A stretch of DNA of 64,000 bases from Candidatus Limnocylindrales bacterium (GTDB lineage Bacteria > Moduliflexota > Moduliflexia > Moduliflexales > JAUQPW01). How positions within the stretch are numbered: position 1 is the first letter of the stretch; each line of letters begins with the position of its first letter. A program made the translations under genes and the position numbers. The notes beneath the pieces are model-generated. The model had not been told where the DNA came from and searched no databases. It saw only the letters and a program-made list of their open reading frames with translations. Where the stretch lies: assembly GCA_035559535.1 (NCBI GenBank), contig DATMBG010000045.1, forward strand, positions 1 to 64,000, written 5' to 3'. Shown here one piece after another: positions 1 to 64,000 of the stretch.

Positions 1-432
1 TTAACCGGTTATTTTCTCTGGATTTTAATCCCTATTCCTCCCCTCCTAAGGGATAAATTCTACCTCTTAAATGTCAGATTTTTTTACGATTTGGGTTATT
101 GGAGTCCTTCTCGGAAAGATCATCCTTCCACCTGGAATCCCTCTGGAAAAGATAAAAAGGTTAAGAAAATTAATATCTTTCCGGCTACTGCTGGAATTCG
201 ATGTTCAAGGATTCTCCTTGTGGTATGATTTCTGCAACTGCTTTTACAGGGTAAACGGACGGGTAGACTCAGTAACCGAAGAAGGGTATTTTTGGTGTAT
301 CAGGCTGGTTGTCTGTTCAATAGCTTGAGTTGATTCAGGAATTGCCATTTGCCCGTTCGGGAGCGTGGGCATTTGCCCCCTGACCTTCCCCGCTTTGCAG
401 GGGAAGGAACTTTGAAGTGAAGTTCCCTCTTC

Positions 433-478
433 CCCCCACCCCTTCCCTCCCCATGGACGGGGAGGGAAGGGGTGGGGG
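433..478. repeat. GC-rich palindromic repeat, family A (20-bp perfect stem, ATGGAC loop)
   Basis: cccccaccccttccctcccc-atggac-ggggagggaaggggtggggg; related copies near 4450, 35370, 36650, 41941. Confidence 0.85.
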
Positions 479-1033
479 CGGGGGGATTTCCCTGCGGGTG
501 GTTATGTATTACCTATATCTCTTGGAAAGCTTTGAGAAAAAAGACTTTCGACAAATCTGTTGAGGAGATCTGAAAGAGGGTTAGACAAAGTGAGAAAATA
601 AAATCAAGGAAAGTCAATTCCAGTCTTGCTTTCCCGATTCTCGCTCGTCCATTTTTTACCCTACAGATCAAGCTTTCCCAGACTTAATGGGTAGCGCATA
701 GTCTCCCAGGGAAGGAAGGTAAGGCAGATGCTTATGCTCCAGTAAGGCATTTCCCATTTAACCCCATCTGGTTGATTTGGTTAATTTCGGTTAAGTTTCT
801 TCTATAACGGGTCGTTGGGTTATTGTGAAGGTTACTGGCATGTAAGTGAAAGGGACGGAGTCTAAGCATGGATCAGATCTGGTATAAGCGATGGGCGGGT
901 CGCCCCGACTCTTACCACCTTCCCAATTTTCTTCTGTTTGCTCATTCACCCTTTATAGGCAAATCAGGTAAACAAACAAAATCTCATAAAAGGAATCCCA
1001 TTAACTGCTCAGGGATAACGAAAGGTAAGCCAT

Positions 1034-2908
1034 ATGTCAGAAGTATCAATTATTGGGGCCGGTCCGGCAGGACTAACTGCAGCCTATGAACTTTCGAAAT
1101 TAGGTCTAAAATCCACTGTAATCGAAGCCGACCATCAAGTCGGTGGGCTTTCTCGGACTGTAACCTATCGAGGTTATCGATTTGATATCGGTGGGCATCG
1201 GTTTTTCTCTAAAGTTCCCCTGATCAACGAGTTATGGCAGGAGATATTGGGTGAAGACTTCCTGGTCCGACCGCGGCTTTCACGTATCCACTACAATGGG
1301 CACTTTTTTGATTATCCCCTGAAAGCGTTCAATGCGTTAGCTGGATTGGGACCGGTAGAGGCCTTCCTGGTGGGTTTAAGTTATACAAAAGCCAAACTGT
1401 TTCCTTCAGAAGAAGAAACCACATTCGAACAATGGGTATCCAACCGATTCGGACATCGCCTTTACCGAATTTTCTTTAAAACCTATACTGAAAAAGTCTG
1501 GGGTATTCCCTGTACGGAAATTTCGGCAGATTGGGCCGCACAGCGTATTAAGAACCTGTCCTTGAGCGAAGCGATTCGGAATGCCCTATTTGGCTCTGGT
1601 CGTACGAAGAACGGACAGATTATTACAACCCTCATCGACAACTTTTACTATCCACGGCTCGGACCGGGGATGATGTGGGAGCGTTGTAGGGAGTTACTGG
1701 CGGCACGGGGTCATGAAACAATCCAGGAGACCCGGGTTGAAAAGATACGCCATCGTCATGGGCGTGTAGAATGCATCTACGGAAAAACATTCTCCGGGAA
1801 ATTGCTGGAGTTTGGCGGAGACCATTTCCTGTCCACCATGCCACTTCGGGAGCTTATGCAAGCCCTGGATCCTGCTCCACCGGAGGAGGTTTTACAGGCT
1901 GCAAAGAATCTCCGTTATCGAGATTATCTAACGGTGGTGCTGATTGTCCGGCGAGAATCCGTCTTCCCGGATAATTGGATCTACATCCACACGCCGGGCG
2001 TCAAGATGGGACGAATCCAGAATTACAAAAACTGGAGTCCCGACATGGTTCCCGATCCAACCCGAACCTCTTTAGGTCTTGAGTACTTCCTATGGGACAA
2101 AGACGAGGAATGGAACTGGTCCGATGACCGTCTCATTGAATTGGGAATCCGGGAGTGTGCCCAGATCGGACTCATTGATCCCACCGAGGTAGAAGATGGT
2201 ACGGTGGTTCGAATGAAGAAGGCCTACCCCGTTTATGATCAAAAATACCACGAGAACTTAGCCATCCTCCGTCAGTATTTGGAAACCTTCTCTAACCTTC
2301 AAACCATCGGTCGAAACGGTTTACATCGCTACAACAACCAGGACCACTCCATGTTGACAGGAATCTATGCAGCACGGAACATTGTAGGTGAAAAATATGA
2401 CGTCTGGTCGGTGAATACCGAAATGGAATATCACGAGGAAAGCCGGGTTGAGAAGGCGGAGATCTCGAAGAAAAAGGTTTTCTCAAAAGTGGGGGATACA
2501 ACCCTGGGAGATCGTCAGGTCCCGACTCGAATAGTTCCGGCAACGACAACCCCTCCTATTTCACCCGATGAAATCATTGAAGCAGTATTTGCAAAATTAG
2601 ATCCGCTGGCCTTGGGTACCGCCGTAGGGATAGTTTCTGGGTTGAGTCTTTTCCTGGCAACTATTATACTTTTATTAAAGGGTGGCTCCGTGATCGGACC
2701 GAATCTGTCCTTGCTGCGTCATTACTTCCCTGGATTCCGGGTTACCTGGTCAGGCGCGTTTGTCGGTCTGGTCGAAGCCGGAGTAGGAGGATTTACATTA
2801 GGCTATCTTATAGCCTGGTTGAGAAATTGGGGAATGAGAGCTTACGCTTTTCTGCTTAAGAAACGAGCCGAGGCCGAAGCACAACGCAGGCTTCTGGATG
2901 ATGTATAA
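1034..2908 (+). CDS. FAD-dependent oxidoreductase, UDP-galactopyranose mutase/protoporphyrinogen oxidase-like, with C-terminal membrane domain
   Basis: N-terminal GAGPAG dinucleotide-binding motif, GGHRFF, YTEKVWG, FYYP, AYPVY, GRNGLHRYNNQDHS; hydrophobic last ~110 aa. Confidence 0.85.
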   Translation: MSEVSIIGAGPAGLTAAYELSKLGLKSTVIEADHQVGGLSRTVTYRGYRFDIGGHRFFSKVPLINELWQEILGEDFLVRPRLSRIHYNGHFFDYPLKAFNALAGLGPVEAFLVGLSYTKAKLFPSEEETTFEQWVSNRFGHRLYRIFFKTYTEKVWGIPCTEISADWAAQRIKNLSLSEAIRNALFGSGRTKNGQIITTLIDNFYYPRLGPGMMWERCRELLAARGHETIQETRVEKIRHRHGRVECIYGKTFSGKLLEFGGDHFLSTMPLRELMQALDPAPPEEVLQAAKNLRYRDYLTVVLIVRRESVFPDNWIYIHTPGVKMGRIQNYKNWSPDMVPDPTRTSLGLEYFLWDKDEEWNWSDDRLIELGIRECAQIGLIDPTEVEDGTVVRMKKAYPVYDQKYHENLAILRQYLETFSNLQTIGRNGLHRYNNQDHSMLTGIYAARNIVGEKYDVWSVNTEMEYHEESRVEKAEISKKKVFSKVGDTTLGDRQVPTRIVPATTTPPISPDEIIEAVFAKLDPLALGTAVGIVSGLSLFLATIILLLKGGSVIGPNLSLLRHYFPGFRVTWSGAFVGLVEAGVGGFTLGYLIAWLRNWGMRAYAFLLKKRAEAEAQRRLLDDV

Positions 2909-2923
2909 CAGGGAAAGCTAACC

Positions 2924-3229
2924 ATGACAAAACATGACGAATCTGAAGAGGTAAGCCGGGCCATTGTCAAAATCCAGGCCGGGGTACTGGCCTTTGTCTG
3001 TGCCATGATAGGCGGAATAGGATTATTTGTCATGACGGCCTGGCTACTCATTAAAGGAGGGCCCAGGGTAGGCCAGCATTTACAATTGCTGGGTCAATAT
3101 TTCCCCGGATATTCGGTTACCTGGAAAGGAAGTTTGATAGGATTTTTTTATGGAGCAATCCTGGGTGGAGTGGTAGGCTGGACTATAGGAAAGATCTATA
3201 ATAAAATCGTTGGAATTCGGCAGCGTTGA
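2924..3229 (+). CDS. small 2-TM membrane protein, paralog of the C-terminal domain of the upstream oxidoreductase
   Basis: LLIKGGPRVGQHLQLLGQYFPGYSVTWKG aligns with LLLKGGSVIGPNLSLLRHYFPGFRVTWSG. Confidence 0.85.
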   Translation: MTKHDESEEVSRAIVKIQAGVLAFVCAMIGGIGLFVMTAWLLIKGGPRVGQHLQLLGQYFPGYSVTWKGSLIGFFYGAILGGVVGWTIGKIYNKIVGIRQR

Positions 3230-3300
3230 GTATTCGTTATCTACTACCCCCTTTCCTTTATTTAAGGTCATAGAACAAGGACGGTGACCTGGAACGATCG

Positions 3301-4338
3301 ATGAAGAATAACAAACCTAAAACTTTATCCGTTGTTATACCCGTCTACAATTCGCTGGATAACCTGAAACAATGTCTTGTTGCACTGGCGGAGTCCCAAT
3401 ACCATGATTTTGAGGTGTTGGTGGTAGACGATGGTTCCACAGAGCCCATCGAACCTCTGGTAACCTCCTATGGATTTAGATATTTGCGAATCGATGGACC
3501 GGGAGGACCTGCACGGGCACGAAATTACGGGGTAGCCAATGTCACCGGGCGATACGTTGTTTTCATTGATTCCGATGTATGCGTACACAAAGATACACTA
3601 GCCCGATTTGCTGAAGCCTTCGCTTCAGATCCGACCCTTGATGCCGTAGTAGGCTCCTATGATGAAGCTCCGGCCGATCCAGGTTTTCTTTCCCAATACA
3701 AGAATCTTTTCCATCATTATGTGCATCAAACCTGTAGTGGAGAGATCACTACTTTTTGGAGCGGATGTGGGGCAATACGACGCGATCTATTCATAGCCTT
3801 TGGGGGGTTTGATGAGCAGCGATATCGTCGCCCGGCCATCGAAGATATCGAGCTGGGTACCTGGTTAAGTGCCGCAGGATATCGGATTGTCCTGGATCGT
3901 CGTATTAAGGGGAAACACCTGAAACGCTGGACCTTGTGGAATCTCCTCAAGACCGATATCTTCGACCGGGGGATCCCCTGGACACGTCTAATGTTACGGG
4001 TAGGTACCCTCGCCAATACCCTTAACATTAAACCATCTCAACGCGTGAGTGTCCTGTTAGTTTATCTGGCGATGTGGTTAGCTCTGGCAGGGATATGGTG
4101 GTCGATGGCGTGGGTTGGTGCGGGATTAGCAGCACTGATCGTTACTTTCCTCAATCGTGATTTTTATCGGTACTTCGCAAAGCACTCAGGTATTTGGTTT
4201 ATGATCCGCGTGATTCCCATGCATTGGTTATATTTTATATATTGCGGGTTTTGCGTTGTGGGGGGGACCCTGCTCCACTATCTGGAGCAGATATCCCATT
4301 CTCCCCCTTCATCGGCCCGACCCCTCAAAGCAGGTTAA
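3301..4338 (+). CDS. glycosyltransferase family 2 with C-terminal TM helices
   Basis: SVVIPVYN, VVDDGS, ARNYG, FIDSD, GGFDE, EDIEL. Confidence 0.92.
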   Translation: MKNNKPKTLSVVIPVYNSLDNLKQCLVALAESQYHDFEVLVVDDGSTEPIEPLVTSYGFRYLRIDGPGGPARARNYGVANVTGRYVVFIDSDVCVHKDTLARFAEAFASDPTLDAVVGSYDEAPADPGFLSQYKNLFHHYVHQTCSGEITTFWSGCGAIRRDLFIAFGGFDEQRYRRPAIEDIELGTWLSAAGYRIVLDRRIKGKHLKRWTLWNLLKTDIFDRGIPWTRLMLRVGTLANTLNIKPSQRVSVLLVYLAMWLALAGIWWSMAWVGAGLAALIVTFLNRDFYRYFAKHSGIWFMIRVIPMHWLYFIYCGFCVVGGTLLHYLEQISHSPPSSARPLKAG

Positions 4339-4383
4339 GCAGACCAGACGTTACCCTGGGAAAGGTTATTTCCCATCAGGAAA

Positions 4384-4560
4384 AAGTACTACCTGGTTTA
4401 CTTAGTTTTGCTTAACTTTTAAGTGGCCCTCACTCCTGGCCCCTCGCCCCCTCCCTCACCCTCCCCATGGACAGGGAGGGAAGGGGTGGGGCGGAGAGGG
4501 GGGGGGTTGGGGGTGAAAGCAGCCCTGTGAAGTCAAAATTAAGGTAACAGGGTAGTACTT
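4384..4560. mobile_element. MITE-like composite element with imperfect terminal inverted repeats enclosing a family A hairpin
   Basis: aagtactacc...ggtagtactt ends with extended imperfect IR; 4398-4445 is near reverse complement of 35685-35728. Confidence 0.55.
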
Positions 4561-4584
4561 CTCTACCTCCTATTCCACCGGCTT

Positions 4585-5616
4585 ATGAATCGTTTTACTC
4601 CTCATTTCTGGATAATACTGCGGACGGTCTTGGGGATCGGTTTACTCTACTATGTACTTTCAACAACCGGGATCTGGTCCTCCATCAACCGGTTAATTTC
4701 CATTCTGTGGCTGCTGCCGGGTTTGGTCGTTTTAACCCTGTTCGGGGCAACGGTGGAAGCTAAACGACTGGGATATCTCTTTAGATCCCAGGGAATTTGT
4801 CTCCCATTCGGTAAAGGATACCAACTGGTTACCGTGGGTACTTTTTTTAACTTTTGTATACCGGGGGGGACAGGAGGGGATGTTATGAAATTATATTACT
4901 TGACCCTGGAAAACCCCGGTCGTGGCATTGAAGTTGCCACGATTTTATTCATTGACCGTGCGGTAGCTTTATTTTCTCTCCTGTTCCTGATAGTTGGATT
5001 GGCCCTCTTCAACAGACAATTTGTGAAGGACTATCTACTTATCCAATGGCTTGTGATCGTTGCAGGGATCGGCATGATAGGGATACTGGTTGGAATTATC
5101 CTTTCCTGCTCCCTACGCACCCGGATCGGTAAACTCTCTTACCCCCTCCTGACCCGAATCCGAATACCTTTCTTCTGTTATTTAGAGCGCGCCTTTAAGG
5201 TACTTTCTGCATTTCGGGATTATAAGGGAGTTCTCCTGGGCGCTGCATTTATTTCTCTCTGTGGCCATCTGGCACTTACCGGCATGTTTTTGTTGGTCGG
5301 AAGAGAGTTCTTTCCCCAGGTCTCCGGTCTTACCGTCGGTTTATTAGCCCTGCTCGGCATGCTGGTCAATGCGCTACCCATAACTCCAGGTGGACTGGGA
5401 GTCGGTGAAGCTGCCTTTAACGGATTGTTCGGGTTACTGGGTTATATGGGCGGGGCCCAATTGATGCTGGCCTGGCGTCTCGGCACCATTCCCCTCTGTC
5501 TTATAGGTTGTGGACTCTATATCTGGGGCGTTCAGAGGGAGGGTCATCCCATCCGGCAGGCCCGTCAAATATCCCTGTTTAGATCCTCACCGGAAGAAGT
5601 GAATAGCAAGTCATGA
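4585..5616 (+). CDS. UPF0104 / lysylphosphatidylglycerol-synthase TM-domain protein (putative flippase)
   Basis: FFNFCIPGGTGGDVMK, FIDR, LPITPGGLGVGE; multiple TM helices. Confidence 0.88.
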   Translation: MNRFTPHFWIILRTVLGIGLLYYVLSTTGIWSSINRLISILWLLPGLVVLTLFGATVEAKRLGYLFRSQGICLPFGKGYQLVTVGTFFNFCIPGGTGGDVMKLYYLTLENPGRGIEVATILFIDRAVALFSLLFLIVGLALFNRQFVKDYLLIQWLVIVAGIGMIGILVGIILSCSLRTRIGKLSYPLLTRIRIPFFCYLERAFKVLSAFRDYKGVLLGAAFISLCGHLALTGMFLLVGREFFPQVSGLTVGLLALLGMLVNALPITPGGLGVGEAAFNGLFGLLGYMGGAQLMLAWRLGTIPLCLIGCGLYIWGVQREGHPIRQARQISLFRSSPEEVNSKS

Positions 5617-5683
5617 AGAGTCAGTACCTTATCTCTTCTATTCCTCAGCATCAAGATATCCTCCTGGAAGAGGGTTAAGGGCC

Positions 5684-6817
5684 ATGGACAAATACACCGA
5701 TGACTATGAAAGGGAATTTGCACACCGGCTCGGGGTCTCCTATGCCATTACTTTCGGATATGCACGGCATGCCCTGACGAGTATCCTCATGGTTTCGGGT
5801 TTAAAGCCCCAGGATGAGATTATCCTTTCCCCTTTGACCTGCAGGGTCGTCCCTCTGGCTCTACTTTCGTTAAATCTTAAACCGGTCTATGTAGATATCT
5901 CAGCGGATACGTTAAATCTCGACCCACGGCAGGTTGAATCGGCCATGGGAAAGGCCACTCGAGGAATACTTTTCCAGCATACTTATGGTCATTCAACCGG
6001 AATTGAAGCGGTCAGGGAAATTGCCCTCCAAAACCAAATCCCGGTGTTTGAGGATTGCGCCCAATGCTTACCGTATCGTACAAAGGGTCGGTATCCTGGA
6101 AGTTGGGGACAGGCCGCCATATTTAGCAATAATTTACTCAAACCGCTTCCTGCCGGAAGTGGAGGGGTAGCTGTCACCAACGATCCTGAGCTTGCAAGAA
6201 AAATCCGAGAAATTCAAAGGGATCTACCCCGGCCCGGTAAATTTGCCGATATCCGACTCCGTGCAGAAATTTGGTTTCAAAAATACCTCCTTCGACCGGC
6301 ATGGTACTGGCCACTCTTTAATCTTTATCGAAAAATCAACCCGGGTTATAAAGTACGCCCGGTCCAGGTAGAAATAACCCATGAAATAACCCATAAAGCC
6401 TATCGGGCCAGTCGTTATCAAATGCAGGAGGGACGGCGCTGGTTGTATAAGATTGAATCCAATGCAGCCCATCGCCACCTTTGTTGTACCGAATACAGTC
6501 GGGCTCTCAGGGGTCTTAAACACTTAATCCTCCCCATAGCCGAGACGTCTCAACCTTTATATTACTTTCCGGTCTTGGTCGAAAACAAGGAGGCTCTGCT
6601 CAGACAGGCTCGTAGAAAGCATATCGAACTCATCGCCTGGCCCCTCAGAACCCCGATCTATCCCATCGAGAACGAGCCAGATCTCCTGGCTTACGGCTAT
6701 AGACCTGGTACCTGTCCGGTTGCTGAAGATGTGGCCACTAAATTAATCGGTTTACCTACGCATAGCAGGATTACGGCTGAGGATCGGAACCGAATCATCG
6801 CTTTGCTAAGGAATTAG
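5684..6817 (+). CDS. DegT/DnrJ/EryC1/StrS family PLP-dependent aminotransferase
   Basis: PVYVDI..TLNLDP, QHTYG, EDCAQ, FSNNLLKPLPAGSGG (PLP Lys), CPVAE..LPTH. Confidence 0.85.
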   Translation: MDKYTDDYEREFAHRLGVSYAITFGYARHALTSILMVSGLKPQDEIILSPLTCRVVPLALLSLNLKPVYVDISADTLNLDPRQVESAMGKATRGILFQHTYGHSTGIEAVREIALQNQIPVFEDCAQCLPYRTKGRYPGSWGQAAIFSNNLLKPLPAGSGGVAVTNDPELARKIREIQRDLPRPGKFADIRLRAEIWFQKYLLRPAWYWPLFNLYRKINPGYKVRPVQVEITHEITHKAYRASRYQMQEGRRWLYKIESNAAHRHLCCTEYSRALRGLKHLILPIAETSQPLYYFPVLVENKEALLRQARRKHIELIAWPLRTPIYPIENEPDLLAYGYRPGTCPVAEDVATKLIGLPTHSRITAEDRNRIIALLRN

Positions 6818-6825
6818 AACGATTC

Positions 6826-7941
6826 ATGCTAAACCATCTTCCTGGAAGTCTGAATTCAGAGATACCAGAAGTTACTTCATCCCAAACTCAACCCCTGGCT
6901 TATCCCCTGCGGGAAGCAGATGCCGAACGCTGGACACGTTTTGTTACCGAACATCCCGAAGCTAATCTCTATCATACCCTTCTCTGGCGGGATATCATTG
7001 GGGAAATCTTTGGGCATCAACCTTTCTACTTGCTGTGTGAGTCGGAAGGAAACCTAACGGGTATCCTTCCCCTGTTTCTGGTCAGGTTTCCCTTCTTGGG
7101 GTCCAAGCTCATTTCAATCCCCTATGACATCGGTTCTGGAGGAGCTCTGGTGAGCGATGAGGCATCGGAGCTGGCCCTTGTGGAACAGGCCATAAAGCTG
7201 GCGCGAGAAATGCAGGTTAATTACCTGGAGTTGCGTTATGGATCTTCACGTCCGGCATTGGCCCGGCTCCAGTTGGTACAGAGCGAGCCGGTATTGATCT
7301 CGGAAATGGAACTGGATAATGAGGAACAAGTATTGGCCTGTCTAAAGGAAGACCACCGTAAGGCAATTCGTAAGGCGCAAAATCGAGGAGTCATAGTCCG
7401 GGAAGCCAGGAGTTTAGAGGATTTCCGTACATTCTATCAGATCTATCTACAAGTTTTTCATGATTTTGGGACCCCTCCCTACGGGGCCCATTATTTTCCA
7501 ACGTTATGGAAGCGCTTACACGGATCTGGGTCTGCTCGCCTGCTCCTGGCCTATGTCCATCAGCGTTGTGTGGGCGGCCTCCTCCTTTTCTGCTGGGGTA
7601 AGAATTTGATCAGTAAGTTTGCCGCCTGCCTTCCTGAGGCGGTTCCTTTACGAGCATATGTGGCACTCTACTGGCGGGCGATTCAACTTGGCCTGGAACT
7701 CGGCTATAGAAAATTGAGCTGGGGAACTTCGTCTCGAAACCAGACGGGATTGATTGAGTTTAAAGAACGATGGGGTGCGCGAACCCGCCCGGCCGTAATT
7801 TATCACCTGCCCGTCAGGGGAAAGGCTCCATCCCTGGAAAAATATTATGACTCAGAAGGACTGGCCCGACAACTCTGGAGAAAACTCCCCCTGAAGGTAA
7901 CTCCCTCTATAGGGGGACTTATCAATCGCTGGTTTTGCTAA
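6826..7941 (+). CDS. FemAB-like GNAT family protein
   Basis: GILPLFLV, RKAIRKA, FGTP, LYWRAI, GLIEFKERWGA typical of FemAB-related EPS GNATs. Confidence 0.85.
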   Translation: MLNHLPGSLNSEIPEVTSSQTQPLAYPLREADAERWTRFVTEHPEANLYHTLLWRDIIGEIFGHQPFYLLCESEGNLTGILPLFLVRFPFLGSKLISIPYDIGSGGALVSDEASELALVEQAIKLAREMQVNYLELRYGSSRPALARLQLVQSEPVLISEMELDNEEQVLACLKEDHRKAIRKAQNRGVIVREARSLEDFRTFYQIYLQVFHDFGTPPYGAHYFPTLWKRLHGSGSARLLLAYVHQRCVGGLLLFCWGKNLISKFAACLPEAVPLRAYVALYWRAIQLGLELGYRKLSWGTSSRNQTGLIEFKERWGARTRPAVIYHLPVRGKAPSLEKYYDSEGLARQLWRKLPLKVTPSIGGLINRWFC

Positions 7942-8009
7942 AGAAAGATCCCCGTCCATGAGAAAATGAAAATTGCTTATTTCCTATCATCTAGAAGGAT
8001 GGAGGTTTC

Positions 8010-8426
8010 ATGGCACTTTTATCCATAAACGACATTAAAGTAGGAGACTCGTACTCGGAAGAGGTCCTGTTCGATGAAGAAACGATCGCTCGTTTTATCA
8101 CTTTAACCCAAGATACGGCCAGAATCCACACTAACAAAACTTTCTCCGAACAGAAAGGGTTTGATAACCTGGTTATCCATGGTTTTTTACTGTCCATCCA
8201 GTTTTCCCGTATTTTAGGAATGGAAATTCCAGGCGAAAATACCGTTATCGGTTCCATTGAATTAAACTTTCATGCACCGGTTTATGTAGGAGATACCGTT
8301 AAGTACACCGTAACAGTAAAAAGAATTTTGCACCCCCTGGGAACCATTTTACTGGACTTAAAAATCCAAAAACTCAACGGAACGACCTGTGTAGAAGGTA
8401 AGGCAACGTGCGTTTTTAAGAAATAA
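8010..8426 (+). CDS. MaoC-like (hot-dog fold) dehydratase
   Basis: LTQDTARIH, VIHGFL, PG, FHAPVYVGDTV. Confidence 0.88.
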   Translation: MALLSINDIKVGDSYSEEVLFDEETIARFITLTQDTARIHTNKTFSEQKGFDNLVIHGFLLSIQFSRILGMEIPGENTVIGSIELNFHAPVYVGDTVKYTVTVKRILHPLGTILLDLKIQKLNGTTCVEGKATCVFKK

Positions 8427-8437
8427 AAGAGGTCTTT

Positions 8438-9331
8438 ATGAATTTAAATTCTTTAGAATTATTCAAAAAAATATTTTTTAAAAATGCTTTGATGTTTAAA
8501 AAGACCTTTCTGGAAGTTCAGTCCGAATTCGGTCCTTCCTGGGAATTAGAGTTTGATATCCATCTAGAAAAGCTATTCGGAAATGATGAAGAGGCTTATA
8601 AAAATGCCGTTCGCGGATACACCAAATTCGCCATTGATGCCATGCGGCTACAACAACTCTTCAATAAGAAATTGAAATATGAAGAGGTAACTTACCAGGA
8701 AGCCTATCAAAAAGTCTATATGAATGAAGATTACATGATGCACCTATACCTGCCGGGAATCTTCATTTCGCATTTCTTGTGGCGGCACCATCATCGGCAA
8801 TTCCTTTACTATAAGAAGAATTTTCTACCCTTATTAGATACTCAGGACGATAAAAGATTCTATGAAGTAGGCACCGGAACAGGTTTTTACACCGTTCAAA
8901 TATTTAGATATGATCGAAATTTCCACGGATACGGAATTGATATAAGCCCCTATTCAAGGCAATTTACCATGAACAATATAAAAGGTTGGGGATACGCAAA
9001 CTCTTTTACCCCCATGGATATCAATATCATCGGCGCAGACCTGGAACCCCTACCTTGTATCCAGGTCGTTGAGGTTTTAGAGCATCTCAGCGATCCCCAA
9101 CTTTTCTTGAATCATTTAAGAAAACTCCTAAAGCCAGAGGGTTATGGTTTTATTACGGCAGCCTTGACCGCACCCAATGCAGATCACATATATCTGTATT
9201 GGACTCCCGACGACGTCATAAAACAACTTGTTTCGGCGGGCTTTAAGGTCCTGGATTACATCGAAGAACGGGCCTATGAGGGCCAACCCGGAGAGATCGT
9301 TCCTAAAGTAGCCGCTTTTATTGTTTCCTGA
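8438..9331 (+). CDS. class I SAM-dependent methyltransferase
   Basis: EVGTGTG motif I, GIDIS, EVLEHLSDP, LKPEG. Confidence 0.85.
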   Translation: MNLNSLELFKKIFFKNALMFKKTFLEVQSEFGPSWELEFDIHLEKLFGNDEEAYKNAVRGYTKFAIDAMRLQQLFNKKLKYEEVTYQEAYQKVYMNEDYMMHLYLPGIFISHFLWRHHHRQFLYYKKNFLPLLDTQDDKRFYEVGTGTGFYTVQIFRYDRNFHGYGIDISPYSRQFTMNNIKGWGYANSFTPMDINIIGADLEPLPCIQVVEVLEHLSDPQLFLNHLRKLLKPEGYGFITAALTAPNADHIYLYWTPDDVIKQLVSAGFKVLDYIEERAYEGQPGEIVPKVAAFIVS

Positions 9332-9408
9332 TCCTTAATAAAAGGAAAATGTTTTCTTGACTTGAAAAGTAAAAATTCATTAAAAACTTAACTCAAAGGA
9401 TCCTGTCT

Positions 9409-11187
9409 ATGAAGACCCTGTCCTATTCTCAAATTCAAGAAGAACTGAGTCCTGAGAAACTGGCTCCTTTGCCGCCCCTGAACATAACTATTTTACGCAA
9501 TATTACCCTGGAACCTATAGAACCCTACTTACGTTATCTGGGTTATCAAATGGGATTCAACGTTCGGACCCGGTTTGGTGGATATGATCGGATTTTTCAA
9601 GAAGCTGCGGGGGAACAAAAGGATCTGTTAAATGAGGAAACCGATTGTGTTCTTATCTTTCTGAAACTAGAAACCTTATCCTGGAGCCTGGCCAGAAGTT
9701 TTCCCGGTCTGAGCCTGGAGCAGATTGAGGTCGAAAAAGAAAGGATCCAAGATTTCTTTGTGAAGGTTTTGACAGGTATCCGCAAACAAACTTCGGGCAT
9801 GATCCTGTGGCATGGTTTTGAGCTTCCGGTATACCCGGCTTTAGGGATTATAGACCCTCAGCGAAAAGCTGGACAAACCGCCCTTATTCAGGATTTAAAC
9901 CAATTTTTGCGGGATACCCTCCAACAGCAGCCCAATGCTTATTTTGTGGATTTGAACACCTGCCTGATCCGGATAGGCGCCAGGAACTTTTATGATCTTC
10001 GATACTGGCATATCGGTAAAGCTCCCTACTCTCGGGAAGCCCTGCAGGAGATAGCCCGGGAGGTATTTAAATATCTTCGGCCCCTTAAAGGTAAAAGCAA
10101 AAAATGTCTGGTTCTGGATTGTGATCATGTTCTCTGGGGTGGAACCATCGGCGAAGATGGGCTTGCGGGCATCAAGCTCGGTAAAACTTATCCCGGCTCT
10201 GCTTATTATGAGTTTCAACAAGAGATTTTAAATCTCTATCATCGCGGCGTTATTCTCGCGCTTTGCAGTAAAAACAATGAAGAAGAGGTATGGGAAGTAT
10301 TCCAAAAGCATCCGGAGATGGTCCTTCAAAAGGAGCATATTGCTACGGCCCAGATTAACTGGCGGGATAAGGCCACCAACCTTCAGCAGATTGCTGCAGA
10401 TTTAAACATCGGTCTGGATAGTCTCGTTTTTATGGACGATAGTGACTTTGAAATCCATCTGATCCGTCAGACCCTTCCCGAAGTGACCGTTATCCCATTA
10501 CCTCGGGATCGAGCCATTGAATATCGGGAGATCCTGGCTTCCTGTGGGTTATTTGAGACCTTAGCCCTCTCAGAAGAAGATCGTAACCGCGGGATGATGT
10601 ACAGGGCTGAAGCCGCTCGTAAGCAGCTTCAAAGGGAAAGTATAAATTTAGAGAGCTATTATGCTTCCCTGGAGATGGTTTTAGAGATTCGCTTTGCAGA
10701 TGAGTTTTCCATCCCTCGCATTGCGCAATTGACCCAGAAAACCAATCAATTTAACCTTACCACCCGGCGTTATTCCGATGCAGATATTCAACGATTGAGT
10801 GAAAGCGATTCTGCCGATGTAATTTATTTAAGGCTTCGAGATCGATTTGGAGATTCCGGCATCGTAGGGGTTTGTATTCTAAAATATGAAGCAGATCAGG
10901 CGATCCTGGATAGTTTCCTACTCTCGTGTCGAGTACTGGGAAGAGGGGTTGAGGAGGCTTTTCTTATTCAGTGTTTGAAACGGGCTAAGTTGAAAGGAAG
11001 TAAAGTCGCGATGGGTGAGTATCGGCCGACCGCTAAGAACGGTCAGGTCAAGGATTTCTATCTGAATCAGGCTTTTAAACCCGTCGGAGTGGCTGATCAG
11101 GTTTACTCCTTTCAAATGGATTTGACGACCTTCACACGGTGCGAATCTCAATTCTTCAAACACATCGATTCTGAGATCGATAAGTAG
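9409..11187 (+). CDS. fkbH: FkbH-like HAD-IIIC glyceryl-ACP transferase
   Basis: VLDCDHVLWGG, CSKNN, INWRDK, FMDDS, KTNQFNLTTRRY, DRFGDSG, LLSCRVLGR (active-site Cys). Confidence 0.92.
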   Translation: MKTLSYSQIQEELSPEKLAPLPPLNITILRNITLEPIEPYLRYLGYQMGFNVRTRFGGYDRIFQEAAGEQKDLLNEETDCVLIFLKLETLSWSLARSFPGLSLEQIEVEKERIQDFFVKVLTGIRKQTSGMILWHGFELPVYPALGIIDPQRKAGQTALIQDLNQFLRDTLQQQPNAYFVDLNTCLIRIGARNFYDLRYWHIGKAPYSREALQEIAREVFKYLRPLKGKSKKCLVLDCDHVLWGGTIGEDGLAGIKLGKTYPGSAYYEFQQEILNLYHRGVILALCSKNNEEEVWEVFQKHPEMVLQKEHIATAQINWRDKATNLQQIAADLNIGLDSLVFMDDSDFEIHLIRQTLPEVTVIPLPRDRAIEYREILASCGLFETLALSEEDRNRGMMYRAEAARKQLQRESINLESYYASLEMVLEIRFADEFSIPRIAQLTQKTNQFNLTTRRYSDADIQRLSESDSADVIYLRLRDRFGDSGIVGVCILKYEADQAILDSFLLSCRVLGRGVEEAFLIQCLKRAKLKGSKVAMGEYRPTAKNGQVKDFYLNQAFKPVGVADQVYSFQMDLTTFTRCESQFFKHIDSEIDK

Positions 11188-11234
11188 TCGAAAAACCCTA
11201 GAGTATAAGAACCTGTTGAGGAAGGATAGGAAAA

Positions 11235-11486
11235 ATGAAAGAAAGAGTGTTTCAGATAGTGAGTCAGGTTTTAGGACTCCCCCTAGATCAGATCCATGAA
11301 CAATCCTCTCCGGAAAATATTGAAGCATGGGATTCCCTGAAGCATATGAACCTGATACTGGCTTTGGAAGAAGAATTCGGAGTCCAATTTACCGATGAGA
11401 AAATCGTAGAGATGTTAAGCGTAAAACTGATTATGGAAGCCGTAGAAGAACTTTTACCCCAGGTAAAAAATGATTCCCAACGTTAA
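11235..11486 (+). CDS. acyl carrier protein
   Basis: 83 aa, acidic, WDSLKHMNLILALEEEFGV phosphopantetheine motif. Confidence 0.92.
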   Translation: MKERVFQIVSQVLGLPLDQIHEQSSPENIEAWDSLKHMNLILALEEEFGVQFTDEKIVEMLSVKLIMEAVEELLPQVKNDSQR

Positions 11487-12084
11487 ACACATAATATCCC
11501 ACTATAGCCTCAAGGAGTTTTTGATCCGGGGTGCAGAGGAATATATCTGGTGGATTATCCGGAATTGGCCGGGGTTTGAAGGTGTTGTTCTCAGATACCT
11601 GTTCCTTAAATGCACGACGAAAAGGCTGGCCGGATTTTGTTGGATCAGCCGGGGTTGTACCATTGTAAACAGTTATGGGTTATCTATAGGAAAAAACTTT
11701 GCGACGAATCAGAATGTGCTCATCGATGCGCTAGGCGGTATTGAAATCGGAGATAATACCGGTATAGGTCCGAATTGCGTGATTATAGCCCAGGAGCACT
11801 CCATGCTCAGCAAAGAGGGTTATGCCAGTAGACAGGCTTATAGAAGGAAATCTATTAAGATTGGATCTAATGTGTGGATCGGTTCAAACTGCTTTATCAA
11901 AGCGGGAGTGACCATTGGGGATCATGCTGTGATCGGAGCCTGTTCCAATGTTATCACCGATGTACCGGCAAACGGAAGAGTGATCGGTTCCCCGGCGAGA
12001 CCCTACGTGGAAGTGATGCGAGAATTCCTGTCAAAGAAAGACTCGATTTACGGGATCCAACCCGATCATGATGGAAAGAAATAA
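11470..12084 (+). CDS. hexapeptide-repeat (LbH) acyltransferase
   Basis: IEIGDNTGIG, IKIGSNVWIG, GVTIGDHAVIGA, GSPAR. Confidence 0.9.
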   Translation: MIPNVKHIISHYSLKEFLIRGAEEYIWWIIRNWPGFEGVVLRYLFLKCTTKRLAGFCWISRGCTIVNSYGLSIGKNFATNQNVLIDALGGIEIGDNTGIGPNCVIIAQEHSMLSKEGYASRQAYRRKSIKIGSNVWIGSNCFIKAGVTIGDHAVIGACSNVITDVPANGRVIGSPARPYVEVMREFLSKKDSIYGIQPDHDGKK

Positions 12085-13642
12085 ATTTTTCCCACAGCTC
12101 AATGCGAGTCAACTCAATTCCTTTTGGAAACTAGACAACTGGCAGACGTGGGCCTGCTTCCAGGTCTTGCTATACGGGATAGTTGGATTCATAGGTTGGA
12201 ATCGAACACTTATTCCCGATGAGATCCGACCGTTACTACTGGCGGCTAAACCCCTTAAAGAGCAGTTAGAGTTTGCCCGCCTGGATCTGGTCCAGACTCC
12301 CCTTTCGTACCTCTTCCAACGCCTGTGGCTTAATATCTTTGGACATACCGATGGTGCGGCAAAGGCATCGGCCTTATGGATAGGCAGTTTAACCCTTGTT
12401 CTGTTCACCTATCTGGCCAGTCAAATAACCTCCCATTGGCGACTGACTGCGTTCCTGTTTTCGGTACCTTATCTTCGAATAGGTAGTGCGGTGAATCTGG
12501 TTCGAATGTACGGTTTGCTGGTATTATTGGCAGTAGTAGCCATCTTGATTTGGGAGCAATGGCGGAAACAACCCCATACTTCCAGGTTAATGGCCTGGGC
12601 CTTGGTGATGACTCTAATGGCCTATACCCACGGATCTGGGCTACTCTTGTTACCGGCATTTGTCATTATAAACTGGCTTTATGGACCCCGTCGGTGGACA
12701 TTTCTGATGGCTGCGATACTTCCTTGCCTGGCTCTCCTGCCCTGGGTCGCTTATGTGTTCCCTGTTTATCAATCCCGTGGAATCGAAGCCAATGTGATTG
12801 CCATACGCAAGGACCCGACCATCGTCCTGGGAGAACTTCCCTTTTTCTTTCTATCCGGTGAGGATCCAGGGGGTGGAACTCCCTTACCACCCTTACATGC
12901 ACAGGCCTTACGACCCACCCTCAAGATAGCTGCGGGATTCCTGCACCTGATATTATTGTTTCTGGCAGGGCGAAAGATTTATCAACTTTGGCCTCCCCGT
13001 CGGAGTGGAGAGGATACGGCTCGATGGTTTTGGATTTCTGTATTACTCTGTGGAACCCCTATTACCCTCCTCTATGGCCTCTCTCTGGGGTTCACACCGG
13101 TCTTACACGCCCGATATGTACTGGTAGGATTAACGGGATATTGGCTATTGCTGGTGTTTTTAGGTTATTTCGATGGTCGTGTAAATAAGATTATACTCAT
13201 GGGTATTTTTCTCCCGTGGGTCCTGGCAAGCATCCTTCTCACGCTTAAACAGAATATGACCCCTTCGCCGGCACGTCAGGGTACTTTACTTGTGGCTCGG
13301 GAAATGGGAGATTCAGATTTGATCCTTTGCGACAAACATATGCCTTTGGGCTGGCAGGTCTACTGGGAATGGACACGACGGCTAGGTCGCTCTGACCATG
13401 TTGAAATTCTCCCGTCCCGTATGGCAACCTGGTTACAACCTATCCTTCCCTGGAAGGAGCTAGATAAACTCGACCTTGAAGGTGTGGATCGTATATGGTT
13501 CTTCTATTCCGGTCCAAGGTTTGTAACCTCAGTCACGGAGTTTCTTGGAGACCATGGGTTCGTCCTCGATAACCAATATAAGGCAAAATTTCCTTTTCTG
13601 TTGGTTTTCAAAAAACCCGGACAGGTCTCCAGTTATAGATAA
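12068..13642 (+). CDS. GT-C superfamily (PMT/GT39-like) membrane glycosyltransferase
   Basis: PDE after first TM, QTPLSY, RMYG, YTH, many TM helices, soluble C-terminal domain. Confidence 0.72.
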   Translation: MMERNKFFPQLNASQLNSFWKLDNWQTWACFQVLLYGIVGFIGWNRTLIPDEIRPLLLAAKPLKEQLEFARLDLVQTPLSYLFQRLWLNIFGHTDGAAKASALWIGSLTLVLFTYLASQITSHWRLTAFLFSVPYLRIGSAVNLVRMYGLLVLLAVVAILIWEQWRKQPHTSRLMAWALVMTLMAYTHGSGLLLLPAFVIINWLYGPRRWTFLMAAILPCLALLPWVAYVFPVYQSRGIEANVIAIRKDPTIVLGELPFFFLSGEDPGGGTPLPPLHAQALRPTLKIAAGFLHLILLFLAGRKIYQLWPPRRSGEDTARWFWISVLLCGTPITLLYGLSLGFTPVLHARYVLVGLTGYWLLLVFLGYFDGRVNKIILMGIFLPWVLASILLTLKQNMTPSPARQGTLLVAREMGDSDLILCDKHMPLGWQVYWEWTRRLGRSDHVEILPSRMATWLQPILPWKELDKLDLEGVDRIWFFYSGPRFVTSVTEFLGDHGFVLDNQYKAKFPFLLVFKKPGQVSSYR

Positions 13643-13883
13643 ATCAGATTCTGGCCTATTGCAATTACACTACCTTATTGATTTTTGAAAATAAGTACAT
13701 ACCCTAATAACCATTCCACTAAGGCATATCTGTCTGCCGACAGACAGGTAGGTTACAACAAATCATTAAGAACCTGCAACTTTCGGCTGGCAGTTGGGTC
13801 CAGTTCTACAGAAGGGTTAAGAAGATCCCGTAACTTTGAACTGGATTTCCCATCTGTGGGTTTTCTAATGGGGAGGGGGAACC

Positions 13884-14837
13884 ATGGCAAATATTCTTGT
13901 TACCGGCTCTAAAGGGACCCTGGGTCGACCCCTGGTCCGCGAGTTAAGACGACGCGGGCATAACGTTTGGGGTTGCGACCTGCAACATCAACCGGATCAG
14001 CAATACTACCGTGCAGATGTAGCCAATTATCGACAATTGGAGCGCGTTTTCGAGCAGCGATATGATTACGTCTATCATTTAGCGGCTGAATTCGGGCGTA
14101 TTAACGGAGAAGAGTACTATGATACGCTCTGGCAAACCAATGTAATCGGAACCCGTAATATCCTGGAATTACAGCGTAAACATGGATTTAAACTTATCTT
14201 TGCAAGTTCTTCAGAAATTTATGGAGACCGCCATCAAGATATTCTGCATGAAAATATTCCCCTTCACCATTCCATCATTCAACATAACGATTACGCCACT
14301 ACAAAATGGGTCAATGAGATCCAAATTATGAATTTCGAGAAGCGCTACGGGAACCCCTGTGTGCGTCTCCGTTTTTTCAACGCTTACGGTCCTGGTGAGT
14401 ATTATCATAACTACAGAAGTGTAGTTTGCCTCTTTGTTTACCGGGCTTTACACGGATTACCCTATCAGGTCTATGAAGGTTACCACAGGGTCTTCATGTA
14501 CATCGATGATTTTATCCCCACCCTGGCCAAGGTTTGTGATAATTTTATCCCAGGGGAAGTATATAATATCGGGGGGGAGGAGTTTCGTAGCGTTCGTGAA
14601 TTGAGTGATTTGATTCTCCGATATCTGGGTAAAGATGATAGTCTGGTCACTTACCTACCGGAAGATAAACACAACGTACAGAATAAGCGCCCAGATATCA
14701 CGAAAGCTAAAAAGGATTTTGGTCATAATCCCAAAACCACCCTCGAGGAAGGAGTACCCAAGACTATTGAATGGATGAAACAGGTCTATAAGGTAGGAGA
14801 TAGAAGCGATCTACCCTGGGAGTTAGTACATTCATGA
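13884..14837 (+). CDS. NAD-dependent nucleotide-sugar epimerase/dehydratase (extended SDR)
   Basis: VTGSKGTLG, YHLAA, ASSSEIYG, YATTK, RFFNAYGP. Confidence 0.92.
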   Translation: MANILVTGSKGTLGRPLVRELRRRGHNVWGCDLQHQPDQQYYRADVANYRQLERVFEQRYDYVYHLAAEFGRINGEEYYDTLWQTNVIGTRNILELQRKHGFKLIFASSSEIYGDRHQDILHENIPLHHSIIQHNDYATTKWVNEIQIMNFEKRYGNPCVRLRFFNAYGPGEYYHNYRSVVCLFVYRALHGLPYQVYEGYHRVFMYIDDFIPTLAKVCDNFIPGEVYNIGGEEFRSVRELSDLILRYLGKDDSLVTYLPEDKHNVQNKRPDITKAKKDFGHNPKTTLEEGVPKTIEWMKQVYKVGDRSDLPWELVHS

Positions 14838-14876
14838 ATATGAACTGGTTCTCCTCCAAGACTAACAACTCTTGCT

Positions 14877-15812
14877 ATGATTAGACTAACAACAGATGTG
14901 ACTTTGGCTCTTAAGGCTAACCAAAATTTGAGTAAGCCTCCTGCAATGATACATTTGGATCTGGATGGGGGAACCCAGATTTATCGCATCCATGGGTGGT
15001 CTTATGAAGCCCAAGATGATCCGCTTTTTGAGACGGGTCTACAACAGGCTCTGGATTTTTTTGACAAAGTCAAAGTGCGGGCCACACTATTTGTTATTGC
15101 CGAAGACCTGAACCATCCTGGTAAGTGTGGGTTGATTAAAGAAGCTGTGAAACGAGGTCACGAAATAGCTTCCCATTCGTTTACCCATCGAAAATTAACC
15201 ACTCTTGTTTTCGAGGAAAAACGTCGTGAGATTTTTGAGAGTCGGGAACGGATTATGACCGGGTTGGGCGTCGAAGTCTTCGGGTTTCGAGCACCTGACT
15301 TCGATATTGATCGGGAGGTACTGGAACTGGTGGATAGGGCTGGATACCTTTATGACTCGTCGCTATTTTCAGATGTCCGGTTTGCCCGGAAGGTTGGGGT
15401 TACCGGGTTAAGCAGGTTGCCCCATCGTCCACTGGAGAATAGATCACTTGTAGAATTACCTTTGCCCGGGTATGCCCCTCTTCCTTTACCCTTTCATCCC
15501 TGCTATAGCTTAGTTTTGGGTACGTGGTATTTCCGTTTAGGTTTACGAAAATTCCGACGAACGGGTACCCCCCTGGTATTATTATTTCACCTGACAGATT
15601 TTGCAGATCCTCTTCCAACCCATCGATTAACCGGCTGGAAATCCAGGTTATTCACGTTATCCCATATGAAGGGTGAGCCCAAGCGCCACCGGTGTGAAGA
15701 AATGTTAGAAATCGTCCGCCGTGAATACACGTTTGTTGATACCCGGGCTCTGGTCCAGAATGTGACAACTGCTCCACCGGGAGCGCAGGCGTCTTGCTTG
15801 CAAAATGGCTAA
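14877..15812 (+). CDS. polysaccharide deacetylase family protein (CE4-like)
   Basis: DLD, ATLFV, GHEIASHSFTH, GFRAP, YDSS, FH. Confidence 0.88.
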   Translation: MIRLTTDVTLALKANQNLSKPPAMIHLDLDGGTQIYRIHGWSYEAQDDPLFETGLQQALDFFDKVKVRATLFVIAEDLNHPGKCGLIKEAVKRGHEIASHSFTHRKLTTLVFEEKRREIFESRERIMTGLGVEVFGFRAPDFDIDREVLELVDRAGYLYDSSLFSDVRFARKVGVTGLSRLPHRPLENRSLVELPLPGYAPLPLPFHPCYSLVLGTWYFRLGLRKFRRTGTPLVLLFHLTDFADPLPTHRLTGWKSRLFTLSHMKGEPKRHRCEEMLEIVRREYTFVDTRALVQNVTTAPPGAQASCLQNG

Positions 15813-15821
15813 CAGACAAAG

Positions 15822-18002
15822 ATGAAAATCGTTGTGCAGAATCTCAAGAACGGAAAACTTCAGGTAGACGAAGTTCCTCCGCCAGCTTTACAACCGGGCG
15901 GTATTTTGGTTCGTGTTCGGAGATCCCTTATCAGCCTGGGTACGGAAAGAGCCATCATGGCCCTCGCCAACAAAGGGCCCATCGGAAAGGCCTTGGACCG
16001 TCCAGATCTCGCGCGTAAAGTTCTCAACAAGGCCAGGCAAGAGGGTTACTGGAATACCTATCAGGTGGTAAAAAATCTCATCAGCTCGCCGATTCCGTTG
16101 GGGTATTCCTGCGCGGGAGAAGTAATTGAAGCGGGTAAGGAAGCCATCGGGTTCCATGTCGGAGATCGGGTAGCCTGCGCCGGGCTTAATTACGCAAACC
16201 ATGCAGAAGTTAACTACATACCTCGTAATCTGGCGGTCAAAATCCCGGAGGGATTATCCTATGATGAGGCCTGCTTTGTAACCCTTGGTGCGATTGCCCT
16301 GCAAGGGGTGCGACTGGCAGAAATCGAGCTGGGAGAGAAGGTCGTAGTGATGGGGCTTGGTCTGGTGGGTCAGATCGCTGCCCAGTTGGCCCGGTGCGCC
16401 GGTGCAACGGTGCTTGCCACAGACCTTGATCCCTATAAAGTCGAGCTGGCAGCCAGGTTAGGAGCCCACAGGACGGTGGGAGATCCTAAGAATCTGGTCA
16501 GCGCCGTTGCGGAGTTTACCGGCGGACAAGGGGCCGATGCGGTGTTGATCTGTGCAGCTACGAAGTCGGATGAACCTGTTCGACAGGCCGCGGAAATTTC
16601 TCGACTTAAAGGTCGGGTCATTATAATCGGAGATGTGGGAATGCACATCGAACGTCGCCCCTATTATGAAAAAGAGCTTAAAATGGTTGTAAGCCGTTCC
16701 TACGGTCCCGGGCGATACGATCCGGCTTATGAGATCCACGGCCTGGATTATCCCCTTCCGTATGTTCGATGGACAGAAGGGCGTAATATGTCGGCGTTTC
16801 TGGAGTTGGTAGCCAGAAACGATGTCAAAATCGGCCCTCTGATTACCCATAGATTTCCCATCGATGAAGCCGAATCGGCTTATCAACTGGTAACGGGAGA
16901 AAAACAAGAGTCGGCCATCGCCATTGTACTCGAGTACCCGGGTGAATCCTCGAAGCCTTCGCGTATAACCCTACCTTCTTACTCATCTCGCCCTATCGGG
17001 CGTCCGATTCGTATCGGGGTCATCGGTGCCGGGCAATTTGCAAAGGGGATTTTACTACCTGCCTTCGCCCGCCAAAAATCCGTACGATTCCACGCGTTTT
17101 GTACGTCATCGGGGTTTACCAGCAAGAGTGTGGCAGAATATTACGGTGCAGGCTATTGCACCAGTGACCCAACCGACATTATCCAGGATAAAGAAATCGA
17201 CGCCGTGGTTATTGCAACCCGACACAACCTGCATGCTCCGTTGACCCTCGACGCCCTGCGGGCCGGAAAGGCTGTTTTTGTTGAGAAACCCCTTGCACTC
17301 ACACCGGAATCCTTAGCCGAAATCTGCCGGGTGGTACGATCCCTGGAAAGGCCACGCCTGATGGTCGGATTCAATCGCCGCTTTGCCCCTTTAGCCGTTC
17401 AATGCAAGGAGTTTTTCGCTTCCTGTAAGGAACCTGTATTTGTGATGTATCGTATTAATGCGGGGTCTCTCCCCAAAGATAGCTGGGTTTCCGATCCGGT
17501 GGAGGGAGGAGGTCGTATTCTGGGTGAAGTGTGTCACTTTGTAGATACCATCTGCTTCTTAACGGGAGCTTTACCCCAACGTATTTTTGCCGAACCCTTG
17601 ATCTCTTTAACCCATCCCACCTCAGATCGAGATAGTATTACCATCACACTACATCTGTCCAATCATTCCATCGGAGTGATCCATTATCTGGCTAACGGAG
17701 ACCCCACCGTTTCAAAGGAATACCTGGAAATGTTTGGCGGGCAGCGCACGGCGATCCTGGATAATTATCGAAGTCTCTCACTGCACGCCGGAAACCGCCG
17801 TCGTCGGCATCGCTTATTTAATCAAGCCAAGGGTCATAGGGAAGAGGTATCTGCCTTTATAAAAGCCCTGGAAACAGGAAGTCCCATGCCCATAGATTTT
17901 GAAACCCTTGTCGCGGTTACGCAAACGACCTTTCTCATCCATCGGAGTCTGGATACCGGAAACCCTATAGACTATCAATTACCAACGACCAATTCAACCT
18001 AA
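15822..18002 (+). CDS. bi-domain oxidoreductase (Zn-ADH-like + Gfo/Idh/MocA)
   Basis: SLISLGTE, LGYSCAG, GLGLVG, SRSYGPGRYD; second domain IGAGQF, EKP, VGFNRRF, GEVCHFVD. Confidence 0.92.
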   Translation: MKIVVQNLKNGKLQVDEVPPPALQPGGILVRVRRSLISLGTERAIMALANKGPIGKALDRPDLARKVLNKARQEGYWNTYQVVKNLISSPIPLGYSCAGEVIEAGKEAIGFHVGDRVACAGLNYANHAEVNYIPRNLAVKIPEGLSYDEACFVTLGAIALQGVRLAEIELGEKVVVMGLGLVGQIAAQLARCAGATVLATDLDPYKVELAARLGAHRTVGDPKNLVSAVAEFTGGQGADAVLICAATKSDEPVRQAAEISRLKGRVIIIGDVGMHIERRPYYEKELKMVVSRSYGPGRYDPAYEIHGLDYPLPYVRWTEGRNMSAFLELVARNDVKIGPLITHRFPIDEAESAYQLVTGEKQESAIAIVLEYPGESSKPSRITLPSYSSRPIGRPIRIGVIGAGQFAKGILLPAFARQKSVRFHAFCTSSGFTSKSVAEYYGAGYCTSDPTDIIQDKEIDAVVIATRHNLHAPLTLDALRAGKAVFVEKPLALTPESLAEICRVVRSLERPRLMVGFNRRFAPLAVQCKEFFASCKEPVFVMYRINAGSLPKDSWVSDPVEGGGRILGEVCHFVDTICFLTGALPQRIFAEPLISLTHPTSDRDSITITLHLSNHSIGVIHYLANGDPTVSKEYLEMFGGQRTAILDNYRSLSLHAGNRRRRHRLFNQAKGHREEVSAFIKALETGSPMPIDFETLVAVTQTTFLIHRSLDTGNPIDYQLPTTNST

Positions 18003-18016
18003 CAAGAAGCCTGTGA

Positions 18017-18232
18017 AAATTACCTGCGAACAGACCTGCAATAAGCGCAAATCGCGTTAAACTTTACCGGAAGTCCTATACGTATGTTTATGATGCACGA
18101 CCCATTCTGGAAGAGGATCCCAGTGTATTTTTTGATGTAGTTCATTTTAATGAAGATGGACATAGAAGAATTGCCCAGGGTCTTTGTGAGTTTATTATAG
18201 CCCACAGTTTCTTACCTAATAATAAGATATGA
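18017..18232 (+). pseudogene. C-terminal remnant of an SGNH/GDSL hydrolase (no start codon)
   Basis: open frame reads YVYDARPILEEDPSVFFDVVHFNEDGHRRIAQGLCEFI (DxxH block); its TGA overlaps the ATG at 18229. Confidence 0.75.
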
Positions 18233-19908
18233 ACCGTCACCCTTCGGCTTCTGAAATTTACTTTACTTCTATCCTTGAGCAGGCCCCCCATGTACTCAGT
18301 TTGATGGATCGTGAACCCTTAAGTCCAACTGCCGGCTGTTGTGATCGTACCTATTGGGCCTGGAAGTTTGTAGACTTCCCGGGGGCTCGTTTCCAGGAAG
18401 CGTTATGCGTTTTAAGTTTTTTATATTCAACCCCTTTGGAAAATAACCCCTATTTTCATAATGCAAAACTGCTGAACTGGATCGGTCTGGGAATGCGTTT
18501 CTGGTCGGCCATTCAACATTCCGATGGAAGTTTCGATGAGGCCTACCCATTGGAACGTTCTTTAGCCGCTACGGCTTTTACAACTTTTTACCTGGGAGAA
18601 GCCCTTGAATTTACTAGAAATGATTTGCCGAAGGACCTTCAAGCCCAGCTACGACAGACCATGGTGCGGGCAGGTCAATGGTTGATCAAAAATGATGAAA
18701 CCCATGGTTTTCTCTCGAATCACCTTTCCGCTGCTGCTGCCGCTCTGTATCATGTTTACCGGATTACAGGGGAGGAGATCTTCGAACAACGGAGTCAATA
18801 CTTTATCGAAAAAATCCTGAGTCGACAGTCCCGGGAGGGTTGGTACGAAGAATATGGAGGGGCCGATCCAGGATACCAAACCCATGGGAGTTTCTACTTA
18901 GTGCGCCACTGGCAACTGAGCCAGAATAAAGATCTGGCAGAATCTCTAGGTCGTTCGATGACCTTCCTGGCCCATTTTGTGCATCCAGATGGGAGTCTGG
19001 GAGGGGAATATGCCAGTCGTAATACCCAGACTTATTACCCCGCTGCTTTTGAGATGTTTGCAGCCTACCATCCCATAGCCGCCTGGATAGCTGAGACCAT
19101 GCGACCTTCAGTAGTCAATGGGGCGGCAGTGAGCTTGAGAAGTGTGGATAGTTACAACTATTTTCCTTTTCTTAATAATTTCGTCTTTGCCTATCTGGCC
19201 TGTGTCGATAAGAATCGTATTCCCCTCCAGCCGGAAGAACCATCCCGTCAACCGGGGCTTGTCTGGTTCCCGGAGGCAGGAATCGCCCGTATTCGCCGGA
19301 AACGCTATGATGCCTATATCGGAATAGCCAAGGGAGGAGTCATAAAGGTTTTCGATCGTTTCCATAAAAAGCTGGTTTATAGCGATTGTGGGTATATCGG
19401 TCGACTCCATACCGGACAGCTTTTTTCTACCCAGTGCGAAGATCCTCACCGGATCTTTTCCGTCGAGCCGGACAAAATCGAGGTCAAAGGCATATTCTTC
19501 GAGATCTCCAGACCCACCATGGGACCTTTCAGGTTTGTGGCTTTCCGCCTGTTTACCTTATCTTTTGGGCGTTTGACCGGTTTAGGCCGATGGCTCAAGA
19601 GGTATTTGGTGAAGGCACTGATTTATCGCAAACGCCCACTAAAGATTCAGTTCAGACGGATCATAAAATTTGACGAAACCAGGGTGGATGTTTACGATGA
19701 AATTTCCGGACCGGATGGCGAGTATGTTGAGAATTTACAATGGGGAGAAGTATTTACCACCATCCATATGGGCTCGTCCCGCTACTTCATTAACCATGAA
19801 TTGGGGGAAGGGTCTGGATTGAACTCCGACAGGCTCCGGGAGATTAATCCAAAGCAAATTGGATCGGGTATAAAATTGCAACGCAGGATTAATTTCCCCG
19901 AGGATTAA
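18229..19908 (+). CDS. conserved hypothetical protein, probable alpha/alpha-toroid (heparinase II/III- or prenyltransferase-like repeats)
   Basis: QHSDGSFDE, QSREGWYEEYGGADPGYQ, HPDGSLGGEY repeats in a helical N-terminal part; beta-rich C-terminus. Confidence 0.6.
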   Translation: MNRHPSASEIYFTSILEQAPHVLSLMDREPLSPTAGCCDRTYWAWKFVDFPGARFQEALCVLSFLYSTPLENNPYFHNAKLLNWIGLGMRFWSAIQHSDGSFDEAYPLERSLAATAFTTFYLGEALEFTRNDLPKDLQAQLRQTMVRAGQWLIKNDETHGFLSNHLSAAAAALYHVYRITGEEIFEQRSQYFIEKILSRQSREGWYEEYGGADPGYQTHGSFYLVRHWQLSQNKDLAESLGRSMTFLAHFVHPDGSLGGEYASRNTQTYYPAAFEMFAAYHPIAAWIAETMRPSVVNGAAVSLRSVDSYNYFPFLNNFVFAYLACVDKNRIPLQPEEPSRQPGLVWFPEAGIARIRRKRYDAYIGIAKGGVIKVFDRFHKKLVYSDCGYIGRLHTGQLFSTQCEDPHRIFSVEPDKIEVKGIFFEISRPTMGPFRFVAFRLFTLSFGRLTGLGRWLKRYLVKALIYRKRPLKIQFRRIIKFDETRVDVYDEISGPDGEYVENLQWGEVFTTIHMGSSRYFINHELGEGSGLNSDRLREINPKQIGSGIKLQRRINFPED

Positions 19909-19990
19909 GTGTGGGAGTGTGGGAATGCGAGAGTATGGGAGTATGGGAGAGTATACCCCCATACTCCCATACCCCCACACTCCCATACTT
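19907..19990. repeat. inverted array of 8-bp tandem repeats (GGGAGTRT)n / (AYACTCCC)n
   Basis: gtgtgggagtgtgggaatgcgagagtatgggagtatgggaga...catactcccatacccccacactcccatac. Confidence 0.85.
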
Positions 19991-20025
19991 AAAAACACAC
20001 TCTCCTATAACGGATCAGGGACAAA

Positions 20026-21969
20026 ATGTGCGGACTTTGTGGGTATGTTGGAATTAAAGAAGAAGGTCTTTTGGAAAGTATGACGGAGGCTTTACGCCAC
20101 CGGGGACCTGACAGTGTGGGTTACTTTAAGGCCGATGGGGTAGGCTTGGGGCATCGTAGATTAAGTATCATCGATGTGGCGGGGGGGCATCAACCCATGG
20201 AGAATGAAGATGGGTCCCTGGTCCTGGTCTATAATGGGGAGATTTATAATTATCAACCTCTCCGTGAAGAATTGTTACGGCGAGGGCATATCTTTCGAAC
20301 GAAATCGGATTCTGAAGTCATTTTGCACCTTTATGAGGAATCAGGACCGGAATGCCTACAACGATTGAATGGAATCTTTGCCATTGCCATTTATGACAAG
20401 AAAAAACGGCAACTGTTTCTGGCCCGGGATCGATTCGGTGTAAAACCGCTCTATTACCTGCACCTACCGGGCCGCTGTTTTTTGTTTGCCTCTGAGTTCA
20501 AATCAATTCTGCGTTATAAGGGGTTTGAACCTACCCTGAATCCCCAGGCCATTCATGAATATCTGACCCTTCGTTATGTGCCGGGTCCTGGTGGAATGTT
20601 TACAGAACTCCGGAAACTTCCGGCTGCACATTATGCCATCGTTCAGAACGGACAGGTCACCTTAAAGCAGTACTGGCAACCCGAACTATTCGGGGGACCT
20701 TTCAAAGGTACAGAAGAAGAATATCTGGAAGGTTTTGCCGAGCATTTTGAACGAAGTGTTCGCATGCAGTTAATTTCAGAAGTCCCATTGGGGGTCTATT
20801 TAAGTGGAGGATTAGATTCCAGCGCAATTACAGCGGTAACGGCCCGGCTGGTTTCAAAACCGGTTCGTACATTTACCGTAGGCTTTAACTATGAGCATGA
20901 TGAGCTGGCTGAGGCGGCTGAAACCGCCAGACTTCTGGGATGCGAACACACCGAAATTGCCTGTCGGATCTCGGATATCGAATTACTCCCTAAGATTATT
21001 TATCATCTGGATGAACCCATTGGAGATCCCATCGTCATTCCCATGTATCAACTGGCGCGTGAAGCAAAAAGGCAGGTTACAGTTATCTTGGCCGGTGAAG
21101 GAGCCGATGAAATACTGGGGGGATATCTGTTCCATAAAGCACTCCTGGCCGGTCATCAAATGACCCGTATTATCCCAGGCCCTATCCGGCGTGCCCTTCT
21201 ACCCCCGGTCCTGTCCATGATCCCGGCTGGATTACTTAACTTAGCCTTCAGCTACCCGGCCAGTTTAGGCCGACGAGGTAAACTTAAGGTCCTGGATTTT
21301 CTTAACCTTTTAGAACCCTGGCAATTACCAGAAGCTTATAGCCATCTTATCTCCCTGTTTGATGCACGGGATACGGTGGAACTTTACACGGAAGATTTTA
21401 AAAAATCCATTCCTTTTTTTCCCAAGACTCCAGACAGAGCTAAACCCTTCTCTGAGAGAGATCTAGAGGTTTTGGACAGCCCGGCGCCTTATCTGAACCG
21501 TATTATCCACCTGCAGTTTTCCCACTGGTTGCCCGATGATATTCTTATGAAGCAGGATAAGATGTCTATGGCCCACGGTATCGAAGCCCGTGTTCCTTTT
21601 TTAGACCATGAATTGGTCGAGTATGTGCTCCGGTTACCTCCGTGGTTAAAAATTCGTTTGGGGAAATCCAAGTATATCTTGAGGCAATACGCCCGGCGAA
21701 TTTTACCGAAAAAAATCACATCTCGCCGGAAAATGCCCTTTTATGTCCCTATAGAGAAATATTTTTCCGAACCTAAATTCCAAGAGCTCATGTACGATAC
21801 TCTTTCCGAGAGGTCAATCCGTATCCGCGGCATCCTACGACCGGAAGCCGTTTCGAAACTTCGTCAAGCCATGCATCGCGGTGAATTCGTGTTTGTCAAA
21901 CAAGTATTTAGCCTTATCGTCCTGGAGCTCTGGTTCCGAATAGCTGTGGACCGTCAAGGTAGTACCTAA
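20026..21969 (+). CDS. asnB: asparagine synthase (glutamine-hydrolysing) family amidotransferase
   Basis: MCGLCG, HRGPD, GHRRLSIID, YNGEIYN, ARDRFGVKPLYY, LSGGLDSS, GEGADE, EARVPFLD. Confidence 0.95.
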   Translation: MCGLCGYVGIKEEGLLESMTEALRHRGPDSVGYFKADGVGLGHRRLSIIDVAGGHQPMENEDGSLVLVYNGEIYNYQPLREELLRRGHIFRTKSDSEVILHLYEESGPECLQRLNGIFAIAIYDKKKRQLFLARDRFGVKPLYYLHLPGRCFLFASEFKSILRYKGFEPTLNPQAIHEYLTLRYVPGPGGMFTELRKLPAAHYAIVQNGQVTLKQYWQPELFGGPFKGTEEEYLEGFAEHFERSVRMQLISEVPLGVYLSGGLDSSAITAVTARLVSKPVRTFTVGFNYEHDELAEAAETARLLGCEHTEIACRISDIELLPKIIYHLDEPIGDPIVIPMYQLAREAKRQVTVILAGEGADEILGGYLFHKALLAGHQMTRIIPGPIRRALLPPVLSMIPAGLLNLAFSYPASLGRRGKLKVLDFLNLLEPWQLPEAYSHLISLFDARDTVELYTEDFKKSIPFFPKTPDRAKPFSERDLEVLDSPAPYLNRIIHLQFSHWLPDDILMKQDKMSMAHGIEARVPFLDHELVEYVLRLPPWLKIRLGKSKYILRQYARRILPKKITSRRKMPFYVPIEKYFSEPKFQELMYDTLSERSIRIRGILRPEAVSKLRQAMHRGEFVFVKQVFSLIVLELWFRIAVDRQGST

Positions 21970-21987
21970 ACCCTTTAGAAAGGAGCT

Positions 21988-22280
21988 TAGAAGTCAGACC
22001 TGGGAATGCAAGCGCCTCACTTTAAGTTGGTGAGTAGTGAATAGCGAATAGCAAGTACCTCACTCCCCTTCCCTTTCTAAGGTAGGTTTTTTCTAACTTA
22101 CCCTTAAAAGGAGGGGAAAGAGGGTATAGGCGCCAGGATAAGGTAGAAATACAGGCGCAATGCCTTGCGCCCCTACTTAACTGGGAGTGCAGGTGTTTCA
22201 CCTCTATCCCCCATCCCCCCCTTCCCCCGCGAGCGGGGGAAGGGGGATAGGGCTTTCTGACTTCTGACTTCTGATTCTGG
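21988..22280. repeat. composite intergenic repeat: 7-bp tandem repeats, GTAG-type REP (22150-22176) and GC hairpin (22206-22252)
   Basis: agaagtcaga...(cttctga)n ends; ggcgcaatgccttgcgcccctac; cccttcccccgcgagcgggggaaggg. Confidence 0.65.
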
Positions 22281-22282
22281 CT

Positions 22283-23260
22283 ATGGATATTTCGGTTATT
22301 TGCCCGTTTTACAATGAAGTAGAAATTATTGAGCAGGCTATCCAGCAACTCCTGGATCAACTCAAACTATTGGACGGAGAATGGGAGTTGATCCTTGTTA
22401 ATGATGGCTCCACGGACAATTCAGGTCAGATTGCCCAACAAATCGCCAAAGATTGCCCGAATTTGCGTGTACTGGGTTATCCTTATAACCGCGGTCGTGG
22501 TTATGCCTTGCGAACGGGAATTGCAGCAGCCCGGGGTAACATTATCATAACCACCGAAATAGACCTGTCCTGGGGTGAAACCATCATCCAGGATCTCATC
22601 GGAGCAATGCGGAAATGGCCGGATGCCGACATGATTGTGGCCAGCCCGAATTTACCAGGAGGCGGTTATAAGAATGTTCCTTTTAAACGGGTATGGCTCA
22701 GTCGGGTCGGTAATCGCATCATCCGAGCTTGTATGGCCAATGCCGCCACTATGAATACGGGTATGACCCGTGCCTATCGCCGGGAAGCAATCCAATCCCT
22801 GCCGCTCTATGAAGATGGTAAAGAATTCCATCTGGAAGTCATGTTGAAAGCAATTGCATTTGGGTTTAAAATTCGGGAGATACCGGCCATCCTGGAATGG
22901 AAGGAATATAAGTATCGGGGTCGGCGTATTGAGCGGAAGAGTTCCTCAAAAGTAAACAAACTGATCGTCTCCCATAGCCTGTTTAGTGTTCTCGCCAATC
23001 CTGTACGATATGTCTGGGCCATGAGTTTAATCTCTATGCTCTTGGGAATTATCTCCTTTATCGGTGCTGTGATTCTCTTCTATTTGAAGATGGTATCGGC
23101 CTATACAGCTCTGATGAGCTTCTCTCTTATGATTCTGGCCATTCTCTTATTCGTTCTGGGGGTTGTGGTCAAACAAGGCAATATGATTCAACGCGAACTC
23201 TGGATATTACAGCGTTACCAGCTCAGTCTCCTTCATGACCGGGATAAGGACCCTGTTTGA
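22283..23260 (+). CDS. GT2 polyprenol-phosphate glycosyltransferase-like with 2 C-terminal TMs
   Basis: SVICPFYNE, VNDGSTD, NRGRGYA, EID; GtrB/ArnC-like architecture. Confidence 0.88.
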   Translation: MDISVICPFYNEVEIIEQAIQQLLDQLKLLDGEWELILVNDGSTDNSGQIAQQIAKDCPNLRVLGYPYNRGRGYALRTGIAAARGNIIITTEIDLSWGETIIQDLIGAMRKWPDADMIVASPNLPGGGYKNVPFKRVWLSRVGNRIIRACMANAATMNTGMTRAYRREAIQSLPLYEDGKEFHLEVMLKAIAFGFKIREIPAILEWKEYKYRGRRIERKSSSKVNKLIVSHSLFSVLANPVRYVWAMSLISMLLGIISFIGAVILFYLKMVSAYTALMSFSLMILAILLFVLGVVVKQGNMIQRELWILQRYQLSLLHDRDKDPV

Positions 23261-23344
23261 GACGCGGAGTTCTGAGACACGGGGATACGGGGAATTCTGT
23301 CTCCGCGTCTCAGCTATAACCCTTCGTGGATAACCCAAATCAAT

Positions 23345-23372
23345 GTACGGGCGCAATGCCTTGCGCCCCTAC
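23345..23372. repeat. GTAG-type REP-like palindrome
   Basis: gtacgggcgcaatgccttgcgcccctac, near-identical to 22150-22176. Confidence 0.75.
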
Positions 23373-23392
23373 TACGTGTTTACCAACACCTT

Positions 23393-26362
23393 ATGGATCG
23401 TTATTTGCTTCTGATCGCCGTTTTGGCCTTGATACTCTATTTACCAGGTGTCTGGTGGGGCGCACCCCATGCCACGGGGCCGGATCGAGTACACTCCTGG
23501 GGGGTGGACGATGAAACACCTTTAGGTCCCCTTGCAGAGGTTCATAATATTATTCGGCCCAAGCCTGATCGTAACCTCGGCTATCCCCTGATGTACTCTT
23601 TCTTGGTTGTAATCGCCTACTCACCCTATCTCCTTTATCTAGGGCTGACAAATAAACTCACCACCCTTACGGCCGTATATCCTTATGGTTTGTCAGACCC
23701 CATAAGCACTTTGAAGATACTCAGTGGGATTGCCCATTTTGTTTCGATGTTAATGGGTGTCGGAACGGTTGTAGCAGCCTATGATATAGGTCGTACAGTA
23801 TGGGATCGGCGGGTAGGGGTTCTTGCCGCCTTATTCGCTATGACAGTATTTCCCATGTTTTACTATGCTCGCACCGGTAACGTGGACGTACCGACCTTGT
23901 TTTTCATTGCACTGGCTACGGCGGCCTTTACCCGATGCCTTATCTATGGCCTTACGGTTCGGCGAGCCATAAGCCTGGGTATTTTTGTTGGCTTTGCTCT
24001 GGGGACCAAAGAATCCGCAGCCGGAGCCTTTCTGGCAATGCCGCCGGTCCTGTTGCTTCTCCATGGACAAGACGCAAAGAAGTTAGGGGGAGGATGGTCC
24101 TGGGCTTTCTGGAAGGCGCCCCTTGCCGGACTCCTGGCAGCCGTTTTAGCTTTGGGTATTGGAAGTGGTCTTTTTGTAGATCCGGAACGATACTTTGCAC
24201 ATGTAAAGTATCTTAATAAACGTGTGGAAGACCTTTCCACGGGAGACCATCCGGTCGCTCTCACCTACCCTTATACCCTGGAAGGAAATCTCCAATACGC
24301 CAGGCAGATGGGTAAATACCTCGTCGATATCATGACACTACCCGGGCTTGTATTGGCTACTTTGAGCGTCTTATGGGTTCTAGGACGTGAGCCGAAGGCT
24401 GCCTTGCTGGCTTTACCGGCCTGTTCCTACCTGCTTTTTATGTTCCTGTCAGTACGATCGGCCCAGATGCGTTATTTACTACCTATGGGATTTTTACTGG
24501 CTTTTTTCCCGGCGCGAACGGTGGTACACACCTGGAATTCTTCATCGCCTGTGACCCGACTGATCTTTACGCTCTTTGCAGGAGGAATTCTCTTCACAGG
24601 ACTTCTACGAGGAATAGAATTGACCTATGAAATGATCTATGATTCCCGTTATGCGGCAGGAGCATGGTTAGAGTCACGTACAGAACCCGGCGATCTTATC
24701 CATTACTTTGGATCCTCTCAAAAGAATCCCCCCCTCAAACCCGGAGTTATCATGAAGGCGGCCATCGGCTACTATGGCATGGATGTACGACCCCGGGTTG
24801 ACGAAAAAGCCGTACAGGAGATCCTCCAGGAGTGGAAAGAAAAAAGACCCAAGTTCATTATCATAATGCCAGACCATACGAGTCCACCGGGAGTTCCTTA
24901 TAGTCATACCTGTCCTCCTCAAATTTACGAAGGCTTGCTCAACGGTACCCTGGGTTATCAACAGGTCGCTTATTTCCAGACCCCGCCTTTGTTCCCATGG
25001 CTCCACCGACCTCCCCTGGATTATCCCACAGTCAACCCACCCATCCGTATTTTTCTTCGGGAAGATACAGATCATACCATTAAGTTAAATCCAACCGTAA
25101 CCTACCAAACCATCACAGGTTGGGAAGTCACAACGATTAAATCGGGTTTCTTCATACCCCATAGTCCGATGCATAAATATAAAGACAGGATATATGATCT
25201 GGCTGTCAATGAATTGGGCATTAACCGCGTGCGCTTAGAGATAACCAGCGGGCTTGAAAATCCTGTAGATTATGGGGCCGAACACGTAGCCGGACGTATG
25301 TCTTATAAAGACTGGGCAAAGGTCCGTTATCAGGTCATAAATGATAACGAGGATCCCTTTGTCATTAACCCAAACGGATTTCATTTCACGGAATTAGATG
25401 CCCGGGTGGATAATATGGTGCTTCCTCTAAAACAGAGGTTAGAAGACAGGGGAGAAAAACTCTACATTAATCTTACCTATGTTGACTTCGGACCTTCCAA
25501 ATTTAAACATAAAGATTTTCCGGAAGAATATGCCGAATTTATCTTAGCAACCTTTTTGCATCTTCAGGATAAATACGGCTGGGTACCCGATGCCGTAGAA
25601 GTAACCCTGGAACCTGAAAACTCTCACTGGTCTGGAAAACAAATAGGTCAGGCCATGGTAGCGGCAGGTAATCGCCTTAAAGCTTATGGTTTCCATCCTA
25701 AATTCATTGCTCCCTCAAATACCAATATGGCAAAGGCCATTACCTGGTTCGATGAAATGATGCGCGTGCCTGGGGTCCGGGCTTATTTATCTGAGTTTTC
25801 CTATCATCGCTACGGTGGCGTGTCAGATACCAATCTTTATACCATCGCCGGCAGAGCAGAACAATATAAGATTAATACCGCCATGCTGGAACATATTGGA
25901 AGCGGATACGAGGATCTTCATAAAGATCTAAAAATAGGAAGAAATTCAGCCTGGGGCCAATATACCTTAGCGGGACCCGGCGAAGATGCCGGAGGCCGTT
26001 ATTTTTGGGTTGATACGAGCAATCCCGATCATCCCATTGTAAATCTGGGAAGCCGGGCCAGGTTCTTGCGCCAGTATTTTAAATATATTCGAAGCGGTGC
26101 CGTGAGAATACAGGCAACAACTTACAGCAACATCTTCGATCCCCTGGCTTTTATTAATACCGATGGTAAATATGTAGTAGTGGTTAAAGCCACCGCCGGA
26201 GGTTCTTTTTCTATTCAAGGGTTGCCCGCCGGTACTTATGGCATTAAGTATACCACTTTCAATCAGTATGATGTAGACTGGCCCGATACTACCATTACAG
26301 ATAATCAAACGGTTCAGGCAAGTATTCCTGAACCCGGGGTCATCACCGTATATGCCAAATAA
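23393..26362 (+). CDS. GT-C (PMT/GT39/GT83-like) glycosyltransferase fused to a clan GH-A (GH30-like) glycoside hydrolase domain
   Basis: N-terminal WGVDDE, GNVDVP, GTKES, many TMs; after ~aa 560 LNPTVTYQTITGW, LGINRVRLEI, TLEPEN, FSYHRY, AMLEH, beta-sandwich C-terminus. Confidence 0.72.
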   Translation: MDRYLLLIAVLALILYLPGVWWGAPHATGPDRVHSWGVDDETPLGPLAEVHNIIRPKPDRNLGYPLMYSFLVVIAYSPYLLYLGLTNKLTTLTAVYPYGLSDPISTLKILSGIAHFVSMLMGVGTVVAAYDIGRTVWDRRVGVLAALFAMTVFPMFYYARTGNVDVPTLFFIALATAAFTRCLIYGLTVRRAISLGIFVGFALGTKESAAGAFLAMPPVLLLLHGQDAKKLGGGWSWAFWKAPLAGLLAAVLALGIGSGLFVDPERYFAHVKYLNKRVEDLSTGDHPVALTYPYTLEGNLQYARQMGKYLVDIMTLPGLVLATLSVLWVLGREPKAALLALPACSYLLFMFLSVRSAQMRYLLPMGFLLAFFPARTVVHTWNSSSPVTRLIFTLFAGGILFTGLLRGIELTYEMIYDSRYAAGAWLESRTEPGDLIHYFGSSQKNPPLKPGVIMKAAIGYYGMDVRPRVDEKAVQEILQEWKEKRPKFIIIMPDHTSPPGVPYSHTCPPQIYEGLLNGTLGYQQVAYFQTPPLFPWLHRPPLDYPTVNPPIRIFLREDTDHTIKLNPTVTYQTITGWEVTTIKSGFFIPHSPMHKYKDRIYDLAVNELGINRVRLEITSGLENPVDYGAEHVAGRMSYKDWAKVRYQVINDNEDPFVINPNGFHFTELDARVDNMVLPLKQRLEDRGEKLYINLTYVDFGPSKFKHKDFPEEYAEFILATFLHLQDKYGWVPDAVEVTLEPENSHWSGKQIGQAMVAAGNRLKAYGFHPKFIAPSNTNMAKAITWFDEMMRVPGVRAYLSEFSYHRYGGVSDTNLYTIAGRAEQYKINTAMLEHIGSGYEDLHKDLKIGRNSAWGQYTLAGPGEDAGGRYFWVDTSNPDHPIVNLGSRARFLRQYFKYIRSGAVRIQATTYSNIFDPLAFINTDGKYVVVVKATAGGSFSIQGLPAGTYGIKYTTFNQYDVDWPDTTITDNQTVQASIPEPGVITVYAK

Positions 26363-26452
26363 CGGGTCATCGTTCCCCCTCGCCATGGTGGGAGATTAGT
26401 CGAGAACCTGGTCTCAAGATGGTGAAGGAAAATAAACAAAATCCAACAAACT

Positions 26453-27925
26453 ATGAAAAGTAAACAACCGATCATGGCAAAGTCCGGTGTTATCGTAATT
26501 CTTCTCACGTTGATAGGTCTGACATTACGCTTCATAAACCTGAATCAGGGACTCTGGTATGATGAAATCATAGCTCTGGTCCGGTTTATCCGGTTACCTC
26601 TGCGAGATCTTCTAACCACGTATACTTCAGAAAATCAACACATGCTTTACTCGGTACTCGCCCATCTCTCCATTGTAGAGTTTGGTGAACATATCTGGTC
26701 TCTTCGCTTACCGGCAGTTGTTTTTGGGGTTGCCAGTATCCCGGCACTTTATCTTTTGGGAAAAACCATAACCAGCAGATGGGAAGCCTTACTGGCCACC
26801 GCCCTGATGACGGTTTCTTATCACCATGTCTGGTTTTCCCAAAATGCACGGGGATATACAGGACTTCTTTTCTGGACTCTCGTGGGTACTTATCTTTTCC
26901 TTCGAGGTTTGCAACAGAATCGGATCAACCTCTGGATCGGATATGGGATAGCCATGGCCTTGGGAATTTATACGCATCTCACCATGGTTTTTGTACTCCT
27001 GAGTCATGCCATTGTTTTCGTTTGGCAGCTTTACTCCGATAAGAATAAAGGGGAACTGGTAAAGACCGATTTGAAAATGCCCTTAATAGGATTTGGTTTA
27101 ACCGGACTCTTCACAGCACTCCTGTATGCACCGATTTTACCTCAAATGGTTGCCCATTTTGGAGGTGGTGGAACCATTCCATCTCAGTGGACAGAGGTTT
27201 TTTGGGCTATATCCGAAGCAATTCGTGGTTTAAAAGTTGGTTTTGCCAAAGGAGTTCTGGGGGTTTTAGGACTCTTAGTAGCCGGTTTTTTCTTTACTTG
27301 TGGGCTTTGGAGTTATGCAAAAGAGAATCGAAAGGTATTTGCCCTGCTGGTTCTTCCAGGGCTTCTGGGGGCTGTTCCGCTAACACTCCTGGAGCATAAC
27401 ATCTGGCCGCGATTCTTTTTTTACACTCTGGGCTTTATCCTTCTTATCGCCGTTCGTGGAGCCATGGTCGTGGGGAAATTAATCGCGGGACTACAGGTCG
27501 GTCAGAATAGTGAAATTTATGGCATGAAAATTGGATCAACCATCATTGGTCTTCTCATCGGGTTATCCCTAGCTTCATTACCCTTTGCCTATCAATATCC
27601 CAAACAGGATTATGAAGGAGCCATGAACTTTGTCGAGAAAGTAAGAAAGCCTTCGGATCTCGTGGTAACGGTGGGATTAGCCGCCGTTGTATATGAGGAG
27701 TATTATAAAAAAAATTGGGAAGTCATTACCACCGTCGAGCAGCTAAATCAAATTCGCGCACAGGCCCCGGAGACGTGGTTAATTTATGCCTTTCCCATCT
27801 TTGTAGAATCTCGATACCCCGAAGTTATGGCCGCCATTTTTAAAGATTTCACCCCGGTTAAAATATTTCCGGGTACCCTGGGAGGGGGGGAAATTTACGT
27901 TTGCAAATCCAATAAGGCTAGCTAA
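26453..27925 (+). CDS. GT-C superfamily (GT39/PMT-like) glycosyltransferase
   Basis: LRFINLNQGLWYDE, SLRLP, HVWFSQNARGY, YTH; many TMs. Confidence 0.85.
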   Translation: MKSKQPIMAKSGVIVILLTLIGLTLRFINLNQGLWYDEIIALVRFIRLPLRDLLTTYTSENQHMLYSVLAHLSIVEFGEHIWSLRLPAVVFGVASIPALYLLGKTITSRWEALLATALMTVSYHHVWFSQNARGYTGLLFWTLVGTYLFLRGLQQNRINLWIGYGIAMALGIYTHLTMVFVLLSHAIVFVWQLYSDKNKGELVKTDLKMPLIGFGLTGLFTALLYAPILPQMVAHFGGGGTIPSQWTEVFWAISEAIRGLKVGFAKGVLGVLGLLVAGFFFTCGLWSYAKENRKVFALLVLPGLLGAVPLTLLEHNIWPRFFFYTLGFILLIAVRGAMVVGKLIAGLQVGQNSEIYGMKIGSTIIGLLIGLSLASLPFAYQYPKQDYEGAMNFVEKVRKPSDLVVTVGLAAVVYEEYYKKNWEVITTVEQLNQIRAQAPETWLIYAFPIFVESRYPEVMAAIFKDFTPVKIFPGTLGGGEIYVCKSNKAS

Positions 27926-27941
27926 AGTATTTTAAGTGTAC

Positions 27942-28035
27942 TAAAGTGCCTGAAGTTAAAGAAACTTCCAAGGCTTTGGCTCATTCAGGCACTTTAATTT
28001 ACCTTTGTAGGGGCACGGCGGCGCCGTGCTCCTAC
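27942..28035. repeat. intergenic inverted repeat plus GTAG-type REP
   Basis: taaagtgcctgaa...ttcaggcacttta; gtaggggcacggcggcgccgtgctcctac at 28007-28035. Confidence 0.7.
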
Positions 28036-28044
28036 TCCATAATT

Positions 28045-28950
28045 ATGCAAGAAGATTCTCTGAAAAGTAAAAATTCTGATCAGGAAGCTACGGTCTGTAT
28101 TGTGATTCCTGCTTATAATGAGGAGAAAGCGATTGCAGAGCAGATTCAGAAAGTTCGGTCTGTTATGGGCCAGACAGACTGGCATTACCAGATTATTGTC
28201 GTGGATGATGGATCAACGGATCGTACGGCAGAGGAAGCAAGCAAGTACGAGGTACAACTGATTCGACTTCCCAGGAACCGAGGGTATGGGGCTGCGCTTA
28301 AGGCTGGTATTTCGGCTGCCAGGTCCGATTATATTGTTATTATCGATGCAGATGGTACTTATCCCGCCGAGGCGATTCCGGAACTCCTGGCCAAGGTTCC
28401 CGAATATGATATGGTCGTTGGAGCAAGGATAGGCCCCAATGCCCAGATCCCCTCCCTTCGAAAACCGGCTAAATGGTTCCTGACAAAACTGGCCAGTTAT
28501 TTGGCGGAACAACCTATACCCGATCTTAATTCAGGTCTGCGGGTTATGAAGAAGGCCGTAGTAGAGCAGTTTTATTACATCTTGCCCTCGGGTTTTTCGT
28601 TTACAACCACCATTACCCTGGCTCTTCTCTGTAATGATTACCTGGTATACTACCACCCCATTGAATATTATCGCCGGGTCGGACAATCCAAGATCCGACC
28701 CGTCGATACATACCACTTTTCACTTCTTATCGTACGAACCATTGTTTATTTCAATCCCTTACGGGTCTTTCTACCCCTGGGCTTGATACTTTTTTTGATC
28801 GGAGTTGCCAAGTTTATTTATGATCTGTTTCTTGAAAATCTATCTGAAACGGCTGTAACAGGATTTTTAGGAGCCTTCATTGTTTGGGCCTTAGGCCTTC
28901 TGGCGGATCAAATCGCAAAAGTCGGACTTGGTTCAAGGTTGAAACGATAA
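28045..28950 (+). CDS. GT2 polyprenol-phosphate glycosyltransferase-like
   Basis: IVIPAYNEE, VVDDGSTD, NRGYGAA, IDADGTY, DLNSGLR, C-terminal TMs; the ORF-track extension upstream lies in repeats. Confidence 0.9.
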   Translation: MQEDSLKSKNSDQEATVCIVIPAYNEEKAIAEQIQKVRSVMGQTDWHYQIIVVDDGSTDRTAEEASKYEVQLIRLPRNRGYGAALKAGISAARSDYIVIIDADGTYPAEAIPELLAKVPEYDMVVGARIGPNAQIPSLRKPAKWFLTKLASYLAEQPIPDLNSGLRVMKKAVVEQFYYILPSGFSFTTTITLALLCNDYLVYYHPIEYYRRVGQSKIRPVDTYHFSLLIVRTIVYFNPLRVFLPLGLILFLIGVAKFIYDLFLENLSETAVTGFLGAFIVWALGLLADQIAKVGLGSRLKR

Positions 28951-28958
28951 AACTTAAT

Positions 28959-29981
28959 ATGGGTGCTTTTCCTTCCAAAATATGGCAGAAACCTTCCACC
29001 CGAATTATTATAAGCTTATCCCTTCTTGGGTTTTTGTTGGTAAAGTTGCCCCTTTCCGACCTCTGGCAGGCTATTCGGCAGGTTTCGCCCGGGCTATGGA
29101 TATTTTCAATTCTGGTGTTTATGATGGGACATGTGCTGGGGGTGGTTAAATGGAGTCTTTTGATTAACATGGGAAAAAACAAGCTCCCTTTCCTCGTTGC
29201 GGCCCGTTGTTACTTTGCCGGACTGTTTGCAAATCTTTGTCTGCCTTCAATTGCAGGAGGAGACATTGTTCGTGCCGCTATGGCCATGGGATTTCCCAAT
29301 GGAAAGGCAGAAAGTAGGGGCGGGAGGCCCCCCGCCCGTACAGAAGCCGTTCTTTTGGGAAGTGTTTTAGACCGATTTTTGGATATAGCTTCTCTGGCGT
29401 TTCTGATGTTTTTGGGTATCTGGTCAGCACCCGGAGCCGTAACAACGGAAGATCGTAGGGTCCTTTCCTGGGCTTTATTTTTCCTGTTCGGCTTTGCCCT
29501 TTGCACTCTGCTTTTCCTCCTCCTTCCACTCCCGAAAAGCATACCTGTTCGACTGGGCTTATGGATTACTCGCTGTCGTCAAATCATCCGGCACTTACTC
29601 AAAAATCCGGAGCGAGCTCTGGTCGGATTCGGTATAGCGACCTGTGTTCAAGGAGCCTTTGTTCTGTTAGCTGCCACTTTGGGAGCAGCCTGTGGCATTC
29701 ACCTGGCCAGATCGATTTGGTTTCTCATCTGGCCTTTGTCGAAACTGGTGGCTTCGCTGCCCATCAGTATGGGTGGTCTGGGTGTTCGTGAGATAGCCCT
29801 TGTAACCCTGTTGGGGCGATTTGGGATCCCGGCCTCCAGTTCTGTAGGATTAGGTCTACTCTGGCAAACCATTCTGGTCGCCGGAGGGGGAATGGGGGGG
29901 CTCCTCTACCTTCTCCTGAAGAGAAATACTTCAAGGTCAGATGTTCGGGCGGCCTGGCGTATCTCCCATAAAAAAATATGA
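28959..29981 (+). CDS. UPF0104 / LPG-synthase TM-domain protein (putative flippase)
   Basis: FANLCLPSIAGGDIVR, LDR, LPISMGGLGVRE. Confidence 0.88.
   Translation: MGAFPSKIWQKPSTRIIISLSLLGFLLVKLPLSDLWQAIRQVSPGLWIFSILVFMMGHVLGVVKWSLLINMGKNKLPFLVAARCYFAGLFANLCLPSIAGGDIVRAAMAMGFPNGKAESRGGRPPARTEAVLLGSVLDRFLDIASLAFLMFLGIWSAPGAVTTEDRRVLSWALFFLFGFALCTLLFLLLPLPKSIPVRLGLWITRCRQIIRHLLKNPERALVGFGIATCVQGAFVLLAATLGAACGIHLARSIWFLIWPLSKLVASLPISMGGLGVREIALVTLLGRFGIPASSSVGLGLLWQTILVAGGGMGGLLYLLLKRNTSRSDVRAAWRISHKKI
29314..29341. repeat. GTAG-type REP inserted in frame in the flippase gene
   Basis: gtaggggcgggaggccccccgcccgtac with CAGAA at 29308 and again at 29341 (33 nt apart). Confidence 0.75.
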
Positions 29982-31432
29982 CAAAGCCAAAACCTCAGAT
30001 CGTTATCTTAGGGGCCGGACCTGCCGGGTTAGGGGCTGCATTCCAGTTAGCACGACACAAAAAAGCCCGGGTTACGGTATTGGAACAACGGGATCGGGTG
30101 GGTGGAAATGCAGGGAGTTTCGAAGTGGAAGGATTGTATCTGGATTACGGAAGTCACCGCCTTCATCCGGCCTGTAACCCGGCGATACTCCAAGACCTTC
30201 AACAGTTACTGGGAAATGATTTGTTGCTTCGACCTCGACACGGTCGTATCCGTCTAAAAAACAGATGGATTCACTTTCCCCTTAAACCCCTGGATCTTCT
30301 TATGAAGCTGCCACTCAGATTTGCTCTGGGTGTCCTGACCGATGCGTCCCTGAAAATCCTGCCTCCCTCAAAGGAAAAATCCGATCGGGATGAAACATTT
30401 GCTTCCCTGCTGGAGGGTCAGTTGGGTAAAACCATCTGTCGGGATTTCTACTTCCCCTATGCCCGCAAGATCTGGGGAATAGCTCCCGAGGAAATATCCG
30501 ATGTTCAGGCCCGGCGAAGGATTGCTGCAAACTCTTTGGGAAAGATGTTTAAGAAAGTTTTTTCAAAGTTACTAGGGAACTCCTCCCCATCCACGGGGCG
30601 GGAAGGTAATCGTCCATACTTCTACTATCCCAGACGGGGTTACGGCCAGATATCCGAAGCCCTCTCCCGGGCAGCTATCCGGGAAGGGGCCGAAATTATC
30701 CTCACCGCCAGGGTACAGGAGGTATACCGGGAAGGGGATCGGGTTAAGGCCGTTACCTATAAAGACCCTTTGACCCGGCATACTTTACAGGCTGATTACG
30801 TCTGGTCTACCCTTCCTCTAAATATACTTATCCAAAGCCTGCAACCCAGGCCCGAGGAGGAGGTCATTCTGGCCGCCAAAAAAATCAGGTTTAGAGCGAT
30901 GATCCTTATCTATCTGGTGCTGGAACAGGATCGATTCAGTGAATTCGATGCCCACTATTTTCCAGAACCGGAAATTCCTATTACGCGGATTTCTGAACCT
31001 AAAAATTATAACAACGCGGTGGAACCTGTTGGTCTGACAGCTTTATGTGCCGAATTACCCTGTGAAACCTCCCAGGAGGTTTGGGGGATGAAAGATGAAG
31101 ACCTGGGTCGAATGGTCCTGGAAGCCTTGAGTACCGCAAAGATACCTGTTACGGCTCCTATCCGGCAGGTATTCACACGTCGAATTCAACATGCCTATCC
31201 CATCTATCAAAAAGGTTTTGAAAGGTATTTTCAACTTCTGGATCATTACCTTGAGGGCATCGGAGGCTTATTAACCTTTGGCCGTCAAGGATTGTTTGCC
31301 CATGATAATACCCACCATGCCTTATACATGGCTTACTCCGCCGTGGATTGTCTAAATGAACAGGGTGATTTTGACCAGGAAAAATGGCGAAGGTATCGAA
31401 ATATTTTTGAAACCCACGTGGTAGAGGATTAA
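29978..31432 (+). CDS. FAD-dependent oxidoreductase, UDP-galactopyranose mutase-like (paralog of 1034)
   Basis: GAGPAG, YGSHRL, YARKIWG, FYYPRRGYG, HAYPIY, FGRQG. Confidence 0.85.
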   Translation: MTKPKPQIVILGAGPAGLGAAFQLARHKKARVTVLEQRDRVGGNAGSFEVEGLYLDYGSHRLHPACNPAILQDLQQLLGNDLLLRPRHGRIRLKNRWIHFPLKPLDLLMKLPLRFALGVLTDASLKILPPSKEKSDRDETFASLLEGQLGKTICRDFYFPYARKIWGIAPEEISDVQARRRIAANSLGKMFKKVFSKLLGNSSPSTGREGNRPYFYYPRRGYGQISEALSRAAIREGAEIILTARVQEVYREGDRVKAVTYKDPLTRHTLQADYVWSTLPLNILIQSLQPRPEEEVILAAKKIRFRAMILIYLVLEQDRFSEFDAHYFPEPEIPITRISEPKNYNNAVEPVGLTALCAELPCETSQEVWGMKDEDLGRMVLEALSTAKIPVTAPIRQVFTRRIQHAYPIYQKGFERYFQLLDHYLEGIGGLLTFGRQGLFAHDNTHHALYMAYSAVDCLNEQGDFDQEKWRRYRNIFETHVVED

Positions 31433-31451
31433 AAATAGAGGGGAAAGTGAA

Positions 31452-32525
31452 ATGAAAACCTCGCAAATTCTTAAGGATTTGTTGGCAAAAGTAAGTCTGG
31501 CTCTCATGAGTCTGATAATTTTTTTTATTGTCTTAGAACTGGGATTCCGTGGAATCGAAGGGTTAAGCAACTGGATGCACAAGTCCTCTAAACCCTGGGC
31601 TATCTATGATGAAGACCTTTTATACCGACCACGACCTGACTATGAAGATCTTAACTCAGATGGATTGAGAAATAGACCCATTGATCCTGTAAAAACAAAA
31701 TTTAGACTTTTAATCCTGGGGGATTCCATCCCTTTTTATGGGGATAACCCTGAAGATACTTACGTGGGACGACTAGAAACTAACCTCCATAAAGACCCTG
31801 ATCTTGTACCCATAGAGACCATCAATGCCGGAATAAAGGGTTATACCAATTACCAGGAACTTGTTTATTTAAAAAAATACGGATTAAAATTCAATCCCGA
31901 TCTTATAGGCGTAAGTTTTTGTTTAAATGACCTTCATAAATTTCTCCACCAGTTTAAGGTTGAAAATGGGGAAATTGTGAGTGATACCTATGAGTTTACA
32001 GAAGAAGCCGTTCATTCGGTGGACAGTACGGCTTACCAGCTTGCACGCAAAAGTCATTTTCTTGTATGGTTACGGCATAAGCTCAGTATATTTGAGAGTC
32101 TCATCGAACTGAAAACGCAGGAAGGCTTCACCTTTGATTATCGACCGGATTTTAGAACAGCCTGGAAGGATGAATCGTGGCCTCCCATTGAAAACCAACT
32201 GAAGGAGATGGTAGAACTCGGCAAGACCCATGGTTTTCGTGTATTTTTGGTTGTATTTCCGTTTGGTGAGCAGCTCCGGGAAGACTATCTGGCGCGAGAC
32301 CGGGCTTACGTAACCAAACCCCAACAGAAGTTGAAAGCAATTTGTGAACGGCTGGGTATCCCTATGCTAGATTTATTTCCGGATATAGATCGAAAAAAAC
32401 ACCTCCTGGAAGATCAGATTCATTTAACCCGAGAGGGAAGAGAACTGGTGGCCGAGAAAATAGCCCTGTTTCTTAAAAGGGAGCAATTGGTTCCAACCCG
32501 TTCTATGATTTCCCAACAAAAATAG
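31452..32525 (+). CDS. membrane-anchored SGNH/GDSL hydrolase (putative polysaccharide O-acyltransferase/esterase)
   Basis: N-terminal TM, LGDS, NAG, LND, DQIH. Confidence 0.85.
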   Translation: MKTSQILKDLLAKVSLALMSLIIFFIVLELGFRGIEGLSNWMHKSSKPWAIYDEDLLYRPRPDYEDLNSDGLRNRPIDPVKTKFRLLILGDSIPFYGDNPEDTYVGRLETNLHKDPDLVPIETINAGIKGYTNYQELVYLKKYGLKFNPDLIGVSFCLNDLHKFLHQFKVENGEIVSDTYEFTEEAVHSVDSTAYQLARKSHFLVWLRHKLSIFESLIELKTQEGFTFDYRPDFRTAWKDESWPPIENQLKEMVELGKTHGFRVFLVVFPFGEQLREDYLARDRAYVTKPQQKLKAICERLGIPMLDLFPDIDRKKHLLEDQIHLTREGRELVAEKIALFLKREQLVPTRSMISQQK

Positions 32526-32630
32526 GAAGTAGGGGAGTAGGGGAGTATGGGGATGTGGGAGTGTGGAGGTAGGGGAGTATGGGGGTGTAGGAGTATAGGA
32601 GAATATACTTCCCTACTCCCATACTCCTAT
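32523..32630. repeat. inverted array of 8-bp GGGAGTRT-type tandem repeats
   Basis: ggggagtaggggagtatggggatgtgggagtgt...ccctactcccatactcctat. Confidence 0.8.
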
Positions 32631-32653
32631 CTGGGAAGCAAAAATTTTTCATC

Positions 32654-33667
32654 ATGCGATTTGGACTTATTGGATGTGGTGGAATTGGCTCATTACGGGC
32701 AGCAGCATTAAAGCAGGTGCCGGAATTCCGGCTAGAAGCCGTCAGTGATATTGATCTGGATCGAGCCCGAATGGTTTCTATCCATTACGGTGGGATAGTA
32801 GTACCCGACTGGCGCTCTCTGGTTCATCGGGAGGAAGTGGAGGCCGTCATTATCTCAACTCCTCCGCACTTCCATGCCGAGATGTGCAGGGAAGCACTGA
32901 AAGCGGGTAAGCATGTACTCTGTGAGAAGCCCCTGGCCCGGACCCCCGATGAATGTCAGAGTATTCTCGAAGTAGAAAAGCAGAGTGGTCGGTTCCTGGC
33001 CACAGGATTTAATTATCGATTCTATCCCTCTATTCAGAAAGCGCGCAAGCTTCTGGACAGCGGAATAATCGGTACGCTGGATCATATCCGTAGTTATACC
33101 GGATATTCTGCTGCAGAACACAATCAATCCTGGTTGCATGAGAGCGAAATTATGGGAGGGGGGGCCTTTCGGGATAATGGCATTCATCTCATCGACCTGA
33201 CTTGCTATTTCCTTGGGGAAGTGGCAGAAGTCAAGGGATTTGCTACCAATGGGGTATGGGAGTTCAAGGGCTGTGAAGATAATGGCTTTGCCCTTCTTCG
33301 CAGTACCACCGGAAAAATCGCCTCTCTCCAGGCAAGCTGGACGGAATGGAGAGGATATCGTCTTTCAATTGAAATTTACGGAACCCGAGGCTGTATTCGG
33401 ACCCGATGTTTCCCTATGTTAACTCAAGTTCTTTGGTCCCCGGAACGTGGGGGGCCTATACGGCGAAAAACTTACTTCTTTCCTCTAACTTTTATCCAGG
33501 AACATCTTCGCTCGTACCGTTGGATCGTGATTCGGAGCTTTATTCAGGAGTTTCAAGCCTTTTCCCGGGCGATCCGGGGTGAACGAACAGAATTAGCCAC
33601 CGGTTATGATGGTTTAAGAGCCGTGGAGATAGCCTATGCAGCATCTCGTACTTTCCTGGAAGGTTAA
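32654..33667 (+). CDS. Gfo/Idh/MocA family oxidoreductase
   Basis: IGCGGIG, HVLCEKP, GFNYRF, GGGAFRDNGIHLID. Confidence 0.92.
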   Translation: MRFGLIGCGGIGSLRAAALKQVPEFRLEAVSDIDLDRARMVSIHYGGIVVPDWRSLVHREEVEAVIISTPPHFHAEMCREALKAGKHVLCEKPLARTPDECQSILEVEKQSGRFLATGFNYRFYPSIQKARKLLDSGIIGTLDHIRSYTGYSAAEHNQSWLHESEIMGGGAFRDNGIHLIDLTCYFLGEVAEVKGFATNGVWEFKGCEDNGFALLRSTTGKIASLQASWTEWRGYRLSIEIYGTRGCIRTRCFPMLTQVLWSPERGGPIRRKTYFFPLTFIQEHLRSYRWIVIRSFIQEFQAFSRAIRGERTELATGYDGLRAVEIAYAASRTFLEG

Positions 33668-33800
33668 TTCTAAATTTTTTAGACTTTTCAGCCGGATGGT
33701 AAGAAAAACTATGCCTTGTAAAGTTAATTTTGATAAATCCTTAAAAGCTCCGTAAGTACTATTCCTTATGGTGATTCCATCACCCTCGGCTCCGATAAGC

Positions 33801-33941
33801 GCCGGGATAAGGATGTTAGCTCCGGTGGGGCGATCTCTTTAACAAGGCGCTGCCAGGGAGCTTAAAAAATTCTAAATTTCTGAATTCTCCGGCGAAAGTT
33901 GAGGGCTACCAATTGTTTGCCCCCTGACGGGGCTTTTCAGC
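33801..33941 (+). repeat. ~140-bp dispersed structured element, copy 1
   Basis: ggataag..ttagc..ggggcga..ggagct..aaaaattct..gagggctacc..cccctgacggggcttttcagc, shared with 35496-35642. Confidence 0.75.
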
Positions 33942-33946
33942 CCCTA

Positions 33947-34002
33947 CCTCACCCCCTGTCCCCCTCTCCTCAAGCTTGAGGAGAGGGGGACAGGGGGTGA
34001 GG
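33947..34002. repeat. perfect 56-bp spacerless palindrome centred on AAGCTT
   Basis: cctcaccccctgtccccctctcctcaag|cttgaggagagggggacagggggtgagg, checked base by base. Confidence 0.9.
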
Positions 34003-34050
34003 GGGGTGATGCAGACGTCGCGCTCCCAGTTAAGTCTTATTTTGGCGCGT

Positions 34051-35202
34051 ATGCCCACCAACGAAGAGGGAAAAAAACGGACCGGTCAGAGGCTCTGGTT
34101 ACAATGGCCGGGGTGGTTTCTTTGGAGTAGTGGAATTGCCTTGCTGGGACTTGAACTTATTGCCAGGGTGTGGGTTGCCTGGTACTGGCCTGCAGAGAAA
34201 GTATTCCAACTTACACATCATACGGAAAATCGGGGCCGCTTTACCAGCCATCCCATCCTGGGATATATGCTGAAACCGAATTTTCATTCTGGTCGATTCT
34301 CACATAACAGCTATGGTTTTCGGGGTCCTTCCTTTTCCATTGAAAAACCACCTAGGACCTTGCGAATTGTACTGATGGGTGCATCAACCGTCTATGGAGT
34401 TGCTGTGAGTGATGAAGAAACCTCTGCCGTTCAATTGGAAAACCGCCTGCATACTTTACTTCCAGGTCGTCGAGTTGAGGTATTGAATGCCGGTGTACCT
34501 GGCTGGAACTCCAGAGAAACCTTAATTAATCTCCGTTTGCGGGTACTAACTCTACATCCAAATATCGTAGTGATTGTCGATGGTCGAAACGAAGTGTTTC
34601 CTCAGCTATTTAACAATTACCAGGAGGACTATAGTCACTATCGTAAGGTAGGGTATCAATTCCGTAATAGCAACTATACCTATAAATTACTCTTTCGGGT
34701 CTCGCATCTCTTTATGCTTGTTGCAACATCGGGCCGGGGACGCTTAGGATTCTCTCAACGTGAGGAAAACCCGGCCTATGGATCCATCAGATATGAAAAT
34801 CTTCCCACAGATGAGGAATTATTGCAAAATGCAAGGGATTATCGGCGAACCGAAACCTTCCGTCGTAATCTTGAGCAGGAGATTCAACTGACAAACGAAC
34901 AAGGTGGTAGGGTTATCCTTTCTACCATCCCTTTTTATCCAAAAGGATATAGCTCCGATGTCCTAAGAGGAAACCGACAAACGTTACCGGTGATTTCTAA
35001 CTGGGTGGTCGGGAACAATGAAATTACGAGAATGGTTGCCAGGAAGTGGGGAGTTGCTCTGGTAGATGCCAATACAACCCTTTCACGACCGGAATTCCTC
35101 GTGGATGACTGCCATTTTAACCCAACAGGAGAACAGGCCTTTGCAGATTTGATCCTGGATGCCATTAAATCCATCCTGGCAACGCATCAAACCTTCTTCT
35201 GA
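34051..35202 (+). CDS. membrane-anchored SGNH/GDSL hydrolase
   Basis: TM, NSYGFRG, MGASTVYG, NAGVPG, GRNE, DDCH; the upstream in-frame starts fall inside repeats. Confidence 0.85.
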   Translation: MPTNEEGKKRTGQRLWLQWPGWFLWSSGIALLGLELIARVWVAWYWPAEKVFQLTHHTENRGRFTSHPILGYMLKPNFHSGRFSHNSYGFRGPSFSIEKPPRTLRIVLMGASTVYGVAVSDEETSAVQLENRLHTLLPGRRVEVLNAGVPGWNSRETLINLRLRVLTLHPNIVVIVDGRNEVFPQLFNNYQEDYSHYRKVGYQFRNSNYTYKLLFRVSHLFMLVATSGRGRLGFSQREENPAYGSIRYENLPTDEELLQNARDYRRTETFRRNLEQEIQLTNEQGGRVILSTIPFYPKGYSSDVLRGNRQTLPVISNWVVGNNEITRMVARKWGVALVDANTTLSRPEFLVDDCHFNPTGEQAFADLILDAIKSILATHQTFF

Positions 35203-35320
35203 ATCCCGTGCATCATAAATCCGGCAGGTAGCTATCTGCCTGCCAACAGGCAGATAAGAACCACCCGATATGACAGGAATTGCCGGTTTATATTCTGTAC
35301 AAAACGCTATTTACTCTCTG

Positions 35321-35730
35321 CCTTCACCCCCGGCCCCTCTCTCCTCTTCCCCCGCTCGCGGGGGAATTCCCCACGTGGACGGGGGGGGGGAAGGGAAGGG
35401 GTGGGGGCGGAGAGGGGCGCGAGAGGATCTTTGGGCCGGTTTCTGATAAACCCCCTCTCCGGAAGCTTCGGGAGAGGGGATTAGGGGGCCTACACGCCAG
35501 GATAAGAAGGTTAGCCCCAGCGGGGCGACCCGTTTCACAGGCCGCTCCTTCGGAGCTGAAAAAATTCTGAATGACTGAATCCCCCGACTTGCGTCGAGGG
35601 CTACCCACGGTTCGCCCCTGACGGGGCTTTTCAGCTTAACCTGGCACCTATGCTCCAACTCCCCTCTCCCGCAGCGTGGGAGAGAGGTCGGGGGTGAGGA
35701 CCACTTAAAAGTTAAGCAAAACCAAGTACT
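35321..35730. repeat. composite repeat cluster containing copy 2 of the ~140-bp element (35496-35642) and several GC hairpins
   Basis: 35496-35700 is near reverse complement of 42190-42455. Confidence 0.78.
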
Positions 35731-35813
35731 ACAAGTTGGAATGAACAGGAATGATGTTTCGTGCCGGTTTATTTCTGAGAATAGGATCTAAATTACAATT
35801 TAAGTAGAAGGAG

Positions 35814-36548
35814 ATGAAACGGAGAACTTTATATCAAATTCATAAATGGTTGGGAATTACGGGAGGTTTGTTCCTTTTAGTACAGGCCGTGAGTGGTATT
35901 TCCTTGATTTTACCTTCTCTATCACCGATGTGGTCGCCGCGTGAATGGACGCTAAAACCGACAGATCTCCAGGATATTACCATATCCCCTACGGAGGCTG
36001 TGGCTACGGTTCTGGCCAACCTTCCTGGGACCTCTCCGGAAGTGGAAAGGGTTACCTTAAAGCGGATCTTAAATTTAATCGTCTATGAGGTCTCGATGAA
36101 AGCTTATGGCCCCCGAATCGTTGACGCCCGATCCGGTCAAATATTTACCATGACCCCTGAGCTTGCCGAGCAGATCGCCCGAGACGCTTTTCCTTCAGAG
36201 AGCCGGGTTTATCGAATCGAGCGTATCGATCGGCATGACTTTTCTTATATTGCAGGACCATTACCAGTGTACCGAATTGCCTTCGAGGAGGATCCCTCTG
36301 TTCTTTATCATGTTTCGATGACCGATGGAAAAGTCGTTCGCAGAGATCGCCTAAATCGGATGAGGGCCATCATCGAAAGGTTCCACTTTTTCGAGGAATT
36401 TAAATTTATTACGGAAGAGAAGAAAATCCTGAAAATTCTACCGTCTCTGCTGGCTGCAACAGGAATCCTGGCCATCGGAGTTGGTTACTATCTGGCTTTA
36501 CCCAGGCGCTGGAGAATTGATGAAAAGACCAGGGGATCAGACGGATGA
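35814..36548 (+). CDS. PepSY-associated TM-helix / PepSY domain protein
   Basis: IHKWLG..SG first TM, PepSY-like YEV..VDARSG, second His-bearing TM region. Confidence 0.75.
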   Translation: MKRRTLYQIHKWLGITGGLFLLVQAVSGISLILPSLSPMWSPREWTLKPTDLQDITISPTEAVATVLANLPGTSPEVERVTLKRILNLIVYEVSMKAYGPRIVDARSGQIFTMTPELAEQIARDAFPSESRVYRIERIDRHDFSYIAGPLPVYRIAFEEDPSVLYHVSMTDGKVVRRDRLNRMRAIIERFHFFEEFKFITEEKKILKILPSLLAATGILAIGVGYYLALPRRWRIDEKTRGSDG

Positions 36549-36648
36549 ACGAATCCTTGACGCTCCGAGGAGAGGACTTTGAGTATCGAGGCTGGAGGGT
36601 AGAGTTCGAACACTGAAAAGGGATGAGCTACTCGATTTGATTATATGG

Positions 36649-36715
36649 CCCCCACCCCTTCCCTCCCCGTGGACGGGGAGGGTGAGGGAGGGGGAGAAGG
36701 GCCGGGGATGAGGGC
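36649..36715. repeat. family A palindromic repeat
   Basis: ccccacccctt ccctccccgtggacggggaggg..gccggggatgagggc. Confidence 0.8.
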
Positions 36716-36773
36716 AAAATGATTATTCAAATTTAACTATACAAAGCACTCCTCTTCCTGGCTAAGAAAAATC

Positions 36774-37745
36774 ATGAAAAACAAAAATTCTTCCGAATTC
36801 AAGTCGGCTCCGACCAGACCTGAATTAACGGTAGTTGTAGTTATTTTACAAGGAAAAAGCTACCTCATTCGTTGTCTAAAGGCATTAACCCGGCAAACAG
36901 GCGTACCGGTGTTTGAGATCCTTGTACCTCACGATGAAAGTCTGGGAGATATAACGACGCTCCGTGCAGAATTTCCTGAGGTACAGTTCTTGACCCTCGA
37001 AGGACATCGTACCTATGCAGAACTTCGGGCGCTGGGCTTCCATCATGCACGGGGAAGGATCATAGCACTGACCGAGGACCACTGTATTCCAGACCCGGAC
37101 TGGTGTGCCCGGATTCTAGAAACCCACCGGGGTCCCTATGCCGCCGTAGGAGGAGCCGTTGATAAGGAAAAACCGGATACGACCCTCAACTGGGCTATCT
37201 ACCTCTGTGATTTCAGTCGTTATACGAATCCGGTACCTGAGGGCCCTTCAGCTTATCTTACCGACTGTAATGTAGCCTATAAGCGTGAAGACTTAGAAGC
37301 GATTGCTTCGGTATGGGCCACTGAATTTCATGAAACATCTGTAAATTGGACCCTGCAGGCGAAGGGTAAGGTACTCTGGCTATCTCCTAAAATCCTCGTA
37401 CGCCAGCAACGTAGTTTAACCTTTCATAGAGCAATCCGAGAACGCTACGCCTTCGGTCGTCTCTTCGCCAGTACGCGCGTGGCTTCAATGACTCTGCTTC
37501 AGCGTTTATCCTATGCGGTTTGCTCTATTCCCTTACCCCTTCTCCTGACGGGGCGTGTGATGTTCCATGTTCTCCGTAAACGCCGATACCTGGATGAATT
37601 TATCCGGGCCCTTCCGATGATTGGATTTATGACGACCGTCTGGTCCTGGGGTGAGTTGGTAGGATATCTGACGGGTCGACCTGGAGATTCATTGACTCCC
37701 CTAACCCAGGGAACAAGAAAGGCCGTCGAAGAACCTACAAGATAA
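36774..37745 (+). CDS. glycosyltransferase family 2
   Basis: ARGRIIALTEDHC, AVGG, CNVAYKR, C-terminal TM region. Confidence 0.82.
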   Translation: MKNKNSSEFKSAPTRPELTVVVVILQGKSYLIRCLKALTRQTGVPVFEILVPHDESLGDITTLRAEFPEVQFLTLEGHRTYAELRALGFHHARGRIIALTEDHCIPDPDWCARILETHRGPYAAVGGAVDKEKPDTTLNWAIYLCDFSRYTNPVPEGPSAYLTDCNVAYKREDLEAIASVWATEFHETSVNWTLQAKGKVLWLSPKILVRQQRSLTFHRAIRERYAFGRLFASTRVASMTLLQRLSYAVCSIPLPLLLTGRVMFHVLRKRRYLDEFIRALPMIGFMTTVWSWGELVGYLTGRPGDSLTPLTQGTRKAVEEPTR

Positions 37746-37808
37746 GAAGATTTGGCTATAAAATCTTCGAGATTTTGAAAAACTTTAGAAGTTTACAGAG
37801 AGGCTTTA

Positions 37809-38834
37809 ATGATCTTCAAAGGAATAGAAATCTTTTGTCCCCTTTGCAAAGGGGATCTGAAAGAAGTGGGTGATAGACAGAAGGAATTGCGTTGTGAGCC
37901 TTGTAACAGGCAGTATCCGGTTATTTTAGAAATTCCAGACCTGCGCATTTTTCCAGATCCTTATATCGACCTGGAAGCGGATCGAGCCAAAGGCCTTCGG
38001 GTAGCCGAGCGGTTCAATGACCTGGACTTCTCCGGATTGATTGATTTCTATTACAGCATGACCTCGGTGGTACCCCCTCACCATGCACGTCAGTATAAGC
38101 GAGGACTTATGGCGGGAGTAGCCCGAGCAAAAGCGGCCCTGGCGGCCTGGGAGAGCCAGTCGGGTACTTACCCTGAAACCTCACCTGCCAGCCTGCTGGA
38201 AATCGGTTGTGGAACGGCTCCTTTATTGGTAGCTGCAGCACCTCAATTCACCCGGTTAGTCGGAGTCGATATTGCTTTTCGCTGGCTGGTGGTGGGAAAG
38301 AAGCGGTTAAGCGAAGCCGGTTTAGATATTCCCCTCCTGTGTGCCTGTGCCGAAGCGTTGCCCTTTTCAGATGCCGTATTTGACCGTGTAGCAGGGGATT
38401 CCGTAATCGAAAATGTACGAGATCAAACCCAAACCTTAAAAGAAGTCTATCGTGTCCTGAAACCGGGTGGGAGATTATTCCTGACCACCCCTAACCGTTT
38501 CAGCTTAGGACCAGATCCCCACACCGGACTCTGGGCCGGAGGATTCCTACCCCGACGCTGGACCGATGCCTATGTCCGTCGGCAGGGAGGAATCCCCCCG
38601 CAGAGAAATCTCCTCTCCCTCTGGAGGTTATCCCGATTGCTGGATAGGACAGGATTTAAACGTCACCAAATTTTCTTACCCTATGTCCCCGAAGGTCAGC
38701 GTGTCCACTTCTCGGTATGGATGAATCGATGGATCGATTTATACCATATAGCCCGACAACTGCCGGTGAGTCGTCATCTGCTTTATGTGCTGGGACCTTT
38801 ATTCTATGCGGTATGTAAGAAAGAGGAGAGATAA
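37809..38834 (+). CDS. SAM-dependent methyltransferase with N-terminal Trm112-like Zn-ribbon
   Basis: CPLC..CEPC..YPVILEIP; LEIGCGT, GVDI, AEALPF, RVLKPGG. Confidence 0.88.
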   Translation: MIFKGIEIFCPLCKGDLKEVGDRQKELRCEPCNRQYPVILEIPDLRIFPDPYIDLEADRAKGLRVAERFNDLDFSGLIDFYYSMTSVVPPHHARQYKRGLMAGVARAKAALAAWESQSGTYPETSPASLLEIGCGTAPLLVAAAPQFTRLVGVDIAFRWLVVGKKRLSEAGLDIPLLCACAEALPFSDAVFDRVAGDSVIENVRDQTQTLKEVYRVLKPGGRLFLTTPNRFSLGPDPHTGLWAGGFLPRRWTDAYVRRQGGIPPQRNLLSLWRLSRLLDRTGFKRHQIFLPYVPEGQRVHFSVWMNRWIDLYHIARQLPVSRHLLYVLGPLFYAVCKKEER

Positions 38835-38922
38835 AGCCCGGTGCAGTCCTTATACCGCTCCAGAAATTTGCGTGATTTTATTCATTTAAATTGTCGATTA
38901 CGGCTAAAAGAATACTCCACCC

Positions 38923-40350
38923 ATGGGTCATCAAACCTTTAAAACTCCTAATCTGGCCATAAATTTTATCATCTTATCCGGAGGGGAACTCCTCGGTAAG
39001 ATTCTCACCATGGTGGCATTTGCCTATCTGGCTCGGGTACTGGGACCGGATGCTTTTGGTATCGTTGAGTTTGCCATAGCAGTGGCTTTTGTTTTCAGTC
39101 TGCTCGTGGATGGAGGTTTCGATAAGTATGGGGCAGTTGAAGTTGCTAAGGACAAGAACATCGTAATCTACTTCACCGCATCTATCCTTACGGCACGGTT
39201 TCTACTATCTCTGGGAGCCTTTATCGTATTGGCAATTCTGGTTGGCATCATTGATAAACCATGGTTGGTAAAACAAGTGGTTCTGCTCTACGGTTTAACC
39301 CTGTTCGGAATACCGGGACTTCTGAAATGGGTTTTTCAGGCTTATGACCAGATGCAGTGGGTGGCTATAACTTCCCTGGTACGGCAATTCATTTTTACGG
39401 CCGGGGTCTTTCTATTCATTCGTAAACCGGAACAGACCTGGGCTGTAGCCCTGATCGAAGTGGTTGCCACCGGCAGTGCCGTTGCCTTCAATCTCGGTCT
39501 CTTTCGATACTATTTTGGCCCACTCCGACTCCATTTTGATATTAGCTTTATGGGCTCCCTCTTTCGGCAGACTCTACCCATCTGCCTGAGTCAGATGATG
39601 ATGGCACTTAAACTTTATCTTTCTACTCTCTTCCTTGGAATGTTGATGGACAGTAAGGAGGTTGGTTGGTTCGGTTCTGCTCACCGAATTGTATTAGCCC
39701 TAAATACCTTTGGAGCCCTTTATCTCTTTAACCTGCTCCCTTCCATTGCCCGTTGTGCCCATCAACCCTCTGAAACCTTGCAGCGCCTCATGGGGACCTC
39801 TCTTCAGGTCACGACCTGGGCAACCGGGTTTCTGAGTACAATGGTGACCCTCTTTGCGAGTCAACTGATACCCGTTGTTTACGGAATCCAATATCAGCGG
39901 GGAATCTATATCCTTCAAGTACTCATCTGGTTTGTTCCGGTTTCCCTGGTAAGCAGCCACTACCGCTACGCACTCGTTGGATTGGGTAAACAGAACCTGG
40001 ATTTCCTCAGTACCACACTAGGGACCGGTGCCGGGGCGATTTTTAACCTCTTACTTATTCCACGATACGGATCCCTGGGAGCTGCATGGACTATGTTAAG
40101 CTCGGAAGCCTTAACTGGAGTCCTGGCGTATTATTTCGTACATCATAAAATTATGCCTATACCGATCTGGCCTCACTTACTTAAACCCCTACTTGCCGGG
40201 GCTATAATGATAATCCTGCTTCCCCTGTTACCTGCCTTTAATTTCTGGATAGGATGTGGTACAGCGGTGGTATTATACGGGGTGGTGCTGCTTTTTTTAC
40301 AACCGGGTTTGGTCACCGATATCCGTACACGGACCCTGGGAAGCAGGTAA
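38923..40350 (+). CDS. wzx: Wzx-type (MOP family) oligosaccharide flippase
   Basis: YLARVLGPDAFG, DGG, EVGWFGSA, LLIPRYGSLGAA; ~12-14 TMs. Confidence 0.88.
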   Translation: MGHQTFKTPNLAINFIILSGGELLGKILTMVAFAYLARVLGPDAFGIVEFAIAVAFVFSLLVDGGFDKYGAVEVAKDKNIVIYFTASILTARFLLSLGAFIVLAILVGIIDKPWLVKQVVLLYGLTLFGIPGLLKWVFQAYDQMQWVAITSLVRQFIFTAGVFLFIRKPEQTWAVALIEVVATGSAVAFNLGLFRYYFGPLRLHFDISFMGSLFRQTLPICLSQMMMALKLYLSTLFLGMLMDSKEVGWFGSAHRIVLALNTFGALYLFNLLPSIARCAHQPSETLQRLMGTSLQVTTWATGFLSTMVTLFASQLIPVVYGIQYQRGIYILQVLIWFVPVSLVSSHYRYALVGLGKQNLDFLSTTLGTGAGAIFNLLLIPRYGSLGAAWTMLSSEALTGVLAYYFVHHKIMPIPIWPHLLKPLLAGAIMIILLPLLPAFNFWIGCGTAVVLYGVVLLFLQPGLVTDIRTRTLGSR

Positions 40351-40369
40351 AGTAACTTAAACGGGGGAC

Positions 40370-41923
40370 ATGGCGATGAACTTAACAAATTTATCACTGC
40401 GAGCTATACAAATTCGACTTTTTTTGACCTGCTGGATGATCTTTGTTTTACACTTTGCAACGGATTTTGTGCGGGAACATTATCTGGTTTTGAGTATCGT
40501 CGATGATTTTTCCTTTCGGCTCGATAAATATGCAGATCTTCATCCGGATATTTTCGTAATACCCGGTCGGGGTGCCTATCACGGCGCTAACCCCGGGGCT
40601 TCTATGATAGGAGCCATCCCCTACTTTATATTTAAACCCATCATTCATCGGATCGCCCACTATGATCCCAAGGCAGCGCCACGACCTCCCTCTGGAGAGG
40701 AGATATCTGCCGAATACAAAGATCCTCGACCCTTGCGGGTTAAATTCTACAAGCAGGTTCGGGAAAGGGGTCTGGATAAGCTATTCGGACTTGTAGGTTT
40801 TGTAACAATGGCCTTTGCTATGGCACCTCTTTCGGCCCTCGGTGCCGTCACGATGTTCAACACCTTGGGCAAATTAGGCCTTTCAAATCAGCTCTCCCTG
40901 GGAATGTCCCTACTCTATGCTCTGGGGACCCCCATCTTTTTTAGAACCGGCTACCTTAATCAGAACCTCATGGTGGGTATCTTCGCATTCATGGCCTTCA
41001 GTCTCCTTTGGCAACCGGAGCAAAGAAACCCCTCCAGGGTCCGATCCCGATATATCCTTGCAGGACTTCTCGGAGGTCTGGCTTTTCTCTGTGATTATAG
41101 TGGTGGAATCGCTTTGTTTTTAGTGGGTTGTTATGGCCTCCTGCGACGCAGGGACTCGGTCTCCTTCCCACAGGCTTTCAAAGACTCTCTTTGGTATGCG
41201 GTCGGTGCTGTAGGACCTGTAGCTCTGCTCTGGTTTTATCAGTGGAGTTGTTTTGGAAACCCCTTCTACCCGCCACAACACCATATGGCTCCCAAGGAAT
41301 GGATGGACGTTGGCTATAAAGGGGTTGGATGGCCTACCAAAGAACTTACCTGGAGACTTTTGTTTGATCCCCAATTTGGATTGTTTATAGCTTCTCCAAT
41401 TTTATTACTTGCTTTTTTTGCTCCCGTTCTGACTCGCTTTAAGAAAAATATCCTCCCGGCCCGGGAAACCTGGTTTGCCCTGATCTTTTTTGTAACCTTT
41501 TTGCTGTTCTTCGGAAGCGTTCAATACACCCGACTTCAATGGAACACGGGAATCCGCTATATAATCCCGGTAATCCCCTTTCTCTTTTTACTCACGGTTG
41601 CCGTCCTGATACGAATGCCCCGGATATGGGTCTATACCTTTGCCGTCCTCGCCTTTGCAGAATCCTGGTGTATGAGTATGGTCCGCAACCAGAGTTTCCA
41701 GACAGGCATTTTGGATTCGGTTATTCAGGTCTTCCTCCAGGGTTTTCAACTGCCCTGGCTGACGACCCTGTCTAAAATGGCAGCCCAATATGCCCCATTT
41801 TTGGAAAACGGTGGCGTGTCCCCCCTTCCTTTATTTGTGTTATGGGGATCCCTGATTTATGGTATCTGGCGGTTTAAACTCCCCAGCGAAAAGGTCCAAA
41901 AACTAGACGCCTCCGAAAGATAA
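40370..41923 (+). CDS. polytopic membrane protein, probable GT-C fold glycosyltransferase
   Basis: first TM then VRE loop, ALGTP, CDY, FGNPF, GLFIASP, GIRY. Confidence 0.6.
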   Translation: MAMNLTNLSLRAIQIRLFLTCWMIFVLHFATDFVREHYLVLSIVDDFSFRLDKYADLHPDIFVIPGRGAYHGANPGASMIGAIPYFIFKPIIHRIAHYDPKAAPRPPSGEEISAEYKDPRPLRVKFYKQVRERGLDKLFGLVGFVTMAFAMAPLSALGAVTMFNTLGKLGLSNQLSLGMSLLYALGTPIFFRTGYLNQNLMVGIFAFMAFSLLWQPEQRNPSRVRSRYILAGLLGGLAFLCDYSGGIALFLVGCYGLLRRRDSVSFPQAFKDSLWYAVGAVGPVALLWFYQWSCFGNPFYPPQHHMAPKEWMDVGYKGVGWPTKELTWRLLFDPQFGLFIASPILLLAFFAPVLTRFKKNILPARETWFALIFFVTFLLFFGSVQYTRLQWNTGIRYIIPVIPFLFLLTVAVLIRMPRIWVYTFAVLAFAESWCMSMVRNQSFQTGILDSVIQVFLQGFQLPWLTTLSKMAAQYAPFLENGGVSPLPLFVLWGSLIYGIWRFKLPSEKVQKLDASER

Positions 41924-41940
41924 GAATCCTTCCCCTCGCT

Positions 41941-41982
41941 CCCTCCCCTTCCCTCCCCGTGGACGGGGAGGGAAGGGGAGGG
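41941..41982. repeat. family A palindromic repeat
   Basis: ccctccccttccctcccc-gtggac-ggggagggaaggggaggg. Confidence 0.85.
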
Positions 41983-42189
41983 ACTATTTAGACAAAATCA
42001 TCGGATAATAAATCTCTTTCAATTCAAAAAGGGTACTTTTTACGAAAAGGTATAGGCTTTGCGTAAAATCAATTTAAAACAGCAGATTCATCACAAGAGC
42101 CGTTAGAATCGCAATAGCCTGGTATATCCTATGAATAAAAATACTTACTCTCTGTTATTAGTACCTTTTGTAAAATTGCGTCGTTCTCG

Positions 42190-42480
42190 GCCCTCACCCC
42201 CGGCCCCTCTCCCACGCTGTGGGAGAAGGGAGGCCATTTTAAGGTTAAGCTGAAAAGTCCCATCGGGGGGGGGAACAACGGGTAGCCCCCGACTTACGTC
42301 AGGGGATCCAGTCATCCAGAATTTTCTTCAAGCTCCGAAGGAAGCCCCCCCCACTCCTCTATATCCCCCCGTACATGGGGGGAAGGGGGGCGGGGGAATT
42401 GAGGAGTGGTCTGTTAAACAGGTCGCCCTGCCGGGGCTGATTTTCTTATCCTGGCCCGTAGGGGGGCCGGGAGTGAGGGA
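42190..42480 (-). repeat. composite repeat: copy 3 of the ~140-bp element with a nested 63-bp insertion
   Basis: reverse complement matches 35496-35700 except 42343-42405, which is bounded by AGGA direct repeats. Confidence 0.75.
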
Positions 42481-42850
42481 GAGAGAAGTCATGTAGGTTT
42501 AAGCAAATCGGGATTCTATACGAGGGGCAAACGATACGCCGGAGAGATTAAATACCTTTATTGTAAGATGATTAAGTTTGACTCCGAGGGAGTTACTTCT
42601 TTTTTGACGATTCCGCTAAGAGGCTGAGTTCCTGACTGGGATACAGGTCGTGTTCTCATTCAAAAGGCATGGAAATATACCGTTCAGGGGTAGGCAACAA
42701 CCGGCATGGGCCTGTCAGGCTTGGAAGAAGTTCAGCTTATCTGTCTGGGGAATCAGCGGGGAATGGATAGGAAGAATCTTCCATGAAGCCAGGCCGAGGC
42801 CCATGAGGGTAATAGAAGAAACGTATAACCTAAAAAAGGGGGTATAAAAG

Positions 42851-44215
42851 ATGAGAGTTCTTTTGGTAAATCCGTTCCAGGTAAACCTGGTAAATAAGAA
42901 GGGCCGTATTTATAATCGAACCTGGACGCCATTGGATCTGGCCAATTGTGCTGCAATACTGGAAAAAGAGGGTATAGAGGTTGCCATCCTGGACGCCAAT
43001 GCTGAACAAATCGGTCCCCAAGAAGTGGCCAGGCAGGCTATGGGGTATGATAAAGTCTTCATTACTTCGACCAGTCTCGATCGCTGGCAGTGCCCTCAAT
43101 TGGACATCAATCCGTTCTTGAAAACTGTACATACACTAAACCAGGTAGTACCTGAAGTATACGTCATGGGAAGCCATGGAACCGTCAAACCGGTAGAAAT
43201 GTTACAGGAGACTCGAGCTCGGGCGGTTATCCGTGGAGAACCCGAACGAACCGTCCTCGACCTGTGCAAGAATACAAACCTTTCCCAGGTTCTTGGAATT
43301 ACTTACAAAAATGGGGATCAGATCCTATCCAACTCAAATCAAAAGCCGGTTAATCTCAACGAACTGCCTCTACCGGCTTTTCATTTGTTACCCATGAAGC
43401 GTTACTATTATGAAGTGATGGGACCTAATTTCTCTTTATTTGAAATGTCCCGAGGATGTGCTTCTGAATGCACTTTTTGCCTGCTAGAAACCTACGGAGC
43501 CGGGGTACGTCGAAAATATACTGAGAAACTGATCCAAGAAGTTGAGTACGGAATCAAGAACTTCGGAATACGTAATGCCTATTTTATAGACCTGGAATTT
43601 ACTGTTCTCCGCAGACAAGTTATGGAATTCTGCAAGTATCTGATAAAGCAAAATTACCAGTTTAACTGGTGCTGCCAAACTCGATTCGATCTGGTAGATG
43701 AAGAGTTGCTGGACCACATGAAACGGGCCGGCTGTCGACTGATCCACTTCGGCGTCGAAGCAGGGAGCGATAAGACCCTGGAAATTGTGAACAAAGGGAT
43801 TACCATAAAGGCCATTCGGGAAGGAATGAAAAAAGTTAAAAAGGTCGGGATTGAAACGGCCTGCTTTTTCATGATCGGATTCCCTGAATCCGATTATCAA
43901 GATATGCAAGACATTATAAACTTCGCGCTTGAGCTGGGTCCGGATTATCCTCTTTTCCATATCGCAGCCCCTTATCCTGGAACCAAACTCTATGAGCAGG
44001 TCAAGAACGATCCCCACGTTCGTTATAGCGATGAGAGTCTTTTTCCGGAAGCTGTGGTAGGACGCTTTACCTTAGAAGAGCTTAAAGCCATGACCCGCAA
44101 GGCCTATCTCCGGTATTACCTGCGACCGTCCTATGTTTTTTCCCGACTTCGGAAGGGTCAGTTTCATATTCTGGGGAATCAGTTTAAACTCTTTTGGTCG
44201 TTTGTCATGTCTTAA
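42851..44215 (+). CDS. B12-binding domain radical SAM protein (class B methyltransferase-like)
   Basis: N-terminal LVNP..PLDL..AA..GEPE; SRGCASECTFC cluster motif; GVEAG, FMIGFP, PYPGT. Confidence 0.92.
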   Translation: MRVLLVNPFQVNLVNKKGRIYNRTWTPLDLANCAAILEKEGIEVAILDANAEQIGPQEVARQAMGYDKVFITSTSLDRWQCPQLDINPFLKTVHTLNQVVPEVYVMGSHGTVKPVEMLQETRARAVIRGEPERTVLDLCKNTNLSQVLGITYKNGDQILSNSNQKPVNLNELPLPAFHLLPMKRYYYEVMGPNFSLFEMSRGCASECTFCLLETYGAGVRRKYTEKLIQEVEYGIKNFGIRNAYFIDLEFTVLRRQVMEFCKYLIKQNYQFNWCCQTRFDLVDEELLDHMKRAGCRLIHFGVEAGSDKTLEIVNKGITIKAIREGMKKVKKVGIETACFFMIGFPESDYQDMQDIINFALELGPDYPLFHIAAPYPGTKLYEQVKNDPHVRYSDESLFPEAVVGRFTLEELKAMTRKAYLRYYLRPSYVFSRLRKGQFHILGNQFKLFWSFVMS

Positions 44216-44343
44216 GAAGAGCATCCCTGAGCTTAGGAAATATTTATCCTGTAATCGGTCGAGGGCAAATCCTTGGGAGCAAGCAACGGATTGATGTGAA
44301 GGGCCGTCCTTGGAAAACCTCAGAACGAATGGACATATGGGTC

Positions 44344-44440
44344 AGGTCAAGCTGAAAAGTCCCATCAGGAACAAACAGTTGGTAACCTCCCATGAAAGTC
44401 GAGGGATAAAGTATCAGAATTTTTCCACCTCTGCAAAGGA
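44344..44440 (-). repeat. degenerate copy 4 of the ~140-bp element
   Basis: aggtcaagctgaaaagtcccatcagg..ggtaacc..gtcgagggat..cagaatttt matches 42242-42342. Confidence 0.6.
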
Positions 44441-44605
44441 GGGTACCTCCTAAACGGATACAGGCGCAAAGGTACGTAACTGTAACCATTTCATGCGAAA
44501 ATCGCCCTACGATTTTCATGTTTTGTGGCGACCCAACAGGCCTTGATCGTTTAGTAGGTTGAACGTCTCGTTTGACAATAGGAGTCGCTTTCCCCCCTCC
44601 AGGGG

Positions 44606-44738
44606 CAAGGCTGTTAAGTTCTCAAGTATTTCGGGAAGTCTTTGACATTTTTGATAAAGTGAGTCCCAGAGAAGCACCTTAGATTCGTGCTCATCCAAAG
44701 AGACTTATCCGTACTTCTCAGAGAACTTAACAGCCCTG
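44606..44738. mobile_element. 133-bp MITE, 18-bp TIRs, 11-bp target-site duplication
   Basis: TIRs caaggctgttaagttctc / gagaacttaacagccctg (1 mismatch); ccctccagggg at 44595-44605 and 44739-44749. Confidence 0.88.
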
Positions 44739-45038
44739 CCCTCCAGGGGGGACTTCAGTAAGAGCGCTGTATCAGTCCCCCCTGGAGGGGGGGATGGGGG
44801 GGGTGTTCAAACAGAAAAAAGTAACACCTACTAAGTTGTTACAGTGACCAACGGCACCTTTTACCTTGACTTTTATATAGTACCTGGGATAAATTCTTTT
44901 TTTTAAGTCAACGATCATAAACAACTCTAAGCTTTCTAGCATGGTTTTCGTGGGAATGTAGAAGCATTTAAAACCGGCCCCTATCGGACCATGTAGAAAT
45001 TTACAACTAAAAAACAATACAGAGGAGGACTTATCATC

Positions 45039-45230
45039 ATGGTTTTACCTACTTTAATATCCCATACCAGATCGGATCAAATTCTCCCCTTTATCCTTTA
45101 CATCGGACCAGATCAATTTCTACCCCTGGCTTCAGCTTTGGGAGCCATAGTCGGTGTCTTATTAATGTGGTGGCACCGTTTTGCCGACCTGGTCCGCAGG
45201 GCCTGGCAATTTTTCACCAAAAAGCAATAA
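45039..45230 (+). CDS. small single-TM membrane peptide (YIGP motif)
   Basis: strong GAGGAG RBS; LYIGPDQFLPLASALGAIVGVLLMWW then basic tail. Confidence 0.7.
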   Translation: MVLPTLISHTRSDQILPFILYIGPDQFLPLASALGAIVGVLLMWWHRFADLVRRAWQFFTKKQ

Positions 45231-45321
45231 TCTTCGGTCTGGTGTAATCTAAGGTCTTACTGGTTTGCAATTAAGCGAGTAACAGGTTACTGCGAAGTAG
45301 TATTAACGGCTCTGAGGAAAG

Positions 45322-47169
45322 ATGATCAAAAAAGTTATTGTTATCGGGCTTGATGGGTTTGAACCTAAGATCGTAGAATCCATGCTCGCTGCCGGAGAAT
45401 TACCGAACCTGGAGAAATTAAGAAGTCAAGGGGGGTACTCACGGGTTCGCACGACGTATCCGGCTCAAACGCCTGTAGCGTGGTCCACATTTGCCACCGG
45501 TACCAATCCAGGTGGTCATGGAATCTTTGACTTTGTTCGTCGAGATCCTAAAACTTACCTTCCCAATTTCTCCCTCAATCGATATGAACAGAAAAATGCC
45601 TACTTACCCCCTAAGGTGGTGAACCTGCGACGGGGTGTACCGCTATGGGAGCTCCTGTCGGCAGCCGGGATTCCCTCGATCCTGATACGTTTCCCCTGTA
45701 CGTATCCCCCGGATCATATTCGGGGACGGATGTTGGCAGGCATGGGTGTGCCGGATCTACGAGGCGGATTAGGAACCTCAACGTTTTATACTTCCGCCGA
45801 GAACGTGCAGGCCCAGGAAAGTGAGAATGTAATAAAAGTCCAGAGGAATGGAACCGGTCCCTTGACCACCTATCTTATAGGACCCCGTAACCCCAAAACC
45901 CGGTCAAACTTTCAGTTCGAAATCACCATCCGTCTCGAACCCTCTGCAAAGAAGATTATCCTTCAATCCGAGGGACAACCAAAAATACTGGAGGTCTATG
46001 AAGGAAAATGGAGTGATTGGCTTAAAGTAAAGTTCAAAACCGGGTTATTGCAGGGGATACGGGGTATGGTTCGTTTTTATTTGATTCACATAGACCCGGT
46101 GTTTGAACTCTATGCTTCACCGGTCAACTTCGACCCGGAAGGACCCTTATTCCCCATCAGTTCTCCTCCCGAGTATGCCAGGGAGTTGGCCAACAGGTTG
46201 GGAACGTTCTATACTACCGGAATGGTGGAAGATCATGGAGGATTAAACAACGGACGCTTTGACGAAATCGCCTACCTGATGCAGTGTGAAGAGGTACTAC
46301 GGGAACGCGAAAAGATGATGCTCTATGAACTGGAGCGTTTGGAAGAAGGATGGTTTTTTTGTTTGTTTGACACCCCTGACCGTGTTCAACACATGTTTTG
46401 GCGATTCAATGAAAGCGGGCATCCGGCTAATCGAAAGGATGTAACGGCTGACATGAAACAGGTCCTCTCGGAGCACTATCGCGCCTGTGACGCCGTGGTT
46501 GGAAAGGCACTCCAATACGTTGATGATCAAACCCTGTTCATCGTACTCAGTGATCACGGTATGAACAGCTTTCAGCGGGGAATTCATCTGAATACCTGGT
46601 TGTATGACCATGGCTTTTTGGCTTTGCGTAATGGAATTAAACCGGGGAAAGAGGCTGGTGATTTCTTCCGTCATGTGGACTGGGATCACACAAAAGCCTA
46701 TGCGCTGGGTCTGGGAGGTATTTACTTGAATCTGAAGGGGCGAGAAGAAAAGGGGATTGTAGAGGCCCAGGAAGCAGATACCGTGAAGTCTGCTATTATC
46801 CAGGGGCTTACGGGCCTGGGAGATCCGGTTCGAGGAAAAGTGGGCATACGGAGTGTTGTAACCCGAGAGCAGGTCTATAGCGGCCCCTATGCTTCGGAAT
46901 CTCCGGATCTTTTGGTTAACTTTGCCGAGGGTTATCGGGTATCCTGGGTTACGGCACTGGGTGGAATACCTGAAGGACATTTCGAAGATAATACAAAAAA
47001 ATGGGGAGGAGATCATATTATCGATCCCTGTCTGGTTCCTGGGGTATTGTTTATGAACCGGGCGTTTCGTGGGGAAAATGCAAGTCTCATGGATCTGGCT
47101 CCCACCATCCTTGCAGCCTTGGGAGTTCCCAAAGGCCCGGCCATGGAAGGAGAATCTCTGTTGATATGA
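45322..47169 (+). CDS. alkaline phosphatase superfamily, type I phosphodiesterase/nucleotide pyrophosphatase
   Basis: IGLDG, PAQTPVAWS (Thr nucleophile), DRVQH, SDHG, GGDH. Confidence 0.88.
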   Translation: MIKKVIVIGLDGFEPKIVESMLAAGELPNLEKLRSQGGYSRVRTTYPAQTPVAWSTFATGTNPGGHGIFDFVRRDPKTYLPNFSLNRYEQKNAYLPPKVVNLRRGVPLWELLSAAGIPSILIRFPCTYPPDHIRGRMLAGMGVPDLRGGLGTSTFYTSAENVQAQESENVIKVQRNGTGPLTTYLIGPRNPKTRSNFQFEITIRLEPSAKKIILQSEGQPKILEVYEGKWSDWLKVKFKTGLLQGIRGMVRFYLIHIDPVFELYASPVNFDPEGPLFPISSPPEYARELANRLGTFYTTGMVEDHGGLNNGRFDEIAYLMQCEEVLREREKMMLYELERLEEGWFFCLFDTPDRVQHMFWRFNESGHPANRKDVTADMKQVLSEHYRACDAVVGKALQYVDDQTLFIVLSDHGMNSFQRGIHLNTWLYDHGFLALRNGIKPGKEAGDFFRHVDWDHTKAYALGLGGIYLNLKGREEKGIVEAQEADTVKSAIIQGLTGLGDPVRGKVGIRSVVTREQVYSGPYASESPDLLVNFAEGYRVSWVTALGGIPEGHFEDNTKKWGGDHIIDPCLVPGVLFMNRAFRGENASLMDLAPTILAALGVPKGPAMEGESLLI

Positions 47170-48623
47170 AAATTTTAGTTATCGGCCTCGATGGGGCTAC
47201 CCCTGAAGTGTTATTCGGAGATGAACGCCTGGATAATTTCCGTCGTTTAATGGAAGCGGGCTGTTATGGTCGCCTGGAGACTGTTATTCCACCCCATAGA
47301 ATCCCGGCCTGGATGTGTATGGCTACCGGCCAGGACCCCGGCTCGTTGGGAACCTGGGGGCTTCAGAAGCCTACCGATAGCTCTCCTAATAATCTGGAAC
47401 CCGTTACCTCAAAACCCATATCGGAACCTTCCATCTGGAACCAGATAGCCCGGGAGGGGAAGCGAACCTGCCTTATCGGAGTACCCCTATGGGATCCACC
47501 CCAAGAGGGAAAGGGTGTTTGGGTAAGTTGTCCTTTACCCCATAAGGGGATTTATACCTATCCGGCGTCGGTAAACGAGCAGATTAGAAAACTGATAGGC
47601 TCCTATCCGGCGGATGTTAAACATTCTCGTTTTTATAAAAAAGACCAGCTCCTGGAGGAGATTTACACCATGAGTCGCAAACATTTCCAGGTGGTCCGAT
47701 ACTTTTTGCAGAACACAGATTGGGATTATTTTCAATGGGTCGAGATCGGACCGGACCGTTTGCAGCATGGTTTTTGGAGATTCCATGATCCACAACCTCC
47801 GCTCCATGAGCCGGGTAATCCCTATCAGGAAGTCATTCGTGATTACTATCTTTACCTGGATCACGAACTGGGAGCCATCCTGGATCTCCTGAGTGAGGAT
47901 ACCCTCATTTTGGTGATTTCGTGTTATGGTGTAAAACGGCTGGAGGGTGGCTTCTGTCTGAATGAGTGGTTGGTAAGGGAAGGCTTACTTGTGCTCAATG
48001 AATATCCCCAAGAGATTACCGCCTTTAACCAGCTCAGTGTGAATTGGGAAAAGACCCTGGTTTGTGGTGAGGGGGGGTATGCGGCAGGTTTATTCTTTAA
48101 CGTAAAAGGACGGGAACCTCGGGGGACTCTCTCCGAAGCGAATTATGAGAAATTCCGGGATGAAATCAGGAGGAAACTCAAAGCTATCTCAAACGACCAG
48201 GGTAAATCCCTGGAAGCAGTTGTCCTTAAGCCGGAAGAGATTTACACAAAGGTAAGGCCTGGAGTTCCTGACCTGTTGGTTCAGTTTGGTGGCTTTTCCT
48301 GGCGTGTGGTGGACAGTGTAGGACACCAGACCCTTTACCTTCAAGGCAATGATCCCCATCTGGATGACTGTAATCATGGGCAATTTGGGAGCTTTATTTT
48401 AGTAGCACCAGATAATCCTCTCCAGGGTGAAATTGAGAAAGTACGCTTACCAGATATGGCACCAACCCTGTTAGAGTTGGGAGGATATTCTGTGCCTTCC
48501 TCCATGCAGGGAAAATCTCTGCGGGCCAATAAGGTATCTAACGCAATAACTGACGAAGGTTTTTCAGCCGAGGAGGAAGAGATCATTCGGGAACGGTTAA
48601 GTGGATTGGGTTACATTGGATAA
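47166..48623 (+). CDS. phosphodiesterase/nucleotide pyrophosphatase family protein, degenerate active site
   Basis: ATGA overlap start MKILVIGLDG; PPHRIPAW, DRLQH, SCYG, C-terminal RERLSGLGY. Confidence 0.82.
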   Translation: MKILVIGLDGATPEVLFGDERLDNFRRLMEAGCYGRLETVIPPHRIPAWMCMATGQDPGSLGTWGLQKPTDSSPNNLEPVTSKPISEPSIWNQIAREGKRTCLIGVPLWDPPQEGKGVWVSCPLPHKGIYTYPASVNEQIRKLIGSYPADVKHSRFYKKDQLLEEIYTMSRKHFQVVRYFLQNTDWDYFQWVEIGPDRLQHGFWRFHDPQPPLHEPGNPYQEVIRDYYLYLDHELGAILDLLSEDTLILVISCYGVKRLEGGFCLNEWLVREGLLVLNEYPQEITAFNQLSVNWEKTLVCGEGGYAAGLFFNVKGREPRGTLSEANYEKFRDEIRRKLKAISNDQGKSLEAVVLKPEEIYTKVRPGVPDLLVQFGGFSWRVVDSVGHQTLYLQGNDPHLDDCNHGQFGSFILVAPDNPLQGEIEKVRLPDMAPTLLELGGYSVPSSMQGKSLRANKVSNAITDEGFSAEEEEIIRERLSGLGYIG

Positions 48624-48672
48624 ATCCATCGGGAAAAATCTTCCTCGGGTCTTACAGGAGACAGATCATAGG

Positions 48673-50493
48673 ATGATGACTCAAGAGAAGAAATCGGTTC
48701 TATCTACCCCCTCTATAGCGCCCGGCAAACTTTTACTTTTGGCAGCCTGGTTTGCATTGGCTACCGGTTTGGGAGAGATTTCGATCCGGGCGGTTCAGAA
48801 ATTCTTCCTGCACCAGCGTATCTACGTAAGCCCACAGGTCGTCTGGATGGCTCCTCTGGCCGATCTGGTTCTCTTTCTACTTTCGGGATCCATCCTCCTC
48901 CTTGTGGCCCGGTTCTGGCCCAGGGCAACCTCTCCGAAGATTGTTGTTTTTATCTTTGCCCTTCTCGGTTTTTCAGGCCCATTGTTATGGTTCCCGAAAC
49001 TGCATATCCTTGCGGCTCTTCTGCTGGCCATCGGCCTTTCTGTGCAAACGGCTCGTCTCCTTGAAAAACATATCTCGACCTTTTACCTCTTCAGCCGGTA
49101 CACCCTGGGAGGAATGTTGGCTGTCGTAATGGCATTGGCCGTTGGTATCAATGAGTGGCAGGTCTTAATAGAGCGTAATGCCCTGGCAAAACTCCCCCCG
49201 GCTCCTCCAGGTACTCCCAATGTCTTATTGATTGTATTGGACACCGTAAGGGCCTCAAGTCTCAGTCTATATGGTTATAATCGACCTACGACCCCCTCCT
49301 TAGAGAAGTTGGCCAAAACCGGTGTGGTCTTTGAAAAGGCCTTTGCAACTTCATCCTGGACCCTTCCTTCCCATGCCAGCCTGTTCACGGCCCGTTATCC
49401 CCATGAGGTTTCGGCAGACTGGCTGAAACCCCTGGATGCGACTTACCCTGTATTGGCTGAAGTTTTCCAGACTTATGGATATGTTACCGCCGGGTTTGTT
49501 GCCAACCTGTTGTATGGAACCTACGAGACGGGCCTTGCCCGCGGCTTTATTCACTACGAAGATTATCCTATATCTCCGGAGATGGTTATTAAGAGTTCGT
49601 GGCTGGCCCGGATCTTTGTAGACAAGCTGAAATTGATCAAAGGAGATACCGATAAACTCGTCTATAAATGGGCCGAAGAAATCAATGAAGATTTTCTGTC
49701 CTGGCTTTCCTGCCATAATTCACGACCCTTTTTCGTCTTTCTCAACTACATGGATGCCCACGCACCCTATCTGCCCCCTAAACCCTTTGATACCCTGTTT
49801 GGACCTAAAAGGCCTCGACCGGATAAATCGGTACGGAGAACCTGGTCTCCTCAGGAGATCCAGGTGGAGAGGGATGCCTATGAGGGTTGTATCGCTTATC
49901 TGGACCATCAACTGGGCTTACTCTTCGACGAATTGCAAAAACGGGGGATACTGGAAAACACTTTAATCGTTATTACCTCCGATCACGGGGAGCAGTTCGG
50001 AGAGCATGGTCTCTTTGATCACGGTAATAGCCTCTACCGGCCGTCGTTACAGGTTCCTCTATTTATTTCCTTCCCGGGACGTGTACCGGCCGGAAGGCGT
50101 GTTCATGAGGCCGTAACCCTGCGGGATATTCCGGCTACTATCCTGGACCTGGTCAAACCGGAAGCCAGCTCTCGCTTTCCCGGACATTCATTGGCTCGAT
50201 ATTGGAAGGGAACCGATAATTCCCACAGTTCCTCTTCTGCTTTACTTTCTGAAATCAGTAAATGCATTAACATGCCCGCATGGCTGCCGGCCTGTAAAGG
50301 AGATATGAAATCACTGGTGACCGATGGTATGCACTATATCAGGAACGGAGATGGTCGTGAAGAACTTTATGATCTTGAAAACGATCCGGCAGAAGAACAA
50401 GATCTTGCTAATTCTGAAGAAGGCCGTCAAAGGCTTGAGGAATTCAGAAGATCCCTTGAAACTATTCTCAGGTCTGACCGATTCCAGAGATAG
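48673..50493 (+). CDS. membrane-bound sulfatase-like hydrolase/transferase
   Basis: N-terminal TMs; PNVLLIVLDTVRA, SWTLPSHASLFT, DAHAPY, TSDHGE, ELYDLENDP. Confidence 0.85.
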   Translation: MMTQEKKSVLSTPSIAPGKLLLLAAWFALATGLGEISIRAVQKFFLHQRIYVSPQVVWMAPLADLVLFLLSGSILLLVARFWPRATSPKIVVFIFALLGFSGPLLWFPKLHILAALLLAIGLSVQTARLLEKHISTFYLFSRYTLGGMLAVVMALAVGINEWQVLIERNALAKLPPAPPGTPNVLLIVLDTVRASSLSLYGYNRPTTPSLEKLAKTGVVFEKAFATSSWTLPSHASLFTARYPHEVSADWLKPLDATYPVLAEVFQTYGYVTAGFVANLLYGTYETGLARGFIHYEDYPISPEMVIKSSWLARIFVDKLKLIKGDTDKLVYKWAEEINEDFLSWLSCHNSRPFFVFLNYMDAHAPYLPPKPFDTLFGPKRPRPDKSVRRTWSPQEIQVERDAYEGCIAYLDHQLGLLFDELQKRGILENTLIVITSDHGEQFGEHGLFDHGNSLYRPSLQVPLFISFPGRVPAGRRVHEAVTLRDIPATILDLVKPEASSRFPGHSLARYWKGTDNSHSSSSALLSEISKCINMPAWLPACKGDMKSLVTDGMHYIRNGDGREELYDLENDPAEEQDLANSEEGRQRLEEFRRSLETILRSDRFQR

Positions 50494-50608
50494 GGAGGCG
50501 GAGATACGGAGAAGTATGGGAGTATGGGAGTATGGGAGTATGGGAGAATTTACACCCACACTTCCACACTCCCATACTTAAGAACACACTCCCATACCCC
50601 CATACTTA
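50491..50608. repeat. inverted array of 8-bp GGGAGTAT tandem repeats
   Basis: (gggagtat)x3-ggg followed by cacactcccatac units. Confidence 0.85.
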
Positions 50609-50617
50609 AATGCCCCC

Positions 50618-52444
50618 GTGTTAGGATTTTCACTATTGATAGCCATCTGGTTTGGGCTCCTTACCGGTCTACTGGAGGTCGTCCTGCGAACGGTTCAAGG
50701 GTTCTATGTAAGTCGGACCCGGGAAGTAAGTCATGATTTTATCTGGATGTGCCCCCTGGCTAACGCTGGGATCCTTTTTCTCCTGGGACTGGTCATTTTT
50801 TTTGTTAGTCGGTTCTGGCCAAAGCTCAATCTCCTACGTCTTACCATTTTTTTATCCGCACTCTGGGGTTTTATGGACCTGATCATTCTCTACCCAAAGA
50901 TTCATCATTACGCAGCCTTATTGCTTGCTGCGGGTCTGGCTACGCAAACTTTACGCCTGATCTCCCCCCATATGCTTTCTTTTCAGAAGTTAGTTCGTCG
51001 GACCCTACCCTGGATGGGATTGCTGGTCGGAATGCTGGCAATAAGTGTCCAGGGAAAACAGATCCTTGCGGAACGGAGGGCTCTTGCCGATCTGACCCCT
51101 GCTCCTCCCTATGCGCCTAATGTGCTATTCATTACCCTGGATACCGTTCGGGCCAGGAATTTGAGCGTTTATGGTTACTCCCGACCCACTACGCCTCAGT
51201 TGGAGCAGTTAGCCAAAATGGGAGTGGTCTTCGAACGGGCCTTATCCACAGCCCCGTGGACCCTCCCCTCCCATGCCAGTATGTTCACCGGGCGCTTTCC
51301 CGGGGAATTATCTGCCGATTGGTTAACGCCGCTGGATTCAACCTATCCTACCCTGGCCGAATTCTTTAGGGCACGGGGGTATTTGACGGCGGGATTTGTA
51401 GGTAATACCGGCTATTGTAGCTATGAACACGGCCTTGATCGTGGTTTTATACACTATGAAGACTACCGAATATCTCTGGGGCAAACTGTCGCCAGCTCCA
51501 TGTTGACACGAACCATTGCAGATAACTTTAGACTCCGTAGAATTCTTCGTAATGATGAACACCTGAATCGCCAACCGGCCGATCAGATAAATGAGAAGGT
51601 GTTACGTTGGTTTTCCCATAAAGAGCAACGACCCTTTTTCGTGTTCATTAATTATTATGATGCCCATGAACCCTATCTCCCCCCTCCACCCTATGATAAG
51701 ATGTTCGGACCGGGACGGAAGTACGGAAAGTTTAGTCCGTTACATCGTCATAATTGGGAACCTGCGGTCATGCATCGGAAATTATCTCCAGAAGAGGTCC
51801 AGGAAGAAATAGATGCCTATGACGGGGCCATCGCTTACATAGATCATCAGCTTGGGCAGCTTCTCAATGAACTCGGGAGAAAAGGACTGTTGGAGAATAC
51901 GTTGATAATTATTACCTCGGATCACGGTGAAGAATTTGGGGAACATGGGATTTTCGACCACGGCAACAGTCTCTATCTCCCGACGGTGCATGTACCTTTA
52001 CTCATCGTCTTTCCATCCAAAGTGCCTGCAGGCAAGCGTATCCATGAACCGGTTTCCCTTCGGGATCTCGCGGCCACCGTCGTGGACCTGACCAGACTCG
52101 GCGGAGACCCTCACTTCCCGGGTAAATCCCTGGCACGATACTGGAATATGCCAGCTCAAGCTCCCGGCTTAGAGGAAACTCCCCTACTCTCTGAGGTATC
52201 TCGGGTGACCGGTCGTCCGACCTGGTTTCCGGTTAGCCGGGGAGATGTGAAAGCCCTGATATTTAATGGAATGCGCTACATTAAGAATGGGGATGGGGTG
52301 GAAGAACTTTACGATTTTGAAAATGATCCCTGGGAACAACGAAACCTGGCCAACCTGGAAGAGAGTTCCCAAATCCTTAACCAGTTTAGAGCCCTTCTGG
52401 AGAAGATTCTTAAATCCGAAGCCCGAAGTCAGAATTCCGGATGA
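50618..52444 (+). CDS. membrane-bound sulfatase-like hydrolase/transferase (tandem paralog)
   Basis: PNVLFITLDTVRA, PWTLPSHASMFTG, DAHEPY, TSDHGE; GTG start uncertain. Confidence 0.85.
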   Translation: MLGFSLLIAIWFGLLTGLLEVVLRTVQGFYVSRTREVSHDFIWMCPLANAGILFLLGLVIFFVSRFWPKLNLLRLTIFLSALWGFMDLIILYPKIHHYAALLLAAGLATQTLRLISPHMLSFQKLVRRTLPWMGLLVGMLAISVQGKQILAERRALADLTPAPPYAPNVLFITLDTVRARNLSVYGYSRPTTPQLEQLAKMGVVFERALSTAPWTLPSHASMFTGRFPGELSADWLTPLDSTYPTLAEFFRARGYLTAGFVGNTGYCSYEHGLDRGFIHYEDYRISLGQTVASSMLTRTIADNFRLRRILRNDEHLNRQPADQINEKVLRWFSHKEQRPFFVFINYYDAHEPYLPPPPYDKMFGPGRKYGKFSPLHRHNWEPAVMHRKLSPEEVQEEIDAYDGAIAYIDHQLGQLLNELGRKGLLENTLIIITSDHGEEFGEHGIFDHGNSLYLPTVHVPLLIVFPSKVPAGKRIHEPVSLRDLAATVVDLTRLGGDPHFPGKSLARYWNMPAQAPGLEETPLLSEVSRVTGRPTWFPVSRGDVKALIFNGMRYIKNGDGVEELYDFENDPWEQRNLANLEESSQILNQFRALLEKILKSEARSQNSG

Positions 52445-52597
52445 TATGGGATTCTCAAGAAACTTATCCTTTTGGGTTTTTTCATACATCAACCCATTAA
52501 ACTGAACCCTGAGACCCCGAGAAGCTATAAAGTTTGCAGGCTTTGACGAGGCTTTAAGAACGGTAAAAGTAAGGGTTTGAAAGGCTCCCGAGTGCCT

Positions 52598-53947
52598 ATG
52601 AAAGATTCCCCTAGAACATATCAACGACTGACTCTAGTAATCCTTTTGCTTACTCTGGCAGGATCTGGGGTAGGGATAGCGGTACCCGCCGGTTCCGGTT
52701 GGGATTTCGGTAATTTCTATGATACGGGTAGGCGGGTTGTTGCCGGACAGATCCAGGATATATACCATGCAGAACGCCTTATCGGCGGAGAACCTCCCCA
52801 CGGGAAGATGCGTTTTTGGGGAACTCCAATATCTGCCTGGCTTTATGCCCCGCTGGGTTATCTTTCTCCCACCTGGGCTTTGATCGCTTTTAAAATTCAG
52901 AATACCCTTGCCTATTTTATTGCCTTAGGGTTGTTGTATTTTCATAATCGGAGGTTCGTGGGAAATCCTTATTCTTCCACTTTTGATAAAATTCAGTATG
53001 AGCTGGTACAGGCCAGGTTTGTGGCTGTATTTGCTTTCCTGAGTTTGATTTATCAACCCTTCTGGACGGTCTATCGGGTGGGTGGACAGACCACCCCAAC
53101 CCTGTTTTTATTGTTCACTCTGGCCCTCCTGAGTCATACCCAGCTACACCTTTTTTTATCTGCTTTATTTTTAATTCTCGCCTGTCTGATTAAACCCAGT
53201 TTTATTACCGCCCTGATCTTTCTGACCTGTATATCCGGACTTCGATTCTTTGGCTATGTGGTTGCTATATTCTCCCTGATCGGTCTTACTTCTCTCTCCA
53301 CAATGGGATGGAACCTTCACAAAGAATTTCTGATCCTTATGGGCGAAGGGACCCGGAAACTTTCTTCCTGGTTCTATAACAGTTCTTTGTATGTAACCCT
53401 CGACAATTTCAAGATATTCTTACCACCGCAACCCGATTCTTCGTTTCGTTCCATTATTTTCACCCTCTGTTTATTTGGGCTAAAAGCCATCGTCGTCGGC
53501 ACGTTTATTTATCTAATTATTCAAAGCCGTTCTCAAAAATGGTTTCCCACCGCAAGAAGGCACTTCGATTTCCTTATGGCGGTTTCTTTCAGTCTTCTGA
53601 TCTCTCAAGTTGTCTTTGAGCATTACCTGGCACCCCTTTTTCTGTTGCTTATCTATGTGGTGGCTTCCCATCGGTCTTTCAGTCCCGGAGCTATGACTTT
53701 AATCGGCCTTATCTTCCTGTTAGCTGTTGGACAAAACTTGATTTTGATTGATTTTCTTCGTACCCACTTTAAGTGGGACTCTCCTGTAGAACTTCTGCTC
53801 ACAGGTCTCTTTAAGAGTGGGCCTCTTCTTTTAACCCTGATCTTTCTGTGGAAATACTCCAGGGAGTTATTTCAAAGTTATGCTACACAGGCGTGGGCGA
53901 ATTATACCAGATCCGGTAGACGGATCTTTTTGAGCCTGATCCCTTAA
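52598..53947 (+). CDS. GT87-like (DUF2029) GT-C glycosyltransferase
   Basis: WDFGNFY..G, FWGTP..LYAPLG, GQTT, IKP, FEHY; many TMs. Confidence 0.75.
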   Translation: MKDSPRTYQRLTLVILLLTLAGSGVGIAVPAGSGWDFGNFYDTGRRVVAGQIQDIYHAERLIGGEPPHGKMRFWGTPISAWLYAPLGYLSPTWALIAFKIQNTLAYFIALGLLYFHNRRFVGNPYSSTFDKIQYELVQARFVAVFAFLSLIYQPFWTVYRVGGQTTPTLFLLFTLALLSHTQLHLFLSALFLILACLIKPSFITALIFLTCISGLRFFGYVVAIFSLIGLTSLSTMGWNLHKEFLILMGEGTRKLSSWFYNSSLYVTLDNFKIFLPPQPDSSFRSIIFTLCLFGLKAIVVGTFIYLIIQSRSQKWFPTARRHFDFLMAVSFSLLISQVVFEHYLAPLFLLLIYVVASHRSFSPGAMTLIGLIFLLAVGQNLILIDFLRTHFKWDSPVELLLTGLFKSGPLLLTLIFLWKYSRELFQSYATQAWANYTRSGRRIFLSLIP

Positions 53948-53973
53948 CTCCGTTCCTGTAAGAAGGAAGACAG

Positions 53974-54001
53974 GTAGGAGCGAAGGGCCCTTCGCCCCTG
54001 C
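53974..54001. repeat. GTAG-type REP-like palindrome
   Basis: gtaggagcgaagggcccttcgcccctgc. Confidence 0.6.
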
Positions 54002-54082
54002 TCCTCAAGGGTGTAAGCGTTTCATCTACATGGGGAAGGGAGTTAAGGGGAGGAGTTGCCCGAAGGGAAACGGTGACAAGTT

Positions 54083-56137
54083 ATGAAAACGCTGGGTTCC
54101 GAAAACCTATCCGGTCAGACTAAAGTAAAAGTGGTTCTCTTCTCAGGGGGTAGAGGATCGAGGGTTCTTTCAAAGCAACTCATTAACAATCCCCAAGTCA
54201 GGTTGACCCTTGCCATCAATGGTTATGATGACGGGGCCTCGACCGGTGAAGTCAGAAGATTTCTGGGTGATAGTCTTGGCCCTTCGGATTTTAGAAAGAA
54301 TGCTTCCCGAATGGCCGGCGAGCTCCAGTCTTGTAGTCGTGGACTTATTGAAATCCTCGATCTCCGATTCCCGGTGGGTTATTCGATGAATGAGGCCCTT
54401 AACTCATTTCGGATCCTCGGCGGTCAATCGATTTCCGGCGGAGATTTGGGTTCTATACGCTCTGAGTTCCAGGCTAAATTGGTAGCCCTACTCGCAGATA
54501 TAGATGAAATCTCCAGGAAAGCACTCGTTAGAAAACTTTCTTACTTCGAGGAAGAACTCCTGAGAACCCAACATCCTTTTTCTTTTTCCGATTGTAGTAT
54601 CGGAAATCTGGTCTTTGCAGGATGTTTTTTAGAAATGGGACGAAACTTTAATGCAGCCATAGAGGATTACTGTAATCTTTTAAATCTTCCTCCTGGTTTA
54701 ATCGAAAATGTAACCGATGGGGCCAATGCTTATCTTGTGGCTTTGGATGATCACCATCGGGTTCTGGCAAGTGAAGCGGATATTGTCAACGCGAACCGAC
54801 GCAACCACATCAAAGATATCTATCTGCTCCATCGCCCCCTTACTGAGGTAGAGCAGAACTGGTTAAAGTCGGCTTCAGCCGATGAGATTAAGCGTTTCCT
54901 TGAAAAACAATCTAAGACCCTGACACCTAATCCTCGTTTACTCAAGCGGATCGCAGAAGCCGATCTGATTATTTACTCGCCTGGAACCCAACATTCAAGC
55001 CTCTTTCCTTCCTATATGACACCCGGACTTGGCACCGCGATTGCAAAAAATCTTAAAGCGATCAAGCTGCTGATTACAAACCTCCAGGAAGATGCCGAGA
55101 TCCCGGACAGCAGTGCCGTGGATATTATTAATAAAGCCGTTTATTATCTGAAGGAGAAGAATCTATTGCCAATTCCGACCCCTTGTTTGATTACCCACTA
55201 TGTAATCAACGATCCAAATCACCAGGATCAAGAGACTCCCTATATCCCATTGGGTCGGCTTGAAACTTTGGAAGATCCACGTCTGGTTCGAATTGGAAAC
55301 TACGAAGAAGGAGTTACCGGGCGACACAATGCAGCCAAAATACTTACACCTTTTATTGAGTCGTTTCTCCAAAAAAGAGGACCCTGGAAGATGGCCGTTC
55401 TGTTTCTGGATACTTACTCTCTCAATAAAATCACCCAAACTTTACTGGAAATGCTGAGGGGAGGTATTCAGGACCTGCCTGCCGAAATCATGGTATTCTA
55501 TCAGAGTCAGGAGTTCTTAAGTCCTGATTTTGTCTCTTCACTCCCCTTCGGGGTCTATAACCTTTCTTCCGAATCCCCGGAAGCACCCTTCTCAAAGGTT
55601 CTTAAAGATCCGCGATTTGATTATATCGTCTTGTTTGAATCTTCCGGGATGTACAAAGGCGAGGATATTGTAAACCTCGTTTCGCTCTTGACCCACGGTC
55701 GATTAGATGCCGTATGGGGAAGTCGACGACTTTCCGTTAGTGATATCCATCAATCCTACAAACTCCGTTATCGTCATAACTTAGTTCTGGGTGCTCTAAG
55801 TTATATAGGGAGCCATATTTTAAGTCTTGCCTATCTATTACTTTATGGACGTTATATTTCGGACACCCTTTCAGGTGTCAGAGCCATCAAAGCTTCTTAT
55901 TTACGTACCGATGGGATCGATTTAAAACACAAATATGTCAATCAACACATCCTTTCCATGCTCTTACGCGACCGGGCTGCAATCTTTGAAACTCCGATTC
56001 AATTTTTTCCTATCTCTCCCGAGAAGGTCCGGCGTACCACGGTACTGGATGGGATTCAGTCTCTCCTCACCATTTTGAAATGGAGGTTTAAGTCGTTAAA
56101 ACGTCCTCAGGAGCCGGGAGAAACAAAAGATATATAA
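54083..56137 (+). CDS. CofD/YvcK(GlmR)-family domain fused to a degenerate GT2-like domain
   Basis: VLFSGGRG, YDDGASTG, PSDFR, SIGN, ADLIIYSPG; C-terminal DAVWGSR..SDTLSG..ETPI similar to the 57621 protein. Confidence 0.8.
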   Translation: MKTLGSENLSGQTKVKVVLFSGGRGSRVLSKQLINNPQVRLTLAINGYDDGASTGEVRRFLGDSLGPSDFRKNASRMAGELQSCSRGLIEILDLRFPVGYSMNEALNSFRILGGQSISGGDLGSIRSEFQAKLVALLADIDEISRKALVRKLSYFEEELLRTQHPFSFSDCSIGNLVFAGCFLEMGRNFNAAIEDYCNLLNLPPGLIENVTDGANAYLVALDDHHRVLASEADIVNANRRNHIKDIYLLHRPLTEVEQNWLKSASADEIKRFLEKQSKTLTPNPRLLKRIAEADLIIYSPGTQHSSLFPSYMTPGLGTAIAKNLKAIKLLITNLQEDAEIPDSSAVDIINKAVYYLKEKNLLPIPTPCLITHYVINDPNHQDQETPYIPLGRLETLEDPRLVRIGNYEEGVTGRHNAAKILTPFIESFLQKRGPWKMAVLFLDTYSLNKITQTLLEMLRGGIQDLPAEIMVFYQSQEFLSPDFVSSLPFGVYNLSSESPEAPFSKVLKDPRFDYIVLFESSGMYKGEDIVNLVSLLTHGRLDAVWGSRRLSVSDIHQSYKLRYRHNLVLGALSYIGSHILSLAYLLLYGRYISDTLSGVRAIKASYLRTDGIDLKHKYVNQHILSMLLRDRAAIFETPIQFFPISPEKVRRTTVLDGIQSLLTILKWRFKSLKRPQEPGETKDI

Positions 56138-56237
56138 AGCAAAGAGGTTTCTTTAAATAAACCCGATTTCAGGTTTGAAATTCCCGGCTGAGAAAGGGAG
56201 TTCCGGGTTTATTCAAGGAAACCACCGGAATGATAGA

Positions 56238-56888
56238 ATGAGGTATTGTTTTGATCTGTTCATTTTTGATATGGATGGCGTCCTGGCAGATACTTCCCCT
56301 TGCCACCGTCGAGCTTATGAGGACTTATGGCGCAGGATTGGGATCCGGGGTCCCGAGTATGAAACCATTGCAGGCCGAAAGACCTGCGATGTCATTAAAG
56401 AATTTACTGCGGGGTTAAAACCTTCTCCAGAACAGATCCAGGAATGGATTTTGTTTAAGCAATTACAGGCACGCCGGTATTTCTCTGCGGAGGTCATTAC
56501 CTATCCAGATACCGTTCGGGCTTTAACCACCCTTGCAAAATATAAAGCCCGTCTGGCCCTTGGAACCTCCGCTTCAAGGGATTCGACCCGGATGATCCTG
56601 AACCGGTTAGGGATCAGCGACCTCTTCTCTATCCTGGTTACCGGAGATGATGTAAAACACGGAAAACCATCCCCCGAGATCTACTTAAAAATTATCCAGA
56701 AAGCTGAGATCAGCCCCCACAAAACCCTGATTGTTGAAGATAGCCCCTCTGGACTTGAAGCAGCCATTGCCTCAACAGCTTATGCAGCTTCGGTAAGGAC
56801 CGGAAAAAAGATCGAGCATCCCAAATTTATCGGGAGCTTTTCGGATCTTTGTGAATTACTATCGAAATCAGGAATCGAGGTGCCATGA
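56238..56888 (+). CDS. HAD-superfamily phosphatase/phosphomutase (subfamily IA)
   Basis: FDMDGVL, GTS, GKPSP, VEDSPSG. Confidence 0.9.
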   Translation: MRYCFDLFIFDMDGVLADTSPCHRRAYEDLWRRIGIRGPEYETIAGRKTCDVIKEFTAGLKPSPEQIQEWILFKQLQARRYFSAEVITYPDTVRALTTLAKYKARLALGTSASRDSTRMILNRLGISDLFSILVTGDDVKHGKPSPEIYLKIIQKAEISPHKTLIVEDSPSGLEAAIASTAYAASVRTGKKIEHPKFIGSFSDLCELLSKSGIEVP

Positions 56889-57661
56889 ATCGTTTAATGA
56901 TCATTCCGGCCGCGGGTCTTGGCTCGCGTTTAAAGTCACCTCTGCCCAAAGTCCTTTTCCCGGTCAATGGAAAACCCATGATCGATTACTTGTTCGATCT
57001 ATATGCCTCTGTGATGGAATATTTTATTTTGGTTCTCCACCCTTCCTTTGAGAAGGAGGTACGAAATCACTGTGCTAATTATCCATTTCCCATCGGGTAT
57101 GAGCTTCAAAACTCCCCCACAGGAATGCTCGATGCAATCCTTATCCCAAAGGAACAGGTGCGAAAACTTGAACCGACCCGCATCTGGATTACCTGGTGTG
57201 ATCAGATCGCCGTTCAACCGGAAACGGTCATGAACCTGGTAGAGTTATCACACCAGGATCCTGAAGCAGCTTTAATTTTTCCGACTCTGCTACAAAGGAA
57301 GCCCTACGTCCATTTCGTTCGTAATGATTGGGGTGAAATTATCCAGGTCCTCCATCGCCGTGAAGGGGATGGGCTGCCCGAAGTGGGGGAAAGTGACCTG
57401 GGACTTTTTTGTTTATCCCGTAAAGCTTACCTGGATTTACTGGTCAAGTTCTCCTATGATATAAAAACAGGAGCGGTAACCCAAGAGAGAAATTTCCTGC
57501 CGTTTATCCCCTGGCTGAAGGGTCGGGGCCGAGTCCGAACGTTTTCCGGTTGTAACGAAATCGAATCTGTAGGCATCAATACGCCGGAGGATTTACATCG
57601 GGTAGAAAATTATTTACGCCGTGAAAGAAAAAGTCCTTTCCATTATTATTCCCGCTTATAA
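56885..57661 (+). CDS. sugar-phosphate nucleotidyltransferase (GlmU N-terminal-like)
   Basis: [27 protein letters not shown]. Confidence 0.88.
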
Positions 57662-58352
57662 CGAAGAACCCTTTATCGGGAAGCTATTAGAAAAGGTGAT
57701 GGCTGTGGATCTTTCCCGGCTTGGAATTACTAAAGAGATTATAGTGATCAACGACCATTCAACAGATCGTACCGCCGAAATTGTGAGCGGATTTAAAGAA
57801 GTCATTTTAAAGACCCTGCCGGAAAACAGTGGAAAGGGAGCGGCTGTCAGAACCGGAATAGCCCTGGCAACAGGGGATTATATCATTATACAGGATGCCG
57901 ATCTCGAATACGATCCCAACGACTACCTTCCCATGCTTAAGGTTCTCTTAGAGGATAAAGGGGATGTCGTATACGGCAGTCGCTATCTGAAATATCCTGA
58001 CCGTAGTAAGCTGATAAACCTGCTTACCGGTAAGCATCCTGGACAGTCCTGGGCCGCATATCTGGGGGGCCAGAGTCTGAGTTTTATAGCACTTTTCTAT
58101 ACCGGACACTATCTTACCGATACTGTAACCGCTCTGAAATTGTTTAAACGGGATATCATTAAATCTCTAGAGCTTGAGACCTCAGGGTTCGAACTGGACC
58201 ATGAAATTTCTTCAAAAATCCTGGCCCGAGGTTATATTATTAAAGAAGTTCCCATTAGCTACTTTCCACGAAGTAAAAAAGAGGGTAAAAAGATCGGCCT
58301 CAGGGACTGGTTTATCGCCTGGAAAACATTTGCCAGGTATCGAAAAGGGTAA
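57621..58352 (+). CDS. GT2, DPM1-like polyprenol-phosphate glycosyltransferase
   Basis: [41 protein letters not shown]. Confidence 0.92.
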
Positions 58353-58389
58353 ATAATCCTTTAGAAAGGTATCCATTCAGTTAAATTTT

Positions 58390-59103
58390 ATGTTATCCAT
58401 CGTTCTTCCCGCATATAATGAAGAGAAGCGAATTCCAGGCTCTCTTCAGAAAATGATCCAGTATTTAAATAATTCAGATTATCTTTACGAGATTATCGTT
58501 GTAGATGATGGGAGTACAGACCATACGTTGGAGGTAGCTACCGCCGCAGCTACAGCCTGTAAGAATTTCAAGATTATCCAAAATAAAACCAATCGAGGAA
58601 AAGGCTACGCGGTGAAAACAGGCGTTCTCCAATCTAAGGGAGAGATTATTTTATTTTCCGATACCGATCTTTCCACACCCATAGAGGAATTACCCAAGTT
58701 GCTCAAATACCTCCAGGAAGGGTATGACATAGCCATTGGTTCAAGGGCACTTCCAGAATCTGAAGTTCGACTGCATCAAGCCAGGGGAAGAGAAGGGATG
58801 GGAAGGATCTTTAATTTTTTGGTCCAGGCTCTGGTTATAGAAGGGATCCGGGATACCCAGTGCGGATTTAAATGTTTTAAACGCCAGGCCGCGGAAGCTA
58901 TCTTTCAAAAGCAACGTCTTAACGGGTTTAGCTTCGATGTAGAAATTCTTTATCTGGCCAGAAAATTGGGCTATCGGATCGCAGAGGTACCTGTCGTGTG
59001 GTTGAATTCAAAGGAAACTAAAGTTTCGATTTTGAGGGATCCTCTCTATATGCTCATGGATTTACTGAAGATCCGATACTTTGACTTTATGGGGCTATAC
59101 TGA
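58390..59103 (+). CDS. GT2, ALG5-like polyprenyl-phosphate beta-glucosyltransferase
   Basis: PAYNEEKR, NRGKGYAV, SDTDLSTP, IGSR, DTQCGFK, FSFDVE. Confidence 0.92.
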   Translation: MLSIVLPAYNEEKRIPGSLQKMIQYLNNSDYLYEIIVVDDGSTDHTLEVATAAATACKNFKIIQNKTNRGKGYAVKTGVLQSKGEIILFSDTDLSTPIEELPKLLKYLQEGYDIAIGSRALPESEVRLHQARGREGMGRIFNFLVQALVIEGIRDTQCGFKCFKRQAAEAIFQKQRLNGFSFDVEILYLARKLGYRIAEVPVVWLNSKETKVSILRDPLYMLMDLLKIRYFDFMGLY

Positions 59104-59208
59104 TTTCCTATCTGGTCTGACGGGACCCTTCGCCGGATAAGAGGGATCAAGAACCTGAAAGGAATAAAGCCGGATTAATCGGCGAAATTAAATGCTTACA
59201 AAATCTGT

Positions 59209-62200
59209 ATGCTCTCATTTCCAGAGATTCCTAAAAATTTGGAAGCTTCCCATCAAAATGAAGCCGTCCGGGATTCTTCTCTCCATTTGATGAAGTTTTG
59301 GCTTGCAATTCTTTCAGTCATAGGGGTTTGGCTTGGGATCTTACTTTGGATTCATGCCCATAATCCGCGCCTCCTCCCCTCCTGGCACGGGTTTCTACAT
59401 ACGGCCATTGCCATGCGATTTACAGACGGATCGTTTCCTCCAGAGAATCCCTTCTTTGCCGGTGAAAAACTCCCCTACTACTGGGCATACCAGTACTTCG
59501 GTTTTATAGTAGCCCGAATTTTAAAAACCGATCTCCTTCATGCCTTTCGGTTTATAGCCCTGTCCAGTCTGGCCGTTTTAGTTATTTTCTCCGGATTAAC
59601 CGGATATAAATATTTTCGATCTATCGGAGCCGGCCTTTTGATCGGTTACCTTGCTGTGGCTGGAGCTAATCCCTTCGGACCGCTGATTGCGTTAGCTAAA
59701 CATTGGATAAAAGCTGCTCCTTTGATCAGCCCGGTATCCTCACAAACTCCCGTCGAGACCCTTTTTGTTACGAACCGAATGGCCGATGATTGGATGACCC
59801 AACCCCTCTTACCCGCCCTGTATATCTCCAGTGAATGGTGGCATGGACAGAATATCGTCTGGTTTATAGATATTTCTGCACGGGCTCCCGCTTTATCGTT
59901 GGTTTTTGTACTTCTCTTCCTTCTTTTGAGCCCCCGGCTAAAATTTGGAAAAATACTCCTTATAACTTTACTGGCCGCTCTTATAACGGCTTTTAACCCC
60001 ATCACCGGATTTGTAGTGTCTGGAAGCCTTCTGGGGGCCTCTCTGATAATACTCTGTCTGACGGCTTTAAAGCGTTCCCACTTCGGTTACAAGTTTAAAA
60101 AGCAGCCCCTCGTCCTGTCCCTCCTCTGCCTTACAGGTACCCTTCTGGCTGCACCTACCTACTATCATTTGTTTCTCCTTAACAAGGGAACTCTAAGCCT
60201 GACCTCTTCTTACTCTGTTTTTTATCTCTTTTTAAAATTGGCTGCCCTCTCGGCCAATTTTTTGATCCTGGTTTCCCTGGCGATTCTGGGTAGCTGGAAA
60301 TCATCTTATCGAGAAGGAATAGGACTCTGGACCCTGACCCTGGCCGGAATTCTTCTGTTACTTGTCGTTCCCCTTATTATTCTCTGGCCTCACAACGAGC
60401 ATAACCTGACCAACGCTGCCGCATGTCTCCTTGCCGTTCCGGCAGTTGCCTGGATAACCTGCCTGCCCAAGCGAAAAGAAGAAAGGATTTCTAAAGGATC
60501 TCTTTTTCTTTTACTCCTGGGGGTTCTCTTTCTACCTACAACCTTCTGTACCCTTCTTTCCTACACCGGAAGGCCCCCTCTTCCCCTTGGATTTCGGGGT
60601 CAAACCCTGCAGAGACTACCCGAAGAGGGTCCCCTCGAAAATTTATATGCCTGGATAAGGAATCAAACCCCTTCCGATGCCGTATTCCTTTGTGATCCCA
60701 ATGAACCTGTTAAAATGTCTGGAAACGTAGCCGAACTTCCGGCCTTTACCGCGAGAACTCTTTTCATAGATCTCCCCGGCTATCTTACTTCTCAGTACAA
60801 AGATGCGAACTTCAGGACTACGCTGGCCGGCAATGCAGCAAAGGGCTACCCTTTGACACCTCCTCAACGTAATTATCTCCGTCATCTGCAAAGACCTCTT
60901 TACCTGATTACCTATCATGCCGACCAGGAAGATCTTTTGAATCGGCTGATTCAACAAAACGGTGGGCCTATCTTTCGTCAAGATTTTGTAGCCGTGTTCA
61001 AAATCACCCTGGATCCGATAGAATTTCAACCTTCCAAGGCAGGATTTCAACCTTTGCAGTTTGATTTAGCTTTCTCGACCTATCTGGGAGGTTCACAATT
61101 TGAACACATCCGTGGGATTACTACAGATAGCTCCGGTAACATATATGTTACCGGTGGTACAACTTCCCCGGACTTTCCGGTTACAAACGGTGTCTATCAG
61201 ACCACCCTTAATCCTGCTAAACCAGATTCCCCCGATATTTCGCCCATGGATGTTTTCGTAACCAAATTAGATCCCGGCGGCAAAATCATCTGGTCTACTT
61301 TCCTGGGTGGCCCCAATTACGATCGAGCTTATGCCATTGCGGTAGATAACCAAGACTATGTCTATGTAGCAGGTCGGGCCGGTAAAGGTTTTCCGGTTAC
61401 CCGGGGAGCCTTTCAAACGTCCTTTCAAGGGGGGCAAGAAGCGCCTTTTTATGGCCCTCAAGATGGTTTCATCTGTAAACTGACTCCTGATGGTTCTAAA
61501 CTTGTTTTCTGCAGTTACTTTGGAACCCCAGACCCTTCCATTATTCGAGATATAGCGGTTGATCCAAAGGGAGATATTTACCTGGCATCGGGTTATTCCT
61601 CAGGCCGTTATCCTAAAGAAGTTCACAAGGTCTTTAATAATAAGCCCCATGGGGATCATGATGCTGTTATAGCCAAGATCCATTCCGATGGCTCCCGGGT
61701 ACTCTGGGCTACCTATCTGGGAGGTTCGGATTGGGAGAGTAACGAGAACTCTGTCCGTTTGGATGGAGCCGGGAATCCCTATGTTCTGTTAACAACCAGG
61801 TCGACCGATATGCCGGTCACCGAGAACGCCTATGGAAAGACGTATGCCGGCCATGGGGATCTCTATGTGGCGAAACTCACACCCGATGAAGGGAAATTAG
61901 TCTGGGGTACCTACCTGGGGGGACCTGAAAACGAATCCACCGAAACCCATGAATTCGCCGTAGATGCTGAAGGTAATGCTTACATTGCAGCTCCAACCAA
62001 GTCCCCCGACTTTCCCACCACTCCCGGAGCTTTTCAAAGAAAATATGAGGGGGGCCCCAATGAAATATTCGTGGCTAAAATTTCACCAGATGGTTCACAA
62101 CTTTTGGCCAGTACTCTCCTGGGGGGAAAGGATAGAGATAGACCGGAAGGTGTGGCGGTGGATACAGCCGGTAATGTCTACTTTACCGGTACAACCACCT

Positions 62201-62493
62201 CCAATAACTTTCCGGTAACAAGGGATGCTTTTCAACCTAATTTAATAGGAGACCGAAATGCCTTTGCGGTAGTGCTTTCCGCAGATTTCAGTCGGTTGCT
62301 CTACGCCACCTACCTGGGAGGCGGCGGAGGAGAATTGGGTCGAGCGGCCACGGTGGATTCCCATGGTAATTTCTATATAGCCGGTCAAACAGATTCAAAG
62401 AACTGGCCGGTCCATAACGCTTTTCAGCCTGCTTACAGTGGTAACATAGATGGATTTATAGCCGGATTTAAACCAAACACTCAGAAAAACTAA
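59209..62493 (+). CDS. polytopic GT-C-like membrane protein fused to SBBP beta-propeller repeats
   Basis: PPENPFFAGEKLPYYW loop and many TMs; C-terminal repeats STYLGGS..IAVD..GNIYVTG.T.S.DFP. Confidence 0.78.
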   Translation: MLSFPEIPKNLEASHQNEAVRDSSLHLMKFWLAILSVIGVWLGILLWIHAHNPRLLPSWHGFLHTAIAMRFTDGSFPPENPFFAGEKLPYYWAYQYFGFIVARILKTDLLHAFRFIALSSLAVLVIFSGLTGYKYFRSIGAGLLIGYLAVAGANPFGPLIALAKHWIKAAPLISPVSSQTPVETLFVTNRMADDWMTQPLLPALYISSEWWHGQNIVWFIDISARAPALSLVFVLLFLLLSPRLKFGKILLITLLAALITAFNPITGFVVSGSLLGASLIILCLTALKRSHFGYKFKKQPLVLSLLCLTGTLLAAPTYYHLFLLNKGTLSLTSSYSVFYLFLKLAALSANFLILVSLAILGSWKSSYREGIGLWTLTLAGILLLLVVPLIILWPHNEHNLTNAAACLLAVPAVAWITCLPKRKEERISKGSLFLLLLGVLFLPTTFCTLLSYTGRPPLPLGFRGQTLQRLPEEGPLENLYAWIRNQTPSDAVFLCDPNEPVKMSGNVAELPAFTARTLFIDLPGYLTSQYKDANFRTTLAGNAAKGYPLTPPQRNYLRHLQRPLYLITYHADQEDLLNRLIQQNGGPIFRQDFVAVFKITLDPIEFQPSKAGFQPLQFDLAFSTYLGGSQFEHIRGITTDSSGNIYVTGGTTSPDFPVTNGVYQTTLNPAKPDSPDISPMDVFVTKLDPGGKIIWSTFLGGPNYDRAYAIAVDNQDYVYVAGRAGKGFPVTRGAFQTSFQGGQEAPFYGPQDGFICKLTPDGSKLVFCSYFGTPDPSIIRDIAVDPKGDIYLASGYSSGRYPKEVHKVFNNKPHGDHDAVIAKIHSDGSRVLWATYLGGSDWESNENSVRLDGAGNPYVLLTTRSTDMPVTENAYGKTYAGHGDLYVAKLTPDEGKLVWGTYLGGPENESTETHEFAVDAEGNAYIAAPTKSPDFPTTPGAFQRKYEGGPNEIFVAKISPDGSQLLASTLLGGKDRDRPEGVAVDTAGNVYFTGTTTSNNFPVTRDAFQPNLIGDRNAFAVVLSADFSRLLYATYLGGGGGELGRAATVDSHGNFYIAGQTDSKNWPVHNAFQPAYSGNIDGFIAGFKPNTQKN

Positions 62494-62537
62494 AGCGTGT
62501 TCTTCTAAAAGAAAATCAAAATAGAAAATTGCCTTCT

Positions 62538-63716
62538 ATGCATATAGGAGTTGATGCGACCTGTTGGCAAAACACGCGGGGCTATGGCCGTCATGCCCGT
62601 GCTCTGCTGAGTACCCTCGTTCGCCTGGATACCGAAAATCGCTATACCTTTGTCCTGGATTCGGCTGAAAATGAAAAAGTATTACCATCTGGAGTCGAAG
62701 TCAGGGTGGCAAAAACAACGACTCCTACGGCTATTGCAGCCTCTGCTAGGGGGCATCGCTCTTTACGAGACCTGTGGCAGATGAGTCGAACCCTGTCCAG
62801 TTCCGATTTTGATTTGTTACTGTTTCCTACCATCTATAGTTATGTTCCGATACTCAGCCGGGCCAAAAAAATAGTCATGATCCATGACATCATCCCGGAG
62901 ACCTTTCCCCAACTTACCTTACCTGGCTTTACCTCGCGACTCTTCTGGAAGACAAAGACTGCCCTCGGTCGCTGGCAGGCAGATGCCATCGTCACGGTTT
63001 CTGACTACTCCCGTCAAGGGATTATAAAGCATTTCAATATCCCCCCTGAGAAGGTTTTCGTGGTCGGTGAAGCCAGTGATCCTATTTTTCGGGTACTGGA
63101 TAATCCCATCCCTACTCCCTATCTTATCTCATTGGGCATAACACCTTATGGTCGCCATGTGGTGTATGTGGGGGGTTTTGGTCCGCACAAAAACCTAGAA
63201 ACCCTGGTTACAGTATTTGCAAAACTTTCACGCTATCTCACTTTCTCAGATATTCGTCTGGTTCTGGTAGGGGAGTATCAAAAGGAAGTTTTTTATAGTT
63301 CTTTTGAAACCATTCGGCGACGGGTTGAGGAGCTGGGAATTACCCATCGGGTTCTCTTTACCGGATATCTCTCCGATGAAGAGCTGGTTGTTTTACTGAA
63401 CCTTTCCACCGTGCTGGTATTACCTTCCCTCATCGAGGGTTTTGGACTCCCGGCTATTGAAGCAGCGGCCTGCGGTTGCCCGGTTATTGCAACAACCGCC
63501 AGTCCCTTACCTGATCTTTTAGGTACAGCAGGTCTTTATATCGATCCCCAGAGACCGGAAGAATTGGAGGAAGCTCTTATTCGGGTCCTGGAATCGGAGA
63601 GTTTGCGGCGACAGATGCGGGGAAAAGGACTCATGGCTGTCCGTCAGCTCACCTGGGAAATAGCAGCCCGACAGATGATGAGTCTTTTACACGCTATGGG
63701 TAAAGAGTATCCATGA
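62538..63716 (+). CDS. glycosyltransferase family 4 (GT-B)
   Basis: IHDIIP, TVSDYS, YVGG..PHKN, PSLIEGFGLPAIEAAACG. Confidence 0.92.
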   Translation: MHIGVDATCWQNTRGYGRHARALLSTLVRLDTENRYTFVLDSAENEKVLPSGVEVRVAKTTTPTAIAASARGHRSLRDLWQMSRTLSSSDFDLLLFPTIYSYVPILSRAKKIVMIHDIIPETFPQLTLPGFTSRLFWKTKTALGRWQADAIVTVSDYSRQGIIKHFNIPPEKVFVVGEASDPIFRVLDNPIPTPYLISLGITPYGRHVVYVGGFGPHKNLETLVTVFAKLSRYLTFSDIRLVLVGEYQKEVFYSSFETIRRRVEELGITHRVLFTGYLSDEELVVLLNLSTVLVLPSLIEGFGLPAIEAAACGCPVIATTASPLPDLLGTAGLYIDPQRPEELEEALIRVLESESLRRQMRGKGLMAVRQLTWEIAARQMMSLLHAMGKEYP

Positions 63717-64000
63717 ATCGTCCCCTTAATTTCTTACACCTCACAACCTTTTATCCACCTTATAGTTTCGGGGGAGATGCCATGTATATCTACCGCCTGG
63801 CCCATGCCCTTGGAGAGGAGGGACATCAGGTTGATGTCATTCACTGCATCGATTCTTATCACCTGCTACACCCCGGAGAGCCTAAAATTAAATTTGCCGA
63901 TCATCCCAACGTAACAATCCATGGTCTGCGAAGCGGATACCGGTGGCTTTCACCCCTCCTCACCCAACAAACCGGTCGACCCTTCCTAAAGCAAAAGCGG
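63713..64000 (+). CDS. glycosyltransferase family 4, 5' part (truncated by window edge)
   Basis: ATGA overlap; MNRPLNFLHLTTFYPPYSFGGDAMYIYRLAHALGEEGHQVDVI. Confidence 0.82.
   Translation, partial: MNRPLNFLHLTTFYPPYSFGGDAMYIYRLAHALGEEGHQVDVIHCIDSYHLLHPGEPKIKFADHPNVTIHGLRSGYRWLSPLLTQQTGRPFLKQKR

Follow-up and report, generated by a model that had tools for sequence, protein, structure and literature searches.

A CofD/YvcK-fold domain fused to a degenerate GT2 paralogue marks a candidate supply line for lipid-linked glycan donors

Several described systems—Ppm1/PimE of mycobacteria, GtrB/GtrA/Gtr-type, ArnC/ArnT and GacI/GacL—resemble the locus described here in having a short DPM1-like GT2 glycosyltransferase with a DxD motif near a GT-C glycosyltransferase of PimE-like fold, but differ from it in that the GT-C partner here is interchangeable. 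To our knowledge, a CofD/YvcK-fold domain is absent from all of them, as are a dedicated nucleotidyltransferase (NTase) joined to the synthase and a dead GT-A paralogue. The documented activity of CofD is phospholactate transfer, the usual neighbours of YvcK/GlmR are of the yvcJ/whiA type, and we know of no case of sugar kinase activity in the CofD/YvcK family; the ADP/GDP-heptose route is a further precedent for the logic of kinase, phosphatase and NTase discussed below. CofD depends on an NTase as its obligate partner (PMC8764529). UDP-Glc and UDP-GlcNAc are ligands of YvcK, with Tyr265 and Arg301 as the UDP-sugar residues of the B. subtilis protein (PMC5482804), and GlmR is reported to be a uridyltransferase that forms UDP-GlcNAc from GlcNAc-1-P and UTP, D40/D41 being its predicted catalytic residues (PMC10128056).

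The phage UDP-arabinofuranose route, as described in PMC13326640, offers a precedent for combining kinase, phosphatase and NTase; this AfhE-type route and HldE/GmhB/HldC (ADP-heptose) share with our locus the same three-part logic and similar contexts, including phage DNA glycosylation. As in such routes, HAD and NTase are here fused or adjacent, whereas the place held in HldE/AfhE-type routes by a ribokinase- or APH-type kinase is filled here by a CofD/YvcK-fold domain as the candidate activity.

The genes lie in a 64-kb window (the whole stretch of DNA analysed; Table 1). Five open reading frames proposed from the DNA letters and their translations (hereafter the sequence-only reading) were recovered at the same positions, all on the + strand, with ATG 52598 as the start already given for the GT87-like gene. 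The HAD frame shares 4 nt with the NTase frame, which in turn overlaps the GT2 frame by 41 nt, and no flippase gene adjoins the module in the window. The second short GT2 and the DUF2298-like protein downstream are probably a second donor/GT-C pair.

Table 1. Features of the locus and its immediate context, in window coordinates.
Feature	Coordinates	Strand	Remarks
Upstream context: two Phosphodiest-family and two membrane-anchored sulfatase/LtaS/EptA-like genes	45322..52444	+	
GT87-like GT-C polytopic membrane glycosyltransferase	52577..53947	+	456 aa; likely start ATG 52598
Fusion N-domain, CofD/YvcK fold	54083..55372	+	about residues 1-430 of 684 aa
Fusion C-domain, DPM1/ArnC/GtrB-like GT-A fold	55385..56137	+	about residues 435-684
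HAD-IA hydrolase, beta-phosphoglucomutase/sugar-phosphatase group	56175..56888	+	237 aa
GlmU-N-terminal-like sugar-1-phosphate nucleotidyltransferase (NTase)	56885..57661	+	258 aa
Active DPM1-like GT2 (free GT2)	57621..58352	+	243 aa; QDADLEY; without TM helix
Second short GT2, ArnC/DPM-like	58390..59103	+	downstream context
DUF2298-like polytopic protein	59209..62493	+	1094 aa; C-terminal SBBP beta-propeller; downstream context

The fusion gene (54083-56137) is a single uninterrupted open frame encoding 684 aa. A CofD domain was found in all 120 best relatives listed (57-95% identical to the fusion), 118 of which are of similar length (605-727 aa), so that a frameshift artefact is ruled out and the CofD/YvcK::GT2-like fusion proposed earlier is real. 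In a library clustered at 50%, the family is represented by 1599 sequences, which their sources call only 'YvcK family' or 'CofD family'; microbes with tiny genomes are also among its carriers.

The N-domain matched the Pfam CofD family (PF01933) with 69.7 bits over residues 17-378, above the gathering score of 30 bits. It reached 57.2 bits against the YvcK model TIGR01826, under the subfamily cut-off of 196 bits, and also fell under the cut-off of TIGR04357; the CofD model TIGR01819 (equivalog cut-off 257 bits) gave no match to the fusion protein at E <= 0.01. Against the same models, the genome's separate YvcK reaches 248 bits (TIGR01826) and its CofD 349 bits (TIGR01819), the latter in a cofD-cofE pair on another contig, and the F420 context of cofE or cofC neighbours is absent at the fusion gene, which is surrounded by the GT87-like, HAD, NTase and GT2 genes. 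Foldseek searches with the N-domain returned YvcK structures (2hzb, 2o2z and 2ppv; TM 0.69-0.73) and also FbiA/CofD structures. Within the CofD/YvcK fold, the N-domain represents a third, divergent subfamily; it contains two large insertions and carries the subfamily motifs NGYDDGASTGEVRR, LGPSDFRKN and PGTQHSSLFPSY and a D49/D50 pair that is invariant in the cellular family. With the CofC/CofD (FbiD/FbiA) step of coenzyme F420 it shares the obligate pairing of an NTase with a CofD-fold protein and a PF01933 match above threshold, but it differs in the missing TIGR01819 match, the separate CofD-CofE locus, the GlmU-like NTase, the large insertions and the motifs. With YvcK/GlmR (UPF0052), its best structural match, it has in common a glycine-rich N-terminus, the DD pair and a PG-x-x-x-S loop; unlike those proteins, it is longer by about 100 residues and in every case has an NTase and a glycosyltransferase linked to it.

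These likenesses bear on a GlmR-like role, in which the YvcK-fold domain would stand outside the main chemistry, binding an NDP-sugar and regulating or feeding the GT2, or acting as an accessory nucleotidyltransferase, while the dead GT-A domain docks the YvcK-fold domain on the active GT2. Such a role would fit the closest solved folds, the UDP-Glc and UDP-GlcNAc binding described for YvcK (PMC5482804) and the correspondence of D49/D50 to the predicted catalytic D40/D41 of GlmR (PMC10128056). Against it, a canonical YvcK is already encoded in the genome (248 bits, compared with just 57 for the fused domain, which has two large insertions), and the ever-present NTP_transf_3 enzyme would leave no need for another NTase.

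In the C-domain, PxxNE, DGGSxD and DxD are all lost, FESSGMY stands where the free GT2 has QDADLEY, and the Pfam GT2 model (PF00535) found no match. BLASTP aligned fusion residues 513-668 with residues 86-241 of the free GT2 (27% identity, E 8e-13), with FESSGMY opposite QDADLEY, which bears out the proposal that the domain is a DxD-less paralogue of the enzyme encoded from 57621. Foldseek matched it to ArnC (9bhc, E 1.8e-7), DPMS (5mlz, E 1.1e-6) and GtrB, with a GT-A fold and its interface helices present. Among 83 branch members, including sequences named from several phyla, DxD is kept in none and FESSGMY or a variant occurs in all; mean column identity over the aligned domain is 58%, S520, Y524, W545, G546-S551 and D594 are invariant, and conservation is strong in the C-terminal half (WGSRRLS, D594, E636-P638). 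The C-domain is predicted from these residues to be a catalytically dead, degenerate paralogue of the free GT2 under strong selection.

The free GT2 scored 116.4 bits against PF00535 (Glycos_transf_2), over the cut-off, with DPMS 5mlz as best PDB match, followed by ArnC and GtrB. It is 53% identical (E 2e-77) to the GT2 domain of a CofD::GT2 protein (P0159), and the Asp pair of DxD is intact in all 25 free GT2 orthologues (QDADLEY in 23, QDADNEY and QDGDLEY in one each). By sequence comparison, it is the orthologue of an ancestral fused, active GT2 domain, with the fused copy as the degenerate paralogue, and it is likely to be a polyprenyl-phosphate sugar synthase.

The NTase scored 56.8 bits against NTP_transf_3 and shows the G-x-G-S/T-R...PK signature. 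Its residues 5-249 align to positions 3-241 of TIGR01173 (the GlmU uridyltransferase domain) and its residues 1-253 to residues 11-257 of GlmU 9dqf, sugar-binding lobe included; matches to MobA-type models (MocA, CobY) were far weaker, and the CofC model was not among its matches. The HAD protein reached 98.5 bits against HAD_2, 111 bits against TIGR02009 (cut-off 153) and 84 bits against TIGR01990 (cut-off 189); its membership is limited to HAD_2/HAD-IA, below the beta-phosphoglucomutase subfamily cut-offs, and among PDB structures the sugar phosphatase TM_1254 matches it best. Both proteins have counterparts within one four-domain fusion (P0185): 36% identity (E 3e-46) for the NTase and 31% (E 5e-27) for the HAD.

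The GT87-like protein matched Pfam PF09594 weakly (20.5 bits; gathering score 25 bits), and 117 of its 120 listed orthologues (44-92% identical) carry that family. Its AF2 model (pLDDT 91.8) retrieved PimE first in Foldseek (9dm7/9dm5, E 3.5e-5, TM 0.71-0.73); the assignment as a GT87-like GT-C stands, with PimE as the closest solved fold. An invariant WDF-NF-D-TG-R motif occupies the first loop after TM1, where D43 is invariant and D49 nearly so, and we take the catalytic Asp of PimE to be located in this first extracytoplasmic loop. Loci that lack GT87 have other polytopic membrane proteins in its stead. One relative (P0136) is a CofD::GT2*::14-TM fusion (GT2* being the degenerate domain), and its TM domain is 42-46% identical to unannotated membrane proteins of about 700 aa adjoining the module at four loci (L041, L044, L088, L089). 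Elsewhere the neighbours include DedA/VTT and LPG_synthase_TM membrane proteins and PMT_2/GT22-like GT-Cs, which support a lipid-linked donor; putative flippase genes of DedA and MprF type are present in related loci.

Co-location was counted at 20 metagenome loci with at least 4.5 kb of upstream and 2.5 kb of downstream sequence. Fusion, NTase and free GT2 formed a constant core (20/20), while HAD and GT87-like genes were each found at five loci and homologues of the large DUF2298-like protein near the module at two. The five-gene order put forward in the sequence-only reading is thus no conserved block: fusion, NTase and GT2 alone are constant, GT87 is exchangeable and HAD is an optional member, although the whole order is retained in a genome of the same genus. 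The parts are also joined in single proteins: GT87::CofD::GT2* in two of 120 listed relatives (P0007, P0009), and, among 120 listed relatives of P0185, NTase::CofD::GT2 in 18 and HAD::NTase::CofD::GT2 in two, the four-domain enzymes occurring in proteins whose names refer to metagenome bins of Nanoarchaeota and Patescibacteria. Co-location and multi-domain fusion bear out the claim that the genes serve one pathway, and we consider it quite probable that they operate as a single functional module that yields a lipid-linked donor to be used by a GT-C. The opposite reading—no dedicated pathway, chance neighbours within a very large envelope-polysaccharide cluster and a fused GT-A domain that is a decaying remnant—could appeal to the window itself, a single + strand array of GT2, GT4, GT-C, flippase-like and sugar-modifying genes, and to the low counts of HAD and GT87. 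It is contradicted by the fusions, which link the parts in several orders, by the co-location of NTase and GT2 at every locus, and by a degenerate domain highly conserved, with invariant residues, across 83 sequences; we give it scarcely any credence.

The same CofD-like subfamily occurs in viruses, both in DNA-glycosylation clusters of phages and in contigs of giant viruses, where an NTP_transf_3 gene adjoins it at 36 of 41 loci, counts that overstate independence because the loci include near-identical copies (e.g., L110/L111/L113). The viral CofD-like protein shares both search motifs and is closer to P0185 (E 2e-26) than to the genome's own YvcK (E 9e-10). A GT2-type (polyprenyl-phosphate) transferase was not found at 40 of the 41 loci, the other (L128) having one short GT2b-like fragment; a T4 beta-glucosyltransferase-like gene lies beside the CofD-like gene at 24, and thymidylate-synthase-like and dNMP-kinase-like genes are also present in viral loci. 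In one scanned phage example (L110) the CofD-like domain is fused to a HAD-like part with a Hydrolase_3 match and a DxDxT motif, and has Ala in place of the second Asp of the DD pair; the C-terminal part of this 636-aa type aligned over nearly its full length at 16 further loci, the HAD part having been examined in L110 alone. In two scanned loci of giant-virus type the CofD-like domain is fused to the NTase, in one case (L120) with a Fringe-like GT alongside. Since the motifs stay constant while the class of GT partner changes, the simplest view is that the CofD-like domain makes a shared soluble substrate, and service of the CofD-like/NTase pair to GT-B-type (T4 beta-glucosyltransferase-like) and Fringe-like GTs points to nucleotide-sugar supply. 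The GlmR-like role loses further ground here, a pure regulator being unlikely to be hard-wired into phage clusters or the four-domain enzymes of Nanoarchaeota and Patescibacteria bins, and the Ala of L110 also counting against it; we regard it as quite improbable.

Our best reading, which we hold with slightly less than balanced confidence, is a portable supply line for nucleotide sugars, with phosphotransfer, phosphatase and NTase steps, leading to a polyprenyl-phosphate GT2 and a GT-C. From the gene associations we infer a soluble three-part line as its first step: the CofD/YvcK-like domain would transfer a phosphoryl group to produce a sugar 1-phosphate, its most likely activity being that of an anomeric kinase whose substrate is a sugar or a sugar n-phosphate; HAD, where present, would either take the distal phosphate off a 1,n-bisphosphate or act as a mutase; and the GlmU-like NTase would form the NDP-sugar. 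A bisphosphate intermediate cannot be universal, because HAD is absent from 15 of the 20 loci. By homology, the free DPM1-like GT2 would then move the sugar onto polyprenyl phosphate, and after flipping the GT87-like GT-C, or in other genomes a different polytopic protein in its place, would pass it, outside the membrane, to a glycan or lipid of the envelope. The dead GT-A domain probably tethers the soluble line to the membrane, or has the polyprenyl-phosphate substrate or product as its ligand; the supply-line model gives just a soft reason for keeping this domain at 58% mean column identity. A kinase-type role specifically for the CofD-like domain is more tentative than the supply line as a whole.

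A different chemistry would follow the logic of CofC/CofD. An NTase-activated sugar or alcohol phosphate would serve the CofD-like domain, which moves the phospho-sugar or phospho-group, with NMP leaving, to a hydroxyl on the lipid-linked sugar that the GT2 makes and the dead GT-A domain presents; the product would be a phosphodiester-bearing lipid-linked donor, HAD trimming a terminal phosphate. CofD is the sole family member with an established transferase reaction and has an obligate NTase partner (PMC8764529), the NTase and CofD-like domain are everywhere fused or adjacent, a nucleotide-blind, acceptor-side-conserved DPM1-like domain fits lipid-sugar binding, and LtaS/EptA-like phospho-group transferases lie nearby in the window and at L023, L026, L042 and L045 (an LtaS-like gene at one of the 20 well-flanked loci). 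Yet the NTase is GlmU-like over its whole length, TIGR01819 finds no match and a separate CofD is encoded beside CofE in the genome, and the same motifs recur in phage and giant-virus proteins beside DNA or Fringe-type GTs, GT2-type not found, so that the acceptor would have to change radically and the active-site motifs not. We judge this reading unlikely; the CofD-type phospho-group transfer cited in the sequence-only reading is not needed for the data, as the CofD-like/NTase pair serves GT-B-type and Fringe-like GTs in viruses.

Literature searches found no description of this fusion or cassette, in agreement with the novelty claimed for the combination. Speculatively, the supply-line reading extends to the subfamily at large, which may represent sugar phosphotransferases of a new class, either anomeric kinases or bisphosphate synthases, and may form with its dedicated NTase and often HAD a portable nucleotide-sugar factory that bacteria of several phyla and the proteins from Patescibacteria and Nanoarchaeota bins would wire to a polyprenyl-phosphate GT2 for lipid-linked glycan donors, and jumbo phages and giant viruses to DNA or glycan GTs; the sugar may be new in nucleotide-activated form. 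If true, this would give a first biochemical context to a large family named only 'YvcK family' or 'CofD family', and the identity of the sugar and the job of the CofD-fold domain would be directly testable with a few soluble proteins. It would place the path from sugar to lipid-linked donor on one polypeptide in the proteins named from Patescibacteria and Nanoarchaeota metagenome bins, and provide a clean natural case of a glycosyltransferase domain duplicated, split off and left as a conserved pseudo-enzyme. It would also link the envelope glycosylation of abundant soil phyla (Acidobacteriota, Gemmatimonadota) to the DNA-glycosylation clusters of jumbo phages.

The sequence-only reading had grouped five genes around a protein joining a CofD/YvcK-fold N-terminal domain to a GT2-like domain, and ORF coordinates and Pfam matches confirmed this layout, with all five in one direction (see the table). 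Both motifs it had named, FESSGMY in the fusion and QDADLEY in the free GT2, were found, and the paralogy it had claimed between the fused domain and the free GT2 held in BLASTP (residues 513–668 against 86–241, 27% identity, E 8e-13); the fused domain showed no significant similarity to the second downstream GT2. A frameshift artefact, which the same reading had set as a test of the fusion, was ruled out by the single uninterrupted open frame and by the same length in relatives. In NCBIfam comparisons, the window nucleotidyltransferase (NTase) aligned end to end with the GlmU uridyltransferase domain, and the free GT2 was nearest to AglJ, dolichyl-phosphate hexose transferase and PpgS-type enzymes. 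The HAD/NTase and NTase/GT2 gene overlaps suggest translational coupling. Alignments of free GT2 orthologues begin about 4–6 codons after the GTG from which this gene was called.

Table. Coordinates of the module, its surroundings in the window and comparison loci
Feature	Coordinates	Strand	Remarks
Flavin amine-oxidase-like protein	1034-2908	+	upstream of the first GT2 + LPG_synthase_TM pair
GT2 + LPG_synthase_TM (MprF flippase-like) pair, first	3301-5616	+
GT2 + LPG_synthase_TM (MprF flippase-like) pair, second	27946-29981	+
Flavin amine-oxidase-like protein	29978-31432	+	after the second GT2 + LPG_synthase_TM pair
B12-binding radical-SAM enzyme	42851-44215	+
Two Phosphodiest-family genes, then two membrane-anchored sulfatase/LtaS/EptA-like genes	45322-52444	+	directly upstream of GT87-like gene
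GT87-like gene	52577-53947	+	Pfam GT87, weak (20.5 bits, cut-off 25)
CofD::GT2* fusion (GT2*, GT-A domain lacking DxD)	54083-56137	+	684 aa; Pfam CofD 69.7 bits, residues 17-378
HAD	56175-56888	+	Pfam HAD_2
HAD/NTase overlap	56885-56888	+	4 nt
NTase	56885-57661	+	Pfam NTP_transf_3
NTase/GT2 overlap	57621-57661	+	41 nt
Free GT2	57621-58352	+	Pfam Glycos_transf_2; called from GTG 57621
Second short ArnC/DPM-like GT2	58390-59103	+	before the 1094-aa protein
DUF2298-like polytopic N-part with five C-terminal SBBP beta-propeller repeats	59209-62493	+	1094 aa
B12-binding radical-SAM enzyme, metagenome locus L041	7282-8865		near module, unrelated locus
B12-binding radical-SAM enzyme, metagenome locus L044	8281-9816		near module, unrelated locus
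Example phage cluster, L102	7762-12390
Example phage cluster, L110	8451-13367
CofD-like + NTP_transf_3 fusion, giant-virus-type contig L120	9995-12319
CofD-like + NTP_transf_3 fusion, giant-virus-type contig L130	10001-12472

A search of the fusion against a collection of 5.8 billion proteins returned 2023 matches among 8000 scored candidates. The best 120 of these 2023 all carry PF01933, at 56–95% identity, and 118 of the 120 are 605–727 aa long; the remaining two, P0007 (1172 aa) and P0009 (1165 aa), have an extra N-terminal GT87 domain that is 59% identical to the window GT87-like protein. Sources named for the 120 were Acidobacteriota (Blastocatellia, Pyrinomonadaceae), Gemmatimonadota and Entotheonellia. 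Loss of the DxD motif from the fused GT2, noticed initially in the window protein, proved general: none of 83 aligned members has D-x-D at the motif position, which reads FESSGMY in 61, FDSSGMY in 16 and a single variant in each of six. Across the same 83 members S520, Y524, W545, G546-S551, D554 and D594 are invariant, and the fused GT-A domain is strongly conserved despite the DxD loss. Among 40 other genomes of the same genus, order or domain, the fusion was found only in the same-genus genome; its absence as a full-length match from same-order genomes (0/7) is consistent with the fusion having been gained by horizontal transfer.

The fusion was modelled with AlphaFold2 on an 83-row alignment (pLDDT 83.9, pTM 0.71), and the model was compared with PDB structures. 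The N-domain came closest to the YvcK/UPF0052 structures 2hzb, 2o2z and 2ppv (target TM 0.69–0.73), with weaker matches to the CofD/FbiA structures 3c3e and 6uw1, and the C-domain matched ArnC, Pyrococcus DPMS and GtrB, all three polyprenyl-phosphate glycosyltransferases. On other contigs the same genome encodes its own canonical YvcK, scoring 248 bits on TIGR01826, and, beside CofE, a canonical CofD (349 bits on TIGR01819); the N-domain is therefore neither of these but a third paralogue, which carries two large insertions and motifs of its own. A role as a GlmR-like sensor or accessory uridyltransferase has precedent in PMC5482804 and PMC10128056, but is quite improbable for a CofD-like domain that is hard-wired into multi-enzyme chains, in a genome that already has a canonical YvcK. 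The GT87-like protein, modelled from 53 orthologues (pLDDT 91.8, pTM 0.92), matched PimE (9dm7/9dm5) best in the fold search, with ALG6, GPI mannosyltransferase I and ArnT next, whereas its profile found no match in the PDB by sequence; PF09594 was present in 117 of the 120 orthologues listed.

A metagenome scan yielded 80 loci of the window's branch, which were compared with the window proteins by tblastn (at least 35% identity, at least 50% coverage). The proposed five-gene order stood in part: in the 20 well-flanked loci (upstream flank of 4.5 kb or more, downstream flank of 2.5 kb or more), the NTase and free GT2 accompanied the fusion in all 20, but the GT87-like and HAD genes were each present in only five, the large DUF2298/SBBP protein in two and an LtaS-like gene in one. 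A same-strand NTase directly followed the fusion in 30 of the 35 loci whose downstream flank reached 2.5 kb or more, and in others of those 35 (e.g. L029, L041, L044) the NTase–GT2 pair lay upstream of the fusion, on the other strand. Of the 55 loci with 1.5 kb or more of upstream sequence, 13 had GT87, and the entire order, from phosphodiesterase gene to GT4, was kept in the same-genus genome. From these locus counts, the fusion, NTase and free GT2 form a constant core, with an exchangeable membrane transferase and an optional HAD. Three CofD-like ORFs of about 440 aa from unrelated genomes (L099–L101) were set aside, having no NTase or GT2 neighbours and looking like ordinary YvcK relatives.

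Loci without GT87 have other polytopic proteins of 500–930 aa adjoining the module. These belong to at least three families; two gave weak PMT_2 or GT22 matches and most had no Pfam match. In the metagenome protein P0136 (1283 aa) one such membrane family is fused C-terminal to CofD::GT2*, with about 14 TM segments by simple hydropathy count, and its membrane domain is 42–46% identical to neighbours in L041, L044, L088 and L089. This family of about 700 aa, seen also in L080 and L095, is probably an unclassified GT-C family; its members have 9–13 TM segments by the same simple count, no Pfam match and weak similarity to the DUF2298-like N-part of the 1094-aa window protein. Other recurrent neighbours were DedA/VTT, LPG_synthase_TM, GtrB-like GT2s, B12-radical-SAM enzymes and methyltransferases.

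In the window, the module lies within a plus-strand array of envelope-glycan genes that spans the entire 64 kb and holds two GT2 + LPG_synthase_TM pairs, two PMT_2 GT-Cs, a Wzx-like flippase, sugar-modifying enzymes, a B12-radical-SAM enzyme, two phosphodiesterase-family genes and two LtaS/EptA-like genes. Across 53–59 kb the GC content (0.43–0.47) lies slightly below that of the flanks (0.48–0.50). Homologues of the phosphodiesterase and sulfatase-like genes adjoin the module in L023, L026, L042 and L045, and these genes may serve to add phospho-groups to the same glycan. The recurrent B12-radical-SAM enzymes suggest C-methylation or similar tailoring of a glycan or lipid. An oxidase similar to the two flavin amine-oxidase-like proteins of the window lies upstream of a GT-C in L025.

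HMMER, run in full over 1.84 billion representatives, gave 1599 proteins at E ≤ 0.001, including a large second tier beyond the close branch, at 28–35% identity over full length. Pfam architectures, counted in 30 of 150 listed family members, were CofD with a recognisable GT2 (16), CofD only (9), NTP_transf_3 + CofD + GT2 (3), NTP_transf_3 + CofD (1) and HAD + NTP_transf_3 + CofD + GT2 (1; P0185, 1148 aa). The 120 best P0185 relatives, named merely 'YvcK family' or 'CofD family' protein, all have CofD + GT2, with an added NTase in 18 and HAD + NTase in two; their sources were Nanoarchaeota, Patescibacteria/Saccharimonadales, Dependentiae, Oligoflexia, Bdellovibrionota and Magnetococcales. The separate window genes are orthologues of the fused domains: the free GT2 matches the GT2 domain of P0159, another fusion relative (53% over 236 residues, E 2e-77), the NTase matches P0185 with 36% identity over 248 residues (E 3e-46), and the HAD matches it with 31% over 181 residues (E 5e-27). 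At the DxD position of a 34-member alignment, QDADLEY occurred in 5, [FY]P[SAC]DxEY in 22 and [FL][ED]SSGMY in the 7 members from the window's branch, the only branch also to have lost PxxNE and DGGSxD. Both Asp residues of DxD are kept in 25/25 free GT2 orthologues, 23 of them with QDADLEY. The simplest history would be an ancestral CofD::GT2 with an active GT2 that was duplicated in the window's branch, after which the free GT2 would have kept catalysis and the fused copy become a conserved pseudo-enzyme. A complex prediction for the fusion with the free GT2, run without controls, scored 0.00 and is neutral on their pairing.

Relatives were also found in viruses, by scanning IMG/VR with the family alignment and with two subfamily motifs as patterns (41 loci). 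In these loci, which include near-identical copies and so give counts that are not independent, an NTP_transf_3-type gene followed the CofD-like gene in 36 of 41 (34 of the 37 whose flanks were long enough), a T4 beta-glucosyltransferase-like gene preceded it in 24 of 41, and thymidylate-synthase-like (19), dTMP-kinase-like (22) and guanylate-kinase (14) genes were present at some place within the loci. The L110 phage protein (636 aa) matched the P0185 CofD domain at E 2e-26, against 9e-10 for the genome's own YvcK; in this single protein examined, the CofD-like part is followed by a HAD-like part (Hydrolase_3 match, DxDxT). The 636-aa type aligned over nearly full length in 16 further loci, the HAD part being known from L110, and CofD was the sole Pfam match of the L102 protein (554 aa). 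Two giant-virus-type contigs encode CofD-like + NTP_transf_3 fusions of 774–823 aa, in which about 200 residues between the two domains have no assigned domain; a Fringe-like glycosyltransferase and a DUF6492 protein adjoin the fusion in L120, and no glycosyltransferase match was found among the other scanned neighbours in L130. Named phage-collection records comprised only Ralstonia phage RsoM2USA (38.6% identity, annotated hypothetical) and one uncultured phage. The phage clusters look like an undescribed DNA-glycosylation pathway needing its own nucleotide sugar. Judged by these virus contexts, the CofD-like domain and NTase travel together, often with HAD, and the class of partner glycosyltransferase changes.

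The window NTase, for its part, looks in sequence like a sugar-1-phosphate NTase. Because of this resemblance and the varying class of partner, for which a lipid-phosphate GT2, a DNA glucosyltransferase or a Fringe-like enzyme are candidates, the CofD-like domain, HAD and NTase may be read as a nucleotide-sugar supply line. Beyond the architecture, orthology, co-location and folds observed, we infer the mechanism as follows. By analogy, the CofD-like domain would stand at the phosphoryl-transfer position, where other routes have a sugar kinase. The ADP-heptose route differs from the module in having a sugar kinase at that position. So does the recently described phage UDP-arabinofuranose route, which PMC13326640 gives as isomerase, C1 kinase, 5-phosphatase and NTase. 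The optional HAD could reflect the starting compound, as a free sugar would need no phosphatase and the alternative start would be a sugar n-phosphate. The free GT2 would use the NDP-sugar to make a polyprenyl-P-sugar, which would in turn serve the GT87-like GT-C as donor. It is a guess that the dead GT-A domain acts as a tether to membrane or lipid, or as the free GT2's partner. Its retention, with the acceptor side conserved, would be better explained by a CofC/CofD-type transfer of a phospho-sugar onto a lipid-linked sugar, a reading that fits the virus contexts poorly and that we consider unlikely.

No description of a CofD/YvcK::GT2 fusion or cassette was found in the full-text literature searched, which leaves out most subscription journals. 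A polyprenyl-phosphate-sugar synthase feeding a GT-C is known in kind; the parts for which no description was found are the CofD-fold step, its obligatory NTase, the pseudo-GT2 and the reach into viruses, and there is a real chance that the module holds a new enzyme activity.
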